Part shown: positions 1 to 26,055 of the stretch, piece by piece | How positions within the stretch are numbered: the first letter of the stretch is position 1 | Layout: every line of letters begins with the position of its first letter | Assembly: GCF_000142905.1 (NCBI RefSeq) | Contig: NW_013657634.1 | Span: forward strand, 268,318 to 294,372 | Source: Thecamonas trahens ATCC 50062 | Lineage: Eukaryota; Protista; Apusomonadida | Direction: 5' to 3' | Length of the DNA stretch: 26,055 nucleotides | Translations under genes and position numbers: made by a program | The notes under the pieces: model-generated | What the model was told of the DNA's origin: nothing | What the model saw: only the letters and a program-made list of their open reading frames with translations | Database searches by the model: none

Positions 1-23
1 GGGGGGGGGGTGGGGTGGCGTAC

Positions 24-98
24 CTTGCGGGCAATGTCCTCGGCTTCGCGAGCGACCACATCTTCCACCACGTGCTGCTTAGATGGCTTGCCGCCCAT
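24..98 (-). CDS. Putative first coding exon (partial gene running off the window start). It encodes MGGKPSKQHVVEDVVAREAEDIARK and is followed by a GTACGC splice donor.
   Basis: The reverse complement of 96-98 is an ATG. A 25-codon ORF ends exactly at a GTACGC donor (minus strand, at + positions 18-23). This is the donor used by the MVP and La introns in this window. MGxxxSK is a classic N-myristoylation context. The ORF is too short to name a family. Confidence 0.3.
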
Positions 99-100
99 AG

Positions 101-148
101 TGGTGTGGTGGTGTGGTGGTGTGGTGGTGTGGTGGTGTGGTGGTGTGG
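101..148. repeat. Microsatellite (TGGTGTGG)x6.
   Basis: A direct 8-mer tandem repeat is visible. It is followed by (GGGTGGAGTAT)x3 at 163-195 and a GAT/GGT-rich tract at 230-300. Confidence 0.9.
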
Positions 149-711
149 TGTGGGTGGTGTGCGGGTGGAGTATGGGTGGAGTATGGGTGGAGTATGGCGT
201 CGTCACGTGTTGCGGTCGTCATGGTGTGGCTTGTTGTTGATGATGATGGTGATGACCATGATGATGGTAATCATTATGATCTTTATGGCGACGATCATTC
301 ATAGGTTGTGGTACATGTAGTGGCTCTGTCGAGTGCGTGGTCTCCTATCACAGTGTCTGGTGCTGCGCTCCCGAGCGCTGGCTAGAGTGTAGCCTGGCTC
401 TCGACGCGGGGTATGGCCAAAGCTGCGACATGCACCGCATACTTGCTCTGCCATCTCCTTCTCCACCTTCTGTCGGTATTTGATCTCTGCTCTGCAGGCT
501 TTCTGACAACTTCTCGCGGCTAGAAGCGTACCTCCACCAGGCGATGATGATGATCATCACCCTACGGCAGTGATGGTGACGACGTCCTTCCAATCCTGTT
601 TGTGGTTGCAAGTAATCGAAAAAATGAACCCAGGAGAACGAATAGCAATGACAAAGGACCAAGTGGAGGGCGAGAGAGAGACAGAGCCACCACTCGACTC
701 CAGCCCGCACC

Positions 712-729
712 ATGTCGTCGCAGCCTTCG
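712..729 (+). CDS. MVP: Major vault protein, exon 1 (MSSQPS).
   Basis: ATG at 712, six codons, then GTACGC at 730. With the exon 2 junction this gives MSSQPS|VIRVPPFSYIHILD, which matches the vertebrate MVP N-terminus M-x5-IIRIPPYHYIHVLD in length and sequence. Confidence 0.75.
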
Positions 730-955
730 GTACGCAGCCACAGCACCCGCCCTCCCCACACATACGCACACACACAAGCACTACAAGCACTACACGCTAC
801 TCCCTCCCAACCTCCCCCCCTCCTCCCCCCCCTTTTACCCCATTCCCCCCCCTCCCCTCCTTCCCCCCCCCCTCGCCCCGTCCCCCTCCCCCTCCACCTG
901 GCAATGGAAAGAAAGCCCCTCAGCGTTCCTTCCACCCCTTCCCCACCCTCCACAG
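730..955 (+). other. Spliceosomal intron (226 nt, phase 0) in MVP. Donor GTACGC, acceptor CACAG.
   Basis: GT at 730-731 and AG at 954-955. The interior is pyrimidine-rich with a poly-C/CT tract at 820-900 and CA repeats at 760-800. Removing it restores the conserved MVP N-terminus in frame. Confidence 0.75.
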
Positions 956-3523
956 GTCATTCGTGTCCCGCCGTTCTCGTACATCCACATTCTGGATAAC
1001 AATGTCAATGTGACGTCGATTGTGGCAGGGCCGCGGACGTACACTCGCCCGGATCATGTCCGGGTTGTGCTGGGGCCAGAGAAGATGATTACCATTCCGC
1101 CTCGGCACTACTGTGTGGTGGGTAACCCGGTGGTTCGCGATGACGGGGGCAACCCGGTGGTGGACGAATACGGGCAGTACAAGCTGCGGTTTGGCGACGA
1201 GGAGGTCCGCGAGGCGCAGGACCGTTTCCCGCTGTACCCGGGCGAGTCGCTGGTGACAGGCGTGACGCAGATGCCGGTGATCGAGACGAACACGGCGATG
1301 CTGCTGCGGGCCAAGCGCGATTTTAAGCAGACGCTTGCCGACGGCGCGACTGTCGACCGCATTGCCGGTGAGGAGTGGCTTGTTCGTGGGCCGACCGTGT
1401 TCAAGCCGATGGTGGAGGCCGAGTATGTGCGGACGGTGGAGGCGACGGTGGTGCGGCCGAACCAGGCGCTGCGTCTGCGTGCACGGCGCGACTGCATCGA
1501 CGCCAATGGGGTGCAGCGGCGGACGGGCGAGGAGTGGCAGCTGCGGTCCGAGGGCGCATACCTGCCGTCCGTTCACGAGGTGGTTGTCGACGTTGTCTCG
1601 GCGTATGTGCTGACCGAGAAAACGGCGCTGCACCTTCGTGCGACGCGCAACTTTGACGACGCGCTCGGAGTGAGCCGCCGGGCCGGCGAGGAGTGGTTGG
1701 TCACGCTCGCCGACGCCGACCAGTACATCCCGGATGTGTACGAGGCTGTGGTGGGCCAGATCGAGATCACGACGCTGACGAACCGGCAGTACTGCGTGGT
1801 GGTGGACCCTGTCGACGCGAAGACCGGTCGGCAGCGGTTCGGGCACCGCGAGGTGCGGATCGGCGAGCGGTCGTTCTTCCTCAACCCAGGCGAGCGACTC
1901 GAGTCGGGCATCGAGGACGTGTACGTGCTCGGCGAGGACGAGGCGCTGGTGATCCGCGCCAACCAGGCGTTTGACGACGTGGTGGCGAGCCGCGGCGCCG
2001 ACGGGGCGGTGACCGAGACAACGGTGGCGCGGACGCCCGGCGACCTGTGGATGATCATGGGCCCGCGCGAGTACTTTCCGCGGGTCGAGGTCTCTGTTGT
2101 TGACGTCCGGCGGGCGATTCCGCTCGACGACAACGAGGGCATCTACGTCCGCAACATCACGTCTGGCGAGGTGACGGTTGTCTCGGGCGAGAGCTACATG
2201 ATCCGCGAGGACGAGGAGCTGTGGCGCAAGGAGCTGCCGGCCGACGTGGAGGCGCTGCTGGCCAACGCTGCGACGCGCGACCCGCTGGCAGACCGGCACG
2301 CCCGCGGCAACGACGACAACACCTCGGCGTCGGGTCGCGACATGACGCGGGCGGTGACGTTCCGGGTCCCGCACAACGCGGCGGTGCAGATCTACGACTA
2401 CAAGCTCAAGGAGTCGCGGGTGGTGTTTGGCCCGGACCTTGTACTGCTCCGGCCGGACGAGCAGTTTACGCCGATCTGCCTCTCGGGTGACAAGCCGAAG
2501 CGGCCGAACGTGATCAAGTCGCTCGCGCTGCTGCTCGGCCCGGACTTTGCAACAGACATCATCACGGTGGAGACGTCGGACCACGCCCGGCTCTCGCTGC
2601 AGCTCTCGTACAACTGGCACTTTGACGTCGACCGGTCGTCGCCCGAGTCGGTCCGCAAGCTCTTTTCGATCTCGGACTTTGTGGGCGACATGTGCAAGCG
2701 CATCGCGTCTCGGGTCCGTGGCGCTGTGGCGCAGGTTCCGTTTGACGTCTTCCACAAGACCTCGGCGACGCTCATTCCCGCGGCCCTGTTTGGGCAGGAC
2801 GACGAGGGCAACGTCGGCAGCTACTACAAGTTCCCGGGCAACAACCTGGTCATCACCTCGATTGACATCCAGTCGGTGGAGCCGGTCGACCAGCGGACGC
2901 GCGACTCGCTCCAAAAGTCGGTCCAGCTCGCCATCCAGATCACCACCGCCTCGCAGGAGGCGACGGCCAAGCACAACGCCGCCCGCGTCGAGCAGGAGGC
3001 CCGCGGCGCGCTCGAGCGCCAGCGCATCCAGGACGAGGTCCGCGCCGAGGAGTCGCGCAAGGAGCTGCTCTCGCTCAAGGCCCTCTCTGCCGCCGTCGCC
3101 TCGTCCGGCCAGGCCACCGCAGAGGCCAAGGCCCGCGCTGAGGCCGCCAAGATTGCTGGCGAGTCGTCGCTCGAGGAAGCCAAGCTCAAGGTCAAGGCCC
3201 AGGAGATCGAGTCCACCGCCGAGCTTGCCCGCCTCGTCGCCCACCAGAACGCAGAGGTCGACCACATGCGCAAGCTCAACGAGCTCGAGGTCGCCAAGGC
3301 CCGTGCAGAGGCCGACATTGAGACCAAGCGCTGGGTCGAGTCGGTCGCCGCCCTCGGCCCCGAGACCATCCGCGACCTTGCTCGCGCCGGCCCCGAGACC
3401 CAGGTCGCGCTCCTCAAGTCGCTTGGTATCTCGTCGGTCCTCGTCACCGACGGCAACTCGCCCATCAACCTCTTCAACACCGCCTCGGGTCTCATCGGCT
3501 CGGGTGCCGGCGCTGACCAGTAG
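956..3523 (+). CDS. MVP: Major vault protein, exon 2 (vault repeats, shoulder and cap-helix).
   Basis: Near-colinear matches to MVP: PPRHYCVV, FPLYPGE, ALRLRARRDC, TGEEWLV (repeated), NEGIYV, VPHNAAVQIYDY, LLLGPDF, DHARLSLQLSYNWHF, SVEPVDQRTRDSLQKSVQLAIQITT, and a coiled-coil C-terminus ending PINLFNTASGL. Stop TAG at 3521-3523. Confidence 0.92.
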   Translation, partial: VIRVPPFSYIHILDNNVNVTSIVAGPRTYTRPDHVRVVLGPEKMITIPPRHYCVVGNPVVRDDGGNPVVDEYGQYKLRFGDEEVREAQDRFPLYPGESLVTGVTQMPVIETNTAMLLRAKRDFKQTLADGATVDRIAGEEWLVRGPTVFKPMVEAEYVRTVEATVVRPNQALRLRARRDCIDANGVQRRTGEEWQLRSEGAYLPSVHEVVVDVVSAYVLTEKTALHLRATRNFDDALGVSRRAGEEWLVTLADADQYIPDVYEAVVGQIEITTLTNRQYCVVVDPVDAKTGRQRFGHREVRIGERSFFLNPGERLESGIEDVYVLGEDEALVIRANQAFDDVVASRGADGAVTETTVARTPGDLWMIMGPREYFPRVEVSVVDVRRAIPLDDNEGIYVRNITSGEVTVVSGESYMIREDEELWRKELPADVEALLANAATRDPLADRHARGNDDNTSASGRDMTRAVTFRVPHNAAVQIYDYKLKESRVVFGPDLVLLRPDEQFTPICLSGDKPKRPNVIKSLALLLGPDFATDIITVETSDHARLSLQLSYNWHFDVDRSSPESVRKLFSISDFVGDMCKRIASRVRGAVAQVPFDVFHKTSATLIPAALFGQDDEGNVGSYYKFPGNNLVITSIDIQSVEPVDQRTRDSLQKSVQLAIQITTASQEATAKHNAARVEQEARGALERQRIQDEVRAEESRKELLSLKALSAAVASSGQATAEAKARAEAAKIAGESSLEEAKLKVKAQEIESTAELARLVAHQNAEVDHMRKLNELEVAKARAEADIETKRWVESVAALGPETIRDLARAGPETQVALLKSLGISSVLVTDGNSPINLFNTASGLIGSGAGADQ

Positions 3524-3592
3524 ATGCGTCGATTTGCGATTGAATGCTTCCCCCCACCCTTGTCCGACCATCATTGACTTTACTGTCCCAGC

Positions 3593-5988
3593 CTACAGCT
3601 CCTGCTTGCGCGCCGCCATTGCTGCCTGAGCGGCGGCGAGCGCGGCGGCATACGCGTCGTCGGCGTTGGCGCCGTCGTTGGCGGCAGATCCGGCGCTGTC
3701 TGTGGCGTCAAAGTCGTCGAGCTCACCGGCTGCCGCCGCGGCGTCGTCGCCGTCCTCATAGTCAAAGTCATCGAGCGACTCGGCGCCAAGGACGGCCGCG
3801 TCGGGAAGCGGCAGTGTTCGCTCGCGGCCGCGGGCAACCCGGTCGACAAACTGGGCAACAGCATCGGGTTTGAGGGCGCCGACGTAGACCGCGTACCGAG
3901 CCTTGGCCGGATCGAGAACAACCAGGGCCGGGAAGCCAAACTCCAAGTGCAGCGCTTCGTTGAACGACAGGTGGTGCGACTTGAGCCAGACTGGGCGAAC
4001 AGAGGTGGCCTTGGCCTTGCCCGCCGCCGCGCGGAGCAGGCCGCGGTACCGCAGGTTGTCCTGTGCAAACTCGGCACCGGGCGCAGCATCAAGGACCATC
4101 AGCAGGCACATGCCGGACGACTTGTCAAGGCAGGCCTGGGAGAGCCCGTCCTGATCGGCGGCGTAGGCGAGCGGAAGCGGCTTGGCCTTGGCCTTGGCCT
4201 TACTCTTGGTCTTGGTCTTGGCCTTAGCCTTGGTCTGCCCGGGCACCTCGCCGTTCTCGATCATCTCGACCTCGGCCAGGAGCTGGTTCATAAACGCACG
4301 CAGGTGCTTGAGCTTGTACGGGCCCTGATAAGGGATGAACCGGATCTGGGCGCGGTCGCCACCAAACGAGCCGGCGACAAGCAGGGCCGGGAATGACTCG
4401 ATCGAGTCCATGCCGGCGATGAACTGGGTGTTTTCGGCTGGAATCTGGGCAAAAAACAGCTTCCCACGGTAGTCGCGGGCGAGGATCTTGTACATGGTCG
4501 AGACGGTCTCGGCCTCGGAGAACAGAATGACCTTGGGCGTCGCCAGGTTATGCTGGAAAAACGCCGAGGTCGCCTCCTGGGTCTTGAGCTGCATCACATA
4601 GTTGGGCACGAAGCTCAACGCCCACTCGTAGAGCGGCTTGGCCTCGCGCGGCCCATCGTAGCGCACCGGCTTGCGCTTGGCGTTGAGCGGAAAAGCAACG
4701 AGTGCCGACTCGCCGGGCGCAAGGCTGTCCATGCCGTACTTGGCTGCGAGCTTGGGCTCAGCCTCGACATCAACCAGTCCAGTGTGGATCTTGGAGACTA
4801 GCTTGCGCGAGACCTTGTCCCACAGCGGCCTGCCAGCAGGCTCGCTGGTGTAGCTCGCGTGGCCCGCGTCGCGGACAAACTCGATGACCCACGCAATGTC
4901 CTCCACAAGGACTCGCTCGGTAAAAGCCGGCTTGTCGAGGATCTCGTAGCCAGGGCGGGCGGCCTCAGCCTCGGCCTTGGCGCGCGCGGCTTCGGCCTTG
5001 GCCTTGGCAGCCTCGGCCTTGGCGGCCTTGCGCGCCGCGCGCGCCGCGCGCGCCTCTTCCTTGGACAACGGCTTGACGTGTTCAACCTCGAGGCCATGCT
5101 CGGCCGCCACGTCGTCGACAAATGGTGGAGGACACCCAGAGTGATTTTGCCGTCGCGGCCGTCGCGGGCGGCGAGGACGGCGCCACTCACCGGGTCGATG
5201 GCCAGCAGGCCGACCTTTTCCAGCGGCGCACCGCTTCCGCCGTACCGGTGCCACACCGCGGCCATGGCCTCTGGCTTGGAGATACATGCCACACTCACAG
5301 CACCGCGGTGCTTGAATGCCAACATATCGAGAGCAATGAGCGGCTCGTCGCGCAGAAGAAGCACCAGCGGACCGTCAGTCGAATCCTTGGGCAGGGCGTC
5401 CTTGGCCACGACGCCGTCGGCCAGGCCACCGGCGAGCAGCGCAGCCGTATCGGCCTCAAACTGCTCGCGAAGGATGCCCGCCAGCCACTTGGCCACCAGC
5501 GCCTCGGAGAACTGTTCGGCGGTGTAGCGGACGGGCGACTTGTATGCGGCGCCTGCGGCATACGGATTGACCTTGAGCGCGGTAAAGGCATGCAAGGTCG
5601 GCAAAGTGGGAACCTTGTATGCCTTGAGCGTCTTGGCCGATGCCTCTGAATGCCGCACAATGCCGTAGCGGACTCCGATCTTGGCCATTCTTGGCGCAGC
5701 GCGGGTGAGCTGGGCCTCCAGCTGCGGACAGACCTTGCACATCTCGGCATCGCCGACATACAGAACCAGCCAGACCTCTGAATGCGGCGCCTTGATGACC
5801 ATCTCGTCAAAGTTGTCATCATTAAGCTCGACCAGTCCGCCCGCCTTGCCGGCCTTGCCCGCCTTGCCCGCCTTGCCGGCCTTGCCCTCTGCGCACTCGA
5901 CGGTCAGCACCAGGCCGACCAGGCCGACCATGGCCAGCAGGACCAGTACCCCTGCAGCCGTCCTCCGCATTGTCTGTCGTCGTGCCAT
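3593..5988 (-). CDS. ER-luminal protein of the protein disulfide isomerase family with multiple thioredoxin folds. It has a signal peptide, an acidic tail and a C-terminal KQEL. The active sites are noncanonical (CKVC and AGHA). It is read from two ORFs joined by a 1-nt frameshift.
   Basis: The N-terminus has a hydrophobic signal sequence, (GKA)5, and a thioredoxin-like domain with MCKVC (complement 5728-5739). The protein contains RDGK...FVDDVAAEHGLEVEHVKPL, which resembles the PDI b' domain end RDGK..[18 protein letters not shown]. It has VIEFVRDAGHASY...PLWDKV, resembling VEFYAPWCGHCK..PIWDKL but with both cysteines replaced. It has YDGPREAKPLYEWAL, resembling YTGPREADDIVNWL. The tail is acidic and ends in KQEL (complement 3596-3607). 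ORFs 4798-5988 and 3593-5287 are both on the minus strand in different frames. They switch at the AAA run at + 5120-5122. Confidence 0.75.
4181..4236. repeat. Hexanucleotide (CTTGGC)n repeat lying inside the PDI-like CDS, where it encodes KAKAKTKTKSKAKAKAK.
   Basis: Direct tandem repeat. It is in frame with the minus-strand ORF. Confidence 0.85.
5843..5887. repeat. 9-bp tandem repeat (GCCTTGCCS)x5 encoding (GKA)5 just after the signal peptide of the PDI-like protein.
   Basis: Perfect 9-mer periodicity, in frame. Confidence 0.85.
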
Positions 5989-6009
5989 GGAGGGGTGGAG
6001 TAGAGAGGT

Positions 6010-6125
6010 GTGTGGGTGGTGGGGGTGAGGGGGTTGGGGGTGGTGGGGGTCTTCGTGAATGTTGGTGCGTTGGTGGTGAGGTCAGCAGGGACGGGGGGGG
6101 GAGGGGGAGGGGAGGGGGGGGGGGC
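6010..6125. repeat. Homopurine G-tract (GGGGAGGGG-type) in the divergent intergenic region between the PDI-like gene and ALG9.
   Basis: Runs of GGGG..GAGGGGGAGGGGAGGGGGGGGGGGG at 6088-6125 and a G-rich stretch at 6010-6050. The same motif recurs at 1-10, 18786-18825 and 25992-26029. Confidence 0.85.
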
Positions 6126-6144
6126 ATCATATGAGCCCACCCAC

Positions 6145-6184
6145 ACATACATACATACATACATACATACATACATACATACAT
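6145..6184. repeat. Microsatellite (ACAT)x10.
   Basis: Direct tetranucleotide repeat. Confidence 0.95.
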
Positions 6185-6513
6185 GCGTATGTGTATACTT
6201 ACGTTTTCACACGCACATGTGTGCGCACCTCTCTGATCACACACCCCTCCCATGTCTTCCTCCTCCCACGCGATCATCATCGCCTCAATCACCATCGCAG
6301 GCTGCAGAGGTAGGCCACATGACGATGACGGGCTGGCAGATATACCATCGCACATGACCAGCATCACTGGCCACTTACACCTTCCGGCGGTCGGTCCGGC
6401 CGATGCCACGCGGGTGACTTGGTCCCCCCCCAAAGGCTCAGCACTGTGTCGACCGACACGGCTGGTCACGACACGCGACTCGTGGCCACAGTACCGATAG
6501 ACAAACAGGTGAC

Positions 6514-8379
6514 ATGGGTCGGTACTACCGGGTATGGAGCCCAAGCAGTGGGACGTTCCGCAAGGCACTGCTTGTGGCGCTTGTGATGGCTGTCTTCATG
6601 GCACCCATTCCCGACTGTGACGAGGTGTTCAACTACTGGGAGCCGCTCCACTACCTCATCCATGGCACCGGTCTGCAGACATGGGAGTACGCCTCGCAGT
6701 ATGCCCTCCGCTCGTATGCTTATCTCCTGGCTCATGCGCCACCTCTGGCTCTTCCTCTGGTGCTTAATGCTACTATTGGCTTGGGATCGCTCGCTGATGG
6801 CCGTCACTACCCTTCGGCTCCTGTGGCTGACTCGGCATGGGCTCCCGTCTGGACACGCTCGCTCCCGGGTGATGCCAACGTCAAGCTCCTGCAGTTCTTT
6901 GCCCTCCGCCTGGTTCTTGTCATTCTTGCCATATACGTTTTCTCGGCATTGTACTATGTCCTCGCGCAGCGGCTGCGTTTCTCCCACATTCCGATCTTTG
7001 TCCTCGTCTTTATGGCCCTCGCCCCGGGCCTCTTCCTCGCTGTCCCGGCCTTTGTTCCCTCATCAACTGCCATGGTCGCGCTCACTGCCGCATACGCCGC
7101 GTTTCTGGATCGCCGCGAGGCGCTAGCGGTGGCGCTTGTCGGTGTCGCCGGCCTTGTTGCCTGGCCCTTTGCCGCTTGGGCCGGCGTTCCCATCGCGCTG
7201 CACATGATGTTCCTCGGCCCGTCGCCGCTACCGATTGTCCGCCGCGTCGTCAAGTTTGTCGGCTTTGCTCTCCTCGCCGGCACCGTGCTCATCGGCCTCC
7301 TTCTTGCCATTGACTCGTCGTTCTACGGGTCTCCGGTCCTCGCCCCGCTCAACATTGTGATGTACAACGTGCTCGCCACCGCTGCCTCTGGCGGCGGCTC
7401 GGAGCTCTACGGTACCGAGCCGTGGCACTACTATATCCGCAACGGCATCGTCAACTTTAACCTTGCATTTGTCCTCGGCCTGCTTGGTCCGTTCCTCACT
7501 GTCCTCCCCGGCTGGCTCAGCCACTACAACCTTGTCTGCGGCCCGTCCCCGGCGTTCCGCTCTCGGCTCGCGGCGTACTTGTGGTCGATCTGGGCCTGGC
7601 TCGGCCTCATGCTCGCCCAGCCGCACAAGGAGGAGCGGTTCCTCTACCCGATCTATCCCGCGCTCTGTGTGTCGGCAGCTGTGACGCTTGCCTGCGGCGC
7701 ATCGCTCCTCGACAGTGTGCTGGCCAAGTGCAGCGGCGACGGTGACGCCGGCAGCAGCGCCGATGACGACGACGGCAAGGCTGCGTTTGTCACCCGCGCC
7801 TCGCTCACTTCGACGCTGGTGTGGATGATCTTGGCGCTCTTTGCCCTGCTCGCTGTCTCGCGGTCGGTGGTGATGGTGGTGGGCTACGGTGCGCCGCTCG
7901 AGGTCTACACCCATCTTGCCAACACCGAGTTTGATCCGGCGTTCCGCGCCGCGCTTCCGGTCAACGCCTCGGTCGCCGTCTGCGTCGGCAAAGAGTGGTA
8001 CCGCTTCCCGTCCCACTTTTTCTTCCCGGACGCCCGTTTCGCGCTCCATTTTATCGACGGTGGCTTTGGCGGCCTTCTCCCGCAGGCGTACGCGCCGTAT
8101 CCGGACGGGCTCAGCCGGCACGTGCCAGCCATGAACGATCGCAACGCCGCCGAGCCTTCTCGGTACGTTGCCGTCGACAACTGTGCCTACGTGGTCGATC
8201 TAGTCCTCTCGCCCGCCGACGACCTCGCTGCCCGCCAGCCAGAGACCTGGACCACTATTCTCGAGGTTCCGTTCCTCGACGCCGACGCCACGCCGGCATG
8301 GGCGCGCGCGTTCTATATCCCGTTCGTCGGGCCCCGCGCTATGGCATGGAAGCCGTACACCGTCTTCCGTCACAAGTGA
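6514..8379 (+). CDS. ALG9: ALG9 family alpha-1,2-mannosyltransferase (dolichyl-P-Man:Man6/8GlcNAc2-PP-Dol), glycosyltransferase family 22.
   Basis: DCDEVFNYWEPLHYL (6613-6657) matches the ALG9 signature DCDETFNYWEPTHYL. Other matches are TWEYASQYALRSYAYLL, LYGTEPWHYYIRNGIVNFN, QPHKEERFLYPIYP, VCVGKEWYRFPS, EPSRYV..VDL and RAFYIPF. It is a multi-pass TM protein of 621 aa, similar in size to human ALG9. Confidence 0.92.
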   Translation: MGRYYRVWSPSSGTFRKALLVALVMAVFMAPIPDCDEVFNYWEPLHYLIHGTGLQTWEYASQYALRSYAYLLAHAPPLALPLVLNATIGLGSLADGRHYPSAPVADSAWAPVWTRSLPGDANVKLLQFFALRLVLVILAIYVFSALYYVLAQRLRFSHIPIFVLVFMALAPGLFLAVPAFVPSSTAMVALTAAYAAFLDRREALAVALVGVAGLVAWPFAAWAGVPIALHMMFLGPSPLPIVRRVVKFVGFALLAGTVLIGLLLAIDSSFYGSPVLAPLNIVMYNVLATAASGGGSELYGTEPWHYYIRNGIVNFNLAFVLGLLGPFLTVLPGWLSHYNLVCGPSPAFRSRLAAYLWSIWAWLGLMLAQPHKEERFLYPIYPALCVSAAVTLACGASLLDSVLAKCSGDGDAGSSADDDDGKAAFVTRASLTSTLVWMILALFALLAVSRSVVMVVGYGAPLEVYTHLANTEFDPAFRAALPVNASVAVCVGKEWYRFPSHFFFPDARFALHFIDGGFGGLLPQAYAPYPDGLSRHVPAMNDRNAAEPSRYVAVDNCAYVVDLVLSPADDLAARQPETWTTILEVPFLDADATPAWARAFYIPFVGPRAMAWKPYTVFRHK

Positions 8380-8396
8380 ACGCGCGGTGCTTACCG

Positions 8397-9824
8397 TCAG
8401 ACCCAGACATGCAGGCCGGCCGACGACGCCGTGGCCAGCGCCACGTTGCGGGCGGTGAGCGCGAGCACGTCTTCGCCGCGGGCCACCCTGCCCTTGGCCG
8501 TCTTGGGAATGCCGTACGTCGCAGTCGGCGTGGTCACCTCGCCCGCCAGCCAGCTCGCCATCGGCACAGCCGCCACCGTTCCGTCGTACGAGACGCTTGC
8601 AAGGCTGAACGCGTTGCCCGCCAGCGATGAGACCGCCGAGCTGTGGTACCGCGCGTTGACCGTCGGCCCGGCGTGCGGCGCCCGCGTGTCGATGGCGTAC
8701 ACGGCATTGTGCGGACGGCCGACCGAAACAACCAGCGTTTGACCATCGCCGCTCGACGAGAGAATCGGCAGCTCGAGTGCGTGGACGCCTGCGGCGAGGG
8801 CCAGCTCGAGCGCAGGCTCGCGCGCTGGTGCGCGCAGGTCCCAGCACCGCACGTACTTGTCGAGCGAGCCCGAGTAGAGGACCGATGGTGCCGCCGGATC
8901 AAAGGCCAGTGCGCGGACCGAGCCGCGATGCGGAAGCGTCCGCAGAGCGGCGTCGGGCGAGTTGACGTCAAACACCAGCGCCGAGTTGTCGTCCTGCCCA
9001 CCGCCCGACACGACCCATGGCCGCTGCGCACACGCCGCGAGCGCAAAGACCGAGTCGGCATGGCCGGTCAGAGTCGCCACCGGCGACGCAGTCTCCAGAT
9101 CAAACACTAGTGAGCCGCCCAGCTGGCGACCGAGGCCGAGCGCCACCAGACTCGGCGCGCCCGGCAGGAGACACATCGAGTTGACGGCGTCGCGGTCGGC
9201 AACCTGGACTGCGGTCGGGACGAGCTCGACTGGCGAGCGCCGCCCACGGTCGCCACGGGTACTGCTCCGATTACTTAGCGGTGTGGTGAGGAGCACGCCG
9301 CGCTTGCATCCGGCGAGCAGTACGTCCATTGCCGCGTGATGGGCCAGGCAGCGGGCGTGGACATCGTCAGCCAGCGCCACTCGCTCCATGGATGCGGCGG
9401 CGTCCGGACGCGCCAGCCGGCTCAGCACCCGCATGGTAAGCCCGTACCGAACAAACCACTCGCTCTCGCGAGAGTCGCTGTCCTCGTCACGCCCATCAGA
9501 GCCGCCACTCGTCACGCATCCGTCGCCCATCAGCGGCGCAAGCTCGCAGGCGTACCGTCGTCGCCACAGTAGCGAGTCGGTAGCGAGCCGGCGCCAGTCG
9601 CGCGAGGCGCAGGAGAGGGCAAGGAGGTCACGAGTCGGCAGAAACTCGCAGATGTACAGCCTTAGCTCGTCAGGAAACCGGTCTATCATTGTGGTGGTTG
9701 GAAACGACGTCCAGCCGCTCTTGGGGCTCTCGGTGTGGCGACGAGTGGCTCTGTCCGTGGATGGGATCGGCCGGCGGAGGCGGGCGACAGGGATCCGAGC
9801 CGATGCAGCTATCGCCATAGTCAT
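8397..9824 (-). CDS. F-box / WD40-repeat protein.
   Basis: An F-box-like region FPDELRLYICEFLPTRDLLALSCASRDWRRLATDSLLW sits near the N-terminus. WD-like blades follow, for example VFALAA..RPWVVSGGGQD and GSVRALAFDP...LYSGSLDKYVRCWDLR. The start could instead be the in-frame ATG at complement 9687-9689 (MIDRFPDEL). The stop lies 17 bp from the ALG9 stop. Confidence 0.7.
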   Translation of the reverse strand: MTMAIAASARIPVARLRRPIPSTDRATRRHTESPKSGWTSFPTTTMIDRFPDELRLYICEFLPTRDLLALSCASRDWRRLATDSLLWRRRYACELAPLMGDGCVTSGGSDGRDEDSDSRESEWFVRYGLTMRVLSRLARPDAAASMERVALADDVHARCLAHHAAMDVLLAGCKRGVLLTTPLSNRSSTRGDRGRRSPVELVPTAVQVADRDAVNSMCLLPGAPSLVALGLGRQLGGSLVFDLETASPVATLTGHADSVFALAACAQRPWVVSGGGQDDNSALVFDVNSPDAALRTLPHRGSVRALAFDPAAPSVLYSGSLDKYVRCWDLRAPAREPALELALAAGVHALELPILSSSGDGQTLVVSVGRPHNAVYAIDTRAPHAGPTVNARYHSSAVSSLAGNAFSLASVSYDGTVAAVPMASWLAGEVTTPTATYGIPKTAKGRVARGEDVLALTARNVALATASSAGLHVWV

Positions 9825-10110
9825 GATTAGTCGTTGCCCATGGTTAGTCGTTGCCCATGGTTAGTCGTTGCCCATGGTTAGTCGTTGCCCATCATCAGTC
9901 ATTGCCCATCATCAGTCGTTGCCCATCATCAGTCGTTGCCCATCATCAGTCCTTGCCCATCATCAGTCCTTGCCCACCATCAGTCATTGCCCATCATCAG
10001 TCGTTGCCCATCATCAGTCGTTGCCCATCATCACTCGTTGCCCATCATCACTCGTTGCCCATCATCACTCGTTGCCCATCATCAGTCGTTGCCCATCATC
10101 AGTCATTGCC
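9823..10110. repeat. 17-bp minisatellite of about 17 tandem copies (consensus CATCATCAGTCGTTGCC, with variants CATGGTTAG.., ..CACTCG.. and ..GTCCTT..).
   Basis: Exact 17-nt periodicity across 288 bp. It starts at the F-box/WD start codon and ends about 100 bp before the myosin ATG. Confidence 0.95.
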
Positions 10111-10139
10111 GCCATTCCAACGGCCCAACACCACGTCAC

Positions 10140-10200
10140 TGCCACCACCACACACTCACACACACACACATCCACAAACACACACACACACACATCCATA
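10140..10200. repeat. Imperfect (CA)n microsatellite immediately upstream of the myosin ATG.
   Basis: The sequence reads cacacactcacacacacacacatccacaaacacacacacacacacatcc. Confidence 0.85.
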
Positions 10201-10208
10201 CACATACC

Positions 10209-13200
10209 ATGTCGACCCTCCAGATAGGTGACATGTGCTGGGTGGAGAACCTGGCAGCAGGTACTAGCGGAGGAGAGCAGGCCTCCCATGGCCACCACCC
10301 GTCGCGAGTGGCAGGCAAGGTCCTCGCCGTCTCGGACTCGATGGTGACGGTGGCCCCAGAATGGGGCGAGCTCTGTCCGACCTGTGCCCTCAAGCCGGAG
10401 CATACGCCTGCTCATCGTCCGGCAAAGGTCAACGTTCCGCTGGGAAACTCGGCAGACGCGGGCCAGCTCGCCGTGAGTGTCATGGACACGTCCAACGCCG
10501 AGGGGAGGGCAGACATGATGGAGCTGGCTGATCTGGCGGTGGGCGAGCTGATGTACAACCTGAGGTTGAGGTACAAGGCCCAGCCCATGCAGTTCTACAC
10601 ATATGTCGGGGACATCCTGGTTGTCGTCAATCCCATGGCGGACATGGGCGTCTCTGGCGAGGAGACAAAGGCTACGTACGCCGGCCTGCCGTTCCGCGAT
10701 GCGAGCGCCCCGCCGCACATCTACGCCGTCGCCGAGGCTGCCCACAAGGCGCTCGCCGAGACGGCCGCTCCGCAGGTCATCGTCATCTCGGGCGAGTCTG
10801 GCGCTGGCAAGACATACGCCACCAACGACGTGCTCGACTTTCTGGCCTACCGCGGCAGCGGGTGCGACCCAGCTCCTGCTCCCGGTCCTAACGCTGGCGC
10901 TGCTCCTTCTCCGCCCGGGGCGGAGATTGTGGCCAAGATCCGGGCTATCTCGGGCGTCATTGAAGCGCTGGGCAATGCCAAGACGTCGCGGAACCACAAC
11001 TCGTCGCGGTTTGGCAAGCTCGTCAAGGTCCAGTTCGACGAGGCCGGGGCCATCGAGGGCGCCGCGCTGCAGACGTACCTACTGGAAAAGTCGCGGATTG
11101 TCGACCAACAGCCCGGTGAGCGCAACTACCACATCTTCTACCTCATGTTCCAGTTCCTCGACCGCGGTGAGCGGTCGGCGCGCGGTCTCTCGGACTCGGT
11201 CGCGGACTACCCGTACCTCGTCGGCTCGCACGGCAAGAACGCCAAGTCATGGCAGTACATGCCTAGCGATCCGTCGGCGCCGCAAGCCGGGCTCGAGCCC
11301 ATGGCCGACGCCAAGCGGTGGGAGGCGTTCATCGACGCTGTTGTCACGCTTAACCTCGAGGACGATCTCTCGTGCGTGTGGGACACGCTCGCCGCCATCC
11401 TGCACCTCGGCACGCTGACTTTTGAGGAGCACGCTGGCTCTTCGACCGGCTTTTGCACCGTCTCGCCGCCTGGAGTTGTCTCGCGCATTGCAGGCCTCCT
11501 CGCTGTCGACGCCGACGCTCTGGCCACCAATCTGCTCTCGTGCGAGGTCGTCAACATGCGCCGTGCGTACCGACCCGACAAGGCCAAGCAGACCGCCGAC
11601 GCGCTGGCCAAACTCCTTTACGCCTCGCTCTTTGACGTCATCATCGAGCACATCAACGCGTCGATCAAAACCGGCTTCACCCGCCGGTGGATCGGCGTCC
11701 TCGACATCTTTGGCTTTGAGTCGTTCCAGTCGCTGCCGGACAAGCACGGCGTGCCCGACACCGCCAACCGGTTTGAGCAGCTCTGCATCAACCTCACCAA
11801 CGAGCGCCTGCAGCGGTTCTTCTACGACCAGCTCATTCCCAAGCAGCTCGCCCACTACGCCGACCACGGGCTCGACGTCGACGCCATCGAGTACGACGAC
11901 AACACCCTCTGTGTCAACCTCATCATGGAGGGCCGCAAGTCGCTCTTTGGCGCCCTCAACAACGCCACCAAGGAGGCTGCCACCCTTCCGGCCTTCCGCA
12001 ACAACCCGGAGCTTGCCGAGCGGCGCTGGGTCGAGACCATCAAGTCGACGTACAAAGGCGGCAAAGGCCGTCTCGCGCCCTCGACCGTAGTCCGCAAGTC
12101 CTCGCCCGACGAATTTGTCGGCTGGTTTGATGACAAGCTTGACTCGCGGGCCCACACCCAGTTTGCCGTCCACCACTACGCTGAAACCGTGTGGTACACC
12201 GTCGACGGGTGCGTCGAGAAAAACGCCGACAAGATTGCCCCCGAGCTTGTCACGCTTGTCTCGTCCTCATCGGCCGCCTTTGTCGCCGGCCTTTTTGATC
12301 CGGACCGCCTCGAGCTCAACACCTCGGTTGCCGACAAGTTTGCCGAGCAGCTGCGGGCACTCGTCTCGCCGGCGTCGTGGAACGTGCCTGGCCACCCGTC
12401 GGGCATGCTTGACCTTGCAGCGGAGCCTTTTTTCGTTCGCTGCGTCAAGCCAATCTGCTCGCGGGTGCCCGGCATGCCGCGTGCGCCGCTCTCCAACCAC
12501 AAGGTGCTCGACCAGCTGCGGTCCGCCGGTATGTACGCGGTCATCCAGATGCGGCTTGCCGGCTATGCGTCTGAAGTGGACAAGGCCCAGTTTGTCGAGA
12601 CCTACACCGAGCTTGTTGACGACATGGCAGCGTTCAACTCACTCTCGCTTGACAACCAAGTCCGCTCCATTTGTGCATCCGTCGTCGCCTCTACTCAGCA
12701 CGACTTGACAAGCGAATCCGGCATGGCGCCGTACCAGATCGGCAACTCAAACCTGGTCTTCCTCAAGGACGCCATGAACTACGCCCTGCGCGACGCGCTC
12801 GCTGCGGCTCGCGCGGCGCGTGCGGCCAAGCAAGCGCTGGCGCTCTCGCATTTTGCGGCGCTTTTCTCGATGTGGAGCGTCCGCCAGTCGATGCCGCGGC
12901 TGGTGCAGGTCTACGAACAGAACCAGGAACGCCTCGAGTTTATCCGGACCCGCATCGAGGGTGGTGCAAGCGAAGCAGAGGCCAAGGCCGCATGGGACGC
13001 CGAGCTCGCCACCCGCGCCGCGGCCATGGAGGCCGAATACAAGCTCGAGCATTTTATCCCGCTGCAAAAGGCCGCCGCCGCCGAGCCAGTCGACAAGCTC
13101 GACGCCGCCATTGCCAACATGCTCAAGGACGAGCCAGCCGGTGAGGCGCGCGCGGCTCTCGAGGCTAGGCGCAAAGCGCTGAAGGCATCGGCCAAGGCGG

Positions 13201-14846
13201 TTAACGCCGCGCTTGCTGCGCTCGAGGCCGACGTGTACAACGCCGAGGCCGAGACCGCTGCCGCAGACGCCATTGCTGACCTGGACGCAGTTGTTCTCGC
13301 CGAGGAGGCCGCGTATGCAGAGGACGTCAAGCGGCGCGAGGCGGCCGCCGCTGCTGCTGCTGAAGCCGCGTACATTGCCACGCATGTGACGTCGGTGGAG
13401 ACTGCGGCGAACGCGGTGCCGTTCGCCAAGGTCAAGGCCGCACTCACGGCGTTTGGCAAGCGGCATGCCAACATCCTCGGCAAACGCGAGAACCTTGAGA
13501 GCGCACTCCATGCTCATGGGGCCTCGCTCGACGACGCTCGCGCAGCGCTTGAGGCGCGGCTGGACGAGTTGCGGGCAAGCCCGCATTCAGACGAAGTGCA
13601 AGCCGGGGTGGCGACGGCGCTATCGGCGCTCGAGGTGCTCGTTGGCGGCGTCCACGAGTTCCTGCGGCTGATGGAGGAGCGCGTGGCGATGGCAGCGGCG
13701 GCGGAGGAAGCCAAGGAGCGCAAGCGCGAGGCGCGGCGCAGAAAGCGTGAGGCGCGCGAGGCACGGAAGCGCAAGCTGCTGGAGGCGCGGCAGGCCATGC
13801 TCTCGGCGCAGGAGCGAGTGGCCGCGGAGCGGGCGGCGGAGCGCAAGCGGCAGGAGGAGGCCAAAAAGCGGGCGGTGAAGCTGCTCAAGAAGAAGCAGAA
13901 GCGGCGGCTGCGGTGGTTCGAGACAGCAAGCGTGGCCATGGACGGCCTGCGTGTCTTGTTCCACCATGCCGAGGCCACGGTGCGGTACCTTGGCCCGCTG
14001 CCGTCGGCATCGGTCAACCTCCTCACGGCGCCCTACTACATCGGGCTGGAGATGCCGTATCCGTCGGATTTGTTCAACTCGGGTGACTACGAGGGTACGC
14101 AGCTGTTCGAGTGCTCGCCGGAGCATGGCATGTTTGTGGCGCAGGACTTGGTCTCGGTCCTGGTCGCCAGCGACGAGCTTCGCGCCGGCGAGCGGCATCT
14201 GCAGGTCGGCGACCGGGTGTGGCGGCGGAACCATGTTCCGCTGCAGACCGGCGTCATCATGTACTACGGTGAGACTCACTTTGACGAGGGCCCGTTTGTG
14301 GGCATCGCCCTCGACCAGGCCGGCTCTGGCACCAACTCGGGCCGGGTCCACGGCTTCAAGTACTTTAAGTGCGCCAAGGACTCGGGCCTGTTTCTGCGGC
14401 CAGAAGAGCTCGAGCGGATAGAGCCGTGGTCGCACTCTGTCGTCAAGGAGCGAACCAACGAGTACATGATTCTTAACGACATTTATCTCGACGACGACGA
14501 GTACTCGGAGTACGATGGTGACGAGGAGGATGGGACCAGCTCGCGGGCCAGCTCACGGCCGGCGTCGGGTGACGACTCGTCGTCGGGCGCGGTCTCCGAG
14601 ACCGTTCTAGACGCCATGGATCCCGACGAGCTCTACGCGCTTGCCGGTGGCGATGCCATGCTGACCGACGGCGCGTCTGAGCCGCTCTCGTCGGGAGTGC
14701 GGCTCAAAAAGTCACGGCTCTCGCGGCGCGGATCGGGCGCCGGTCGGTCGATGTCGATGCGCAATGTCGAGACAGCGCGGAGTGGACATCTAGTGCCGCC
14801 GATGCAGCGGGCGGCGTCGTCGCGAAACCGGATGCGCCGACGGTAG
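10209..14846 (+). CDS. Myosin heavy chain (motor domain, ~600 aa coiled-coil/charged tail, C-terminal CAP-Gly domain).
   Basis: Motor motifs are the P-loop GESGAGKT (10791-10814), switch I NSSRFGKLV, switch II LDIFGFE, LRLRYKA, and an HIFY-type relay. The tail is rich in A/E/K/R heptads. The C-terminus carries a CAP-Gly signature LQVGDRVWRR..GVIMYYGETHFDEGPFVGIALDQAGSGTNSGRVHGFKYFKCAKDSGLFLRPEEL (~14196-14430). The start is taken as ATG 10209 (MSTLQIGD), after the minisatellite. The upstream part of the ORF track entry 9885-14846 is a translated repeat. Confidence 0.9.
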   Translation: MSTLQIGDMCWVENLAAGTSGGEQASHGHHPSRVAGKVLAVSDSMVTVAPEWGELCPTCALKPEHTPAHRPAKVNVPLGNSADAGQLAVSVMDTSNAEGRADMMELADLAVGELMYNLRLRYKAQPMQFYTYVGDILVVVNPMADMGVSGEETKATYAGLPFRDASAPPHIYAVAEAAHKALAETAAPQVIVISGESGAGKTYATNDVLDFLAYRGSGCDPAPAPGPNAGAAPSPPGAEIVAKIRAISGVIEALGNAKTSRNHNSSRFGKLVKVQFDEAGAIEGAALQTYLLEKSRIVDQQPGERNYHIFYLMFQFLDRGERSARGLSDSVADYPYLVGSHGKNAKSWQYMPSDPSAPQAGLEPMADAKRWEAFIDAVVTLNLEDDLSCVWDTLAAILHLGTLTFEEHAGSSTGFCTVSPPGVVSRIAGLLAVDADALATNLLSCEVVNMRRAYRPDKAKQTADALAKLLYASLFDVIIEHINASIKTGFTRRWIGVLDIFGFESFQSLPDKHGVPDTANRFEQLCINLTNERLQRFFYDQLIPKQLAHYADHGLDVDAIEYDDNTLCVNLIMEGRKSLFGALNNATKEAATLPAFRNNPELAERRWVETIKSTYKGGKGRLAPSTVVRKSSPDEFVGWFDDKLDSRAHTQFAVHHYAETVWYTVDGCVEKNADKIAPELVTLVSSSSAAFVAGLFDPDRLELNTSVADKFAEQLRALVSPASWNVPGHPSGMLDLAAEPFFVRCVKPICSRVPGMPRAPLSNHKVLDQLRSAGMYAVIQMRLAGYASEVDKAQFVETYTELVDDMAAFNSLSLDNQVRSICASVVASTQHDLTSESGMAPYQIGNSNLVFLKDAMNYALRDALAAARAARAAKQALALSHFAALFSMWSVRQSMPRLVQVYEQNQERLEFIRTRIEGGASEAEAKAAWDAELATRAAAMEAEYKLEHFIPLQKAAAAEPVDKLDAAIANMLKDEPAGEARAALEARRKALKASAKAVNAALAALEADVYNAEAETAAADAIADLDAVVLAEEAAYAEDVKRREAAAAAAAEAAYIATHVTSVETAANAVPFAKVKAALTAFGKRHANILGKRENLESALHAHGASLDDARAALEARLDELRASPHSDEVQAGVATALSALEVLVGGVHEFLRLMEERVAMAAAAEEAKERKREARRRKREAREARKRKLLEARQAMLSAQERVAAERAAERKRQEEAKKRAVKLLKKKQKRRLRWFETASVAMDGLRVLFHHAEATVRYLGPLPSASVNLLTAPYYIGLEMPYPSDLFNSGDYEGTQLFECSPEHGMFVAQDLVSVLVASDELRAGERHLQVGDRVWRRNHVPLQTGVIMYYGETHFDEGPFVGIALDQAGSGTNSGRVHGFKYFKCAKDSGLFLRPEELERIEPWSHSVVKERTNEYMILNDIYLDDDEYSEYDGDEEDGTSSRASSRPASGDDSSSGAVSETVLDAMDPDELYALAGGDAMLTDGASEPLSSGVRLKKSRLSRRGSGAGRSMSMRNVETARSGHLVPPMQRAASSRNRMRRR

Positions 14847-14849
14847 CAG

Positions 14850-17602
14850 TTAGGGCGTAAAACAGGTCTCCAGATGAAAGTGGTAGTCGACGAGCGACGT
14901 GGCCGAGACGGCAGTGGTGGCGGCGTAGACGGCCGAGGCGAGCGAGGAGTTACCAGAGAAGAAAACGCCGACAGCGGCGTTGGGCCGGGCGAGAAGGCCC
15001 GAGTCGGAGACCACATCCTCGGCGTCGAGGTAGGAAAAAGCCGGGCCATGTCGGGCCGACCGCGGATGACGGTAAAAGGGAGCGCAAGAAAGACGTCGCG
15101 GGTGACAAAGAGGCGAACGTCGAGGGTGAGATCAGGCTCGTGGATAGAGGTGTAGAACTGGGACTCGAGCACCTCGAGCACGTCCTGGAACCAACGGAAC
15201 GAGTCGAGGTCGCGGCAGACCCACCAAAAGTGGAGATGCTTGAGTGGGAGAGCGAGACCGTGCTGGAGCCGGAAAATGATGTCGGAGAGGACGGCGGCGT
15301 AGGGAGTGACCCCGATGCCGGACGCGATGAGGACGGCGCGGTGGTAGGAGAGATACGGGTGCGGGTCCGAGCCAAACGGGCCCGCGACGTAGAGCCGGAG
15401 CGATGACGCCGGTGACGTCGGGTCCTCGATGCCGGACGCGGAGGACTCGGCGAGCGCGTAGACCTGACGGGTCCAAGAGTCGCGGGCGCCGACAGCCTTA
15501 AAATACACGTGCACGTGCTCCATAAGCGGCGAGGAGGCGACCGAGAACGGATGCCACTGCAGCTTGGAAATGCTTGGTAGGTGGAGGTGGACGTAGTCGC
15601 CGAGGGCGAGGGCGCGCGTCATGCGCGCCGACTTGACAAAGGCAACATGGACGACCGATCCCGGGAGCGCGTCGAGCGCGACAATGCGGGCGTCGGCGAG
15701 CGCGTGTGGCGCCGAGATGCCGCGCGCAATGAGGTAGAGAAGATAGCCCGGTGCGATGTAGTAGAGGGTACGGAGGGTGGTGGGATGCGCGACGAGGAGG
15801 AGCGGGAGGACGAGCGCGAGCTGATGTGGGTAGTAAAAGACCTCAAAGGCGATGCGGCGGATCTTCGGGTGTGCAAGCGGGACAATGGCGAGCATCAGAA
15901 GGAGGAGAAGGATGCCGGAGAGGCCGAGCCAGGTCGAGAAGACAATGGTGAGCGGCGAGTTGTGGGTGCGAAAGGCGGCGAGCGGGGTGCCCGGCGCAAA
16001 GGCCAGGTCGCGATCAGCCTGCGATGCAGCGGCAGTGCGAAAGGCGTTGACAACGTGAGCAGCGGTGTGGCCGAGAGCGCAGGCAAAGGTGGCCACTCCG
16101 CCGAGCCGATGGAAGAGCATCATGTGCTCCTGTGAGGGCCGGAGCCAGAGCGTGGCGGAGCGAGGCATGCGCGGCAGAAAGACTCGAACGACGGTGGTGT
16201 AGGTGGCGAGGCAGACCGGGAGAAAGAGAAACGCGACGCCGACGCGGATACCCGCGGCAAAGACCTTGGCGGCAACGAGCGAGGCACCAAGAATGCGGTG
16301 TGCTGCGTAGGAGCGGGCGATACGCGCGATGTAGACTGACTCGAGGGTGACAGCAAGGCAGATGAGGGCAAGCCAGAGGCAAAACGCTGGGTCGAGCTTG
16401 GCATGCATGCGGGCGGTGGAAGCGGCGGCGGCGACCGAGGCCCGGAGCGATGCGAGGTGCGAGGTCGCCGGCGCCGCGCTGGATGCCGAGCCGGAGATGC
16501 CGTAAGAGGCGAGTCGGGCGAGAACGCCTGCGGGCAGGTCTGTGGCAGTGGCGAGTGAGCTCCACTGAGCCGGCTCGAGGGCGAGAACGTCGCCGACGGT
16601 GGCGAGCTCCTGGAGCGCAAACTGTGCCATCCAGAGTTTCGCGCGCTCACGGCCGACGTTGGGTGAGAGCTTGAGATCCTCGGCGACAGCGAGGAGGGCG
16701 GCCAGAAGCGGTGCGTCTGGTGAGAAGGCGACTGTCGAGTATGTGCGGTGGGTTGTGAGCCAGGATCGCCACTGGCGAGTGGTGGGTGTAGCGTGGATGT
16801 GGAGGGTGAGCTCGGTGGCATGCTCGAGCTCGCCCCAGGTAAAGGCGGAGATGAAGCGCGGCCAGTCAAGGACGATGCTGCCGACCGGACGGGTCGGCGA
16901 GGCCGGCGACGAAAACGAGATGGCGCGCGAGCGCGAGAGGCTCGGGGAGAAGGCCTCGTTGTCGGCGGCGACCGAGGAGGCGAGCCACGAGCTGTGGATC
17001 TCGGCGACGAGATCGTCGCCAGCGAGGGCAGCGCCGCCGGGAGCGGCAAGAATGAGATGCGGGATGTTGCAGAGGGTGGCGAGGGAGAGCTCAGCGCCGG
17101 CTGTGGTGGAGCCGGCTGCCATGAGGAAGACAAACATGAGGCGGAGCTTCTGTGGCGCCTCGCCAGCAAAGGCCGAGGCAAAAGCGAGAAACTCAAGGAG
17201 TGGGACGGAGGGAGCGCGGGACGAGAGGCGCTTCTTCTTGGAGGGCGGTGGCGGGCGAGCGAGAATGGCGAAGAGGAGATCGACGGTGGAGGAGGCCGCA
17301 TCCCAGCCCGTCAGTCGGGCAAAGGCACGGCGGGAGAGGCGGTAGGTGAGGTTCGATGCGATGGCAAAGACGTGGGCCCAGCGCTTGATGAGCGAGTCGG
17401 GGCGGAAGACCCAGGCAGTGGCGACGCGAGTCATACCGCGGCCAAAGCGGAGGATGCGGCGACGCATGCCGGTGATAGGACAGACGCCCGTGGAGACGCC
17501 GAGCATGGCCTTTGCCGACTCGAGGGCGATGGATGCGTTCTGGAGGCTCCGCCAGTAGCTCGCAGCCGAGGCATCAAGTAGAGGCCTCTGCGCCGTGAGC
17601 AT
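14850..17602 (-). CDS. NADPH oxidase / ferric reductase (NOX/FRE) family protein with a ~400-aa N-terminal extension of unknown function. The C-terminal ~60 aa are read in a -1 frame relative to the long ORF.
   Basis: A TM region carries heme-ligand histidines (HRLGG..GHTAAHVVN, YYPHQLAL). FAD-binding HPFS is at about + 15545-15560. NADPH-binding GIGVTPY is at about + 15291-15311, with CRDLDSF. GRPDMARLF resembles NOX GRPNWDNEF. In the other frame, AAVGVFFSGNSSLASAV...DYHFHLETCFTP-stop matches the NOX2 C-terminus [15 protein letters not shown]...HFIFNKENF with the same spacing. The frames switch at the A5 run at + 15035-15039. The stop (TAA, complement 14850-14852) lies 3 bp from the myosin stop. 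Confidence 0.85.
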
Positions 17603-18785
17603 CAGCCATAGAGGAGGCCCAGACGGAACCCAGCGTCTCTCGTATACCCTCTAGCGACTCGGTCCGTCTTGTCCGTCCTCTTCGCTCTGAAAGCTGCCCT
17701 CCTCTCGGCAGTCGGCTGCGCCGACCTGCTGATGACGACGATGACGACCGCGCCCAAATCGAGCCGTGGTCGTTGCTTTTGTCGTTGTAGCCATCGTTGT
17801 TGCAGTCATCGCCGTTGCCTGCTGGCTGGGCCATCTGCTGCCGATTCGATACCGTCTCGCGGTGCCTCAGTCTGCGATCTGTCGATGGCTTCATCTGCTT
17901 GCTCTTGGACCGAGTCTGGTCGCTGGCATGCGCACTCGTCACCTGTGACCTCCCTCCGTTTGCTGCCGGTTGTGTATGCAGAGATTCAGTGCTCCAGCTC
18001 GAGGTCGACGAAGCCATCACGGCTCGAGTAGAGGGGTGTCCGAGTTGGGTGCGACGGGCTACACCTGTCGAGTCGCCAGGACTGGCGGCGTGCGGATGGC
18101 GCCTTGGCAGCTCCGACTGTGTCGACACAGTTGGCTCGTGAGGAGCAGGAGCTCATCCATCCCGCCCGTTGATGACGATCCATGATGACGATCATGATGG
18201 GTGTCTTCTTGGCGGCCAATTCCTACCTTGATCGCATGCGTACGCAAGCATGTGGGTCATCCGTGCCAAGCGGCAGCTGCACGGATGTGCTGGCATAGAG
18301 GCTGATGAGACCGTCGAGCCAGCGGATCGACCACTTGGCCGGCAACCAATGGTGTGGCCAGATCAGCTGGTAAACATCGCTGCTCACTCGGGTGCTCATG
18401 TGTCAGCACAGAGTCACCTCATCGCTTGCGAGAGGTCATGCCCGACTGCCGAGTGCCGAGTGCGCGGGCAGAGTTTGGTCAGCAGCCGGCCGCTTCCCGA
18501 GCCGGAGCCACATACACGCACACCCTTGACACTTGACGCAGGCGGGTACACACTTGACGAGATATGTCTGCAAGAGGTAGTGGAAGCTCTGCATCGGCGT
18601 CTGGGTGGTGCCTGCCGACGGCGGCAGGCTCTGGTTGGGCCTTCTGGAAGGAGGTCAAGGCCGACAAGCACAGGCTGTTCACCATGCAGAAGCACAAGAG
18701 CCATGGCAAGTCGAGGTTCTCGGCTTTGGCGTCATCGGTTACCGTATGTGAGTGTGTGTATGGGGGAGGAGTGGGAGGAGTGGGA

Positions 18786-18825
18786 GGGGGGGGGAGGGGG
18801 GGGGGGGGGGGGGGGTGGACTCATG
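18786..18825. repeat. Poly-G / GGGAGG homopurine tract.
   Basis: The sequence is gggaggggggggggagggggggggggggggggggggtgg, followed at 18837-18905 by a (GGTGAT/GGTGGT)n microsatellite. Confidence 0.9.
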
Positions 18826-18979
18826 AGTGGTGATGGTGATGTCGATGGTGATCGGGGTGGTGATGATGATGCTGGTCGGGGTGGTGATGGTGATGATGGT
18901 TGTGCGGGCTATGGCCATGGTGGTTATGCGGGTTGTGTGGGTCGTGGTCATCTGGGTCAAACAGAAAACGGTGCGCGGC

Positions 18980-21160
18980 ATGGTGAACAAAGAGGATCAC
19001 AAGCCGTTCCGCATTCTGATGGACGCAGCGGGTCCGGCGCCCAAGGTTGTGGGCACGTTTGAGGACAAAGTCGCTGCAGAGTCGGCGTGGAAGTTCCTGA
19101 CTGGCGTCATGCTCCCGCTTGTGGATGCCGAGTTTGGCACGGACTTTGACCGCGCCGCCGTTCTTGCCTACCTCGGCATCGAGTTCTCGGACGGGCTCGA
19201 CGAGGACCAGTACATGGAGCTGGCCCGGGTGCGAAACGGATCGGCCGGTGCTGTCGCCGAGTACGAGGCCCGTCTAGCGGCCGAGCAGGCAGAGGCCCTA
19301 CGTGCGGCCGAGGCAGACGGCTCCAAGATCATCATGCTCTCGGTGACCGAGGCCACTGCCCAGGGCCAGATTCTTATGCACGGCGGCGCGGTGCTGGACG
19401 CTGCGCTGGCCAAGGTTCGTGACGAGGCCGGCCCATCGGCGGAGCCTCAAACACCCTCTGGCGGCGACAACGCGGATGGCGCTGATGCTGTGGATAGCAC
19501 CGATGCGGCCGGAGCTGAATCGGGCGCGTCGTCGGACGCGTTTGCGGACGACTCGGACTCGGACGGCGATGAAGCGGGGAGCAGCGCGGCACCCGTACAG
19601 CCTGTGCCGGAGCAGGAGTCTGTGCCGGACGAGGTCAAAGTCGATGCGCCTACCAACGATGATGAGGGCGAGGCCGTGGAAACGACCACAGCCGCAGAGC
19701 CAGTGCCGCTCTCACCCGAGGTATGCCACGCCATTGTAACGCTGGTCATCCTGCACACGCCGCTGGTTGTGATGGACGCCAACGATCTCCAACCGCGGCT
19801 GTGCGAGCGGTTCTCGCTCCCGGAAGCCTCACTCGCAGCCATTGTCAAGACCGCCGGCGAGGGCGAGGATTATCGGCAGCCGCAGATCCAGGTGGCGCTG
19901 GAGACGCTGCTGCGCGAGAACGTGGACCGGGCTGCGCTCCTCCGCGAGGTCCTTGTCCTCGCTCTGGCTTCGTCCAAGTACGACGCACGGATGCGGCAGT
20001 CGCTGCGGCTGATGGCGCGGTCGGCCGGAGTCGACTGGATGGCGTTTGTCAAGGCCGAGGATGAGCTGGCGACGATGCTGCGGACGATGCTGACGGCCGA
20101 AGTCGACGAGACGGTCAAGGCCAAGTCGGCGTCGTCGGGTCGGGCATGGAAGATGGGCGGGGCGGCGCTGCTCGGCGGAGCGGCACTGTTTGTGACCGGC
20201 GGCCTTGCGGCGCCGCTGGTGGCGACCGCGGTCGGGACCGGGATGGTGCTCGGCGGGGCGGCGGCGACGACAACAACAACGGTCATGGTTGGCGCGTATC
20301 TCATCACGCCGACGGTGCTTGGCACGGCCGGCGCCGGGCTGTCCTACTACAAGATGGACAAGCGGACGGCTGGGCTCGACGAGTTTGGCTTTGTCTCGGC
20401 CCGTGGCGAGGGGGTGAGCGCCGGCGAGGGCATGCACGTCACGATCTCGGTCTCGGGCTGGCTTGAGGCCGAGGAAGAGGCCGGCAGTGAGTGGTCCAAC
20501 GTATACACGGCGGCGCCGCACGGCGAGTCGTACGTGCTCCGGTGGGAGTCGGACCATCTGCGGACGCTTGGTGAGGCGTACCGCTCGTTCATTCGCGAGT
20601 CGGCCAAGTCAATGGTGGTGGGCGAGATCCTCAAGCGGACCATTCTCGGCGCAGCGTCGTTCCCGCTCCAAGTCCTCGGCTTTGCCAACATCATCGACAA
20701 CCCGTGGTCGATGGTCATGGATCGGGCGCGCAAGGCCGGCAACCTTCTCGCGCACGTCCTCACCGACGCGCATCACGGGGCGCGGCCGGTGACACTTGTT
20801 GGCTACTCGGCCGGCGCACTTGTCATCTTCCACGCGCTGCGGGCGCTCGCGGATGCCGGCGTCGTCGACGTCGTCGACAACGTCGTTCTCGTCGGCGCGC
20901 CCATCCACGAGTCGTCAAGCGAGTGGGCGCGGGTCCGCGCGGTGGTCGGCGGCAACTTTGTCAACGCGTACCAGACCAGCGACTGGATCCTCGGCATCCT
21001 CTCGCGGGTCTCCCATTCGACCAAGCCCGCTGCCGGGCTCTCGCCCATCTACGTTCCTGGCATCATCAACGTCAACCTCGATGGGCTTGTCCAGGGCCAC
21101 ATGGACTACAAGACCGCGTTGCAGGACATCATGCTCATTCTGTTCCCGTGGCTTGTGTAA
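18980..21160 (+). CDS. DUF726 / TMCO4-like protein (alpha/beta-hydrolase-like with transmembrane glycine-rich segments).
   Basis: The C-terminal region RPVTLVGYSAGALVIFHALRAL...VVLVGAPI (about 20781-20900) matches the DUF726 family signature seen in TMCO4 and yeast Mil1. Upstream hydrophobic G/A-rich TM segments read GGAALLGGAALFVTGGLAAPLVATAVGTGMVLGG. The start is taken as ATG 18980 (MVNKEDHKPF). The ORF-track start at 18827 lies in a GGTGAT microsatellite (MVMVMSMV...). Confidence 0.75.
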   Translation: MVNKEDHKPFRILMDAAGPAPKVVGTFEDKVAAESAWKFLTGVMLPLVDAEFGTDFDRAAVLAYLGIEFSDGLDEDQYMELARVRNGSAGAVAEYEARLAAEQAEALRAAEADGSKIIMLSVTEATAQGQILMHGGAVLDAALAKVRDEAGPSAEPQTPSGGDNADGADAVDSTDAAGAESGASSDAFADDSDSDGDEAGSSAAPVQPVPEQESVPDEVKVDAPTNDDEGEAVETTTAAEPVPLSPEVCHAIVTLVILHTPLVVMDANDLQPRLCERFSLPEASLAAIVKTAGEGEDYRQPQIQVALETLLRENVDRAALLREVLVLALASSKYDARMRQSLRLMARSAGVDWMAFVKAEDELATMLRTMLTAEVDETVKAKSASSGRAWKMGGAALLGGAALFVTGGLAAPLVATAVGTGMVLGGAAATTTTTVMVGAYLITPTVLGTAGAGLSYYKMDKRTAGLDEFGFVSARGEGVSAGEGMHVTISVSGWLEAEEEAGSEWSNVYTAAPHGESYVLRWESDHLRTLGEAYRSFIRESAKSMVVGEILKRTILGAASFPLQVLGFANIIDNPWSMVMDRARKAGNLLAHVLTDAHHGARPVTLVGYSAGALVIFHALRALADAGVVDVVDNVVLVGAPIHESSSEWARVRAVVGGNFVNAYQTSDWILGILSRVSHSTKPAAGLSPIYVPGIINVNLDGLVQGHMDYKTALQDIMLILFPWLV

Positions 21161-21284
21161 ACCTTGTTCCTGCGGGCCGAGCCCGATCACCGACCCAGCT
21201 GGCGGTCAACACAATCCCTAGCCACTTGACAGAGTGAGTACACACATTGATTGTATCATCATACTTTTATCTCCATCATCCCGA

Positions 21285-21347
21285 TGGCAGCTGGTAGCTG
21301 GCAGCTGGTAGCTGGCAGCAAGTAGTTGGTAGCTGGCAGCTGGTAGC
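21285..21347. repeat. 14-bp tandem repeat (TGGCAGCTGGTAGC)x~4.5. Each unit carries a CAGCTG E-box palindrome.
   Basis: Direct repeat 275-340 bp upstream of the ATG at 21622. It is followed by a GCAGC-rich stretch and a (CA)n tract at 21470-21512. Confidence 0.85.
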
Positions 21348-21478
21348 CCGCAGCAGCCCCAGCAGCGGCAGCCGGCGGCCGGCAGAGCCAACCGGCAGCC
21401 GTTCCCCAACGACCTCACCGCCCGACCCCACCACTCTCACAGCCCAGGGACCCACCCCGCCACACCCACGCACACCCA

Positions 21479-21510
<32 letters not shown>

Positions 21511-21621
21511 GGGAGTGAGCATATCCCCCTGTGTGGAGGAAGCAGTTGTAGTTGCAGACTCTGTGGCCACGGGGGCCGCATTCGTAGCACCACCACCACA
21601 GGGCAGAGGGGGGAGCAAGTC

Positions 21622-24600
21622 ATGGACAGGAGCCGAGACAGGGAGGGGGGGAGCAAAGGGGAGGGGGGTACCATGTCCATGAACAAAGACGGGATGGGCA
21701 TGGGCATGGGCGTGGAGGCGGACATGGACATGGCCACGGAGGCGGGCGTGGACGTGGGCGCGGACATAGGCTTGGACACGGGCATCGTAACGGGCACGGA
21801 GGCTGGCATTGTCAGGGGCGCAGACACGGGCATGGATGTGGCTCTCACGCCGCCGACTGTGGACCACGTCCAGGCAACAGGTCGGGCCCTGGTCGATGTG
21901 GTTAAGCAACAGGCAGAGGAGATCAAGGTGCTCAAGGCTCAACTGGATGGTGCCAACCGGCAGCTAGTGTTGGCGGAGGAGGAGAAAGGCGCTGTCAAGC
22001 AGCTGCTCGTCAAGACGGAAGTCAACTTGGCCAACCAGGTCGCGGCCAGAAAGACGCTGGCCAAAAGAGTTGTCGCCGTCTTGGATGCTCTCCGGACTGG
22101 CGTTCTTGATCTGGCACATGTCACCGCGGCGCTGATGGATGGTTGCTCTCCTGAGACTGATGAGACTGTGTCGGGGGAAGACATTGTCGAGCCCGTTGCC
22201 GAGAATCGGCCGCAGATGCGTAAGTGGCGGCAGGGCACGTCAGGATTCAAGACCTCGCCGGCACTGGAGAAGCTCAAGGCACGTCAAGAAGCGATGCGTA
22301 AGCAGCGCGCGGCGGCGGCAGCAGCCGCTGACGCCGACGCCGACGCCGACGATGGCGACGGCGATGGCGATAGCTCCGACTCTTATGGTTCGGTTGTCGA
22401 GCACGACGATGAGCCTGCAGCCGAGGTCAAGACCGAGGCTCGGCCACAGATGCGCAAGTGGCGGCAGGGCACGTCAGGATTCAAGACCTCGCCGGCACTG
22501 GAGAAGCTCAAGGCACGTCAAGAAGCGATGCGTAAGCAACGCGCGGCGGCGGCTGCTGCCGCCGCCGACGCCGACGCCGACGCCGACGATGGCGACGGCG
22601 ATGGCGATAGCTCCGACTCTTATGGTTCGGTTGTCGAGCACGACGATGAGCCTGCAGCCGAGGTCAAGGCCGAAGCTCGGCCACAGATGCGCAAGTGGCG
22701 GCAGGGCACGTCAGGATTCAAGACCTCGCCGGCACTGGAGAAGCTCAAGGCACGTCAAGAAGCGATGCGTAAGCAACGCGCGGCGGCGGCTGCTGCCGCC
22801 GCCGACGCCGACGCCGACGCCGACGATGGCGACGGCGATGGCGATAGCTCCGACTCTTATGGTTCGGTTGTCGAGCACGACGATGAGCCTGCAGTCGAGG
22901 TCAAGGCCGAAGCTCGGCCACAGATGCGCAAGTGGCGGCAGGGCACGTCAGGATTCAAGACCTCGCCGGCACTGGAGAAGCTCAAGGCACGTCAAGAAGC
23001 GATGCGTAAGCAACGCGCGGCGGCGGCTGCCGCCGCTGACGCCGACGCCGACGCCGACGATGGCGACGGCGATGGCGATAGCTCCGACTCTTATGGTTCG
23101 GTTGTCGAGCACGACGACGGCTCCGAGTCAGCCGACTCGGTTGTCGAGCACGACGACAAGCCTGTTGGCGAGACCCGCTCATGGCGTGCAGGCTTCAACA
23201 CGTCGCCAGCACTCGAGCGGCTGACCGAGACACGGAGCGCCGCTGCGGGCAGAGTACACCCTGCGGCCAACGCCGGAGGCACTGACGATGCTGCAAAGCC
23301 GGTCGAGCGCCCGCAGATGCGCAAGTGGCGCCAAGGCACCACAGGATTCAAGACCTCGCCGGCGCTAGGGAAGCTCAAGGCGCGGCAGGAGGCTATGCGC
23401 AAGCAGCGCGCAGCTGCGGCTGTGGCTGCGACTACGGCTGCTGTCGCTGACGCGGACGCTAGTGATGACTCGGACTCGTGTGGCTCGGTTGTCGAGCGCA
23501 GCTCCGAGGGCTCGAGCTCGGCGGGCTCGATGGTGGACAACGGCTCGCCAGCGCCGCGCGAGATCCTCGGTCTTCCAGCCGAGTCCCCGCCGAACCGCCG
23601 CGCCGGGCGGCCCGAGTCGCTGCGCGACCGACGCCTGCGGCTGCGCAACACCCGGCGGGCGACGTCGTCGGACCACACCATGGACGCGGCCATGCGCGCC
23701 GCCATGCTCCGCGCCGGCCGCACCATGTCGGCGTCGGCCGCCGAAGAGCGGTTCGAGGAGCAGCAGAGCCAGTCCGAGCTCGAGGCTGCAGCCAACGCTG
23801 CGCACAATGAGGCGAACTCGACAACGCTCTACGACAGCAGCAGCGACGGTGATGACGATGTCATCGTCGTCAATGCAGCTACGAGTGGCATCGCCAGAGG
23901 CCACTCCTGGCTCGACGTCGAGCGCCCGCGCGGCGAGGCCATCGACTTTGAGCACAAGCCCAATGCCCGCGGCCTTAACGTCTCGTTCTCGTCGAACCTC
24001 TCCCACATCTTCGGCGAGACGTCATCCGACGACGACGACGATGTACCCGACGCCAGCGCCACCACTGCCGAGCTCTTGCGGCAGCTGGTCGAGGCTCGCA
24101 AGGAAAACATTGATCTCGCGCGAACGGTCTCTGAGCTCACGCTCGAGGTGAGCCGGCTGACGCAGTCACTCACCGCAGCCTCGGCGGCGAAAGCGTCATT
24201 GGCTGCGGGCGCGGGCCTCATAGTTGCAGGCGTGCAGACCGAGCCGCGGATTGTGGACAACGTGGCGGTGCAGACGCTCCCGCCTGACGTCGCCCATGTG
24301 AGTGTGCAGACCGAGGTGGAACGCGACGGCGGGCCGGTGAGTGCGGCTGGAGCCAGCAACGTCAAGCTCGACGAGCTCTCGTCGCAGTTGCATCTGGCGC
24401 AAGCGCAGAACGAGGAGCTGATGCGGATGCTGCGGTCGCCGTCGCTCTCGCTCTCGCCGATGCCGCGGTCCCCGTCGGCAGCGTCGCCTCTGACGCCTGT
24501 GACGGCGCGGGCGCGGTCCTCGTTCTCGCGCTCGCCGTCGCTCACGGGATCATCGCCGGTCCCGCTCGACTCGCCGGCGCGGGCACGGGCGCGGGCAGCG

Positions 24601-24666
24601 TTTGAGCGGCGGCTGGCGCGGACAGCGCGGTACGTCCACCAGCAGGAACTCCGACCTCTATCGTAA
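21622..24666 (+). CDS. Novel low-complexity coiled-coil protein with four near-identical 79-aa tandem repeats (RPQMRKWRQGTSGFKTSPALEKLKARQEAMRKQRAAAAAA-DADADADDGDGDGDSSDSYGSVVEHDDEPAAEVKAEA) and a fifth degenerate copy.
   Basis: A 1014-codon ORF. It carries in-frame 237-bp units at 22207, 22441, 22678 and 22915, with more than 97% nucleotide identity. A diverged copy sits at about 23311-23500. The N-terminus is a degenerate 12-nt periodic G/D/M-rich region (21706-21850). Heptad coiled-coil segments flank the repeats. The C-terminus is S/P/R-rich. I recognise no conserved domain. The start codon is uncertain. Confidence 0.6.
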   Translation: MDRSRDREGGSKGEGGTMSMNKDGMGMGMGVEADMDMATEAGVDVGADIGLDTGIVTGTEAGIVRGADTGMDVALTPPTVDHVQATGRALVDVVKQQAEEIKVLKAQLDGANRQLVLAEEEKGAVKQLLVKTEVNLANQVAARKTLAKRVVAVLDALRTGVLDLAHVTAALMDGCSPETDETVSGEDIVEPVAENRPQMRKWRQGTSGFKTSPALEKLKARQEAMRKQRAAAAAAADADADADDGDGDGDSSDSYGSVVEHDDEPAAEVKTEARPQMRKWRQGTSGFKTSPALEKLKARQEAMRKQRAAAAAAAADADADADDGDGDGDSSDSYGSVVEHDDEPAAEVKAEARPQMRKWRQGTSGFKTSPALEKLKARQEAMRKQRAAAAAAAADADADADDGDGDGDSSDSYGSVVEHDDEPAVEVKAEARPQMRKWRQGTSGFKTSPALEKLKARQEAMRKQRAAAAAAADADADADDGDGDGDSSDSYGSVVEHDDGSESADSVVEHDDKPVGETRSWRAGFNTSPALERLTETRSAAAGRVHPAANAGGTDDAAKPVERPQMRKWRQGTTGFKTSPALGKLKARQEAMRKQRAAAAVAATTAAVADADASDDSDSCGSVVERSSEGSSSAGSMVDNGSPAPREILGLPAESPPNRRAGRPESLRDRRLRLRNTRRATSSDHTMDAAMRAAMLRAGRTMSASAAEERFEEQQSQSELEAAANAAHNEANSTTLYDSSSDGDDDVIVVNAATSGIARGHSWLDVERPRGEAIDFEHKPNARGLNVSFSSNLSHIFGETSSDDDDDVPDASATTAELLRQLVEARKENIDLARTVSELTLEVSRLTQSLTAASAAKASLAAGAGLIVAGVQTEPRIVDNVAVQTLPPDVAHVSVQTEVERDGGPVSAAGASNVKLDELSSQLHLAQAQNEELMRMLRSPSLSLSPMPRSPSAASPLTPVTARARSSFSRSPSLTGSSPVPLDSPARARARAAFERRLARTARYVHQQELRPLS
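22207..23118 (+). repeat. Coding minisatellite: 4 x ~237-bp near-identical tandem units inside the CDS 21622-24666.
   Basis: Units 2 and 3 differ by about 1 nt (gcagccgag versus gcagtcgag). Unit 1 is 3 nt shorter. Confidence 0.95.
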
Positions 24667-24715
24667 ACACGTGCACTGCAGCGTCGTGTGTGAGCGGGTG
24701 GATGTGAAGTGGTAT

Positions 24716-25707
24716 TTACTCGGAAGCAGCAGGCGCCTCGGCAGTGGCCGCAGCCTCGCCATCAAGCGTCTTCTGCTTCTTGGCGGGCGCCGCGCCGTCG
24801 TCGCCGGCTGCGGCGTCGTCCTCGGCCTTGCGCTTGGGGGCAGCGTGCTGGATGCCCTTGGCGCCCATGCGCGAGATGCGGCCGCGGACGCGGGCCTCGA
24901 CAACGCCGTGCCAGTACTTGGTCTCGGCCTCGCCGTCGACAACAGCAACAGCAAAGACCTTGTCGGCCAGGGTGCGCTTGGTATCGTCGGTGGAGAGGTC
25001 GGCGACGGCGGCGGCGGCGACAGGGGCGGCGAAGCGGATGTAGCCCTCGGTCTGGCCGCGCGAAAAGTCGACGCGCTGGACGTCGCCATAGGCGCGGAAG
25101 ATGGGGAGCATGTCTTCGCGGGAGATGCCCTCAGAGGCCAGCTCGGTCACGTGAACAACACAGCCGGGGATGACGTCAAAGGCGGCGATCTCAGCGGCAA
25201 CCTCGGCAGCGATGGCCTCCTCGGTCGGCGGCGCAGCGGCAGCCTTGGATGCGTTGCGGCGCTCGATCTTCTTGGCGCGGGCACGGGTGAGGTAGTCGAG
25301 CTTCATCTCCATGGCCAGCGGCTCCAGCTCGGGCGCAGCGCGGATCTCCTTGGCAATGATGGCCTTGGCCTCGTCGACGGTGGCAAACTCGACAAAGGCC
25401 GAGCCCTTGAACAGATGGGTCTGCGGGGTGCGGCGGAGGCGGACGGAGAGCACCTTGCCGTGCTCAGCAAAGAGCTCGGTGATCGACTCGATGGTCGTCA
25501 CCTCACCATCACGAACAAAGCCCTTGGCGTAAATCGACCGCTCATCGATGTCGAGCTTGGCCGGCAGCGGCTGAGCCCGACGGACGTTCTTGCCGTCGTC
25601 CGAGACAACCAGGGCGTCCGACTCGCCCAGAGCCGCCGCCAGGGCCTCGTTGTCGAGTCCCATCTGCTGCACACGCTTGAACTTGGCGAGCTCCTCAAGA
25701 GGAACAA
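24716..25707 (-). CDS. La protein (La motif + RRM + C-terminal basic NLS), exon 2.
   Basis: After splicing the protein reads ..NSDG-F-VPLEELAKFKRVQQ, which resembles the La motif ..KLDEGWVPLEIMIKFNRL. An RRM follows (SIYAKGF...KGSAFVEFATVDEAKA), then a second RRM-like region and a KRK/KKQK tail. The stop lies 49 bp from the stop of the repeat-protein gene. Confidence 0.85.
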
Positions 25708-25869
25708 CTACATATGGATGTGGATGCAAGTGAGTGGGTGTGGTCAATGACCTTGGTGGGGGGAGGGGAGGGCGGAGGAGGGCAGTTTGCGGAGATGATG
25801 GCCATCTCGGCTCATCCCAGACGGCAAGGGCCAGGGCATGGGTGGGATGAGGGGCAGGGCAGTGCGTAC
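25708..25869 (-). other. Spliceosomal intron (162 nt, phase 1) in the La gene. Donor GTACGC, acceptor TATGTAG.
   Basis: On the minus strand the junction reads gac ggc t|GTACGC ... tatgtag|tt gtt cct. Removing the intron deletes an in-frame P/H-rich low-complexity insert (CTHCPAPHPTH...HLHPHPY) from the middle of the conserved La motif. It creates codon TTT (F), which aligns with the W of the La consensus. The intron is C-rich on the transcribed strand. Confidence 0.8.
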
Positions 25870-25990
25870 AGCCGTCAGAGTTCTGGGCAGTGAGGTTAAG
25901 GAGGTACTTGTCACGCGGGAGGTTCGAGTCGGAAAAGTAGAACTCGATCTGCTTGCGGGCGCGGGCTGCGGCGGAAGTCGTGTCAGCCAT
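25870..25990 (-). CDS. La protein, exon 1 (MADTTSAAARARKQIEFYFSDSNLPRDKYLLNLTAQNSDG).
   Basis: The La-motif core QIEFYFSDSNLPRDKYL is present. The ATG at complement 25988-25990 is directly preceded, on the transcribed strand, by a poly-C tract (the + strand G-tract at 25992-26029). Confidence 0.85.
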
Positions 25991-25991
25991 G

Positions 25992-26029
25992 GTTGGGAGG
26001 GGGAGGGGGAGGGGAGGGGGGGGGGGGGT
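25992..26029. repeat. Homopurine GGGAGGGGGAGGGG...G17 tract abutting the La start codon.
   Basis: The sequence is ggttgggagggggagggggaggggagggggggggggggggg. Confidence 0.9.
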
Positions 26030-26055
26030 AACGGAGAGAGGGCGTACGCAGTGCA

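Follow-up and report, generated by a model that had tools for sequence, protein, structure and literature searches.

The three GTACGC donors found in a 26,055-nucleotide stretch of nuclear DNA of the apusomonad Thecamonas trahens ATCC 50062 (~64% G+C; referred to here as the window) belong, with a probability of about 0.9, to ordinary major-type spliceosomal introns (U2-dependent, GT–AG) of an intron-poor apusomonad, lying near the 5′ ends of their genes. The hexamers occupy positions 730–735 (+), 25869–25864 (−) and 23–18 (−), and each has a coding exon directly before it, as the original prediction had reported. Two of the introns are complete—one in the major vault protein (MVP) gene and one in the La gene—and both are removed in the annotated products; their removal is needed for intact conserved domains. 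The evidence that these are introns is protein homology together with public annotation, and that annotation contains at least one false intron in the window (ALG9). The sound introns, about three in some ten genes, are the three with GTACGC; they follow codons 6, 25 and 40, and all thus lie within the first 40 codons. The observation is real, ordinary for the lineage and already known, since both complete introns are on record, as is the bias towards C at position +4 of the intron. The original prediction is right in its core, and what has to be corrected is its reading-frame argument, its palindrome and the completeness of its intron set. The mildly new elements are a conserved C-rich, G-poor composition of introns and leaders, and several annotation errors. 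Feature coordinates are given in Table 1.

Table 1. Genes, exons, annotated introns and the palindrome in the window, in order of position.
Feature	Position	Strand	Description
Third intron, start	1–23	−	Predicted; donor GTACGC 23–18, followed by a run of C that reaches the window edge; C 74%
Gene cut by left edge, first exon	24–98	−	MGGKPSKQHVVEDVVAREAEDIARK; ATG 98–96; codon score +0.48 per codon; GC3 0.72
MVP exon 1	712–729	+	MSSQPS, 6 codons; these residues open KNC53117.1, followed there by the translation from 956
MVP intron	730–955	+	226 nt, phase 0; donor GTACGC 730–735, acceptor CAG 953–955
MVP exon 2	956–3523	+	Identical (100%) to the major vault protein of T. trahens
PDI-like thioredoxin protein	between MVP and ALG9-like gene	−	
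ALG9-like mannosyltransferase	ORF 6514–8379	+	
ALG9 annotated “intron”	8097–8154	+	58 nt, GTATCC..GAG; false-positive call
F-box/WD40 protein	between ALG9-like and myosin genes	−	
Myosin with CAP-Gly domains	stop 14844–14846	+	
NOX/ferric reductase	stop (repaired) 14850–14852	−	
GCGTACGC palindrome	18238–18245	none	Intergenic, NOX/TMCO4; not a demonstrable donor
TMCO4/DUF726	annotated exons 18564–18743 and 18965–21160	+	
TMCO4/DUF726 annotated intron	18744–18964	+	221 nt, GTATGT..CAG; G 54%, T 25%, C 7%
Repeat protein, uncharacterised	between TMCO4 and La	+	1014-aa ORF
La exon 2	24716–25707	−	Exact protein match; Pfam La domain
La intron	25708–25869	−	162 nt, phase 1; donor GTACGC 25869–25864, acceptor TAG 25710–25708
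La exon 1	25870–25990	−	40 codons + 1 nt; spliced 370-aa model equals KNC53125.1/XP_013754792.1 exactly

Gene content was read from open reading frames (ORFs), codon scores and Pfam matches. Exact look-ups in GenBank identified five genes—KNC53117 (MVP), KNC53119 (ALG9), KNC53120 (F-box), KNC53123 (TMCO4) and KNC53125 (La)—and the gene order is consistent with a consecutive series from KNC53117 to KNC53125. The F-box gene is a single exon, confirmed by an exact protein match, and the ALG9 and myosin ORFs are continuous; simple ORF models of the myosin, NOX, PDI-like and repeat-protein genes gave no exact match in the protein look-ups. No snRNA was found by an Rfam scan of the window, the weak matches falling on microsatellites; weak “P34” matches are located on a 237-nt (79-aa) tandem repeat at 22206–23117 (+; 3.9 copies, 97% identity) within the 1014-aa ORF. 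A 17-nt tandem repeat (AGTCGTTGCCCATCATC; 16.6 copies, 95% matches) at 9829–10110 fills the interval that separates the F-box gene from the divergently oriented myosin gene. Only 3 nt lie between the stop codons of the convergent myosin (+) and repaired NOX (−) genes (14844–14852), so that their 3′ UTRs must overlap.

Removal of the MVP intron, which is already annotated in GenBank, yields exactly the annotated 861-aa protein (KNC53117.1), with the MVP N-terminus VIRVPPFSYIHILD after the junction. The intron starts with GT (730–731) and ends with AG (954–955), and its sole candidate branch site is a CTCAG at 919–923, 33 nt from the 3′ end. The original prediction held that the long ORF 602–3523 runs through this intron in frame; the ORF does span it, but its frame is that of exon 2 and not that of exon 1, which starts at the ATG at 712. 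Retention of the intron shifts the frame, 226 nt not being a multiple of three, and read-through from the true ATG ends at a stop codon after some 13 codons of exon 2.

The La intron is likewise annotated in GenBank, and the spliced sequence (25990–25870 joined to 25707–24719) agrees with KNC53125.1/XP_013754792.1 residue for residue. Splicing completes the Pfam La domain, which matches 2–57 of 59 profile positions (76 bits) in the spliced product and 2–30 of 59 (59 bits) in the unspliced one. The interval has the lowest codon score of the window (−0.37 per codon; GC3 0.56), and its ends are GT (25869–25868) and AG (25709–25708) on the minus strand. Possible branch sites are TTGAC at 25747–25743, at a distance of 36 nt from the 3′ end, and CTCAC at 25734–25730, at a distance of 23 nt. 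Both regions are therefore introns as originally proposed, with the lengths then given (162 and 226 nt), and the tracts upstream of their acceptors are strongly pyrimidine-rich. A search for La homologues found no close apusomonad.

The third intron is predicted from its 5′ part. The exon before it has 25 codons and begins MGGKPSK, an N-terminus of the MGxxxS form; GT is the one intron end visible, and the acceptor would lie outside the window.

GenBank annotates two further introns, in TMCO4 (GTATGT) and ALG9 (GTATCC), so the claim that GTACGC is common to all clear introns holds for three of three sound introns but not for the annotated set; position +4 is C in the former and T in both of the latter. 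The TMCO4 model matches KNC53123.1 exactly. Its intron has a composition opposite to that of the GTACGC introns and contains a run of more than 20 G, no CTRAY or yUnAy motif occurs near its 3′ splice site, and the codon score of its first exon (−0.12 per codon) is below that of every 60-codon true coding window tested. A good start codon at 18980 is followed by normal codon usage. We regard this intron as doubtful, and translation may start at the ATG at 18980; if the intron is real, neither GTACGC nor C-richness is universal.

The ALG9 call is a different case. KNC53119.1 (543 aa) equals the ALG9 ORF over residues 1–531, then skips 8097–8154 and ends in another frame, and we reject this interval as a real intron because its removal shifts the frame and costs the protein C-terminal motifs found in every homologue. 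Without the interruption, the ORF retains P.MND.N.EEPSRY, C.Y.VDL and RAFYIPF, which are common to all homologues (P0169–P0176), and its 621-aa translation is likely the true ALG9 product. The false call fits the remark of Roy and Bowser (2022, bioRxiv 10.1101/2022.06.08.495308) that intron-poor genomes carry many false intron calls. A U12-type identity was considered for this interval, which begins GTATCCGG, and was rejected, as it is without a branch motif and destroys conserved protein sequence. The same identity (donor /RTATCCTT, branch TCCTTAAC) was rejected for the GTACGC introns, whose donors differ and in which no TCCTTAAC is present.

Other candidate introns were also set aside. An in-frame intron at myosin 10862–10925 would break the frame (64 nt), and the site coincides with variable loop 1; one at ALG9 6760–6885/6894 is read through by both the annotated protein and the ORF. 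The PDI-like and NOX genes each contain a frame change that is a 1-nt shift at a T run (5120–5122 and 15035–15039, both −) rather than an intron, and that reflects either a homopolymer-length assembly error or a real frameshift. The PDI-like protein of a related apusomonad reads VLQSFVADVADSHG continuously across the 5120–5122 site. The NOX shift is based on coding potential and a NOX-like C-terminus, and Pfam gave no confirmation of the repaired C-terminus. Upstream of the PDI-like ATG (6050–6205, −) a perfect canonical GTAAGTAT precedes a (GTAT)n microsatellite and a C-rich tract, after which come CTGAC and AG; the arrangement may represent a 5′-UTR intron with a canonical donor, with no upstream exon evident.

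The hexamer is enriched in the window, with 22 occurrences against 11.3 ± 3.2 expected, a count in which three palindromic GCGTACGC sites are each entered twice. The donors make up 3 of these 22 sites and 3 of the 11 sense-strand genic ones; seven of the eight sense-strand coding occurrences read NNG-TAC-GCN, the codon pair Tyr-Ala. GTACGC alone is therefore neither specific nor sufficient as an annotation signal. With GT fixed and the base frequencies of the window, ACGC has a probability of ~0.006, and three identical hexamers one of ~2 × 10−7. Three donors are too few for a logo, and the window shows specific selection for C only weakly.

One of the GCGTACGC palindromes had been placed at 18233–18244 and described as carrying the donor motif on both strands. 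Its position is in fact 18238–18245, within the 1.3 kb that separate NOX from the divergently oriented TMCO4, and a donor role is unsupported: it is flanked by no coding exon on either strand, the sequence downstream is not C-rich, and the frequency of GCGTACGC is at chance level (3 copies in the window against 0.87 expected; 3 were reached in 8 of 100 shuffles). Another copy, at 26042–26049 (−), precedes the La start codon by 52 nt, and a C-rich tract comes after it. We considered it as the donor of a 5′-UTR intron ending before the ATG and rejected it, as no AG precedes the ATG.

Departure from the canonical donor is confined to two positions. GUACGC forms Watson–Crick pairs with AUACUUACCUG at four of six intronic positions (G1, U2, A3 and G5), with mismatches at +4 and +6. 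The original description of a non-canonical, lineage-specific donor thus stands for the C at +4, which is typical and already published: T. trahens “exhibits a preference for C at the 4th intronic position” (Roy and Bowser 2022); it does not stand for G1, U2, A3 and G5, which are canonical. Apusozoa are among the lineages that lost most introns (Roy and Bowser 2022). It had also been asked whether the 5′ end of U1 snRNA is complementary to GUACGC. Such co-evolution of U1 has precedent in Entamoeba and Mastigamoeba, but we consider it very improbable here, as the published search for T. trahens U1, run with a model blind to the pairing region, yielded one strong candidate, which carries the standard ACUUAC and shows no compensatory change (Roy and Bowser 2022). 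Given a normal U1, recognition of +4 and +6 would be either tolerated as non-pairing or done by later spliceosome components. GUACGC keeps four positions that pair with the standard U1 and leaves the C at +4 and +6 unpaired; the introns would follow the normal U2-type pathway, in which such weak pairing to U1 would be tolerated, as it is in GUAUGU lineages of the yeast type.

The C-rich composition may itself contribute the C at +4 and +6, and it is possible, though we think it unlikely, that the hexamer is not a selected lineage signal at all but a canonical core, GUA.G., with two loose positions filled from a C-rich background. The introns are 46–74% C, and the core G1, U2, A3 and G5 coincides exactly with the bases paired to a standard U1. 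C or Y at +4 and +6 also occurs in further GC-rich, intron-poor lineages (GYGCGY in Mamiellales, GUGCGC in Mastigamoeba). Supposing that constraint acts on these four positions only and that the bases at +4 and +6 are drawn from intron composition, P for three identical GTACGC donors is ~0.04; this is still low, and the published logo, built from introns filtered on branch-point motifs, shows a clear preference for C at +4 (Roy and Bowser 2022).

The intron bodies are C-rich on the transcribed strand, as had been noted: C is 58% and G 9% in the MVP intron, and C is 46% and G 17% in the La intron. The accompanying claim, that they contain no in-frame stops, is literally correct—the 54 codons of the La intron, spanned by ORF 24716–25990, have none in the reading frame, and the MVP intron has none in any frame—but is at chance level for the composition. 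Among composition-keeping shuffles, 41% (La) and 49% (MVP) had no stop in the relevant frame. The frames are open because a C-rich, G-poor composition makes stop codons rare; openness follows from composition and is not itself conserved. Any further meaning of it is unsupported, and the MVP intron of a relative has an in-frame TGA.

That relative is a related apusomonad represented by a contig in ENA sample ERZ17175005, whose MVP is 79% identical to that of T. trahens. Its MVP intron is at the same position, before V-V/I-R-V-P-P, and is at least 277 nt long (C 56%, T 26%, G 1%), with CTGAC 14 nt before the CAG. The two introns can be aligned over poly-C stretches only; composition is what they have in common. 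A metagenome scan for MVP relatives returned 33 loci, of which four (L030, L031, L032 and L035) were checked by tblastn. None of the four covers the N-terminal MVP intron; they come from AT-rich genomes (37–39% GC), and three are split by many introns.

These comparisons bear on two further readings of the introns. If the stop-free intervals were sometimes retained and translated as exitrons, they might be expected to be open, and the La interval (162 nt, 54 codons) is open in frame. We judge this highly unlikely: retention of the 226-nt MVP interval shifts the frame, the La domain is interrupted by the retained La interval, whose codon score is the lowest of the window, openness is found in 40–50% of composition-matched shuffles, and the relative's orthologous MVP intron contains the TGA. 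Just as unlikely is a mobile “introner” family whose copies would carry their own GTACGC donor. The donors are identical and the low-complexity bodies look alike, as those of such copies would, but all that the introns share with other parts of the window is poly-C or CT stretches of 20–60 nt, which are also found in 5′ leaders, and the MVP intron position is common to species whose MVPs are 79% identical, so the intron is old.

C-rich, G-poor tracts are also present just upstream of four start codons, at 99–212 (−), 5989–6148 (−), 10104–10208 (+) and 25991–26055 (−). These leader tracts have (C−G)/(C+G) values of 0.70–0.79 on the transcribed strand and are similar in composition to the introns; the leader of the relative's PDI-like gene (contig L002, 1–236) has 48% C and 6% G. 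With a similar skew in 5′ leaders, the C-rich composition is not intron-specific. We raise, as a speculative idea and one we doubt, that the C-rich, G-depleted composition of whole introns and 5′ leaders is a conserved apusomonad signal in intron definition. Its basis is that the same MVP intron in two species, with proteins only 79% identical and intron sequences that cannot be aligned, has kept this composition. Such a signal might involve poly(C)-binding proteins, for example, or the removal of cryptic sites (GU and AG) and, if it exists, would make up for the weak pairing of GUACGC with U1.

The value of ordinary major-type introns with a known +4 preference is mostly practical, for the re-annotation of T. 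trahens and its relatives. ORF-based gene calling in these genomes runs through introns or starts at an internal Met, as in the relative, where the ORF-based MVP call (P0002) begins at an internal Met and loses the N-terminus. Predictors that work free of evidence add false introns, one of which truncates ALG9 in GenBank. A donor model that combines GTACGC with a C-rich, G-poor body would aid re-annotation, the hexamer alone not being specific. The introns also provide another case of donor divergence without a compensating change in U1, a question already posed in the literature.

The closest comparison is with the T. trahens donors of Roy and Bowser (2022), which are from the same organism and likewise combine C at +4, intron poverty and incomplete pairing with U1, with no essential difference; the window adds three full GTACGC hexamers and the C-rich bodies, which are absent from the text of the preprint. 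The GUAUGU donors of Saccharomycotina, Giardia and Trichomonas are similar in that introns are few and 5′-biased, the donor is near-invariant with a pyrimidine at +4, and U1 is unchanged, whereas T. trahens has C and not U at +4 and +6, a G+C content of ~64%, and C-rich rather than A/U-rich intron bodies. The GYGCGY donors of Mamiellales (Micromonas and Ostreococcus) resemble those of T. trahens in having C at +4 and Y at +6, and they too occur in a GC-rich genome whose U1 is standard, but T. trahens has A and not G at +3, and no link to introners was seen. Mastigamoeba balamuthi (GUGCGC) and Entamoeba (GUUUGU) also have atypical donors with a pyrimidine at +4; the pairing region of U1 is changed in these organisms, and reportedly is not in T. 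trahens.

What the first reader, a model, noticed from the sequence alone, without database searches (positions are those of the whole stretch)
3593..5988. PDI-family ER protein with noncanonical active sites, split by a 1-nt indel in an AAA run
Two overlapping minus-strand ORFs, 4798-5988 and 3593-5287, are clearly one gene. The first has a signal peptide and an N-terminal thioredoxin fold. The second has further thioredoxin folds, an acidic tail and KQEL. Both frames are coding across the junction. RDGKITLGVLHH in frame A and FVDDVAAEHGLEVEHVKPLSKEE in frame B together resemble the PDI/ERp57 b' domain end [26 protein letters not shown]. The switch maps to the A3 run at + 5120-5122. The first thioredoxin domain has CKVC instead of WCGHC. 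The a'-like domain has DAGHAS instead of WCGHCK, with both cysteines lost. So this is a largely redox-inactive PDI-like chaperone with one odd CxxC. This is the second homopolymer frameshift in the window, after the NOX one. That suggests residual long-read indel errors in this assembly, or an unusual biology of A-run slippage in a 65% GC genome.
Basis: partly seen in the sequence, partly recalled or inferred. Interest (0 to 1): 0.5.

Follow-up and report, generated by a model that had tools for sequence, protein, structure and literature searches.

The report
PDI-like gene broken by sequencing error
The two overlapping reading frames are one ordinary gene for an ER protein-folding helper of the protist Thecamonas trahens, split only because one base is missing from a short A-run, most likely a sequencing or assembly error.

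Summary
Minus-strand ORFs 4798-5988 and 3593-5287 are two halves of one gene of about 798 codons for a protein disulfide isomerase (PDI)-family protein. It has an N-terminal signal-like segment, five thioredoxin-like domains (a-b-a'-b'-D), an acidic tail and a C-terminal KQEL.

The rival reading, a 92-nt GTGAGT..GAG intron at 5099-5190 that also restores the frame, is rejected on four grounds:
- The closest relative, a 527-aa protein (P0151) from a marine survey run (Tara Oceans accession, by my recollection), reads straight through this stretch in one frame. It matches 18 of the 31 disputed residues, across the frame switch (VLHH|FVDDV versus VLHS|FVADV).
- The 92 nt carry normal codon bias, in frame A and then in frame B, with the best switch point exactly at the A3 run 5120-5122.
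- The three introns I mapped in the window look different.
- AlphaFold folds the 31 residues into the missing strand and helix of the second domain.

The NADPH oxidase (NOX) gene in the same window has the same defect, one base short in a T5 run at 15035-15039. The window is from Thecamonas trahens ATCC 50062. The likeliest cause is homopolymer miscalling in the assembly. No slippery heptamer is present at either site, and no exceptional downstream RNA structure at the PDI site.

The active-site calls are right: CKVC replaces CGHC in domain a, and DAGHAS (no cysteine) replaces WCGHCK in domain a'. Interest is low.

The parts
3593..5988 (-). Whole coding region of the PDI-like gene. ATG at 5986-5988, stop at 3593-3595. 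It gives 798 codons once one T is added to the T3 run.
   Evidence: Collinear profile match of 215 bits to 700-780-aa homologues.
5890..5988 (-). N-terminal signal-peptide-like segment (residues 1-33: basic start, about 20 hydrophobic residues, then ...VECA). It is followed by five GKA repeats at 5839-5886.
   Evidence: Read from the translation. No signal-peptide predictor was available, so a signal anchor is not excluded.
5458..5832 (-). Domain a: thioredoxin domain (residues 53-177).
   Evidence: Pfam Thioredoxin E 1.3e-9. AlphaFold pLDDT 81-91.
5728..5739 (-). CKVC, the only CxxC motif. It sits in the CGHC column.
   Evidence: Alignments. Homologues show CGHC, CAPC, CGPC, CHLC and CQPC in this column.
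5099..5367 (-). Domain b: first non-catalytic thioredoxin-like domain (residues 208-297). Its last strand and helix are encoded by the disputed 92 nt, 5099-5190.
   Evidence: AlphaFold strand 271-276 and helix 284-297 at pLDDT 76-82. The same region falls to 46-53 in the intron model.
5120..5122 (-). Frame-switch site: T3 on the coding strand (A3 on +). The functional reading needs T4: CAC CAT TTT GTC = H H F V.
   Evidence: Best codon-score switch point. The relative reads VLHSFVADV against VLHH|FVDDV with no gap.
4958..5062 (-). Ala/Lys-rich long helix linking the two halves (residues 310-344).
   Evidence: AlphaFold helix 310-344. Absent from P0151 and shorter in the other homologues.
4616..4942 (-). 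Domain a': thioredoxin-fold domain with a dead active site (residues 350-458).
   Evidence: Weak matches to PDIA6 a domains in solved structures. AlphaFold pLDDT mostly 86-92, with a dip to 59-60 at residues 371-390.
4853..4870 (-). DAGHAS in the place of PWCGHC. Both cysteines are absent.
   Evidence: Alignment. P0151 has SGADQT here. Green-algal homologues keep one Cys. Mantamonas and others keep CGHC.
4256..4597 (-). Domain b': second non-catalytic thioredoxin-like domain (residues 465-578). It is followed by a Lys/Ala/Thr-rich disordered linker at 4187-4249.
   Evidence: AlphaFold. 46% identity to P0151 over this region.
3833..4171 (-). Domain D: PDIA6-type C-terminal thioredoxin-like domain (residues 607-719), with an invariant cysteine pair C620/C628.
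   Evidence: Pfam Thioredox_PDIA6_C, 39.9 bits against a cut-off of 27. Invariant columns.
3596..3781 (-). Acidic disordered tail (3665-3781), a C-terminal helix, and KQEL (3596-3607).
   Evidence: Translation. Low pLDDT at 737-775. Nearly all homologues end in KDEL-like tetrapeptides.

Best explanation
This is a single, intact-looking gene of Thecamonas trahens for an ER-resident protein of the PDI family. The assembled sequence is one base short in a run of three T's on the coding strand (A3 at + 5120-5122). That artificially splits the gene into two overlapping ORFs. The most likely cause is a homopolymer-length error in sequencing or assembly.

With the base restored, the product is a 798-aa protein with these parts:
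- a signal-like N-terminus;
- a thioredoxin domain with an unusual CKVC site (a);
- a non-catalytic thioredoxin-like domain (b);
- a long Ala/Lys helix;
- a second thioredoxin-fold domain that has lost both active-site cysteines (a');
- a second non-catalytic domain (b');
- a PDIA6-type C-terminal domain (D);
- an acidic tail and KQEL.

Shown: gene continuity, domain order, and the state of the active sites.

Inferred: ER residence through the signal sequence and KQEL retrieval. At most one redox-active site, so the protein would act mainly as a substrate-binding or chaperone-type PDI, or as a single-site oxidoreductase.
For: 1. The closest relative, P0151, reads through the disputed stretch in one frame. 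It matches 18 of the 31 residues without a gap, across the switch. By tblastn, P0151 matches frame -1 at 5265-5125 (E 1e-7) and frame -3 at 4933-3707 (E 6e-117). The 31 residues alone score 71 against P0151, versus 25.7 +/- 4.0 for 5000 shuffles, none of which reached it.

2. The codon-usage score of the 92 nt, read as A then B, is 27.3 bits. True coding windows score 24.4 +/- 10.5, and non-coding windows score -14.8 +/- 13.8. Of non-coding windows, 0.17% reach 27.3, or 1.65% if each is also allowed its best switch point.

3. The best switch point is exactly at the T3 run.

4. With the base restored, AlphaFold builds strand 271-276 and helix 284-297 at pLDDT 76-82. This gives domain b the same element order as b'. 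The intron model leaves this region at pLDDT 46-53.

5. The NOX gene in the same window shows the same kind of defect at a T5 run, 15035-15039. The frames abut there (GRPDMARLF|SYLDAEDVV), leaving no room for an intron. Correction raises the NAD_binding_6 score from 44.9 to 53.9 bits.

6. A scan of the whole window finds only these two sense-strand frame switches.

7. Family assignment rests on Pfam, solved-structure sequence matches to PDIL2-3, PDIA6 and Mpd1, and Foldseek matches to ERdj5, PDI, ERp57 and Mpd1p.
Against: - No reads could be inspected, so a genuine 1-nt deletion in the sequenced culture cannot be excluded.
- A run of three is short for a homopolymer miscall.
- I did not establish whether P0151 comes from a transcript or from genomic DNA. 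Either way it is an uninterrupted frame.
- P0151 was in the alignment used for AlphaFold, so the structural comparison is not fully independent of it.
- A profile of distant homologues alone did not discriminate the two models (215.3 versus 214.5 bits).
- Function is inferred from sequence only.
Confidence: 0.8

Rival explanations
1. The two ORFs are exons joined by splicing of a 92-nt GT-AG intron at 5099-5190. This gives a 767-aa protein (...LLAIDP|HGLEVEH...) with no sequence error.
For: Removing 5099-5190 restores the frame exactly, and the 5' end reads GTGAGT. A profile of distant homologues scores this model as well as the corrected one, 215.3 versus 214.5 bits, as a single aligned stretch. 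MAFFT without the close relative aligned HGLEVEHVKP to the DGxxxxYxG turn of the homologues.
Against: - The 'intron' is conserved as protein in the closest relative, in frame A and then frame B.
- It has coding-type codon usage.
- 1108 frame-restoring GT/GC..AG pairs exist around the junction, so finding one is expected.
- The 3' end is GAG with no pyrimidine tract.
- The three introns I mapped in the window are 159-225 nt, low-complexity C- or G-rich, begin GTACGC or GTATGT, and end CAG or TAG.
- The AlphaFold model of the spliced product has a poorly defined end of domain b.
Confidence: 0.03
2. The missing base is real: a recent 1-nt deletion in the sequenced culture or an allele, making this a young pseudogene or a truncated product.
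For: A T3 run is short for a homopolymer miscall, and no reads were available. Neither half of the gene was found as an annotated protein in the collections searched. That absence is uninformative, because neighbouring intact ORFs were not found by exact look-up either.
Against: - Both halves keep full codon bias and homology, with no other defect.
- A second essential-looking gene (NOX), 10 kb away, has the same one-base-short homopolymer defect. That fits a systematic technical error better than two independent inactivating mutations.
Confidence: 0.12
3. The frame change is programmed: -1 ribosomal frameshifting or transcriptional slippage at short A/T runs restores the full-length protein.
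For: Two genes in 26 kb need the same -1 correction at T-runs on the coding strand. The 90 nt after the NOX site fold somewhat better than shuffles (z -1.75, 10 of 200 shuffles as good).
Against: - Neither site has an X XXY YYZ slippery heptamer in the zero frame (C CAT TTG and G CTT TTT, read).
- T3 and T5 are far shorter than known slippage tracts (established knowledge).
- The 90 nt after the PDI site fold no better than shuffles (z +0.90).
- The homologue P0151 has no frame change at the corresponding position.
Confidence: 0.02

Closest known systems
PDIA6 / P5 (plant PDI-M, e.g. rice PDIL2-3), domain order a0-a-b
   Same: Best sequence matches among solved structures are PDIL2-3 (E 4.6e-14) and PDIA6 domains. 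It shares the PDIA6-type C-terminal thioredoxin-like domain (Pfam PF24541, above cut-off), the acidic C-terminal region, and a KDEL-like end. PDI-M is described as a0-a-b and as the plant orthologue of mammalian P5, a BiP partner (PMC5375154).
   Different: P5 has two adjacent catalytic CGHC domains. Here the two a-type domains are each followed by a b-type domain, the first site is CKVC, and the second has no cysteine. The protein is about 350 residues longer than P5.
Unnamed 700-780-aa 'thioredoxin domain-containing' proteins of green and streptophyte algae (Chlorokybus, Chara, Trebouxia, [Myrmecia], Cymbomonas) and of Mantamonas. Possibly the class called PDI-E, to which a 767-aa Chlamydomonas 'PDIA6' was assigned.
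   Same: Collinear over the whole length (215-bit profile match), at about 21-23% identity. Same a-b-a'-b'-D order, an invariant Cys pair in domain D, and a KDEL-like end. The green-algal members also have a degenerate second active site.
   Different: Most members keep WCGHC in domain a, and the algal ones keep one Cys in a'. The Thecamonas protein and its marine relative have none. The long Ala/Lys helix is specific to Thecamonas. The link to 'PDI-E' rests on size and on one detectable thioredoxin domain, as described in PMC7838096. It is a lead and was not tested.
Yeast Mpd1p (a-b)
   Same: Best compact structural match: TM-score 0.66 normalised to Mpd1p, rmsd 4.7 A over 255 columns. There is also a sequence match to residues 395-496. 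Each half of the protein looks like an Mpd1-type a-b unit.
   Different: Mpd1p has a single a-b unit with an active CxxC. Here the unit is duplicated and a PDIA6-type domain is added.
Redox-inactive PDI relatives (ERp27, ERp29, PDILT)
   Same: Thioredoxin-fold ER proteins that have lost catalytic cysteines and act through substrate binding (established knowledge). PDILT is among the Foldseek matches.
   Different: No specific sequence relationship was found. This protein keeps one CxxC.

Membership tests
PDI family (ER thioredoxin-fold proteins) | At least one thioredoxin-fold domain | tested here: met
   Pfam Thioredoxin, 38.4 bits against a cut-off of 23.5. Five thioredoxin-like domains in the AlphaFold model. 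Foldseek matches to ERdj5, PDI and ERp57 at E 1e-21 to 1e-14.
PDI family (ER thioredoxin-fold proteins) | CxxC (or CxxS) active site in an a-type domain, with the cis-proline loop | tested here: met
   CKVC is in the CGHC column. The VPTLPT proline aligns with the gfPT loop of the homologue profile. Redox activity was not tested.
PDI family (ER thioredoxin-fold proteins) | ER targeting signal and C-terminal KDEL-type retrieval signal | tested here: inconclusive
   A hydrophobic N-terminus and a C-terminal KQEL are present, and homologues end in KDEL, KEEL, VNEL or HSDL. No signal-peptide predictor was run, and there are no localisation data.
PDIA6 / P5 / PDI-M | PDIA6-type C-terminal thioredoxin-like domain | tested here: met
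   PF24541, 39.9 bits against a cut-off of 27.
PDIA6 / P5 / PDI-M | Two adjacent catalytic CGHC domains (a0-a) directly before that domain | tested here: not met
   The order is a-b-a'-b'-D. The second site is DAGHAS, without cysteine.
Long a-b-a'-b'-D PDI-like proteins (green algae, Mantamonas, marine protists) | Collinear full-length homology with the same domain order, and a conserved Cys pair in domain D | tested here: met
   Single 212-bit aligned stretch over profile positions 25-651. C620 and C628 are invariant in 18 sequences.
Spliceosomal intron (for 5099-5190) | GT..AG boundaries and frame restoration | tested here: met
   However, 1108 such pairs exist locally.
Spliceosomal intron (for 5099-5190) | Not represented in the homologous protein, and non-coding in composition | tested here: not met
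   18 of the 31 encoded residues are identical to P0151. The codon score of 27.3 bits is typical of coding sequence.
Spliceosomal intron (for 5099-5190) | Resembles the genome's own introns | tested here: not met
   Local introns (MVP 731-955, DUF726 18746-18962, La 25710-25868) start GTACGC or GTATGT, are 159-225 nt and low-complexity, and end CAG or TAG. The candidate is 92 nt and runs GTGAGT..GAG. The sample is only three or four introns.
Programmed -1 ribosomal frameshift site | X XXY YYZ slippery heptamer in the zero frame, plus a stable downstream structure | tested here: not met
   The sequence is C CAT TTG. The downstream 90 nt fold at z +0.90 relative to shuffles.

The most novel reading that the evidence does not exclude
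The one-base deficits at the A3 run in the PDI-like gene and at the A5 run in the NOX gene are genuine in the Thecamonas genome. They would be corrected during expression, by transcriptional slippage or -1 frameshifting at unusually short A/T runs. That would be a recoding habit not described for apusomonads.
Probability: 0.02. Interest if true: 0.6.

Novelty: new member of a known kind. Interest (0 to 1): 0.15.

Why it matters
The main value is practical. The public Thecamonas trahens sequence appears to contain one-base homopolymer errors that break genes, at least two in this 26-kb window. Gene sets and presence/absence calls drawn from this much-used outgroup genome can therefore miss or truncate genes, or acquire false introns.

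Biologically, the repaired gene adds an apusomonad member to a little-studied family of long a-b-a'-b'-D PDI-like proteins. The family is also present in green algae and Mantamonas. Its second active site has decayed repeatedly, which may interest PDI specialists but is not surprising.

Tried and rejected
- Word-indexed homology searches with the full corrected protein and with the N-terminal 262 residues returned nothing. For the full-length query I suspect the low-complexity Ala/Lys words swamped the candidate list. The N-terminal query has no such low-complexity stretch, and its failure is unexplained. The exhaustive profile-free search was needed.
- A metagenome scan for related loci found no relative.
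- Exact look-ups of six candidate products found nothing, and the two control neighbour ORFs were among those not found. This says nothing about whether the gene is annotated.
- A profile of 11 distant homologues could not discriminate intron from frameshift. An alignment without the close relative even favoured the intron-like placement. The question was settled only when a second member of the best hit's cluster, P0151, turned out to span the junction.
- A short NOX C-terminal fragment found no solved structure, and the longer one did not align through the junction. The NOX frameshift therefore rests on codon scores, the Pfam score gain, and the known NOX C-terminal motif.
- Literature searches gave nothing on how the Thecamonas genome was sequenced or on frameshifts in it. 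My recollection that it was a 454-era Broad Institute assembly is unverified.
Full report
**What is there.** On the minus strand, ORF A (4798-5988, 396 aa) and ORF B (3593-5287, 564 aa) overlap by 490 nt in different frames. The window is GC-rich (about 65%), gene-dense and intron-poor. Its neighbours are a major vault protein (MVP), an ALG9-type mannosyltransferase, an F-box/WD40 protein, a myosin with CAP-Gly domains, an NADPH oxidase (NOX), a DUF726 protein and a La protein. The MVP translation is 100% identical to the NCBI protein 'major vault protein [Thecamonas trahens ATCC 50062]'. The window is therefore apusomonad nuclear DNA.

**Two ways to join the ORFs.** The first is to add one base to the T3 run on the coding strand (A3 at + 5120-5122). 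This gives ...GVLHH FVDDVAAE... and a 798-aa protein. The second is to remove a 92-nt GTGAGT...GAG segment (5099-5190). This gives ...LLAIDP|HGLEVEH... and a 767-aa protein.

**Homologues.**
- Word-indexed searches failed.
- An exhaustive HMMER search with the frame-B product found 634 relatives, none above 40% identity.
- Many are 700-780-aa proteins from green and streptophyte algae (Chlorokybus, Chara, Trebouxia, [Myrmecia], Cymbomonas) and from Mantamonas.
- A profile built from eleven of them aligns collinearly with the joined protein. It could not discriminate the two models, scoring 215.3 versus 214.5 bits.
- The decisive sequence was P0151. It is a 527-aa member of the best hit's cluster, from sequencing run ERR1711916, which I recall as Tara Oceans.
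- P0151 begins just upstream of the junction and reads MSALWEAYGNSRESLPEKVGLIALDNQGNVLKATDGSQQKVTLKVLHSFVADVPDAE...
- This aligns without interruption to MAAVWHRYGGSGAPLEKVGLLAIDPVSGAVLAARDGRDGKITLGVLHH|FVDDVAAE....
- By tblastn, P0151 hits frame -1 at 5265-5125 (E 1e-7) and frame -3 at 4933-3707 (46% identity, E 6e-117).
- The 31 disputed residues share 18 identities with P0151. They give an ungapped local score of 71, against 25.7 +/- 4.0 for shuffles (0 of 5000 reach it), at the collinear position and across the frame switch.
- The relative therefore encodes this stretch in one uninterrupted frame, so it is not an intron.

**Codon evidence.**
- I built a codon table from seven long ORFs of the window (GC3 81%).
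- With it, frame A stays positive through 5190-5125, and frame B becomes strongly positive from 5124.
- Read A-then-B, the 92 nt score 27.3 bits. In-frame coding windows score 24.4 +/- 10.5.
- Non-coding windows score -14.8 +/- 13.8. Of these, 0.17% reach 27.3, or 1.65% if each null window is also allowed its best switch point.
- None of 650 windows from the three mapped introns reaches it.
- The best-scoring switch point of all is LGVLHH|FVDDVAAE, at the T3 run. Neighbouring positions within about 6 nt score nearly as well.
- The fit of a GT..AG pair carries no weight, because 1108 frame-restoring GT/GC..AG pairs without stops exist around the junction.
- The introns I could map in the window are MVP 731-955, DUF726 18746-18962 and La 25710-25868. 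A further 5' site lies at the left edge of the window.
- These introns begin GTACGC or GTATGT, are 159-225 nt, are low-complexity C- or G-rich, and end CAG or TAG. The candidate does not look like them.

**Structure.**
- AlphaFold with an 18-sequence alignment gave a mean pLDDT of 75 for the corrected protein.
- Residues 267-297 form strand 271-276 and helix 284-297 at pLDDT 76-82. This completes domain b with the same element order as domain b'.
- The spliced model leaves the corresponding region at pLDDT 46-53, with only a two-residue strand.
- P0151 is in both alignments, so this is supportive rather than independent evidence.

**Cause of the frame break.**
- The NOX gene (17602 down to 14850, minus strand) has the same defect. 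Frame 0 ends ...GRPDMARLF and frame 2 continues SYLDAEDVV...VGVFFSG...FHLETCF. The two abut at a T5 run (15035-15039).
- Adding one T gives a 917-aa protein that ends 3 nt from the myosin stop. It raises the NAD_binding_6 score from 44.9 to 53.9 bits.
- A window-wide scan finds only these two sense-strand frame switches.
- Two one-base-short homopolymers in otherwise intact, conserved genes point to base-calling or assembly error.
- Programmed recoding is unlikely. Neither site has an X XXY YYZ heptamer, and the runs are very short.
- The 90 nt downstream of the PDI site fold no better than shuffles (z +0.90). The NOX site gives z -1.75.
- A real recent deletion cannot be excluded without reads.

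**What the protein is.**
- Pfam finds Thioredoxin (53-140) and the PDIA6-type C-terminal domain.
- Solved-structure sequence matches are to rice PDIL2-3, PDIA6 domains and Mpd1p.
- Foldseek matches ERdj5, PDI, ERp57, PDILT, PDIL2-3 a-b and Mpd1p.
- The model and alignments give this layout:
  - signal-like N-terminus (1-33) and GKA repeats;
  - a (53-177), with CKVC in the CGHC column;
  - b (208-297);
  - Ala/Lys helix (310-344);
  - a' (350-458), with DAGHAS where homologues with an active second site have PWCGHC;
  - b' (465-578) and a Lys-rich linker;
  - D (607-719), with an invariant Cys pair;
  - acidic tail and KQEL.
- P0151 also lacks both cysteines in a'. Green-algal members keep one. 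Mantamonas and others keep CGHC.
- Inference: this is an ER-retained PDI-like protein with at most one redox site, working mainly by binding substrates or partners.

**Comparison with known families.**
- It is not a P5/PDI-M protein in the strict sense, because it lacks the adjacent a0-a catalytic pair that defines that class (PMC5375154).
- It belongs with the long algal and protist proteins. These may correspond to the class called PDI-E, to which a 767-aa Chlamydomonas 'PDIA6' was assigned (PMC7838096). That link is a lead only.

**Verdict.** The observation and the main interpretation are right. The feature is an ordinary gene with a probable sequence error. It is worth flagging for genome quality rather than for biology.

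Noticed in passing
window 14850-17602 (minus), shift at 15035-15039: The NADPH-oxidase gene is one base short in a T5 run. Frame 0 (...GRPDMARLF) abuts frame 2 (SYLDAEDVV...FHLETCF). The corrected ORF is 917 aa and ends at TAA 14850. The uncorrected ORF runs on as a spurious tail to 14633.
   Followed up: yes
window 956-3520 (+): The MVP translation is 100% identical to the NCBI major vault protein of Thecamonas trahens ATCC 50062, which identifies the source organism. The next-best hit is 79% identical, from an ENA sequence set, suggesting related apusomonads in environmental data.
   Followed up: partly
window 731-955 (+), 18746-18962 (+), 25710-25868 (-), about 20 (-): The few introns I could map start GTACGC (three of them) or GTATGT. 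The three fully mapped ones are 159-225 nt, made of C-rich or G-rich low-complexity sequence, and end CAG or TAG. MVP has a 6-codon first exon (713-730).
   Followed up: partly
window 9885-14843 (+): A large myosin ORF (myosin head, E 1.6e-127) carries two CAP-Gly domains near its C-terminus. This is an unusual tail combination.
   Followed up: no
window 3524-3592, 8380-8396, 14847-14849: Convergent gene pairs end extremely close together: 69 nt between the MVP and PDI-like stops, 17 nt between ALG9 and F-box/WD40, and 3 nt between myosin and the corrected NOX. The 3' UTRs must overlap on opposite strands.
   Followed up: no
window 21622-24663 (+): A 1014-aa ORF with good codon usage has no Pfam family at E <= 1e-5.
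   Followed up: no
window 6030-6190 and 18775-18816: Long poly-C/poly-G tracts and a (TGTA)n microsatellite lie in the divergent promoter between the PDI-like and ALG9 genes and inside the DUF726 intron. Such tracts are also error-prone for sequencing.
   Followed up: no
P0151 (homologue, not in the window): The marine relative ends ...QPCGGGRSCKHT instead of a KDEL-like signal and has a Pro/Ser/Arg-rich linker where Thecamonas has KAKAK repeats. Its C-terminus may itself be frameshifted or truncated.
   Followed up: no

What the first reader, a model, noticed from the sequence alone, without database searches (positions are those of the whole stretch)
8380..8396. Extreme tail-to-tail packing: convergent stop codons 3, 17, 49 and 69 bp apart
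The four convergent stop-codon pairs lie 69 bp (3524-3592), 17 bp (8380-8396), 3 bp (14847-14849) and 49 bp (24667-24715) apart. These gaps are too short to hold two non-overlapping 3' UTRs with poly(A) signals. So the mRNAs must overlap antisense at their 3' ends, or terminate inside the partner's coding region. Divergent spacers are also short (384-525 bp), except one of 1.4 kb. This alternating head-to-head and tail-to-tail pattern with near-zero convergent gaps is a notable property of this genome. It affects antisense regulation and termination.
Basis: seen in the sequence. Interest (0 to 1): 0.5.

Follow-up and report, generated by a model that had tools for sequence, protein, structure and literature searches.

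The report
Tightly packed tail-to-tail genes, Thecamonas
In this stretch of the gene-dense nuclear genome of the protist Thecamonas trahens, four pairs of genes that point at each other really do end only 3 to 69 bases apart; this is the usual squeezing of promoter-free spacers, probably helped by polyadenylation signals that sit on or just after the stop codons.

Summary
The window is Thecamonas trahens ATCC 50062 nuclear DNA. Three ORFs are 97-100% identical to NCBI proteins from one 304,656-bp contig.

All four convergent stop-codon pairs lie exactly where stated, with gaps of 69, 17, 3 and 49 bp. I checked the eight gene ends; the ninth end counted below (DUF726) belongs to the single same-strand pair:
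- Five of the eight are backed by homology, a C-terminal motif or the public gene models.
- All eight keep high GC3 to the stop.
- The F-box/WD ORF is a real, annotated gene.

The pattern is the known signature of compact eukaryotic genomes, where tail-to-tail spacers are much shorter than tandem or head-to-head ones. It is ordinary in kind, though extreme in degree.

New here: GTAAA-type motifs (Giardia-like WGURAA, algal GUAA/UAAA) overlap or closely follow 5-6 of 9 stop codons, against 2% of 901 control stops. This suggests "dual-use" stop/poly(A) signals and very short 3' UTRs.
- The 49- and 69-bp gaps could then hold two separate 3' ends.
- The 3- and 17-bp gaps cannot, so those transcripts must run into the partner's coding sequence.

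There is no hairpin or terminator in the gaps, no transcript data, and no evidence of antisense regulation.

The parts
712..3523 (+). Major vault protein gene. ATG at 712, 226-nt GTACGC..AG intron at 730-955, stop TAG at 3521-3523.
   Evidence: Pfam Vault and MVP_shoulder domains. The C-terminus aligns to human and rat MVP up to 4 residues before the stop. Intron.
3524..3592 (.). Convergent gap 1, 69 bp, 52% GC.
   Evidence: No significant RNA structure (z -0.27 and -0.46).
3579..3584 (-). AGTAAA, 9 nt after the PDI-like stop. Candidate poly(A) signal.
3593..5988 (-). PDI-like thioredoxin-fold gene with a signal peptide. It ends ...RKQEL (KDEL-like). A probable 92-nt GTGAGT..AG intron lies at 5099-5190.
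   Evidence: Pfam Thioredox_PDIA6_C. Sequence.
6514..8379 (+). ALG9 mannosyltransferase gene, stop TGA at 8377-8379. AGTGAA at 8375-8380 overlaps the stop.
   Evidence: 100% identical to T. trahens ALG9 over 528 aa. The ORF is homologous to other ALG9s to its last residues.
8380..8396 (.). Convergent gap 2, 17 bp (ACGCGCGGTGCTTACCG). This is the finding's coordinates.
8390..8395 (-). GGTAAG, 2 nt after the F-box/WD stop. A weaker GTAA-type candidate signal.
8397..9824 (-). F-box/WD40 gene. The annotated start is M46 at 9689. Stop TGA at 8397-8399.
   Evidence: Pfam F-box, F-box-like and WD40. P0121 = AMSG_09425, 430 aa, with the same C-terminus.
10209..14846 (+). Myosin with two CAP-Gly domains, stop TAG at 14844-14846.
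   Evidence: Pfam Myosin_head and CAP_GLY. Database protein P0136 (1527 aa) is 100% identical and ends at the same residue.
14847..14849 (.). Convergent gap 3, 3 bp (CAG).
14856..14861 (+). CGTAAA, 10 nt after the myosin stop. It lies antisense within the last codons (Cys-Phe-Thr) of the NADPH-oxidase gene.
14850..17602 (-). NADPH oxidase / ferric reductase gene, stop TAA at 14850-14852, C-terminus ...YHFHLETCFTP. There is a 1-nt frame break at the A5 run 15035-15039.
   Evidence: Pfam Ferric_reduct, FAD_binding_8 and NAD_binding_6. Frames. The NCBI model P0131 has the same C-terminus.
18980..21160 (+). DUF726 gene. TGTAAA at 21156-21161 overlaps the stop. It is followed by a 461-bp same-strand spacer.
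   Evidence: Pfam DUF726. Motif.
21622..24666 (+). Repeat-rich protein gene of unknown family. CGTAAA at 24662-24667 overlaps the stop TAA.
   Evidence: 1014-codon ORF with a coding GC1/2/3 pattern of 0.71/0.52/0.76. Four copies of a 237-bp repeat. No homology support for its end.
24667..24715 (.). Convergent gap 4, 49 bp.
   Evidence: No significant structure.
24716..25990 (-). La protein gene with an in-frame GTACGC intron. AGTAAA at 24715-24720 overlaps the stop TAA.
   Evidence: Pfam La, RRM_1, RRM_3 and xRRM. Sequence.

Best explanation
The window is a gene-dense piece of the Thecamonas trahens nuclear genome, about one gene per 2.7 kb. Spacers between convergent genes carry no promoters, so under compaction they have shrunk to almost nothing.

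This is workable because 3'-end formation here probably uses a short GTAAA-type signal (WGURAA/GUAA-like) rather than AAUAAA. That signal lies on the stop codon itself ('dual use') or within about 11 nt of it, which would give very short 3' UTRs.

Consequences for the four pairs:
- In the 49- and 69-bp gaps, each gene's signal sits at its own end of the gap, so the two 3' ends may just fit or overlap slightly.
- In the 17- and 3-bp gaps, the signal and/or cleavage site of one gene lies inside the partner's last codons. An example is the myosin's CGTAAA, antisense to the oxidase's Cys-Phe-Thr codons. Mature mRNAs there must overlap antisense by roughly 10-40 nt.

Shown: organism, gene identities, stop positions, spacer size order, motif enrichment.
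Inferred: that the motif is the poly(A) signal, the UTR lengths, and the overlap.
For: Organism:
- Searches give 97-100% identity to NCBI T. trahens proteins, all from one 304,656-bp contig.

Gene ends:
- ALG9 is homologous to other ALG9s to its end.
- MVP aligns to solved MVP structures to within 4 residues of the stop.
- The PDI-like gene ends in KQEL.
- The public F-box/WD and NADPH-oxidase models, and the 100%-identical database myosin P0136 (unnamed), end at the same stops.
- GC3 is 0.73-0.93 in the last 30 codons of all nine gene ends.

Size order of spacers:
- 3, 17, 49 and 69 bp against 384-1377 bp.
- The same order is reported as the signature of compact genomes: Theileria tail-to-tail medians are 126-203 bp, and the pattern also holds in fungi (PMC4761415).

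Motif:
- GTAAA occurs 15 times in 52 kb of both strands. Five of these lie at -3 to +11 of the 9 sense stops.
- It is the top 5-mer in an unbiased scan, p about 1e-9 to 5e-8.
- It is present at 5/9 real stops against 18/901 other in-frame stops (Fisher 8e-7). G-stop-A context is 5/9 against 50/901 (7e-5).
- WGTRAA occurs only 7 times, 4 of them at gene ends.
- AATAAA is absent from the window.
- In a relative's contig, 3 of 4 GTAAA lie +7 to +37 after stops.

Precedent:
- Dual-use stop codons and WGURAA in Giardia, UGUAA in green algae, and UAAA/GUAA in red algae (PMC11529991; PMC6413133).
Against: - No transcript or poly(A)-site data could be reached, so UTR lengths, cleavage sites and overlap are all inferred.
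- The motif rests on only 9 gene ends, and it was noticed before it was tested.
- MVP, ALG9 (only as AGTGAA) and the oxidase lack GTAAA. The oxidase has no GTAA-type motif within 240 nt.
- The absence of sense-strand GTAAA inside coding sequence is fully explained by codon usage (expected 1.1), so it adds nothing.
- The oxidase carries a frame break and could be a pseudogene, which would remove the conflict at the 3-bp gap.
- The end of the repeat protein has no homology support.
Confidence: 0.6

Rival explanations
1. Long, extensively overlapping 3' ends. The GTAAA motif is not the signal. Transcripts terminate far inside or beyond the convergent neighbour, as reported for microsporidia and nucleomorphs, giving antisense overlaps of hundreds of bases.
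For: Overlapping transcription is documented in compacted genomes (Williams et al. 2005, cited in PMC3629993; Theileria). Three of the 9 genes lack a clear GTAAA. No terminator-like structure is present in the gaps.
Against: GTAAA-type motifs are strongly and position-specifically enriched at real stops compared with 901 control stops, and the same tendency appears in a relative. There is no positive evidence for read-through.
Confidence: 0.2
2. Selected antisense regulation. The near-zero convergent gaps are maintained because 3' antisense overlap or polymerase collision co-regulates the partner genes (cis-natural antisense pairs).
For: Overlap is geometrically unavoidable at the 3- and 17-bp gaps. 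Conserved synteny of overlapping opposite-strand pairs has been argued for Theileria and Plasmodium.
Against: The partners are functionally unrelated: ALG9 with F-box/WD, myosin with oxidase, MVP with PDI-like, and repeat protein with La. In the only relative available, ALG9's convergent neighbour is a different gene, 118 bp away. Compaction alone explains the size order.
Confidence: 0.12
3. Artefact of gene calling. Some ORFs are not genes, or their true 3' ends lie elsewhere because of terminal introns or read-through of GC-rich sequence, so the gaps are really larger.
For: - The NCBI ALG9 model ends 176 bp earlier, through a 58-nt intron.
- The oxidase needs a frame correction.
- Long spurious ORFs do exist in this GC-rich DNA, such as the 884-aa ORF antisense to MVP.
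Against: - The un-spliced ALG9 frame is conserved to its last residues in 7 other ALG9 proteins.
- The F-box/WD and oxidase models and the myosin database entry P0136 share my stops.
- MVP and the PDI-like gene have conserved or functional C-termini.
- GC3 stays high to every stop.
Confidence: 0.05
4. A dedicated bidirectional terminator element, such as a hairpin or shared palindrome, sits in the gaps and stops both polymerases.
For: None found. The idea has precedent in yeast bidirectional termination zones about 120 bp wide (bioRxiv 10.1101/2022.11.02.514956).
Against: Folding of all four junctions on both strands gives z-scores of -0.46 to +2.06 against shuffles. Only short, imperfect inverted repeats are present. 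Gaps of 3 and 17 bp cannot hold an element. No motif is shared among the gaps other than the GTAAA-type signals.
Confidence: 0.03

Closest known systems
Spacer size order in compact eukaryotic genomes (Theileria, fungi, Plasmodium): head-to-head longest, then head-to-tail, then tail-to-tail
   Same: The ordering is the same. Tail-to-tail spacers are the shortest because they hold no promoter (PMC4761415).
   Different: The values here (3-69 bp, median 33 bp between stop codons) are well below the Theileria tail-to-tail medians of 126-203 bp. The organism is a free-living flagellate with 65% GC. Only one window was sampled.
Overlapping transcription in microsporidia and nucleomorphs (Williams et al. 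2005; Corradi et al. 2008)
   Same: Gene packing is so tight that transcripts must extend into neighbouring genes.
   Different: In those systems overlap was shown with transcripts, and often involves read-through of whole neighbouring genes. Here overlap is only inferred, and is probably short.
Dual-use stop codon / WGURAA poly(A) signal of Giardia and Spironucleus (PMC9014877, PMC11529991)
   Same: AGTAAA, TGTAAA and AGTGAA hexamers overlap three stop codons and follow a fourth by 9 nt. They are rare elsewhere in the window. AATAAA is absent.
   Different: The lineage is unrelated (Apusomonadida, Obazoa). CGTAAA and GGTAAG variants are also seen, which do not fit WGURAA. Cleavage sites are unknown, and there are only 9 genes.
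UGUAA (green algae) and UAAA/GUAA (red algae) poly(A) signals (PMC6413133; cited in PMC11529991)
   Same: A short G/U-containing signal sharing the GUAA/UAAA core.
   Different: Not shown to be used in T. trahens. The preferred flanking bases differ.
Yeast bidirectional termination zones at convergent genes (bioRxiv 10.1101/2022.11.02.514956)
   Same: Convergent genes share a single short termination region.
   Different: The yeast zones are about 120 bp wide, AT-rich (UAUAUA) and nucleosome-depleted. Here the gaps are 3-69 bp, 52-71% GC, with no such motif.

Membership tests
Compact-genome tail-to-tail spacer compaction | Tail-to-tail intergenic distances are systematically shorter than head-to-tail and head-to-head distances. 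| tested here: met
   3, 17, 49 and 69 bp against 461 bp (tandem) and 384-1377 bp (divergent). Separation is complete (1/126).. One window only.
Compact-genome tail-to-tail spacer compaction | The flanking ORFs are real genes with correctly placed stops. | tested here: met
   Pfam, C-terminal homology, matching public models and a 100%-identical database entry, and GC3. The ends of the repeat protein and La rest on ORF and GC3 evidence only.
Overlapping convergent transcripts (cis-natural antisense pairs) | Mature transcripts from opposite strands share sequence. | not testable with these tools
   No transcript data were reachable. Exact-protein look-ups found no contigs. Overlap follows only by geometry, and only for the 3- and 17-bp gaps.
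Overlapping convergent transcripts (cis-natural antisense pairs) | The gene pair is conserved in relatives, as expected for a regulatory unit. | tested here: inconclusive
   In the one distant relative (ALG9 44% identical), ALG9 also has a convergent neighbour, but it is a different gene and lies 118 bp away.
Dual-use stop codon / WGURAA-type poly(A) signal | The signal hexamer overlaps the stop codon or lies just downstream of it. | tested here: met
   AGTGAA (ALG9), TGTAAA (DUF726) and AGTAAA (La) overlap stops. AGTAAA lies 9 nt after the PDI-like stop. CGTAAA overlaps the repeat-protein stop and lies 10 nt after the myosin stop.
Dual-use stop codon / WGURAA-type poly(A) signal | The motif is enriched at gene 3' ends relative to background. 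| tested here: met
   5/9 against 18/901 control stops, Fisher 8e-7. Top 5-mer of 1024. 4 of 7 WGTRAA lie at gene ends. The sample is small and the motif was partly chosen after inspection.
Dual-use stop codon / WGURAA-type poly(A) signal | Cleavage and polyadenylation occur about 10-25 nt downstream of the motif, giving ultrashort 3' UTRs. | not testable with these tools
   Needs poly(A)-site mapping.
Dual-use stop codon / WGURAA-type poly(A) signal | The motif is depleted from the sense strand of coding sequence beyond what codon usage predicts. | tested here: not met
   0 observed against 1.1 expected for GTAAA (P=0.31), and 0 against 2.3 for WGTRAA (P=0.095), from codon shuffles.
Structured or bidirectional terminator element | A stable hairpin or shared palindrome in the gap. 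| tested here: not met
   z-scores of -0.46 to +2.06. Only weak inverted repeats.

The most novel reading that the evidence does not exclude
Thecamonas trahens, an apusomonad and sister lineage of animals and fungi, does not use AAUAAA. It uses a G-containing GUAAA/WGURAA-like poly(A) signal that frequently doubles as, or abuts, the stop codon. In the tightest convergent pairs this signal is encoded antisense within the neighbour's coding sequence. That would be an independent origin of the Giardia/algal-type 'dual-use' strategy in Obazoa, tied to genome compaction in a GC-rich genome.
Probability: 0.4. Interest if true: 0.45.

Novelty: new member of a known kind. Interest (0 to 1): 0.3.

Why it matters
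- **For annotation.** It shows that T. trahens genes really abut tail to tail. Two public gene models in this window (ALG9 and the NADPH oxidase) contain probably spurious short introns, and the ALG9 one misplaces the 3' end.
- **For biology.** If the GTAAA-type signal is confirmed, it would add a lineage close to animals and fungi to the protists that use non-AAUAAA, stop-overlapping poly(A) signals. That bears on how poly(A) signals evolve under genome compaction and high GC.
- **For the packing itself.** It is expected for a compact genome and does not open a new question.

Tried and rejected
- **Hairpins or palindromes in the gaps.** None found.
- **tRNA or known RNA families in the window.** None found.
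- **Canonical AATAAA.** Absent from the window.
- **Depletion of GTAAA from sense coding sequence as supporting evidence.** Rejected, because codon usage explains it.
- **Rare-codon constraint on the oxidase's last codons from the antisense myosin signal.** Rejected, because TTT is not rare here (127 against 100 TTC).
- **Fetching the T. trahens contig or transcripts by exact protein look-up.** Nothing is on record.
- **Conservation of the ALG9 and F-box/WD pair in a relative.** The neighbour there is a different gene.
- **A hidden gene in the 1.4-kb divergent spacer.** No ORF has the coding GC3 signature.
- **PDB alignment of the oxidase C-terminus.** The alignment stopped short of the end. 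The end is supported instead by the NCBI model and a paralogue.
- **Literature searches for T. trahens poly(A) signals, UTRs or intergenic statistics.** Nothing relevant found.

Full report
**Origin of the window**

The window is about 65% GC and carries long ORFs on alternating strands. Three of them match NCBI proteins of Thecamonas trahens ATCC 50062, all from one 304,656-bp contig:
- ALG9, 100% identical over 528 aa.
- F-box/WD protein AMSG_09425, 100% identical.
- NADPH oxidase, 97% identical.

This is therefore nuclear DNA of an apusomonad flagellate.

**Gene map** (Pfam; reading frames)

| Gene | Strand | Coordinates | Notes |
|---|---|---|---|
| Unnamed gene, exon 1 | - | about 1-100 | Runs off the left end of the window |
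| Major vault protein (MVP) | + | 712-3523 | One 226-nt intron |
| PDI-like ER protein | - | 3593-5988 | |
| ALG9 | + | 6514-8379 | |
| F-box/WD40 | - | 8397-9824 | |
| Myosin with two CAP-Gly domains | + | 10209-14846 | |
| NADPH oxidase | - | 14850-17602 | |
| DUF726 | + | 18980-21160 | |
| Repeat-rich protein | + | 21622-24666 | |
| La protein | - | 24716-25990 | |

No tRNA gene or Rfam family is present.

**Checking the observation**

Reading the sequence directly confirms all eight stop codons and the four gaps exactly as reported: 69 bp (3524-3592), 17 bp (8380-8396), 3 bp (14847-14849) and 49 bp (24667-24715). The other spacers are:
- 525 bp, divergent.
- 384 bp, divergent (519 bp with the annotated F-box start).
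- 1377 bp, divergent.
- About 610 bp, divergent, at the left end of the window.
- 461 bp, the single same-strand pair (DUF726 followed by the repeat protein).

The pattern is therefore not strictly alternating. All four convergent gaps are shorter than all five other spacers (1 chance in 126). One tandem pair out of nine has a probability of about 0.02 under random orientation. These are small-sample figures from one window.

**Are the gene ends right?**

- **ALG9.** The uninterrupted ORF stays homologous to seven other ALG9 proteins through MNDxN..EPSRY..C.Y.VDL..PFLDA..RAFYIPF to its final residues. The NCBI model instead splices out a 58-nt GT..AG segment (8097-8154) and stops in another frame near 8203. 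That intron removes conserved sequence and is probably spurious.
- **F-box/WD.** It has F-box and WD40 Pfam hits, and the public model has the identical C-terminus.
- **Myosin.** Database protein P0136 (1527 aa; that library carries no names or annotation) is 100% identical over the last 400 residues and ends at the same residue.
- **NADPH oxidase.**
  - The main ORF loses frame at an A5 run (15035-15039).
  - The 54-codon terminal ORF encodes ...VGVFFSGNSS...YHFHLETCFTP. From my own knowledge, this resembles the canonical NOX C-terminus.
  - The NCBI model has the same C-terminus.
  - The model bridges the frame break with a 53-nt 'intron' (15018-15070). That segment removes a GRP motif which the paralogue P0132 retains.
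  - A homopolymer sequencing error or a pseudogene is therefore more likely than a real intron.
- **MVP.** It aligns to solved human and rat MVP structures up to four residues before the stop.
- **All nine gene ends (the eight convergent ones plus DUF726).** They keep the coding signature, with GC3 of 0.73-0.93 in the last 30 codons.
- **Weakest cases.** The ends of the repeat protein and La rest only on ORF and GC3 evidence.

**What is in the gaps**

No stable hairpin or shared palindrome is present. Fold z-scores range from -0.46 to +2.06 on both strands, and only weak inverted repeats were found. AATAAA does not occur anywhere in the window.

GTAAA-type motifs, in contrast, cluster at gene ends.
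- GTAAA occurs 15 times on both strands of the window. Five of those lie between -3 and +11 of the nine sense-strand stop codons.
- It is the top-ranked 5-mer in an unbiased scan of -5 to +20/30/45 (p about 1e-9 to 5e-8 before correction for 1024 tests).
- To control for the bias from TAA stop codons, I compared real stops with the 901 other in-frame stops in all six frames:

| Feature | Real stops | Control stops | Fisher p |
|---|---|---|---|
| GTAAA nearby | 5/9 | 18/901 | 8e-7 |
| GTAA nearby | 6/9 | 44/901 | 1.5e-6 |
| G before and A after the stop | 5/9 | 50/901 | 7e-5 |

(All.)

- The Giardia-type hexamer WGTRAA occurs only 7 times in 52 kb. Three overlap stops: AGTGAA at ALG9, TGTAAA at DUF726 and AGTAAA at La. 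One lies 9 nt after the PDI-like stop.
- CGTAAA overlaps the repeat-protein stop. It also lies 10 nt after the myosin stop, inside the oxidase's last codons.
- On a 2.5-kb contig from a distant relative (ALG9 44% identical), 3 of 4 GTAAA lie 7-37 nt after stops, and the third gene there has AATAAA.
- MVP and the oxidase lack the motif.
- The absence of the motif from sense coding sequence is explained by codon usage, so it is not evidence.

**Interpretation**

The size order, with tail-to-tail spacers far shorter than tandem or head-to-head ones, is the documented signature of compact eukaryotic genomes, because only upstream regions need space for promoters (PMC4761415). Overlapping transcription is known from microsporidia and nucleomorphs (Williams et al. 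2005, cited in PMC3629993). [quoted passage not shown] They give 3' UTRs with a median of about 11 nt in Giardia (PMC11529991). UGUAA and UAAA/GUAA signals are known in algae.

The most economical reading is ordinary compaction, made workable by stop-proximal GTAAA-type signals and very short 3' UTRs.
- With such signals, the 49- and 69-bp gaps could hold two separate 3' ends.
- The 17- and 3-bp gaps cannot. There the signal and/or cleavage site of one gene must lie within the partner's coding sequence, and the mRNAs should overlap by tens of bases.

Nothing here supports a regulatory antisense role. The partner genes are functionally unrelated, and the one relative available has a different convergent neighbour next to ALG9.

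**Novelty and score**

Searches found no paper describing T. trahens 3' ends, poly(A) signals or intergenic statistics. The phenomenon is a new instance of a known kind. The packing itself is unsurprising. The candidate non-AAUAAA dual-use signal in a lineage sister to animals and fungi is the only modestly novel lead, and it rests on nine genes.

- Interest: 0.3.
- Decisive test: poly(A)-site mapping, plus a genome-wide k-mer and distance survey on the public assembly.

Noticed in passing
window 8097-8154 (+): The NCBI T. trahens ALG9 model (543 aa) splices out a 58-nt GT..AG segment and ends in another frame near 8203. The unspliced ORF is conserved with other ALG9s for a further 93 residues, to the stop at 8379. 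The intron is probably spurious and the public protein is truncated.
   Followed up: yes
window 15018-15070 (-), A5 run 15035-15039: The NADPH-oxidase reading frame breaks by 1 nt at a homopolymer. The public model bridges the break with a 53-nt 'intron' that deletes VIRGRPDMARLFSYLDAE, although a T. trahens paralogue keeps the GRP motif. This is either an assembly homopolymer error or a pseudogene.
   Followed up: partly
window 730-955 (+); La intron about 25610-25860 (-); left edge about 1-25 (-): The three clearest introns all begin with GTACGC: the MVP intron, the La intron, and the one after exon 1 of the gene that runs off the left edge. The two doubtful annotated introns begin GTATCC and GTCATC. 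The PDI-like gene has a plausible 92-nt GTGAGT..AG intron at 5099-5190.
   Followed up: partly
window 9829-10110: A 17-bp minisatellite (AGTCGTTGCCCATCATC, 16.6 copies, 95% matches) fills most of the divergent spacer between the F-box/WD and myosin genes.
   Followed up: no
window 17603-18979: This divergent spacer is unusually long at 1.4 kb. It has no ORF with a coding GC3 signature, no tRNA gene and no Rfam hit. It contains a long G-run and GGTGATG-type repeats near 18790-18900. It could hold an unannotated non-coding RNA, or simply a large promoter region.
   Followed up: partly
window 22206-23117 (+): The 1014-aa protein of unknown family contains about 4 near-identical copies (97%) of a 237-bp (79-aa) repeat with the motif RPQMRKWRQGTSGFKTSPALEKLKARQEAMRKQR. 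There is no Pfam match.
   Followed up: no
window 920-3574 (-): An 884-codon ORF lies antisense to the vault-protein gene. It is a reminder that very long spurious ORFs arise in this 65% GC DNA.
   Followed up: yes
window 13644-14846 (+): The myosin carries two CAP-Gly domains in its tail, an unusual architecture. Proteins of 1175-1520 aa that match over CAP-Gly plus flanking tail sequence exist in the protein library (P0143, P0153, P0161), but I did not check that they contain a myosin motor.
   Followed up: no
window 100-161, 6145-6184, about 760-950: Simple repeats ((GTGGTGTG)8, (ACAT)10, CA-rich and long C/T-rich tracts) occupy the divergent promoter and 5' regions.
   Followed up: no
L001 2261-2378: In a metagenomic relative (ALG9 44% identical, about 60% GC), ALG9 also has a convergent neighbour, only 118 bp away. 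That gene ends in a membrane-protein-like tail and is not an F-box/WD gene. AGTAAAGTAAAG follows its stop.
   Followed up: partly

Follow-up and report, generated by a model that had tools for sequence, protein, structure and literature searches.

A 17-bp minisatellite in the spacer between divergent F-box/WD40 and myosin genes of Thecamonas trahens

The human INS-VNTR is a classical minisatellite with interspersed variant units, in which a 14–15 bp unit is repeated upstream of the insulin gene and the G-rich sequence forms G-quadruplexes. Tandem repeats in human promoters are also reportedly eQTLs. More broadly, promoter tandem repeats make up a documented class of nucleosome-poor, length-variable elements (PMC3899988), which includes the yeast promoter repeats described by Vinces et al. 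2009 (reviewed in PMC3899988). In bacterial contingency loci, the hifA/hifB TA repeat provides an example of a repeat-controlled bidirectional promoter (PMC3899988).

Here we describe an array of 17-bp units from the apusomonad Thecamonas trahens ATCC 50062, found within a window (the whole stretch of DNA that was analysed, 26,055 bp) on the 304,656-bp scaffold that carries AMSG_09425. Like the yeast and human promoter repeats, the array is located just upstream of start codons, in a setting of repeat-enriched upstream regions, and consists of unstructured DNA that could change length by slippage. Its position between translation starts at 9824 or 9689 (− strand) and 10209 (+ strand) is that of a yeast-type promoter repeat. 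Unlike the typical yeast promoter repeats, the unit is longer (17 bp) and less AT-rich (53% GC). The array also resembles classical VNTRs such as the INS-VNTR in its head-to-tail order, its ordered variant blocks and its location upstream of a gene, but it differs from the INS-VNTR in having one GGG per 17 nt and no canonical G-quadruplex. As with hifA/hifB, the repeat lies between divergent genes, both of which would see their spacing shift if the copy number changed; unlike hifA/hifB, it is eukaryotic and has a 17-bp unit.

The array belongs to a kind that is already known, the promoter or intergenic minisatellite, which is common upstream of genes in this genome. Using a unit of about 10–60 bp, head-to-tail order and variant units that reflect local duplication as the marks of a minisatellite or VNTR, we find the corresponding structure here in unit size, head-to-tail order and clustered variants. 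In our assessment it is probably an ordinary, locally expanded non-coding minisatellite that is passive at most. The features of the locus are as follows.

8397–9824, − strand: F-box/WD40 gene AMSG_09425, an ORF of 475 aa from the first ATG, with a Pfam F-box at aa 47–91 and WD40 repeats
9690–9821, − strand: N-terminal extension (45 codons) or 5′ leader plus proximal promoter of AMSG_09425, whose annotated start is M46
9822–10110, no strand assigned: minisatellite (TRF; units in register; 17 matches against 0.10 expected)
9822–9889, no strand assigned: variant block A, units 1–4, made of one CATGATTAG and three CATGGTTAG
9890–10110, no strand assigned: core block, units 5–17, of the CATCATCAG type (unit listing and distance analysis)
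10111–10148, no strand assigned: right flank, unique or degenerate, with one decayed unit-like stretch, GCCCAACACCACGTCACTGCC
10149–10208, + strand: CA-rich, G-free tract, imperfect (CA)n, running up to the myosin ATG (TRF 10149–10194, period 2, 81% matches)
10209–14846, + strand: myosin gene, with a Pfam motor domain at aa 102–849 and two C-terminal CAP-Gly domains

Extent, composition and growth of the array

The array is real, and a chance origin is excluded. Window positions 9822–10110 hold 17 head-to-tail units of 17 bp without a single indel, 289 bp in all, with the consensus CATCATCAGTCGTTGCC on the + strand when the register is read from CAT. TRF called the array at 9829–10110 with a period of 17, 16.6 copies, 95% matches, 0% indels and a score of 438. 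Searching the 26-kb window with the consensus at up to three mismatches returned 17 matches compared with 0.10 expected by chance, an expectation derived from 100 dinucleotide-preserving shuffles in which the maximum was one match. At the same stringency, no match was found outside the array in the whole window. The consensus itself is matched exactly in 5 of the 17 units. A first-pass annotation of this DNA had described a 17-bp array of 17 units, its consensus and its place between divergent F-box/WD40 and myosin genes, and TRF, the pattern search and Pfam bear out each of these points. Its 384-bp gap between the two first ATGs is likewise confirmed (9825–10208), with the array accounting for 289 bp of it (75%).

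The units fall into the two blocks listed above, and the core block carries three recurrent variants: TCCTTG in units 8–9, CACTCG in units 13–15 and TCATTG in units 5, 10 and 17. When the core is read on the − strand, most units contain CTGATGATG, unit 10 contains CTGATGGTG and units 13–15 contain GTGATGATG. The ordered variant blocks of the first-pass annotation therefore stand for the three CACTCG units and need amending at the other end, where the first block is one CATGATTAG followed by three CATGGTTAG rather than four CATGGTTAG. Ten of the 17 unit positions are invariant, among them a continuous TTGCC block, a pattern that fits constraint and a young array alike.

The two strands differ in their content of ATGs. 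The suggestion that either strand would place many ATGs in a leader applies to the − strand, which has 31 within the array, and fails for the + strand, which has four, one in each of units 1–4. These ATG-bearing units are the ones most distant from the myosin gene. Within the array, + strand ATG and TAG are confined to block A, and the core block contains no ATG and no stop codon on that strand. Since any one strand of a random 17-mer is free of ATG in roughly three cases out of four, the asymmetry gives no indication of selection.

Variant units cluster strongly, which argues that the array grew by local stepwise duplication, as had been proposed. Summed over adjacent units, the Hamming distance is 15, compared with a mean of 33.6 when the order of the units is permuted, and a value this low was reached in 2 of 100,000 permutations. 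Clustering is also present within units 5–17 alone, for which the adjacent-unit distance is 10 compared with 15.4 after permutation (p about 0.009). Furthermore, the mean inter-unit distance is 0.94 at lag 1 and reaches about 2.3 at lags 6–8. The most recurrent variant, found in units 5, 10 and 17, is a G to A change at the sole CpG of the unit (TCGTTG to TCATTG), and this recurrence of CpG to CpA is what would be expected of unconstrained mutation. We infer an origin by slippage. In this scheme, the array would have arisen from CAT-rich simple sequence of the type common upstream of genes in this genome, and successive local duplications, each of one to three units, via replication slippage or unequal exchange, would have left the runs of identical variant units and the decayed copies at the edges.

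When the unit was compared by eye with a few consensus sequences, one match emerged. The hexamer TCAGTC, which is present in every core unit, fits TCAGTY, the Drosophila-type initiator; this is a by-eye lead at the level of chance given that several motifs were tried. AP-1, Myb and YY1 consensus sequences, compared in the same way, had no match in the unit.

Repeats in the upstream DNA of the window

The window encodes, in addition to the F-box/WD40 protein and the myosin, a major vault protein, a PDIA6-like thioredoxin protein, an ALG9-like mannosyltransferase, a ferric-reductase/NOX-type oxidase, a DUF726 protein and a La protein. Its genes lie on both strands, with almost no spacer between convergent pairs and spacers of 0.4–1.4 kb between divergent pairs. 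The array is the largest example of a feature that is common upstream of genes here, since, at the same TRF settings, 26.5% of the six 5′ intergenic regions consists of tandem repeats, compared with 3.4% of the remainder, the latter figure leaving out one large coding repeat. Each of the six upstream regions has a repeat cover of between 14 and 63%. The score of the array, 438, compares with at most 110 for any other non-coding repeat in the window. The other upstream repeats called by TRF are the following.

100–161: GTGGTGTG × 8
6145–6184: (ACAT)10
21286–21401: a 7-mer × 17
21461–21510: (CA)25
Further tracts: poly-G or poly-C, 32–48 nt in length

The array is also built in part from the usual simple-sequence vocabulary of this genome. 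The word CATCATC is about tenfold denser in 5′ intergenic DNA, with 10 matches in 3.6 kb compared with 6 in 22.1 kb elsewhere, and the sole 9-mer of the unit that is shared with another upstream region is the CAT-repeat word CCATCATCA. The best gapped similarities of the unit in the other upstream regions are marginal (z 2.8–3.4) and derive from simple-sequence words. The other five upstream regions share nothing of the unit that is longer than the CATCAT word, and the 26-kb window gives no sign of the unit as such being a shared promoter motif. Outside the window, a query of 1.5 units had no match in JGI metagenomes (exact and degenerate patterns), prokaryote genomes or viral contigs.

GC-rich SSRs are abundant in T. 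trahens according to a published survey (PMC6387519), and our literature search found nothing specific on tandem repeats, bidirectional promoters or transcription start sites in this species. Within this setting, the array is a clear-cut case of an intergenic minisatellite in a protist genome that is compact and GC-rich and has repeat-rich upstream regions, and it may prove useful as a length-polymorphic marker in the typing of Thecamonas isolates. On present evidence, its significance is otherwise little. If the array were to set the expression of both neighbours, and nothing found points there, it would offer a simple natural model of bidirectional promoters tuned by repeats, in a lineage near the opisthokonts.

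Structural, RNA and regulatory readings of the array

Both strands of the array are unstructured. On single-strand folding, the + strand has a z score of +3.2 and the − strand of +4.7, and all 200 shuffles fold at least as well as the array; for the + strand, the minimum free energy is −4.7 kcal/mol compared with −14.1 kcal/mol for the shuffles. An array of hairpins, cruciforms or structured RNA is rejected on this result, as both strands fold worse than the shuffled controls. An array of G-quadruplexes or i-motifs is rejected as well, given that each 17 nt hold a single GGG or CCC and the loops would be 14 nt long. Neither strand contains a canonical G-quadruplex or i-motif, defined as at least four runs of three or more G (or C) with loops of at most 7 nt, and ViennaRNA with G-quadruplexes enabled predicts none.

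We infer that the array is passive, and this reading carries a suggestion as to where transcription begins. A sequence-specific role is most likely absent, and the array would at most serve as a passive, length-variable, unstructured DNA spacer between two unique promoter-proximal segments, 9690–9821 for the F-box gene and 10111–10208 for the myosin gene. Transcription of the F-box gene probably begins on the side of the array nearer the gene, since any leader spanning the array would include 31 upstream AUGs with mini-ORFs terminated by TGA. The myosin leader could begin within the core block without gaining any AUG and then run into the G-free, CA-rich tract. Two functional suggestions of the first-pass annotation find no support here. 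Rotational nucleosome positioning relies on the 10–10.5 bp helical repeat, and a strict 17-bp period yields only periods of 17/k bp (17, 8.5, 5.7), none of which is near that value. Its alternative of a repeated transcription-factor site or promoter core is not upheld by the other five upstream regions, where the unit has no counterpart longer than CATCAT.

The main rival to a passive minisatellite is a multimerised cis-regulatory element, with the unit being a factor-binding site or an initiator-like core and the array an enhancer or bidirectional promoter, tunable by copy number, that serves the myosin gene, the F-box gene or both. We regard this as unlikely, although several observations speak for it: the array sits between two divergent genes and fills 56–75% of the spacer, ten of the 17 positions of its unit (TTGCC included) are invariant, and the TCAGTC of the core units resembles an initiator. 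Promoter tandem repeats are, moreover, known to modulate expression (PMC3899988). These points are offset by the confinement of any likeness in the other five upstream regions to the CATCAT word, by the lack of copies in the metagenome, prokaryote and viral collections, and by the geometry of the array, in which successive sites would be 1.62 helical turns apart and therefore on different faces of the helix. A recent expansion would leave such invariant positions just as readily. In addition, the other upstream repeats (the 7-mer × 17, (ACAT)10 and the poly-G or poly-C tracts) are unrelated to the unit, which indicates a general tendency to form repeats rather than a specific motif. The more ambitious version, in which the 17-mer is a genuine regulatory unit and the array is a copy-number-tunable bidirectional promoter for the joint control of an F-box/WD40 ubiquitin-ligase adaptor and an unusual myosin/CAP-Gly motor, is a long shot; if true, it would make the array a eukaryotic counterpart of repeat-controlled divergent promoters. 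Somewhat similar in its low probability is a role at the RNA level, in which transcription from within or upstream of the core block would place the array in the myosin 5′ UTR, for instance as a C/A-rich leader, unstructured and free of AUG, that would favour translation. The lack of ATG and stop codons in units 5–17 of the + strand, the essentially unstructured nature of that strand (−4.7 compared with −14.1 kcal/mol) and the continuation of the array into a G-free, CA-rich tract that reaches the ATG, a type of leader seen at two other genes of the window, are all consistent with such a role. However, an ATG-free strand arises in about three-quarters of random 17-mers and is no sign of selection, units 1–4 do contain ATGs, and the database that was searched contains no Logan or other transcript-derived protein for either flanking gene.

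Two further readings have far lower standing than those above. The array might encode a small RNA of the C/D-box type, with CUGAUGA in each unit of the − strand, or a repetitive N-terminal extension of the myosin, and we consider either hardly credible. Rfam returned no family above threshold for the array, and it gave three sub-threshold − strand matches to archaeal box C/D sRNA families (14–16 bits, E 0.2–0.7), which arise because each unit holds CTGATGA. These scores are well short of the gathering scores of the families, 39–42 bits, and the D-like CUGA overlaps the C-like UGAUGA with only 10 nt between successive boxes, an arrangement that leaves no K-turn or K-loop architecture; a box C/D RNA would have C, D′, C′ and D boxes that are separate from one another, and guides no shorter than 10–12 nt. 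A terminal stem is absent, and the strand folds worse than its shuffled controls. As for a coding role, the myosin frame of the + strand stays open from 9885, but no ATG occurs in that frame from its stop codon at 9879 until 10209, and the codon log-odds of the array (−0.386) are typical of non-coding sequence, the mean for coding sequence being +0.38. Both forms of this reading are refuted to the extent that sequence analysis allows. It is also very improbable that repetitive reads were mis-assembled to give the array or its copy number. The locus comes from a single assembly of a single strain and no second copy of it was retrieved, which leaves some room for an artefact; against this, the variant units are ordered and non-periodic, unique sequence flanks the array on both sides, and its 289 bp are shorter than a Sanger read, so that assembly would be unambiguous.

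The myosin-proximal spacer and the F-box start codon

On the myosin side, the start at 10209 is the first in-frame ATG past the in-frame TAG stop at 9879. The (CA)n tract that the first-pass annotation placed after the array is present in imperfect form at 10149–10194, beyond a 38-bp gap, and the 60 nt upstream of the myosin ATG contain no G. The gap itself, 10111–10148, is a candidate place for myosin-proximal promoter sequence. In its unit-like stretch GCCCAACACCACGTCACTGCC, 16 of 21 aligned positions agree with the unit, a weak similarity in that 16 of 200 shuffles score equally in local alignment. A C-rich leader on the sense strand is found at three genes, those for the PDI-like protein, the myosin and the La protein, and is absent from the other genes of the window; as a general rule for the window, it was dropped, having been seen at these three genes only.

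The best match of the myosin is a 43% identical paralogue, AMSG_02296, and the annotated protein of this locus was absent from the matches. The F-box protein has no relative above 36% identity in the protein database apart from itself. This search returned no orthologue of either gene and hence no orthologous spacer for comparison.

On the F-box side, our analysis flags an uncertain start codon for AMSG_09425. The − strand ORF at 8397–9824 is 100% identical to AMSG_09425 (KNC53120.1 / XP_013754787.1), for which the public model has 430 aa and starts at M46 (window position 9689), directly before the F-box. The first ATG of the 475-aa ORF is the CAT at 9822–9824, inside unit 1. Whether the array overlaps the F-box start codon depends on the gene model: the overlap reported by the first-pass annotation holds for the 475-aa ORF, with its start at 9824, and disappears with the public start at M46. 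With the M46 start, the spacer measures 519 bp, the array fills 56% of it and the start codon is untouched; with the first ATG, these values are 384 bp and 75%.

The GC1/GC2/GC3 values of the 45 extra codons are 0.51/0.73/0.71, compared with 0.72/0.56/0.80 in the rest of the gene, and GC1 is lower than GC2, the opposite of what is seen in most of the gene body. The codon log-odds score of this stretch is 0.015, which lies between coding sequence (mean 0.38) and out-of-frame sequence (mean −0.58). This score is below 99.4% of the coding windows of other genes and above 99.5% of out-of-frame windows, and it is equalled or undercut by 4 of the 26 windows in the body of the F-box gene itself.

Repeats and G-poor tracts upstream of genes

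The 17-bp minisatellite of 17 units between the divergent F-box/WD40 and myosin genes lies in a window whose six 5′ intergenic regions are generally rich in tandem repeats. Further repeats and G-poor tracts upstream of genes are listed here.

845-892, 6093-6124, 18782-18815 and 25995-26028: poly-C/poly-G homopolymer-like tracts, 32-48 nt
21285-21401: 7-mer array, GGCAGCT/GGTAGCT type, about 17 copies, directly upstream of the ORF starting at 21622
21461-21510: (CA)25, after the 7-mer array and before the ORF start at 21622
17727-17820: GAT/GAC-type triplet simple sequence plus CATCGTTGTTGCAGTCATCGCCGTTGCC, upstream of the NOX-type gene
5989-6048 (-), 10149-10208 (+) and 25991-26055 (-): near G-free sense-strand tracts, in the 60 nt directly 5′ of an ATG

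The poly-C/poly-G tracts are spread over four separate 5′ intergenic regions, and several of the four conform to the canonical G-quadruplex motif. The locus at 21622 shares its layout with the myosin locus, with an array followed by a CA tract and then the ATG, but its 7-mer unit is unrelated to the 17-mer. Upstream of the NOX-type gene, CATCGTTGTTGCAGTCATCGCCGTTGCC loosely resembles two 17-mer units, with a gapped score of 22 that was equalled by 3 of 200 shuffles. This likeness probably reflects a common simple-sequence vocabulary rather than a genuine copy of the 17-mer.

In the 60 nt before the ATG, the sense strand contains no G in the PDI-like and myosin genes and four in the La gene, and these tracts are C-rich or C/A-rich in composition. 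The remaining genes of the window have no near G-free tract over the same interval.

Gene models and spacing of convergent genes

The myosin ORF and the convergent NOX-type ORF share 214 bp (14633-14846). Two ORFs give only partial domain matches, with the NAD_binding_6 profile matched solely at positions 4-62 of 156 in the NOX-type ORF (around 15100-15340) and the La-domain profile solely at positions 2-30 of 59 in the La ORF (around 25700-25900). Each of these ORFs probably reads through introns, and the single-ORF gene models at these loci would thus be wrong. In the region 602-1100 (+), the major-vault-protein ORF has GTG as its listed start; no ATG was found upstream of the conserved N-terminal region, and translation from the GTG runs across C-rich and CA-rich simple sequence. 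The gene probably has its real start in an upstream exon, or an unusual 5′ end.

Two stop-to-stop spacers of convergent genes are extremely short.

8380-8396: spacer of 17 bp
24667-24715: spacer of 49 bp

Given these distances, the 3′ UTRs at both spacers must extend into the neighbouring gene.

Myosin product and a coding tandem repeat

No 100%-identical entry for the myosin protein (10209-14846, +) was found in a database of 5.8 billion proteins, where the top match was a paralogue, AMSG_02296, at 43%. The gene may therefore be absent from, or differently modelled in, the public T. trahens proteome. The C-terminal part of the protein carries two CAP-Gly domains, a type of module that binds microtubule plus ends.

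Tandem Repeats Finder (TRF) also identified a repeat within coding sequence.

22206-23381 (+): large coding tandem repeat within ORF 21622-24666

The protein of this ORF has no Pfam match. The repeat unit is 237 bp, present in 3.9 copies at 97% identity (TRF score 1712), and the array continues in more diverged form, with a period of 474, as far as 23381. At the protein level it gives RPQMRKWRQGTSGFKTSPALEKLKARQEAMRKQRAAAAA repeats followed by D/G-rich acidic stretches.

Follow-up and report, generated by a model that had tools for sequence, protein, structure and literature searches.

A Thecamonas trahens gene encoding a myosin motor and a tandem CAP-Gly module in one reading frame: a candidate actin-microtubule coupler

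The window that we analyzed is a stretch of 26,055 nucleotides from the apusomonad flagellate Thecamonas trahens ATCC 50062 (contig NW_013657634.1, positions 268,318 to 294,372), in which positions 10209-14846 of the forward strand form one unbroken open reading frame (ORF) that starts with an ATG at 10209, stops at 14844-14846 and encodes 1545 amino acids (aa). This ORF is the gene AMSG_09426, whose product (XP_013754788.1) is annotated as "uncharacterized": once positions 10261-10314 are removed, its translation is exactly that of XP_013754788.1. The removed segment is a 54-nt intron of the NCBI gene model that is bounded by GT and AG, is in frame and contains no stop codon; its "SRVAGKV" aligns with "ARVAGRV" in the relative P0003, and the annotated intron may be coding instead. 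GC3 is high (0.75-0.92) along the entire ORF.

The myosin motor domain occupies 10512-12755 (aa 102-849), where the Pfam Myosin_head profile was matched with an E value of 1.4e-127 and 427 bits (cut-off 33.3), covering profile positions 3-676 of 679. A preliminary description of this DNA had claimed a full set of motor motifs, all of which are found in the translation: the P-loop GESGAGKT (10791-10814, aa 195-202), the switch I motif NSSRFGK (10998-11018, aa 264-270; NHNSSRFGK in the family described below) and the switch II motif DIFGFE (11703-11720, aa 499-504), each of them invariant in that family. A seven-member family alignment shows no variation in the nucleotide-binding motifs, the SH1 region or the relay, all of which are intact. 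This argues for a working ATPase cycle, and the motor looks catalytically intact. A family-specific insertion of 11 aa (SLPDKHGVPDT, 11730-11762) separates switch II from the relay helix; it corresponds to a gap in the alignment with myosin X and occurs, with variable length, in 7/7 family members. By sequence, the best solved relatives of the motor are myosin X (1.4e-77), myosin IE and myosin VIIa. The residue at the TEDS position, placed by a hand count 16 residues upstream of DALAK, is a Val, and a Pfam scan of the N-terminal 109 aa found neither Myosin_N nor any other domain.

The converter is followed by a first long helix (12750-12959, aa 848-917) that is a candidate lever: it corresponds to residues 13-82 of the AlphaFold tail model, in which pLDDT is ~90 from residue 30. 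This helix contains one degenerate IQ-like motif detected with a regular expression (HFAALFSMWSVRQS, aa 881-894), also present in P0004 as HFQALYRMWLAQKK, and no Pfam IQ match was obtained at E<=1, either in the whole protein or when the neck and tail were scanned separately. IQ motifs are not universal among myosins, so that a missing IQ domain leaves myosin membership open to AMSG_09426. Next comes an Ala-rich helical tail (12960-13700, aa ~918-1164; 20-43% Ala) made of 6-7 helices with short breaks, in which Pfam detected no domain; when its model was searched against the PDB, no fold match was found at E<=0.001, only generic long-helix proteins being returned. A highly basic Glu/Lys/Arg-rich helix, recognized from its composition and from the AlphaFold model, then occupies 13701-13928 (aa ~1165-1240), with a net charge of +20 over the 70 aa that precede the first CAP-Gly domain. 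Altogether, AlphaFold predicts eight helices interrupted by breaks, as well as a helix of ~110 residues, the last 70 of which are highly basic. This region had been described as a long charged coiled-coil tail: it is indeed helical, but we found no sustained heptad pattern in it, as a crude test of a/d occupancy against shuffled sequences gave only isolated windows above the shuffles, and over aa 1156-1225, where only 7-18% of residues are hydrophobic, occupancy was no better than in the shuffles. The helices are also broken in the AlphaFold monomer model. Dimerization, needed for processive transport and strong crosslinking, is thus unsupported because no coiled coil was detected in the tail.

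In the distal tail, the Pfam CAP_GLY profile matched two stretches (E 8.3e-28 in the whole protein), each of which exceeded the gathering cut-off of 26.5 bits when scanned separately. CAP-Gly 1 (13944-14153, aa ~1246-1315), delimited from the Pfam match (40.8 bits, aa ~1252-1312), the AlphaFold strands and the alignment, is only ~15 residues away from CAP-Gly 2 (14199-14420, aa ~1331-1404), which scored 67.5 bits over aa 1333-1400 (14205-14408). The preliminary description had reported a single CAP-Gly domain at about 14196-14430, which equals CAP-Gly 2, and had overlooked CAP-Gly 1; it had also placed this domain at the C-terminus, but the CAP-Gly pair is not at the very end of the protein, since ~140 residues lie beyond it. 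In other contexts, the CAP-Gly module is found in proteins that bind microtubules. An AlphaFold model of the tandem module (pLDDT 86, pTM 0.78) was compared with solved structures using Foldseek, giving target-normalized TM scores of 0.84-0.95 and rmsd values of 0.9-1.2 Å with CLIP-170 CAP-Gly 1/2 and p150Glued, and both domains belong to the CAP-Gly family as judged from the Pfam matches and the predicted fold. CAP-Gly 2 is closest, by sequence and by fold, to the CAP-Gly domains of CLIP-170, CLIP-115 and p150Glued (38-41% identity), its sequence match with CLIP-170 CAP-Gly 1 having an E value of 1e-11.

The CAP-Gly 2 signature, G-T-N-S-G-R-V-H-G-F-K-Y-F-K-C-A-K-D-S-G-L-F, had been quoted accurately as a clear CAP-Gly signature, but it departs from the canonical one where function is concerned, as GKNDG is changed to GTNSG and the Trp of the groove to Phe. 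The groove residues of p150Glued are F52, W57, Y78/F79, F88 and R90; by the alignment with CLIP-170, the residues of CAP-Gly 2 at these positions would be F1358, F1363 (Trp to Phe), Y1385/F1386, F1395 and R1397. The GTNSG motif itself (14328-14342, aa 1374-1378) has Thr for Lys and Ser for Asp, and retains the Asn, the residue that hydrogen-bonds the EE[Y/F] tail and for which tolerated variants have been described (PMC3806363). Because the Lys and the Asp are lost and the groove Trp is replaced by Phe, CAP-Gly 2 may have a low or altered affinity for EEY/F tails in comparison with the canonical one. CAP-Gly 1 is degenerate, with LFNSG at the GKNDG position, Ser for the groove Phe and Ala for the Arg, and the alignment shows that it is degenerate in every family member. 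Neither CAP-Gly domain of AMSG_09426 therefore carries the GKNDG of the tail-binding subclass, which is perfect in three family members (P0004, P0005 and P0006). In P0002 and P0003, which are the closest relatives, the motif is GNTDG and a Thr occupies the Asn position, so that the sub-clade of AMSG_09426 may have drifted from tail binding.

Beyond CAP-Gly 2, a Trp that is invariant in the family (W1407) is followed by a conserved helix (14433-14474, aa ~1409-1422; residues 172-185 of the model, pLDDT 84-87) and then by an acidic tract (LDDDEYSEYDGDEEDG, 14487-14534). An acidic tract after the module is conserved in 9/9 family sequences, with a net charge of -11 to -14 over 45 aa. The protein ends with a Ser/Arg-rich basic segment (14697-14843) that is limited to this paralogue; its last 50 aa have a net charge of +14 and its terminus (...NRMRRR) has no terminal aromatic residue. 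A convergent ORF on the minus strand, that of a NOX gene, overlaps this 3' end of the AMSG_09426 ORF.

Relatives of AMSG_09426 form a family of three Thecamonas paralogues (AMSG_09426 included) and marine-metagenome proteins that share the same order of parts: motor, helical tail, two CAP-Gly domains and acidic tract. The metagenome members are uninterrupted ORFs on at least six independent contigs from four assemblies (Tara and other marine samples). Since the architecture recurs in two paralogues and in independent metagenome ORFs, the fusion is real and conserved. Within AMSG_09426, ~390 in-frame codons with no stop and with coding-type GC3 lie between the motor and the CAP-Gly pair, and the tail that they encode carries motifs conserved among relatives, such as LPELR and RKR..IA.G.SPEEA. 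The earlier claim that the motor and CAP-Gly are on one polypeptide is thus borne out by the continuous frame, its high GC3 and the recurrence in relatives: AMSG_09426 is a single real protein-coding gene with both in one frame.

How widely this architecture is distributed was assessed with an exhaustive profile search of the tandem module in 1.84 billion representative proteins, which returned only six full-length matches: five were myosins and the sixth was a 229-aa fragment. We rely on this search for the distribution, as a word-indexed profile search returned eight proteins and missed the seeds, making it uninformative. As previously suggested, the combination of a myosin motor with CAP-Gly appears to be rare, judging from these sequences. 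None of the other long CAP-Gly proteins that we considered (P0227, P0199, P0142, P0139, P0141, P0143 and P0161, among others) is a myosin. In a neighbor-joining tree of motor domains, the CAP-Gly myosins formed one group (167/200 bootstraps), with class VI representatives as a sister group in a taxon sample so small and biased that we do not rely on this placement; a reverse-direction motor like that of class VI, which such a neighbor would suggest, is accordingly not claimed here. The next database matches outside the family were MyTH4 myosins, at ~30% identity, and the domains of the paralogue XP_013757510.1 do not justify the name "myosin VIIA" that NCBI gives to it.

Going past the identity of its domains, we infer that AMSG_09426 is, on balance, probably a myosin that couples actin force to microtubules via its CAP-Gly tail, an actin-microtubule linkage being the mechanism that these data support best. 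The motor would bind and move on, or pull against, actin filaments, while the basic helix and CAP-Gly 2 would recognize C-terminal tails, acidic and ending in an aromatic residue, on alpha-tubulin and/or EB-type proteins, such that one polypeptide would couple actin-based force to microtubules. CAP-Gly 1, devoid of the tail-binding residues throughout the family, would probably be structural or serve as partner of a second ligand, and the conserved acidic tract is a candidate autoinhibitory lid that would compete in cis for the basic surface to which tails bind. Obvious targets would be the cortical microtubule "roots" located beside actin-rich pseudopodia, apusomonads being described with cortical singlet-microtubule roots and with behaviors that require both the actin and the microtubule systems (PMC12714865). 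In favor of this reading, the Asn of the motif is retained by CAP-Gly 2 together with the YF pair, the F-x-R motif and the Phe of the groove, GKNDG is perfect in P0004, P0005 and P0006, the module is flanked by the +20 helix and the acidic tract, the fusion is conserved and the kinesin KIF13B, described below, provides a precedent. The reading is weakened by the GTNSG motif and the replaced groove Trp, the GNTDG of the closest relatives, the degenerate CAP-Gly 1, the missing IQ motifs and coiled coil and the switch II insertion. A role as crosslinker or tip tracker, as proposed in the preliminary description, would be a reasonable expectation from the presence of a CAP-Gly domain.

The module could instead bind something other than microtubules, either as a cargo or adaptor module or as an intramolecular clamp on the acidic tract, in which case AMSG_09426 would be an ordinary myosin for cargo transport or tethering. 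Partners other than microtubules are known for certain CAP-Gly domains, those of CYLD being an example, and the only solved sequence match of CAP-Gly 1 was CYLD CAP-Gly 1 (E 0.0017), while the Foldseek list of PDB matches includes CYLD CAP-Gly3 bound to ubiquitin. The motifs of AMSG_09426 and of its nearest relatives, together with a CAP-Gly 1 that is degenerate throughout, point in the same direction, and the true ligand of the module could be an intramolecular one, the conserved acidic tract that comes immediately after it. CAP-Gly 2, however, is nearest to CAP-Gly domains that bind tubulin or EB proteins, its Asn, its Arg and the aromatic residues of its groove are preserved, and GKNDG is perfect in the three family members named above. 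In addition, basic regions similar to the +20 helix are associated with the microtubule-binding CAP-Gly domains of CLIP-170 and p150Glued. We thus see a module that does not bind microtubules as possible, if somewhat doubtful.

AMSG_09426 could also bind microtubules as a static or monomeric anchor, being a tension-bearing tether of roots to cortical actin whose head would mainly be a regulated actin-binding site. This would fit with a tail in which neither a coiled-coil signal nor recognizable IQ motifs were found, with an insertion adjoining switch II, with the Val hand-counted at the TEDS position and with the description of apusomonad roots as stable, acetylated microtubules (PMC12714865). 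We nevertheless consider it unlikely, considering that the invariant nucleotide-binding motifs, relay and SH1 region argue for a working ATPase cycle and that the helix of 70 residues after the converter could serve as a lever. Finally, the idea that the fusion is an artefact, with two neighboring genes linked through an open frame that arose by chance in GC-rich DNA, or with an error of assembly or annotation, could be raised given the GC content of the window (58-69%) and its many long spurious ORFs on both strands, but it is effectively refuted, and extremely improbable in our view, given the stop-free linking codons with coding-type GC3, the tail motifs conserved across relatives, the identical domain order in two paralogues encoded elsewhere in the genome and the single ORFs on independent metagenome contigs.

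A microtubule-coupling myosin of this kind would resemble several known systems in part. Like CLIP-170 and CLIP-115, which gave the best sequence and fold matches to CAP-Gly 2, AMSG_09426 has two CAP-Gly domains with adjacent basic regions, and autoinhibition of CLIP-170 involves the C-terminal tail of that protein, in parallel with the lid that the acidic tract may form. Unlike AMSG_09426, however, the CLIPs have no motor and their CAP-Gly domains are N-terminal, both with GKNDG, whereas those of AMSG_09426 are C-terminal with the first one degenerate; AMSG_09426 also lacks zinc knuckles and a terminal aromatic residue, with no other Pfam domain. The MyTH4-FERM myosins (VII, X, XV and XXII) have the nearest motors outside the family, and the MyTH4 domain of myosin X binds microtubules, so that the theme of a myosin touching microtubules would be shared, although AMSG_09426 would do so with an unrelated domain; MyTH4, FERM, PH and IQ were not detected by Pfam in the whole protein or in the tail. 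The p150Glued subunit of dynactin (fold TM ~0.9) similarly tethers a motor complex to microtubules with a CAP-Gly domain and a basic region, but it is a separate dynein-cofactor subunit with one N-terminal CAP-Gly domain, and a p150Glued homologue was not found in Thecamonas by Hammesfahr & Kollmar 2012 (PMC3583065). A parallel in layout is the kinesin-3 KIF13B, a cytoskeletal motor with a CAP-Gly domain in its distal tail. This domain reads tubulin tyrosination, and on tyrosinated microtubules it increases both the run length and the landing rate (bioRxiv 10.1101/2022.08.09.503328). The KIF13B CAP-Gly domain was among the fold and sequence matches of the module. In KIF13B, however, motor and CAP-Gly share one filament, the microtubule, whereas the motor of AMSG_09426 is a myosin and its module is tandem, flanked by the +20 helix and the acidic tract, with a GTNSG motif.

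More speculatively, and with less confidence than for the coupling itself, apusomonads and related uncultured marine flagellates might possess a dedicated, undescribed class of autoinhibited myosins that sense tubulin tails and couple roots to pseudopodia, of which AMSG_09426 would be a divergent member with a modified tail specificity. The tail cassette of this proposed class would consist of a basic helix, a degenerate CAP-Gly, a tail-reading CAP-Gly, a helix and an acidic lid. Actin-microtubule coupling in cells usually involves multi-protein bridges, and an actin motor with a tubulin-tail reader in the same chain would be a very simple crosslinking machine and the mirror image of KIF13B. 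In apusomonads, which are sister to animals plus fungi and from which p150Glued is reported to be missing, such a myosin would directly couple actin pseudopodia to microtubule roots. These organisms rely on both filament systems to glide and to extend pseudopodia, and the study that we consulted identifies no molecular link between the two systems (PMC12714865); the three-gene Thecamonas family would be an obvious candidate for that link.

With its CAP-Gly tail, this family would also bring another, distinct type of tail into the classification of myosins. The preliminary description had suggested that such myosins were reported in a few protist classes, which we could not substantiate: domain figures excepted, the searchable text of the myosin surveys (PMC3942036, PMC5583752 and PMC2375034) never mentions CAP-Gly, and no description of a myosin carrying it was found there, in the dynactin survey (PMC3583065) or by full-text literature searches. 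In its accessible parts, the text of the myosin survey by Sebé-Pedrós et al. 2014 refers only to unspecified "apusozoan orphan myosins", and the genes of this family may currently be counted among such orphans. The sequence of AMSG_09426 has been public since the genome release, and it is included in DataS1 of that survey as Ttra_AMSG_09426.

The + strand open frame at 9885-14846, whose first ATG at 10209 leaves 1,545 codons, encodes a protein with 99% identity to AMSG_09426 of Thecamonas trahens ATCC 50062, annotated as "uncharacterized protein" (XP_013754788.1, KNC53121.1, UniProt A0A0L0DM87). As expected from the preliminary description, a Pfam scan of this product matched both Myosin_head (E 1.4e-127, aa 102-849) and CAP_GLY (E 8.3e-28), the latter over two stretches, and the motor motifs quoted there were located at aa 195-202, 264-270 and 499-504. 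In a family of myosins sharing the order motor, helical tail, two CAP-Gly domains and acidic tract, none of the P-loop, switch I, switch II, relay and SH1 regions varies, and all are intact. An 11-aa insertion (SLPDKHGVPDT, 11730-11762, + strand) directly follows switch II; all family members have one at this conserved position with variable length, while myosin X has none. The Pfam scan recognised no IQ motif in the query protein, which contains one degenerate IQ-like stretch in common with the environmental relative P0004. This protein carries an intact-looking myosin motor and a CAP-Gly pair on a single chain, and the combination is conserved.

Using the 200-residue tandem CAP-Gly module, an exhaustive profile search of 1.84 billion representative proteins gave 10,262 CAP-Gly matches, only six of which spanned the full module as one continuous match (P0001, P0002, P0006, P0147, P0148 and P0196, a fragment). 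This set adds two myosins, P0147 and P0148; the other long CAP-Gly proteins sampled from this search are not myosins. In a neighbour-joining tree of motor domains, the seven full-length members grouped together (167/200 bootstraps), with {query, P0002, P0003} and {P0004, P0005, P0006} each recovered in 200/200. No orthologue of the query was found outside Thecamonas, the nearest relatives being 42-46% identical; beyond the family, the nearest motors are MyTH4-type myosins, myosin X, VIIa and IE, at ~30% identity. The sequence has been public for years, and Sebé-Pedrós et al. 2014 included it in their data as Ttra_AMSG_09426; the searchable text and supplements of that study, of Kollmar & Mühlhausen 2017 and of Odronitz & Kollmar 2007 do not mention CAP-Gly. 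Within that literature, no myosin is described with a tail of this type, and we regard the protein as one of a small lineage-restricted family.

P0002 (XP_013757510.1) is called "myosin VIIA" by NCBI and UniProt and has only Myosin_head and CAP_GLY, without MyTH4/FERM, so that this name looks like an annotation-transfer error. P0003 and P0004 occur together in the Tara assembly ERZ2783005, and P0004 and P0007 in assembly ERZ27290035. Since paralogues co-occur in this way and the marine metagenome contigs (L003/L004/L005 and L006) have a GC content of 0.60-0.63, one uncultured apusomonad-like organism is suggested to carry several of them. The representative-protein search also returned unusual CAP-Gly proteins: P0129 (2604 aa with ~20 CAP-Gly-matching stretches), P0139 (with a PARP catalytic domain), P0227 (with SRCR) and P0142 (with RPEL/EF-hand).

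When the two domains were scanned singly, CAP-Gly 1 scored 40.8 bits and CAP-Gly 2 scored 67.5 bits (Pfam cut-off 26.5 bits). The single CAP-Gly previously placed at 14196-14430 is CAP-Gly 2; CAP-Gly 1 (~13944-14153) had been overlooked. AlphaFold modelled the tandem module with pLDDT 86 and pTM 0.78, and because its five models range from 49 to 86, the inter-domain packing is uncertain. The predicted module resembles the CAP-Gly structures of CLIP-170 (CAP-Gly 1 and 2), p150Glued, KIF13B and TBCB, with target-normalised TM of 0.8-0.95 and rmsd ~1 Å against CLIP-170/p150Glued crystal structures. CAP-Gly 2, closest by sequence to CLIP-170 and CLIP-115 (E 1e-11), retains the groove Phe F1358, the YF pair, F1395, R1397 and the motif Asn N1376, with Phe replacing the groove Trp and GTNSG replacing the canonical GKNDG. 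Relatives have GKNDG (P0004, P0005, P0006), GNTDG (P0002, P0003) or GHNNG (P0007) at this position. Motif position 3 is where the Asn forms a hydrogen bond with the EE[Y/F] tail, and it tolerates certain replacements (PMC3806363). Judged by sequence and predicted fold, the second CAP-Gly of the query is of the tubulin/EB-binding kind. CAP-Gly 1 is non-canonical in every family member; in the query, its motif Lys, first Phe and Arg are all missing.

The CAP-Gly pair lies between a strongly basic helix and an acidic tract conserved in the family. AlphaFold predicted eight helices in the tail (7-sequence alignment, pLDDT 79), including a post-converter helix of 70 residues and a ~110-residue helix at aa 1128-1239; the model matched no solved fold at E<=0.001. 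This helical region is 20-43% Ala, with a net charge of +20 over its last 70 residues, those before CAP-Gly 1. The coiled coil initially proposed for it found no support in a crude test: aa 1156-1225 are 7-18% hydrophobic, and their heptad a/d occupancy is not above that of shuffles. CAP-Gly 2 is followed by an invariant Trp, then by a predicted helix and the acidic tract (LDDDEYSEYDGDEEDG in the query), which has a net charge of -11 to -14 over 45 residues in 9/9 family sequences. Only the query ends in a basic Ser/Arg-rich stretch (+14 over the last 50 residues).

The basic helix and CAP-Gly 2 could bind the acidic, aromatic-ended tails of alpha-tubulin or EB, which would couple microtubules to actin-based force, with the acidic tract possibly acting as a competitor in cis. 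We lean slightly towards the query protein being such a microtubule linker, and do not rate this higher mainly because the motif is altered in the query paralogue and its nearest relatives. The main rival, in which the CAP-Gly module binds another partner or works only intramolecularly, appears possible if rather unlikely. For the linker reading, the best functional precedent for a CAP-Gly tail on a motor is KIF13B, whose tail makes it land more often and run farther on tyrosinated microtubules (bioRxiv 10.1101/2022.08.09.503328), although its motor and tail act on one and the same filament. In apusomonads, cortical singlet-microtubule roots adjoin actin-rich pseudopodia, and some behaviours require both the actin and microtubule systems (PMC12714865); p150Glued was not found in Thecamonas (PMC3583065). 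The architecture is striking and directly testable; its function is putative, and the motif of this paralogue is weakened.

A fusion artefact is rejected, since the in-frame linker of ~390 codons between motor and CAP-Gly keeps motifs found in relatives (e.g., LPELR and RKR..IA.G.SPEEA), since the same domain order recurs in two other Thecamonas genes (XP_013757510.1, XP_013753739.1) and in environmental proteins (P0003, P0004, P0005, P0007, P0147, P0148), and since the three environmental relatives that were traced are single uninterrupted ORFs on marine-metagenome contigs (Tara and others; GC 0.60-0.63). GC3 of the myosin frame is 0.75-0.92 in each 300-nt block as far as the stop (window GC 58-69%).

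The ATG at 10209 is supported as the start because the same MS.L..G motif opens the relatives; 5' of it, the frame crosses two repeats, one a 17-bp tandem array and the other of CA units, and is not coding. Removing nt 10261-10314 from the ORF yields XP_013754788.1 exactly, this being an intron in the NCBI model (+ strand, 54 nt, in frame, stop-free, GT..AG). This call is doubtful because "SRVAG" in the spliced-out peptide aligns with "ARVAG" of the relative P0003; the annotation may be wrong here, or the intron may be retained or alternatively spliced, and the myosin/CAP-Gly finding is unaffected.

The 17-bp repeat (AGTCGTTGCCCATCATC, 9829-10110, 16.6 copies, 95% matches) and a (CA)23 run (10149-10194) fill the divergent gap between an F-box/WD40 gene (8397-9824, - strand) and the myosin start, and yield spurious open frames in 3/3 + frames. 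Convergent with the myosin is an NADPH-oxidase-type ORF of 989 aa (14633-17602, - strand; Ferric_reduct, FAD_binding_8, NAD_binding_6), whose last 214 nt overlap the myosin ORF end; as its conserved domains appear to stop near 14870, the shared stretch may, on one of the strands, be read-through that does not code. The F-box/WD40 gene, an ALG9-like mannosyltransferase (6514-8379, + strand; Glyco_transf_22), a DUF726 protein (18827-21160, + strand) and a PDIA6-like thioredoxin-domain protein (3593-5287, - strand) have no obvious functional tie to the myosin. Opposite a major vault protein gene (602-3523, + strand; Vault repeats, MVP shoulder), an 884-aa antisense ORF (920-3574, - strand) with no Pfam match exemplifies the long spurious ORFs of the GC-rich Thecamonas genome.

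Follow-up and report, generated by a model that had tools for sequence, protein, structure and literature searches.

Near its 3' end, a minus-strand gene of Thecamonas trahens ATCC 50062 appears to change reading frame. By direct reading, the gene lies in a 989-aa ORF at positions 14633-17602 of the window (the whole stretch of 26,055 nucleotides that was analysed), and this ORF runs on into the antisense of a myosin gene that converges on it. The initial annotation proposed that the gene encodes an NADPH oxidase (NOX) and that its true C-terminus is read in the -1 frame after a short homopolymer. It left open whether the break is an assembly error, a mutation or a site of slippage. We asked where the frame changes, what lies beyond the change, and which of these causes accounts for it. 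We conclude that the break most probably arose as an artefact of sequencing or assembly and has been papered over by a false intron in the annotation. Among the causes that had been left open, we rank assembly error as the most likely.

The proposed identity of the gene is borne out. Judged by its domains, motifs and homologues, it is a NOX-type NADPH oxidase. The first frame of the coding sequence (15035..17602, minus strand; residues 1-856, ending ..LPFTVIRGRPDMARLF) shows positive codon bias throughout. It contains a Ferric_reduct transmembrane domain (Pfam PF01794, 1.3e-11; about 15794-16183), an FAD_binding_8 domain (PF08022, 8.4e-12; about 15368-15688) and a Pfam NAD_binding_6 domain (from about 15337), all on the minus strand. 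This frame matches a public T. trahens NADPH oxidase at 100%, and PDB sequence searches with the ORF return NOX2, NOX5 and DUOX1. Two bis-histidine heme sites are present in the ferric-reductase domain, Hx13H in TM3 and Hx12H in TM5, with ligand motifs HRLGGVATFACALGH (residue 497) and HQLALVLPLLLVAH (residue 592). NOX proteins, unlike FRE, typically show the Hx12H spacing, and we take the spacings found here to be of the NOX type.

The likeness to the known family (human NOX2/gp91phox, NOX5 and DUOX) covers the six-TM ferric-reductase domain with its Hx13H and Hx12H ligands, the FAD motif HPFS, the NADPH motif GIGVTP, GRP, GVFF.G and the terminal aromatic residue. The FAD-binding HPF[ST] motif occurs as WHPFSVASSP, which aligns with WHPFT of NOX2, and GIGVTP lies in the first frame. 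GRP, GVFFSG and E..F are present together only once a one-base correction is made. The T. trahens protein differs from known NOX proteins in having an N-terminal extension of ~400 aa that contains no Pfam domain. It also carries GVFFSGN in place of GVF(F/L)CGP, and its C-terminus, ..E(T/L)CFT(P), extends 1-2 residues past the terminal Phe, as it does in the Tara Oceans orthologue described below. The variant residues at the C-terminus are S for C, N for P, and TP beyond the terminal F. The T. trahens genome also encodes a NOX paralogue, AMSG_11548 (P0002).

Direct reading upheld every coordinate that the initial annotation gave for the break and its surroundings. The A5 run (T5 on the coding strand) is at 15035..15039, a TAA stop is at complement 14850..14852, the myosin TAG is at 14844-14846, and the two stops are separated by CAG. 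The 989-aa ORF reads ..FTVIRGRPDMARLF and then PTSTPRMW.., the start of an R/P/S-rich continuation (14633..15034, minus strand) that below 14847 is antisense to the myosin coding sequence, for about 214 nt. The -1 frame past the A5 run reads SYLDAEDVVSDSGLLARPNAAVGVFFSGNSSLASAVYAATTAVSATSLVDYHFHLETCFTP. It supplies the last 61 residues of the NOX coding sequence (14853..15034, minus strand; SYLDAEDVV..GVFFSGN..DYHFHLETCFTP) and ends at the TAA, and the public model has the same ..ETCFTP end.

Codon usage separates the two frames. With a log-odds table derived from those stretches of the NOX and myosin genes whose frame is not in dispute, the scores for the interval 14853-15034 were +40.8 bits (-1 frame), -29.8 bits (ORF frame) and -22.0 bits (third frame). 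The ORF-frame tail past the true stop scored -5.2 bits. In a 12-codon sliding window, the frames cross over at 15050-15038, with no stretch in between that lacks a coding signal. No homopolymer of at least 5 nt other than the A5 run occurs in the 2753-nt NOX gene, and a break at a random position would sit within a few bases of it well under 1% of the time. The crossover, the sole homopolymer and the orthologue alignment (below) all point to this run, and on these sequence grounds the one-base deficit is placed at A5 or within a few bases of it. Adding one T gives ..RLF-SYLDAE.., and adding a C at the adjacent CC, which may be the lost base instead, would give RLFPYLDAE. With one added base the gene encodes a 917-aa protein, and there is no other lesion in the 917 codons. 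The 989-aa ORF was also considered as the true product and was ruled out by codon bias and by the absence of homology.

The initial annotation called for a formal alignment of the -1 frame peptide to NOX C-termini. When the last 91 residues were searched alone against the PDB, only chance matches were returned (E >=0.28). Because phmmer is unsuited to a segment so short and divergent, we used a family HMM. The HMM was built from 13 other NOX C-termini, with the window-derived sequence excluded. Given only the 61 residues after the shift, it returned 24.8 bits (E 7e-10, one comparison), whereas the best of 500 shuffled versions of this peptide reached 3.1 bits. The ORF-frame tail gave no match to this HMM, which, together with its score of -29.8 bits, agrees with its earlier description as nonsense antisense to myosin. 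A BLASTP comparison with the T. trahens paralogue gave a similar contrast: the corrected C-terminus aligns to the end of the paralogue (45.1 bits), whereas the uncorrected protein (32.7 bits) has no alignable similarity past GRP. Across 17 aligned NOX sequences, GRP, VF.G, E and F form invariant columns; after the break, these are V245, F246, G249, E277 and F280.

An exhaustive HMMER search recovered an orthologue from the Tara Oceans metagenome (P0006; 951 aa, about 50% identical) that aligns with query residues 3-512 of 514. It is encoded by one uninterrupted genomic ORF on a metagenome scaffold and ends ..DLPFTVIRGRPDFHRILGTIAEEVMDPREEKAGVFFSGNGRIALAVYQAVKAWDSRFEYLHELCFT. Over the last 183 residues it is 58% identical to the corrected protein. 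The two proteins share LPFTVIRGRPD upstream of the break and GVFFSGN downstream of it without a difference, and AE.V, A.AVY and E.CFT are also matched in the downstream part. The alignment is unbroken across RLF|SYLDAE save for a single one-residue gap. Given this continuity, the lost base maps between the Arg and Tyr codons, to the T5 run or the CC beside it. Taken with the codon and HMM scores, the alignment supports the proposal that the -1 frame encodes a genuine NOX C-terminus.

The corrected protein is also predicted to fold as a NOX. The corrected dehydrogenase domain (282 aa) was modelled with AF2 from the 17-sequence alignment, giving a mean pLDDT of 88.5 and a pTM of 0.85. In the model, a strand at 209-212 is followed by GRP and then, across the junction, by a helix predicted with confidence (217-229). 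Downstream are a strand at 242-248 (GVFF), a helix at 251-267 and a strand at 271-276. The best Foldseek match in the PDB was human NOX2 (8gz3_B; E 9e-22, TM 0.76, 279 alignment columns), and the next were cyanobacterial NOX5 dehydrogenase domains (TM 0.86 on target) and DUOX1. The model superposes on 8gz3_B, 5o0x and 7d3e, the Cylindrospermum NOX5 dehydrogenase domain being among these known systems. Thus, by structure prediction, the corrected dehydrogenase domain has the NOX fold.

The deposited annotation treats the break differently, and the initial annotation had missed this. The public model (XP_013754789.1 / KNC53122.1 / A0A0L0DLE6; 899 aa, 'NADPH oxidase [Thecamonas trahens ATCC 50062]'; P0001) is 96% identical to the corrected sequence over 100% of the query and differs from it solely by 18 residues that have been spliced out. 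It fuses ..FLALPFT straight to DVVSDSG... Comparison of XP_013754789.1 with the window places the 'intron' at 15018..15070 on the minus strand, a 53-nt GT..AG segment (GTCATC..GCCGAG) that bridges the break and encodes VIRGRPDMARLF/SYLDAE. On the sequence evidence this intron is almost certainly spurious, because splicing removes GRP, which is invariant in 17/17 aligned NOX sequences.

We see very little chance that 15018-15070 is a genuine spliceosomal intron and the 899-aa protein the real product. The GT and AG dinucleotides are there, the length is 3n+2 and restores the frame, and the structure matches the deposited RefSeq/GenBank model. Such an intron, however, would delete GRP together with a strand and a helix of the NADPH-binding domain. 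Its segment encodes VIRGRPD, the same residues as in the orthologue, and every base of its 'donor' GTCATCCGCGG is preserved in the intronless Tara ORF, where the sequence is coding. The donor (GTCATC) is weak, as is the acceptor (GACGCCGAG), which lacks a pyrimidine tract; the segment has a GC content of 68%, and coding potential does not dip across it. The one clear intron in the window, by comparison, is 162 nt long and C/T-rich (La gene, 25708-25869). We also considered other frame-restoring introns of 29-101 nt around the break and discarded them, as each deletes conserved residues.

The T. trahens segment resembles the frame-restoring pseudo-introns that mask homopolymer indels, in which, as here, the missing base lies in the longest homopolymer of the gene. 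Like them, it is a short GT..AG segment of length 3n+2 that covers the break at the cost of conserved codons. Among annotated T. trahens introns, the proportion that is non-canonical is unusually high, and poor annotation has been suggested as a possible cause (PMC11347168). The putative pseudo-intron described here, which would mask a presumed indel, uses canonical GT..AG, so it would escape a non-canonical flag.

The gene on the opposite strand is a single ORF in one frame (10209..14846, plus strand; TAG stop at 14844-14846). It encodes a myosin motor (10512-12755; Pfam Myosin_head 1.6e-127) and a CAP-Gly domain (from about 14205; Pfam CAP_GLY 1e-27), and its codon bias is positive to about 14750. 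CAG (14847-14849) alone separates the NOX TAA from the myosin TAG, a gap of 3 nt. The initial annotation had drawn attention to this spacing and had overlooked how common nearly abutting stops are in the window. There are four convergent pairs in these 26 kb, with stop-to-stop gaps of 69, 17, 3 and 49 nt. Thus, the NOX/myosin spacing is not special, and tight 3' packing is the local norm. Closely spaced convergent genes whose 3' ends overlap are known from compact protist genomes, and the tight stops in this window resemble them. From the geometry of the two stops, the 3' UTRs of the myosin and NOX genes would overlap.

Elsewhere in the window, 10 kb away, a PDI-like gene contains a possible second one-base frame break at CAU UUG, around 5090-5200. 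Taken as a frame break it speaks for sequence error, although a 92-nt GTGAGT..AG intron would account for it too. Homologue searches for the PDI-like gene gave no matches, and one of them was probably swamped by low-complexity words.

Based on these data, we propose a model for the origin of the break in the NOX gene. We believe that the gene is intact and that the assembled sequence is one base short in, or next to, the coding-strand T5 run. The real gene would read ..CTT TTT TCC TAC.. and would encode a 917-aa enzyme ending ..GRPDMARLFSYLDAEDVV..GVFFSGN..YHFHLETCFTP. The break in the deposited sequence would let the naive ORF continue as nonsense into the myosin antisense, and the annotation would have bridged it with a false 53-nt intron, losing the conserved GRP strand and helix. 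An undercall of homopolymer length in sequencing or assembly is probably the cause. It would explain where the break lies, why there is only one lesion, why codon bias and motifs continue intact downstream, and why the annotation contains a compensating pseudo-intron. The data show where the frame switches, that the corrected protein has the homology and fold of a NOX, and that the intron is false; from these we infer that the missing base is an artefact, as opposed to a mutation. The T. trahens assembly was presumably 454-based. In the myosin gene, the other A5, T5 and T6 runs leave the frame undisturbed, so errors of this kind are not systematic. Exact-protein look-ups of the 899-aa model, the 989-aa ORF and the AMSG_11548 paralogue found none of them on record. 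A metagenome scan for the exact DNA pattern with T5 or T6 found nothing, and an alignment-based metagenome search for the locus gave 204 pattern matches, of which 0 were confirmed. A literature search on T. trahens assembly technology and error reports returned nothing usable besides the remark on introns cited above (PMC11347168).

Two other readings take the A5 run to be real. In one, T5 lost a base recently through replication slippage, and the gene is a young pseudogene or a loss-of-function allele acquired in culture. Homopolymers are natural hotspots for slippage too, the deposited sequence does have A5, and the paralogue AMSG_11548 could cover the function, so that a loss would be tolerable. 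We nevertheless consider a real deletion unlikely. The 917 codons contain no second lesion, and downstream of the break both the codon bias (+40.8 bits) and the invariant motifs are preserved, so any inactivation would have to be very recent. As a matter of base rates, single-lesion pseudogenes should also be much rarer than homopolymer errors in draft sequence.

In the other reading, the A5/U5 run is a recoding site, and a functional NOX is made as a fraction of products by -1 slippage on U5, either ribosomal (tRNA-Phe on U_UUU) or transcriptional. The recoded peptide would read ..DMARLFSYLDAEDVV.., as against a truncated, non-functional product, ..DMARLFPTSTPR... The shift needed is indeed -1, and the P-site tRNA could re-pair on U UUU. 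The zero frame (CGG CUU UUU CCU), however, contains no canonical X_XXY_YYZ heptamer and allows re-pairing of a single tRNA only. The downstream RNA is not predicted to form a stable structure (MFE -36.8, compared with -35.2 +/- 3.0 in shuffles; z = -0.53), and a run of five U's is short for transcriptional slippage. At this place the Tara orthologue reads through as a single ORF with no frameshift, and the zero-frame product would be non-functional nonsense. Thus, we regard recoding as highly improbable. If it did occur, the break in the PDI-like gene could be a second example, and the locus would point to tolerated recoding at U runs in an apusomonad.

In sum, we favour an undercalled homopolymer bridged by a false intron. 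The gene is an ordinary NOX that is already in databases, and our result is useful as a correction rather than biologically surprising. Were the A5 run real, the site would be one of recoding, or the T. trahens gene a NOX pseudogene of very recent origin. The 3-nt stop spacing documents very tight packing of convergent genes in this genome. The annotation offers a concrete example of a frame-restoring pseudo-intron, and cases like it may add to the odd intron statistics of T. trahens (PMC11347168). As Thecamonas is the reference apusomonad, the faulty public protein is likely to enter surveys of NOX evolution. XP_013754789.1 / A0A0L0DLE6 lacks 18 residues, including the invariant GRP, and the corrected 917-aa sequence should replace it.

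Two overlapping ORFs on the minus strand together make up a PDI-like gene (window 3593-5988), the frame of which is broken near 5120-5122. When a single base is inserted at an A3 run in this gene, the product is a 798-aa protein in which a CKVC thioredoxin domain and a PDIA6-like C-terminal domain are accompanied by a signal peptide and a C-terminal KQEL. The PDI-like break may be a second one-base error within the same 26 kb as the break in the NADPH oxidase (NOX) gene. Alternatively, the frame would also be restored by a 92-nt GTGAGT..AG intron running from 5190 to 5099. In the La-protein gene, a C/T-rich intron of 162 nt (25708-25869, minus strand; GTACGC..TGTAG) keeps the reading frame and contains no stops. 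Therefore, a mechanically called ORF runs through the intron and the La motif is split (..NSDG|FVPLEEL..).

The public model of the T. trahens NOX paralogue P0002 (AMSG_11548), which lies outside the window, joins a ZIP transporter domain (PF02535) to NOX. The usual NOX end, ..YHEESFAP, is present in P0002, and translation then goes on past it. We suggest that this NOX-ZIP protein, encoded on a 6-kb contig, may be a gene-model fusion. The window NOX carries an N-terminal extension of about 400 aa (residues 1-403; 16394-17602, minus strand), which is common to the Tara and Logan homologues and had no match in a Pfam search. A faint hint of an EF-hand in this extension (E 0.23) was found in P0007 only; the corresponding stretch of the T. 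trahens NOX looks degenerate.

The C-terminal tail of the convergent myosin gave two stretches of CAP-Gly matches (14205-14408, plus strand; 1e-27), an uncommon tail architecture. Further along the plus strand, a 1014-aa ORF (21622-24666) contains 3.9 copies, 97% identical, of a 237-nt tandem repeat (22206-23117), each unit encoding 79 aa; a Pfam search of this ORF returned no significant domain.

The intergenic DNA from the F-box/WD40 gene start to the myosin ATG (10209) contains 16.6 copies, at 95% identity, of a 17-nt unit, AGTCGTTGCCCATCATC (9829-10110), followed by a (CA)23 microsatellite (10149-10194). Long runs of G or of C, the longest being G20, occur at 814-872, 6093-6124, 18786-18815 and 26016-26028. 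These clusters lie upstream of gene starts: C13 sits just before the La ATG, and the PDI-like and ALG9 gene starts have G9 and G11 between them.

Orientation alternates between most adjacent genes of the window. All four convergent pairs have stop-to-stop gaps of 3-69 nt, namely 69 nt (3523/3593), 17 nt (8379/8397), 3 nt for myosin and NOX (14846/14850) and 49 nt (24666/24716).

Follow-up and report, generated by a model that had tools for sequence, protein, structure and literature searches.

A young tandem array and a constrained 35-residue basic peptide in AMSG_09429, a putative charge-blocky scaffold protein of the apusomonad Thecamonas trahens

Alternating acidic and basic stretches are found in the N-terminal region of nucleolin and in proteins of the Nopp140/Treacle type. 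With these, the protein described here, AMSG_09429 of Thecamonas trahens, shares the alternation of basic stretches containing S/T-P sites with acidic, Ser-containing tracts of the CK2 type, repeated within a disordered region. With coding minisatellites in lineage-specific proteins, such as the surface and cytoskeletal repeat proteins of protists, it shares near-identical central units, diverged edge units, an in-frame unit length and the restriction of the gene to a single lineage. In Ki-67, alternating charge blocks within disordered tandem repeats drive phase separation and multivalent self-association (Yamazaki et al. 2022, PMC9106583).

Like Ki-67, AMSG_09429 contains tandem, mostly disordered units in which blocks of opposite charge alternate and Ser/Thr residues can be phosphorylated: each unit carries blocks of +9 and -14, charge segregation (delta) is above that of shuffled sequences, and the pLDDT of the AlphaFold2 (AF2) model is <50 outside one helix per unit. 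The two proteins, however, show no sequence relationship, given that the K167R repeat profile of Ki-67 was not among the Pfam-A matches, even when the protein was divided into pieces and examined at E <= 10, and that phmmer of residues 432-1014 found no match. Moreover, unlike Ki-67, AMSG_09429 has a 79-aa unit in which the charge blocks are present without phosphorylation, every unit contains a poly-Ala helix as well as a W/F peptide under constraint, and the protein has coiled-coil ends. The likeness would be a functional analogy by composition and not family membership. Similarly, no homology with nucleolin or Nopp140/Treacle was detected using Pfam-A or phmmer of residues 432-1014, and the W...G-F-x-TSPAL core of AMSG_09429 is missing from these proteins, as are its poly-Ala spacer and the coiled coils on either side of its repeats. 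From coding minisatellites in general, the present case differs in that an old copy located outside the young array proves that one half of the unit has long been under purifying selection.

The window analyzed here is a stretch of 26,055 nucleotides of contig NW_013657634.1 from T. trahens ATCC 50062, and all features discussed below lie on its + strand. The longest ORF, at 21622-24666, encodes 1014 amino acids plus a stop and matches the deposited AMSG_09429 ("uncharacterized protein", XP_013754791.1, UniProt A0A0L0DLB4, 968 aa), which is 100% identical to it over 95% of its length. The two gene models differ in their starts: instead of the ATG at 21622, the deposited model begins with an upstream exon of 10 nt (ATGGCAGCTG, 21285-21294), located by matching the protein N-terminus to the DNA. 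The same matching suggests a GT...AG intron at 21295-21770 that would join this exon to GCTTGGAC... at 21771, yielding a product that starts with MAAGLDTG. Under both models, the repeats are coding sequence. A literature search found no paper on AMSG_09429 or on the Pfam entry PF28224 that is listed for it, and an exact-sequence look-up of encoding contigs returned no record for the ORF or for the deposited protein, and no independent copy of the locus.

Within the ORF, Tandem Repeats Finder (TRF) detected a single array at 22206-23117, with a period of 237, 3.9 copies, 97% matches and a score of 1712. The in-frame unit starts fall at nt 22207, 22441, 22678 and 22915, in agreement with the 237-bp in-frame tandem units that had been proposed for 22207-23118, and the units comprise 78, 79, 79 and ~68 conserved residues, respectively. 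Unit 1 (22207-22440, Ala7) and unit 4 (conserved part, 22915-23118, 68 aa, Ala7), which lie at the edges of the array, are more diverged than unit 2 (22441-22677) and unit 3 (22678-22914), which both contain Ala8 and differ from each other by 1 mismatch. The unit sequence, its Ala7/Ala8 tract and its DADADADDGDGDGD tract are as given in the original prediction, and the diverged fifth copy reported there is present as well, starting at 23308. The contention that the units differ by at most 3 nt, by contrast, stands for units 2 and 3 and, over its initial ~204 nt, for unit 4 but not for unit 1, which is separated from units 2 and 3 by 8-9 substitutions, mostly synonymous, plus a 3-nt indel, nor for the end of unit 4, where the last ~33 nt are unrelated to the other units. 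Among units 1-4, dS is 0-0.13, which accords with the recent expansion that had been suggested for this block; judged by this divergence, the four-unit block is young and originates from recent tandem duplication of the 237-bp unit.

Downstream of the array, the old fifth copy consists of the 35-aa basic motif (23308-23412), with 33/35 protein identity to the young copies, and an Ala-rich, acidic/Ser-rich tail (23413-23508) that has retained the composition but changed in sequence. Between units 4 and 5, at 23170-23238, lies a sixth copy of the basic motif, decayed and previously overlooked (ETRSWRAGFNTSPALERLTETRS), in which W, R, G-F, TSPAL and L are retained and most of the basic residues are gone. 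When the remainder of the window was searched by tblastn with the motif, no further copy appeared, the next best match having E = 0.24.

Over the motif, the fifth copy and unit 2 differ at 17 nucleotides, 15 of which are at codon position 3 of the ORF frame. These changes affect 17 of the 35 codons, 15 synonymously and 2 nonsynonymously, for a dN of 0.025 and a dS of 1.19 by the NG86 method (dN/dS ~0.02), as measured between copies within one gene rather than between orthologues. Under a null in which a random change is synonymous in 24% of cases, the probability of at least 15 of 17 being synonymous is 3.7e-8; in the other five frames, the same changes are mostly nonsynonymous. Between units 1 and 2, the motif shows 3 synonymous and 0 nonsynonymous codon differences, and R, W, R, G-F, T-S-P-A-L and L are common to all six copies. 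Because 15 of the 17 codon differences in the motif between the fifth copy and the young copies are synonymous, it follows that this frame is translated and its peptide constrained. The assumption of translation in the ORF frame is thus upheld by the synonymous excess, that is, by an evolutionary argument rather than by transcript data. We conclude that AMSG_09429 is a genuine, translated protein-coding gene of T. trahens. The pattern of codon changes further indicates that the amino acid sequence of the 35-aa basic segment is under strong purifying selection, whereas the acidic block has maintained its composition, with the sequence free to change.

Two alternatives have to be considered in light of these comparisons. 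The repeats could be neutral, i.e. the outcome of recent growth, by slippage or unequal crossing-over, of a stretch of low complexity within a protein that evolves rapidly, in which case the motif would be functionless and its uniformity would stem from recency or gene conversion. The near-identity of units 2, 3 and 4 at the DNA level, the free divergence of the low-complexity acidic half in the fifth copy and the failure of phmmer to find homologues of residues 432-1014 are all in line with such an explanation; nevertheless, recency or gene conversion cannot account for the fifth copy because its synonymous sites are saturated while the protein sequence is nearly unchanged, and even the decayed copy retains the W, G-F and TSPAL core. 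We consider neutrality improbable and, on the evidence of the copies themselves, already disfavoured. The notion of a gene-model or assembly artefact, namely, an ORF that is open by chance in a GC-rich sequence or an error in the assembly of the repeat, is hardly credible: although the GC content of the window is 62-69%, with many long overlapping chance ORFs in other frames, the third-position substitution bias is confined to the frame of the ORF at 21622-24666, and both the 1014-aa length of this ORF and its GC3 of 0.74-0.83, which is similar to that of the neighbouring genes, argue against chance. As for misassembly, the number of near-identical central units may differ from that in the assembly, through the polymorphism or collapse considered in the original prediction, but each edge unit can be told from the others and the junctions with the flanking sequence are unique, and the other conclusions could stand unaffected if the count of central units were altered.

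Each unit comprises a basic block with a net charge of +9, an Ala7-8 spacer and an acidic block with a net charge of -14. In the 35-aa basic segment, a stretch bearing W and F (R-x-W-R...G-F-x-T-S-P-A-L) runs into a charged helix that is N-capped by S-P; in the AF2 model, this single helix of the unit starts at P213, right after the S-P, and extends through the alanines, to be followed by the disordered, Ser-containing acidic block, and the remainder of each unit is predicted with a pLDDT <50. The segregation of charges is pronounced, with a delta of 0.117 versus 0.055 +/- 0.009 in 200 shuffles (z = 7.2) and a kappa of ~0.34. The S-P site is conserved, and a CK2-type S-V-V-E site is found in each unit. 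The basic segment had been described as amphipathic, a characterization that has to be abandoned: the Eisenberg hydrophobic moment in 18-residue windows of SPALEKLKARQEAMRKQRA8 is low, 0.09-0.27, which rules out an amphipathic helix. The lack of amphipathicity in the unit helix does not speak for binding of the membrane type or of the classical calmodulin type.

Another idea is that the motif serves for specific docking and belongs to a known class of such peptides, for example an EF-hand (calmodulin/centrin) 1-8-14 site formed by W202, F209 and L215, an arginine-anchor binder of chromatin or nucleic acid, or a CDK/Fbw7-type S-P-x-x-E phospho-site. The W-x6-F-x5-L spacing of these three residues in a basic segment of net +9 would fit the first of these classes, and S-P-A-L-E, present in five of the six copies, the last. 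However, these are pattern matches read from the sequence; the stretch from W to L includes two glycines and a proline (G205, G208 and P213) and is not helical in the AF2 model; the E of the putative phospho-site is replaced by G in the otherwise conserved fifth copy; and S-P-x-x-E is also a plain helix N-capping box, at the very place where the predicted helix starts. A docking peptide of a known class accordingly seems quite improbable. Several other candidates were rejected on specific residues: a LIR/AIM at DSYGSV, the tyrosine of which is replaced by cysteine in the fifth copy; a PP1 RVxF site at LNVSF, which has no basic residue; and centrin-binding repeats of the Sfi1 type, which would call for LL or F/L upstream of the tryptophan, where none is found, and are at odds with the proline at -5.

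The repeats are embedded in a protein with helical, heptad-bearing ends that is mostly disordered in between. When the N-terminal fragment is modelled alone, AF2 predicts one continuous helix of ~95 residues (80-174) with block-mean pLDDT of 88-96, whereas in the full-length model, which has a mean pLDDT of 45, this region (residues 80-173, 21859-22140) is divided into helices 80-120 and 123-173 by a break at 121-122, with pLDDT of 65-87. A scan of a/d positions identified heptad windows with at least 6 of 8 positions occupied by L, I, V or M at residues 79-173 and 816-863, and the N-terminal helix is probably an oligomerising coiled coil. Toward the C-terminus, AF2 predicts a helix at residues 812-872 (24055-24237), which contains the second heptad window, another at 916-937 (24367-24432) and a terminal basic helix at 985-1008 (24574-24645). 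The last two flank an S/P-rich segment (938-984, 24433-24573) with eight [ST]-P sites. These features match the original prediction of flanking heptad coiled coils and an S/P-rich C-terminus.

Searches for relatives of the protein yielded little. In Pfam-A, the whole protein and four pieces of it, examined at E <= 10, had only sub-threshold compositional or coiled-coil matches, namely, K_channel_TID, PGM_PMM_II, KIF9, PUMA_CC, Cnn_1N and MCPVI. K_channel_TID (PF07941) was the sole family matched by the repeat unit, with 22.1 bits for the unit and 16.7 bits for the whole protein, below the gathering cut-off of 25; this match is regarded as compositional because the alignment falls on the poly-Ala/acidic tract (unit residues 27-57). 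PGM_PMM_II (PF02879) scored 20.9 bits against a cut-off of 29.3, with 0 stretches passing alone, and KIF9, PUMA_CC and Cnn_1N had E of 0.07 or worse. There was no match in NCBIfam and nothing significant in sequence searches of the PDB with the whole protein or with a profile of three motif variants; the best PDB match, a stretch of isochorismate lyase (KWRYSAFKKTPLLERMKETQ, E = 0.15), is taken as chance. Exhaustive phmmer of residues 432-1014 against 1.84 billion representatives retrieved only the protein itself, as did a word-index protein search with the whole protein. When the query was residues 70-232 or the motif profile, the word-index search found no match and missed even the self-match, and these negatives for the N-terminus and the motif are therefore weak or uninformative. 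JGI metagenomes, scanned once with the N-terminal helix and once with the profile of the motif, gave pattern matches, none of which was confirmed by tblastn. Thus, no described family matched the motif, in line with the original prediction, with respect to NCBIfam, the PDB, phmmer of residues 432-1014 and a copy of Pfam-A that did not contain PF28224.

This last entry is of relevance because the deposited protein carries a precomputed Pfam tag, PF28224.1, which might place part of it in a described family. AMSG_09429 could then be a diverged member of such a family, be it that of PF28224 or, for example, one of the cytoskeletal or centrosomal coiled-coil proteins, with homology beyond the reach of single-sequence searches and the repeat block as a lineage-specific insertion. 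The exhaustive scan began at residue 432, the word-index searches with residues 70-232 and the motif missed the self-match, and bridging intermediates would be missing since a 2022 preprint (bioRxiv 10.1101/2022.11.09.515670) names T. trahens as the one apusomonad with a genome sequence at that time, so that the orphan status may also reflect sampling. Against this, the Pfam-A matches are sub-threshold and limited to low-complexity or coiled-coil segments, NCBIfam and the PDB are empty, phmmer of residues 432-1014 returned itself only, and neither the motif nor the N-terminal helix gave a confirmed match in the metagenomes, which makes membership in a described family unlikely in our view.

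Because the protein has no detectable relatives, its function can only be guessed. Taking all observations together, we favour, with a probability of roughly 0.55, the reading that AMSG_09429 is a genuine translated gene without detectable relatives that encodes an oligomerising, multivalent, charge-blocky scaffold, the binding and condensate steps being proposed from its composition. The anatomy is compatible with the multivalent scaffold or binding module suggested in the original prediction. The terminal helices would oligomerise the protein, and the repeated basic peptides would bind, in a multivalent manner, a conserved partner that is probably acidic. Electrostatic self-association within or between molecules might arise from the alternation of +9 and -14 blocks, as in charge-blocky disordered scaffolds, and phosphorylation at the conserved S-P and S-V-V-E sites could tune it. 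Unequal crossing-over would have recently raised the valency. A more specific proposal, which we advance tentatively as a possibility, is that the 35-aa module (R-x-W-R-x2-5-G-F-x-T-S-P-A-L-x-[KR]-L followed by the charged helix) is an undescribed, selectively maintained ligand-binding peptide repeat that defines a new, apusomonad-restricted family, with a copy number just raised fourfold for valency and the acidic block acting as a built-in counter-ion or autoinhibitor.

Animals plus fungi have the apusomonads as their sister group, in which lineage-specific genes have, to our knowledge, hardly been studied. The locus has no bearing on any long-standing open question; should a conserved component of the cell prove to be bound by the module, this would represent a new peptide-recognition motif, and if not, the protein is one more orphan disordered repeat protein. 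The locus is a clean, small coding minisatellite in which the constrained part of the unit, the 35-residue peptide, is separated from the unconstrained one, the sequence of the acidic tail, and it would illustrate the gain of valency through recent duplication of a unit. A minor feature of the region is a sub-repeat of SVVEHDD that follows unit 4 (TRF period 18, 23098-23155).

The open reading frame at 21622-24666 (forward strand, 1014 aa) matches a single database protein, the 'uncharacterized protein AMSG_09429' of Thecamonas trahens ATCC 50062 (XP_013754791.1 / KNC53124.1 / UniProt A0A0L0DLB4; 968 aa, on a 304,656-bp contig), with 100% identity across 95% of the ORF length in a protein database search; the sequence is already public, as that of an uncharacterised protein. 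The deposited model begins with MAAGLDTG, which matches a 10-nt exon, ATGGCAGCTG, at 21285-21294, joined by a GT...AG splice to 21771, and the in-frame ATG at 21622 offers another possible start. Because the first exon of the deposited model is only 10 nt long and lies at the start of a heptamer repeat, the 5' end of this model looks uncertain; the repeats lie in coding sequence under both start models. The GC3 of the ORF (0.74-0.83) is the same as in neighbouring genes, the window is nuclear DNA of an apusomonad, in keeping with its GC content (58-69%) and eukaryotic genes, and an artefact of the gene model or the assembly is most improbable. Two simple repeats just upstream of the ORF, (TGGTAGC)9 (21285-21347) and a (CA)n microsatellite (21461-21510), fall within the 5' intron of the deposited model, in which a stretch of two imperfect 24-nt (8-codon) repeats at 21699-21833, encoding a Gly/Asp/Met-rich N-terminus (GMGMGMGVEADMDMATEAGVDVGADIGLDTGIVTGTEAGIV), is also partly intronic.

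Tandem Repeats Finder detected one strong array in the ORF, at 22206-23117 (period 237, 3.9 copies, 97% matches, no indels, score 1712), in agreement with the original description of an in-frame 237-bp array followed by a fifth copy. On the forward strand, the four young units (u1-u4) start in frame at 22207, 22441, 22678 and 22915, and the older fifth copy (u5) at 23308. As previously described and confirmed on reading the ORF frame, each unit consists of a 35-aa basic motif, RPQMRKWRQGTSGFKTSPALEKLKARQEAMRKQR, an Ala tract (A7 in u1 and u4, A8 in u2 and u3) and an acidic tract, DADADADDGDGDGDSSDSYGSVVEHDDEPAAEVKAEA. The claim that units differ by at most 3 nt holds for u2 and u3, which are 1 nt apart, but not for u1, which carries 8-9 substitutions relative to these, plus a 3-nt indel, nor for u4, the final ~33 nt of which are without any similarity to the other units. 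Divergence within the young array is greater at its edges (u1 and u4) than at its centre (u2 and u3), which is the usual signature of unequal crossing-over and suggests that process here; the fourfold expansion is almost certainly recent, as proposed. A decayed sixth copy of the motif, ETRSWRAGFNTSPALERLTETRS, lies between u4 and u5 at 23170-23238 (forward strand), and a check for the motif in the rest of the 26-kb window found no further copy.

The comparison of u5 with u2 across the 35 codons of the motif yielded 17 nucleotide differences. Read in the ORF frame, 15 of these fall at third codon positions; 15 of the codon changes are synonymous and two alter the amino acid (S to T, E to G), with Nei-Gojobori dN = 0.025 and dS = 1.19. 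A random single-base change in the motif would be synonymous in only 24% of cases, and given this expectation, the probability of at least 15 synonymous changes in 17 is 3.7e-8. In the two other sense frames, all differing codons are nonsynonymous, and the reverse frames give synonymous/nonsynonymous ratios of 3/14, 10/4 and 1/14, none equal to the 15/2 of the ORF frame. u5 is an old copy, and because neither recency nor gene conversion can yield this pattern, the motif peptide is translated in the ORF frame and held by purifying selection. A functionally neutral expansion of the repeats is contradicted by this dN/dS result and appears unlikely. In the Ala/acidic half of u5, by contrast, indels have accumulated and the sequence has diverged, with only the composition and one GSVVE element remaining; the acidic block is, with little doubt, maintained in composition. 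As an old copy outside the young array, u5 proves long-term constraint on one half of the repeat unit. The decayed copy retains R, W, R, G-F, T-S-P-A-L and L, which accordingly define the motif core, and we are confident that all six copies represent a constrained peptide of a real, translated gene.

AlphaFold2 (AF2) run without an alignment gave a mean pLDDT of 45 for the full protein, with disorder apart from the helices, and this combination of helical ends and a disordered middle is very probably correct. Residues 80-173 are helical and, as an isolated fragment, form a single continuous helix (block-mean pLDDT 88-96); further helices were predicted in the C-terminal part at 812-872, 916-937 and 985-1008. 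The check for coiled coils revealed heptad-like a/d patterns at residues 79-173 and 816-863. Each unit contains exactly one predicted helix, beginning at the Pro after the conserved Ser (e.g. 213-232), as expected of an S-P-x-x-E capping box. The earlier description of the basic segment as amphipathic fails, the hydrophobic moment of the helix being 0.09-0.27. The net charge is +9 for the basic block, -14 for the acidic block, -5 for the unit and -40 for the whole protein, and charges along residues 196-510 are segregated much more strongly than in shuffled sequences (delta 0.117 versus 0.055 +/- 0.009; z = 7.2, kappa ~0.34). Every unit carries one S-P and one S-x-x-E site, and a further eight [ST]-P sites lie in the C-terminal tail.

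In line with the original statement that the motif was unrecognised, searches of Pfam-A (sub-threshold compositional or coiled-coil matches only), NCBIfam and PDB sequences gave no match above threshold, and an exhaustive phmmer search of 1.84 billion cluster representatives, with residues 432-1014 (three motif copies and the entire C-terminal half) as the query, recovered the protein itself alone. JGI metagenomes, queried with a motif profile and the N-terminal helix, gave no match confirmed by tblastn. Word-index protein searches with short queries (163 aa; a 40-column profile) were empty, but gathered just 253 and 11 candidates and missed even the 100%-identical deposited protein, so that these negatives carry no weight. 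Within these limits, which include a 35-aa motif too short on its own for significance in a database of that size, the motif appears to be undescribed. Divergence from some described family would be a less probable explanation, with two possible routes: residues 1-431, upstream of the exhaustive query, and the precomputed Pfam accession PF28224.1, which is attached to AMSG_09429 in the protein database and lies outside the set of Pfam-A families searched. The orphan status may also be a sampling effect because, according to a 2022 preprint, T. trahens was then the only apusomonad genome available (bioRxiv 10.1101/2022.11.09.515670). Assignment of the motif to a known docking class (EF-hand 1-8-14, arginine anchor or phosphodegron) rests on pattern resemblance and seems improbable.

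We favor, with a probability of roughly 0.55, an oligomeric, multivalent basic-peptide protein with charge blocks. The long terminal helices would oligomerise the protein, and the repeated basic W/F peptide-plus-helix modules would bind, in multivalent fashion, a conserved partner that is probably acidic. Intra- or intermolecular electrostatic association could also arise from the alternation of +9 and -14 blocks, and phosphorylation of the S-P and S-V-V-E sites is a plausible switch; this specific electrostatic scaffolding is a tentative proposal. The protein would work most like the charge-blocky disordered tandem-repeat scaffolds Ki-67, nucleolin and Nopp140, although Pfam-A and phmmer (432-1014) show no sequence membership in any of these. 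Nucleolin and Nopp140 show acidic/basic alternation, as do the units of AMSG_09429. The Ki-67 repeats are likewise charge-blocky and disordered, and their electrostatic association through alternating blocks has been demonstrated experimentally (PMC9106583). AMSG_09429 can equally be placed among the coding minisatellites that evolve in concert within lineage-specific proteins, a general class to which it adds an old copy beyond the young array.

The neighbouring genes encode major vault protein, a PDIA6-like thioredoxin, an ALG9-like mannosyltransferase, an F-box/WD40 protein, a myosin with CAP-Gly domains, a ferric-reductase/NOX-like protein, a DUF726 protein and a La protein. The major vault protein gene (602-3523, forward) is complete, with Vault repeats and the shoulder domain; an 884-aa ORF that overlaps it on the opposite strand has no family match and is probably a chance product of GC-rich sequence. 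At the boundary of the F-box/WD40 gene (reverse strand) and the myosin ORF start, a 17-bp tandem repeat, AGTCGTTGCCCATCATC, spans 9829-10110 (16.6 copies, 95% matches), its period not being divisible by 3. The 1653-aa myosin ORF (9885-14846, forward) encodes a motor domain (Pfam E = 1.6e-127) and a tail that contains two CAP-Gly domains (E = 9.8e-28); it is unusual for an actin motor to be paired with a microtubule/EB1-binding module. At 18827-19100, the mechanical ORF called for the DUF726 gene begins at GTG and includes a Met/Val-only stretch. This stretch arises from 24-nt repeats and (TGGTGA)n that follow a poly-G tract (18762-18900), and it is probably an untranslated leader, with the true start further downstream. 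In the La protein (24716-25990, reverse; La, RRM and RRM_3/xRRM domains), the La motif was matched as two stretches split by a Pro/His-rich insertion of ~60 aa (HCPAPHPTH...HLHPHPYVVV), which may be an in-frame intron rather than protein sequence.
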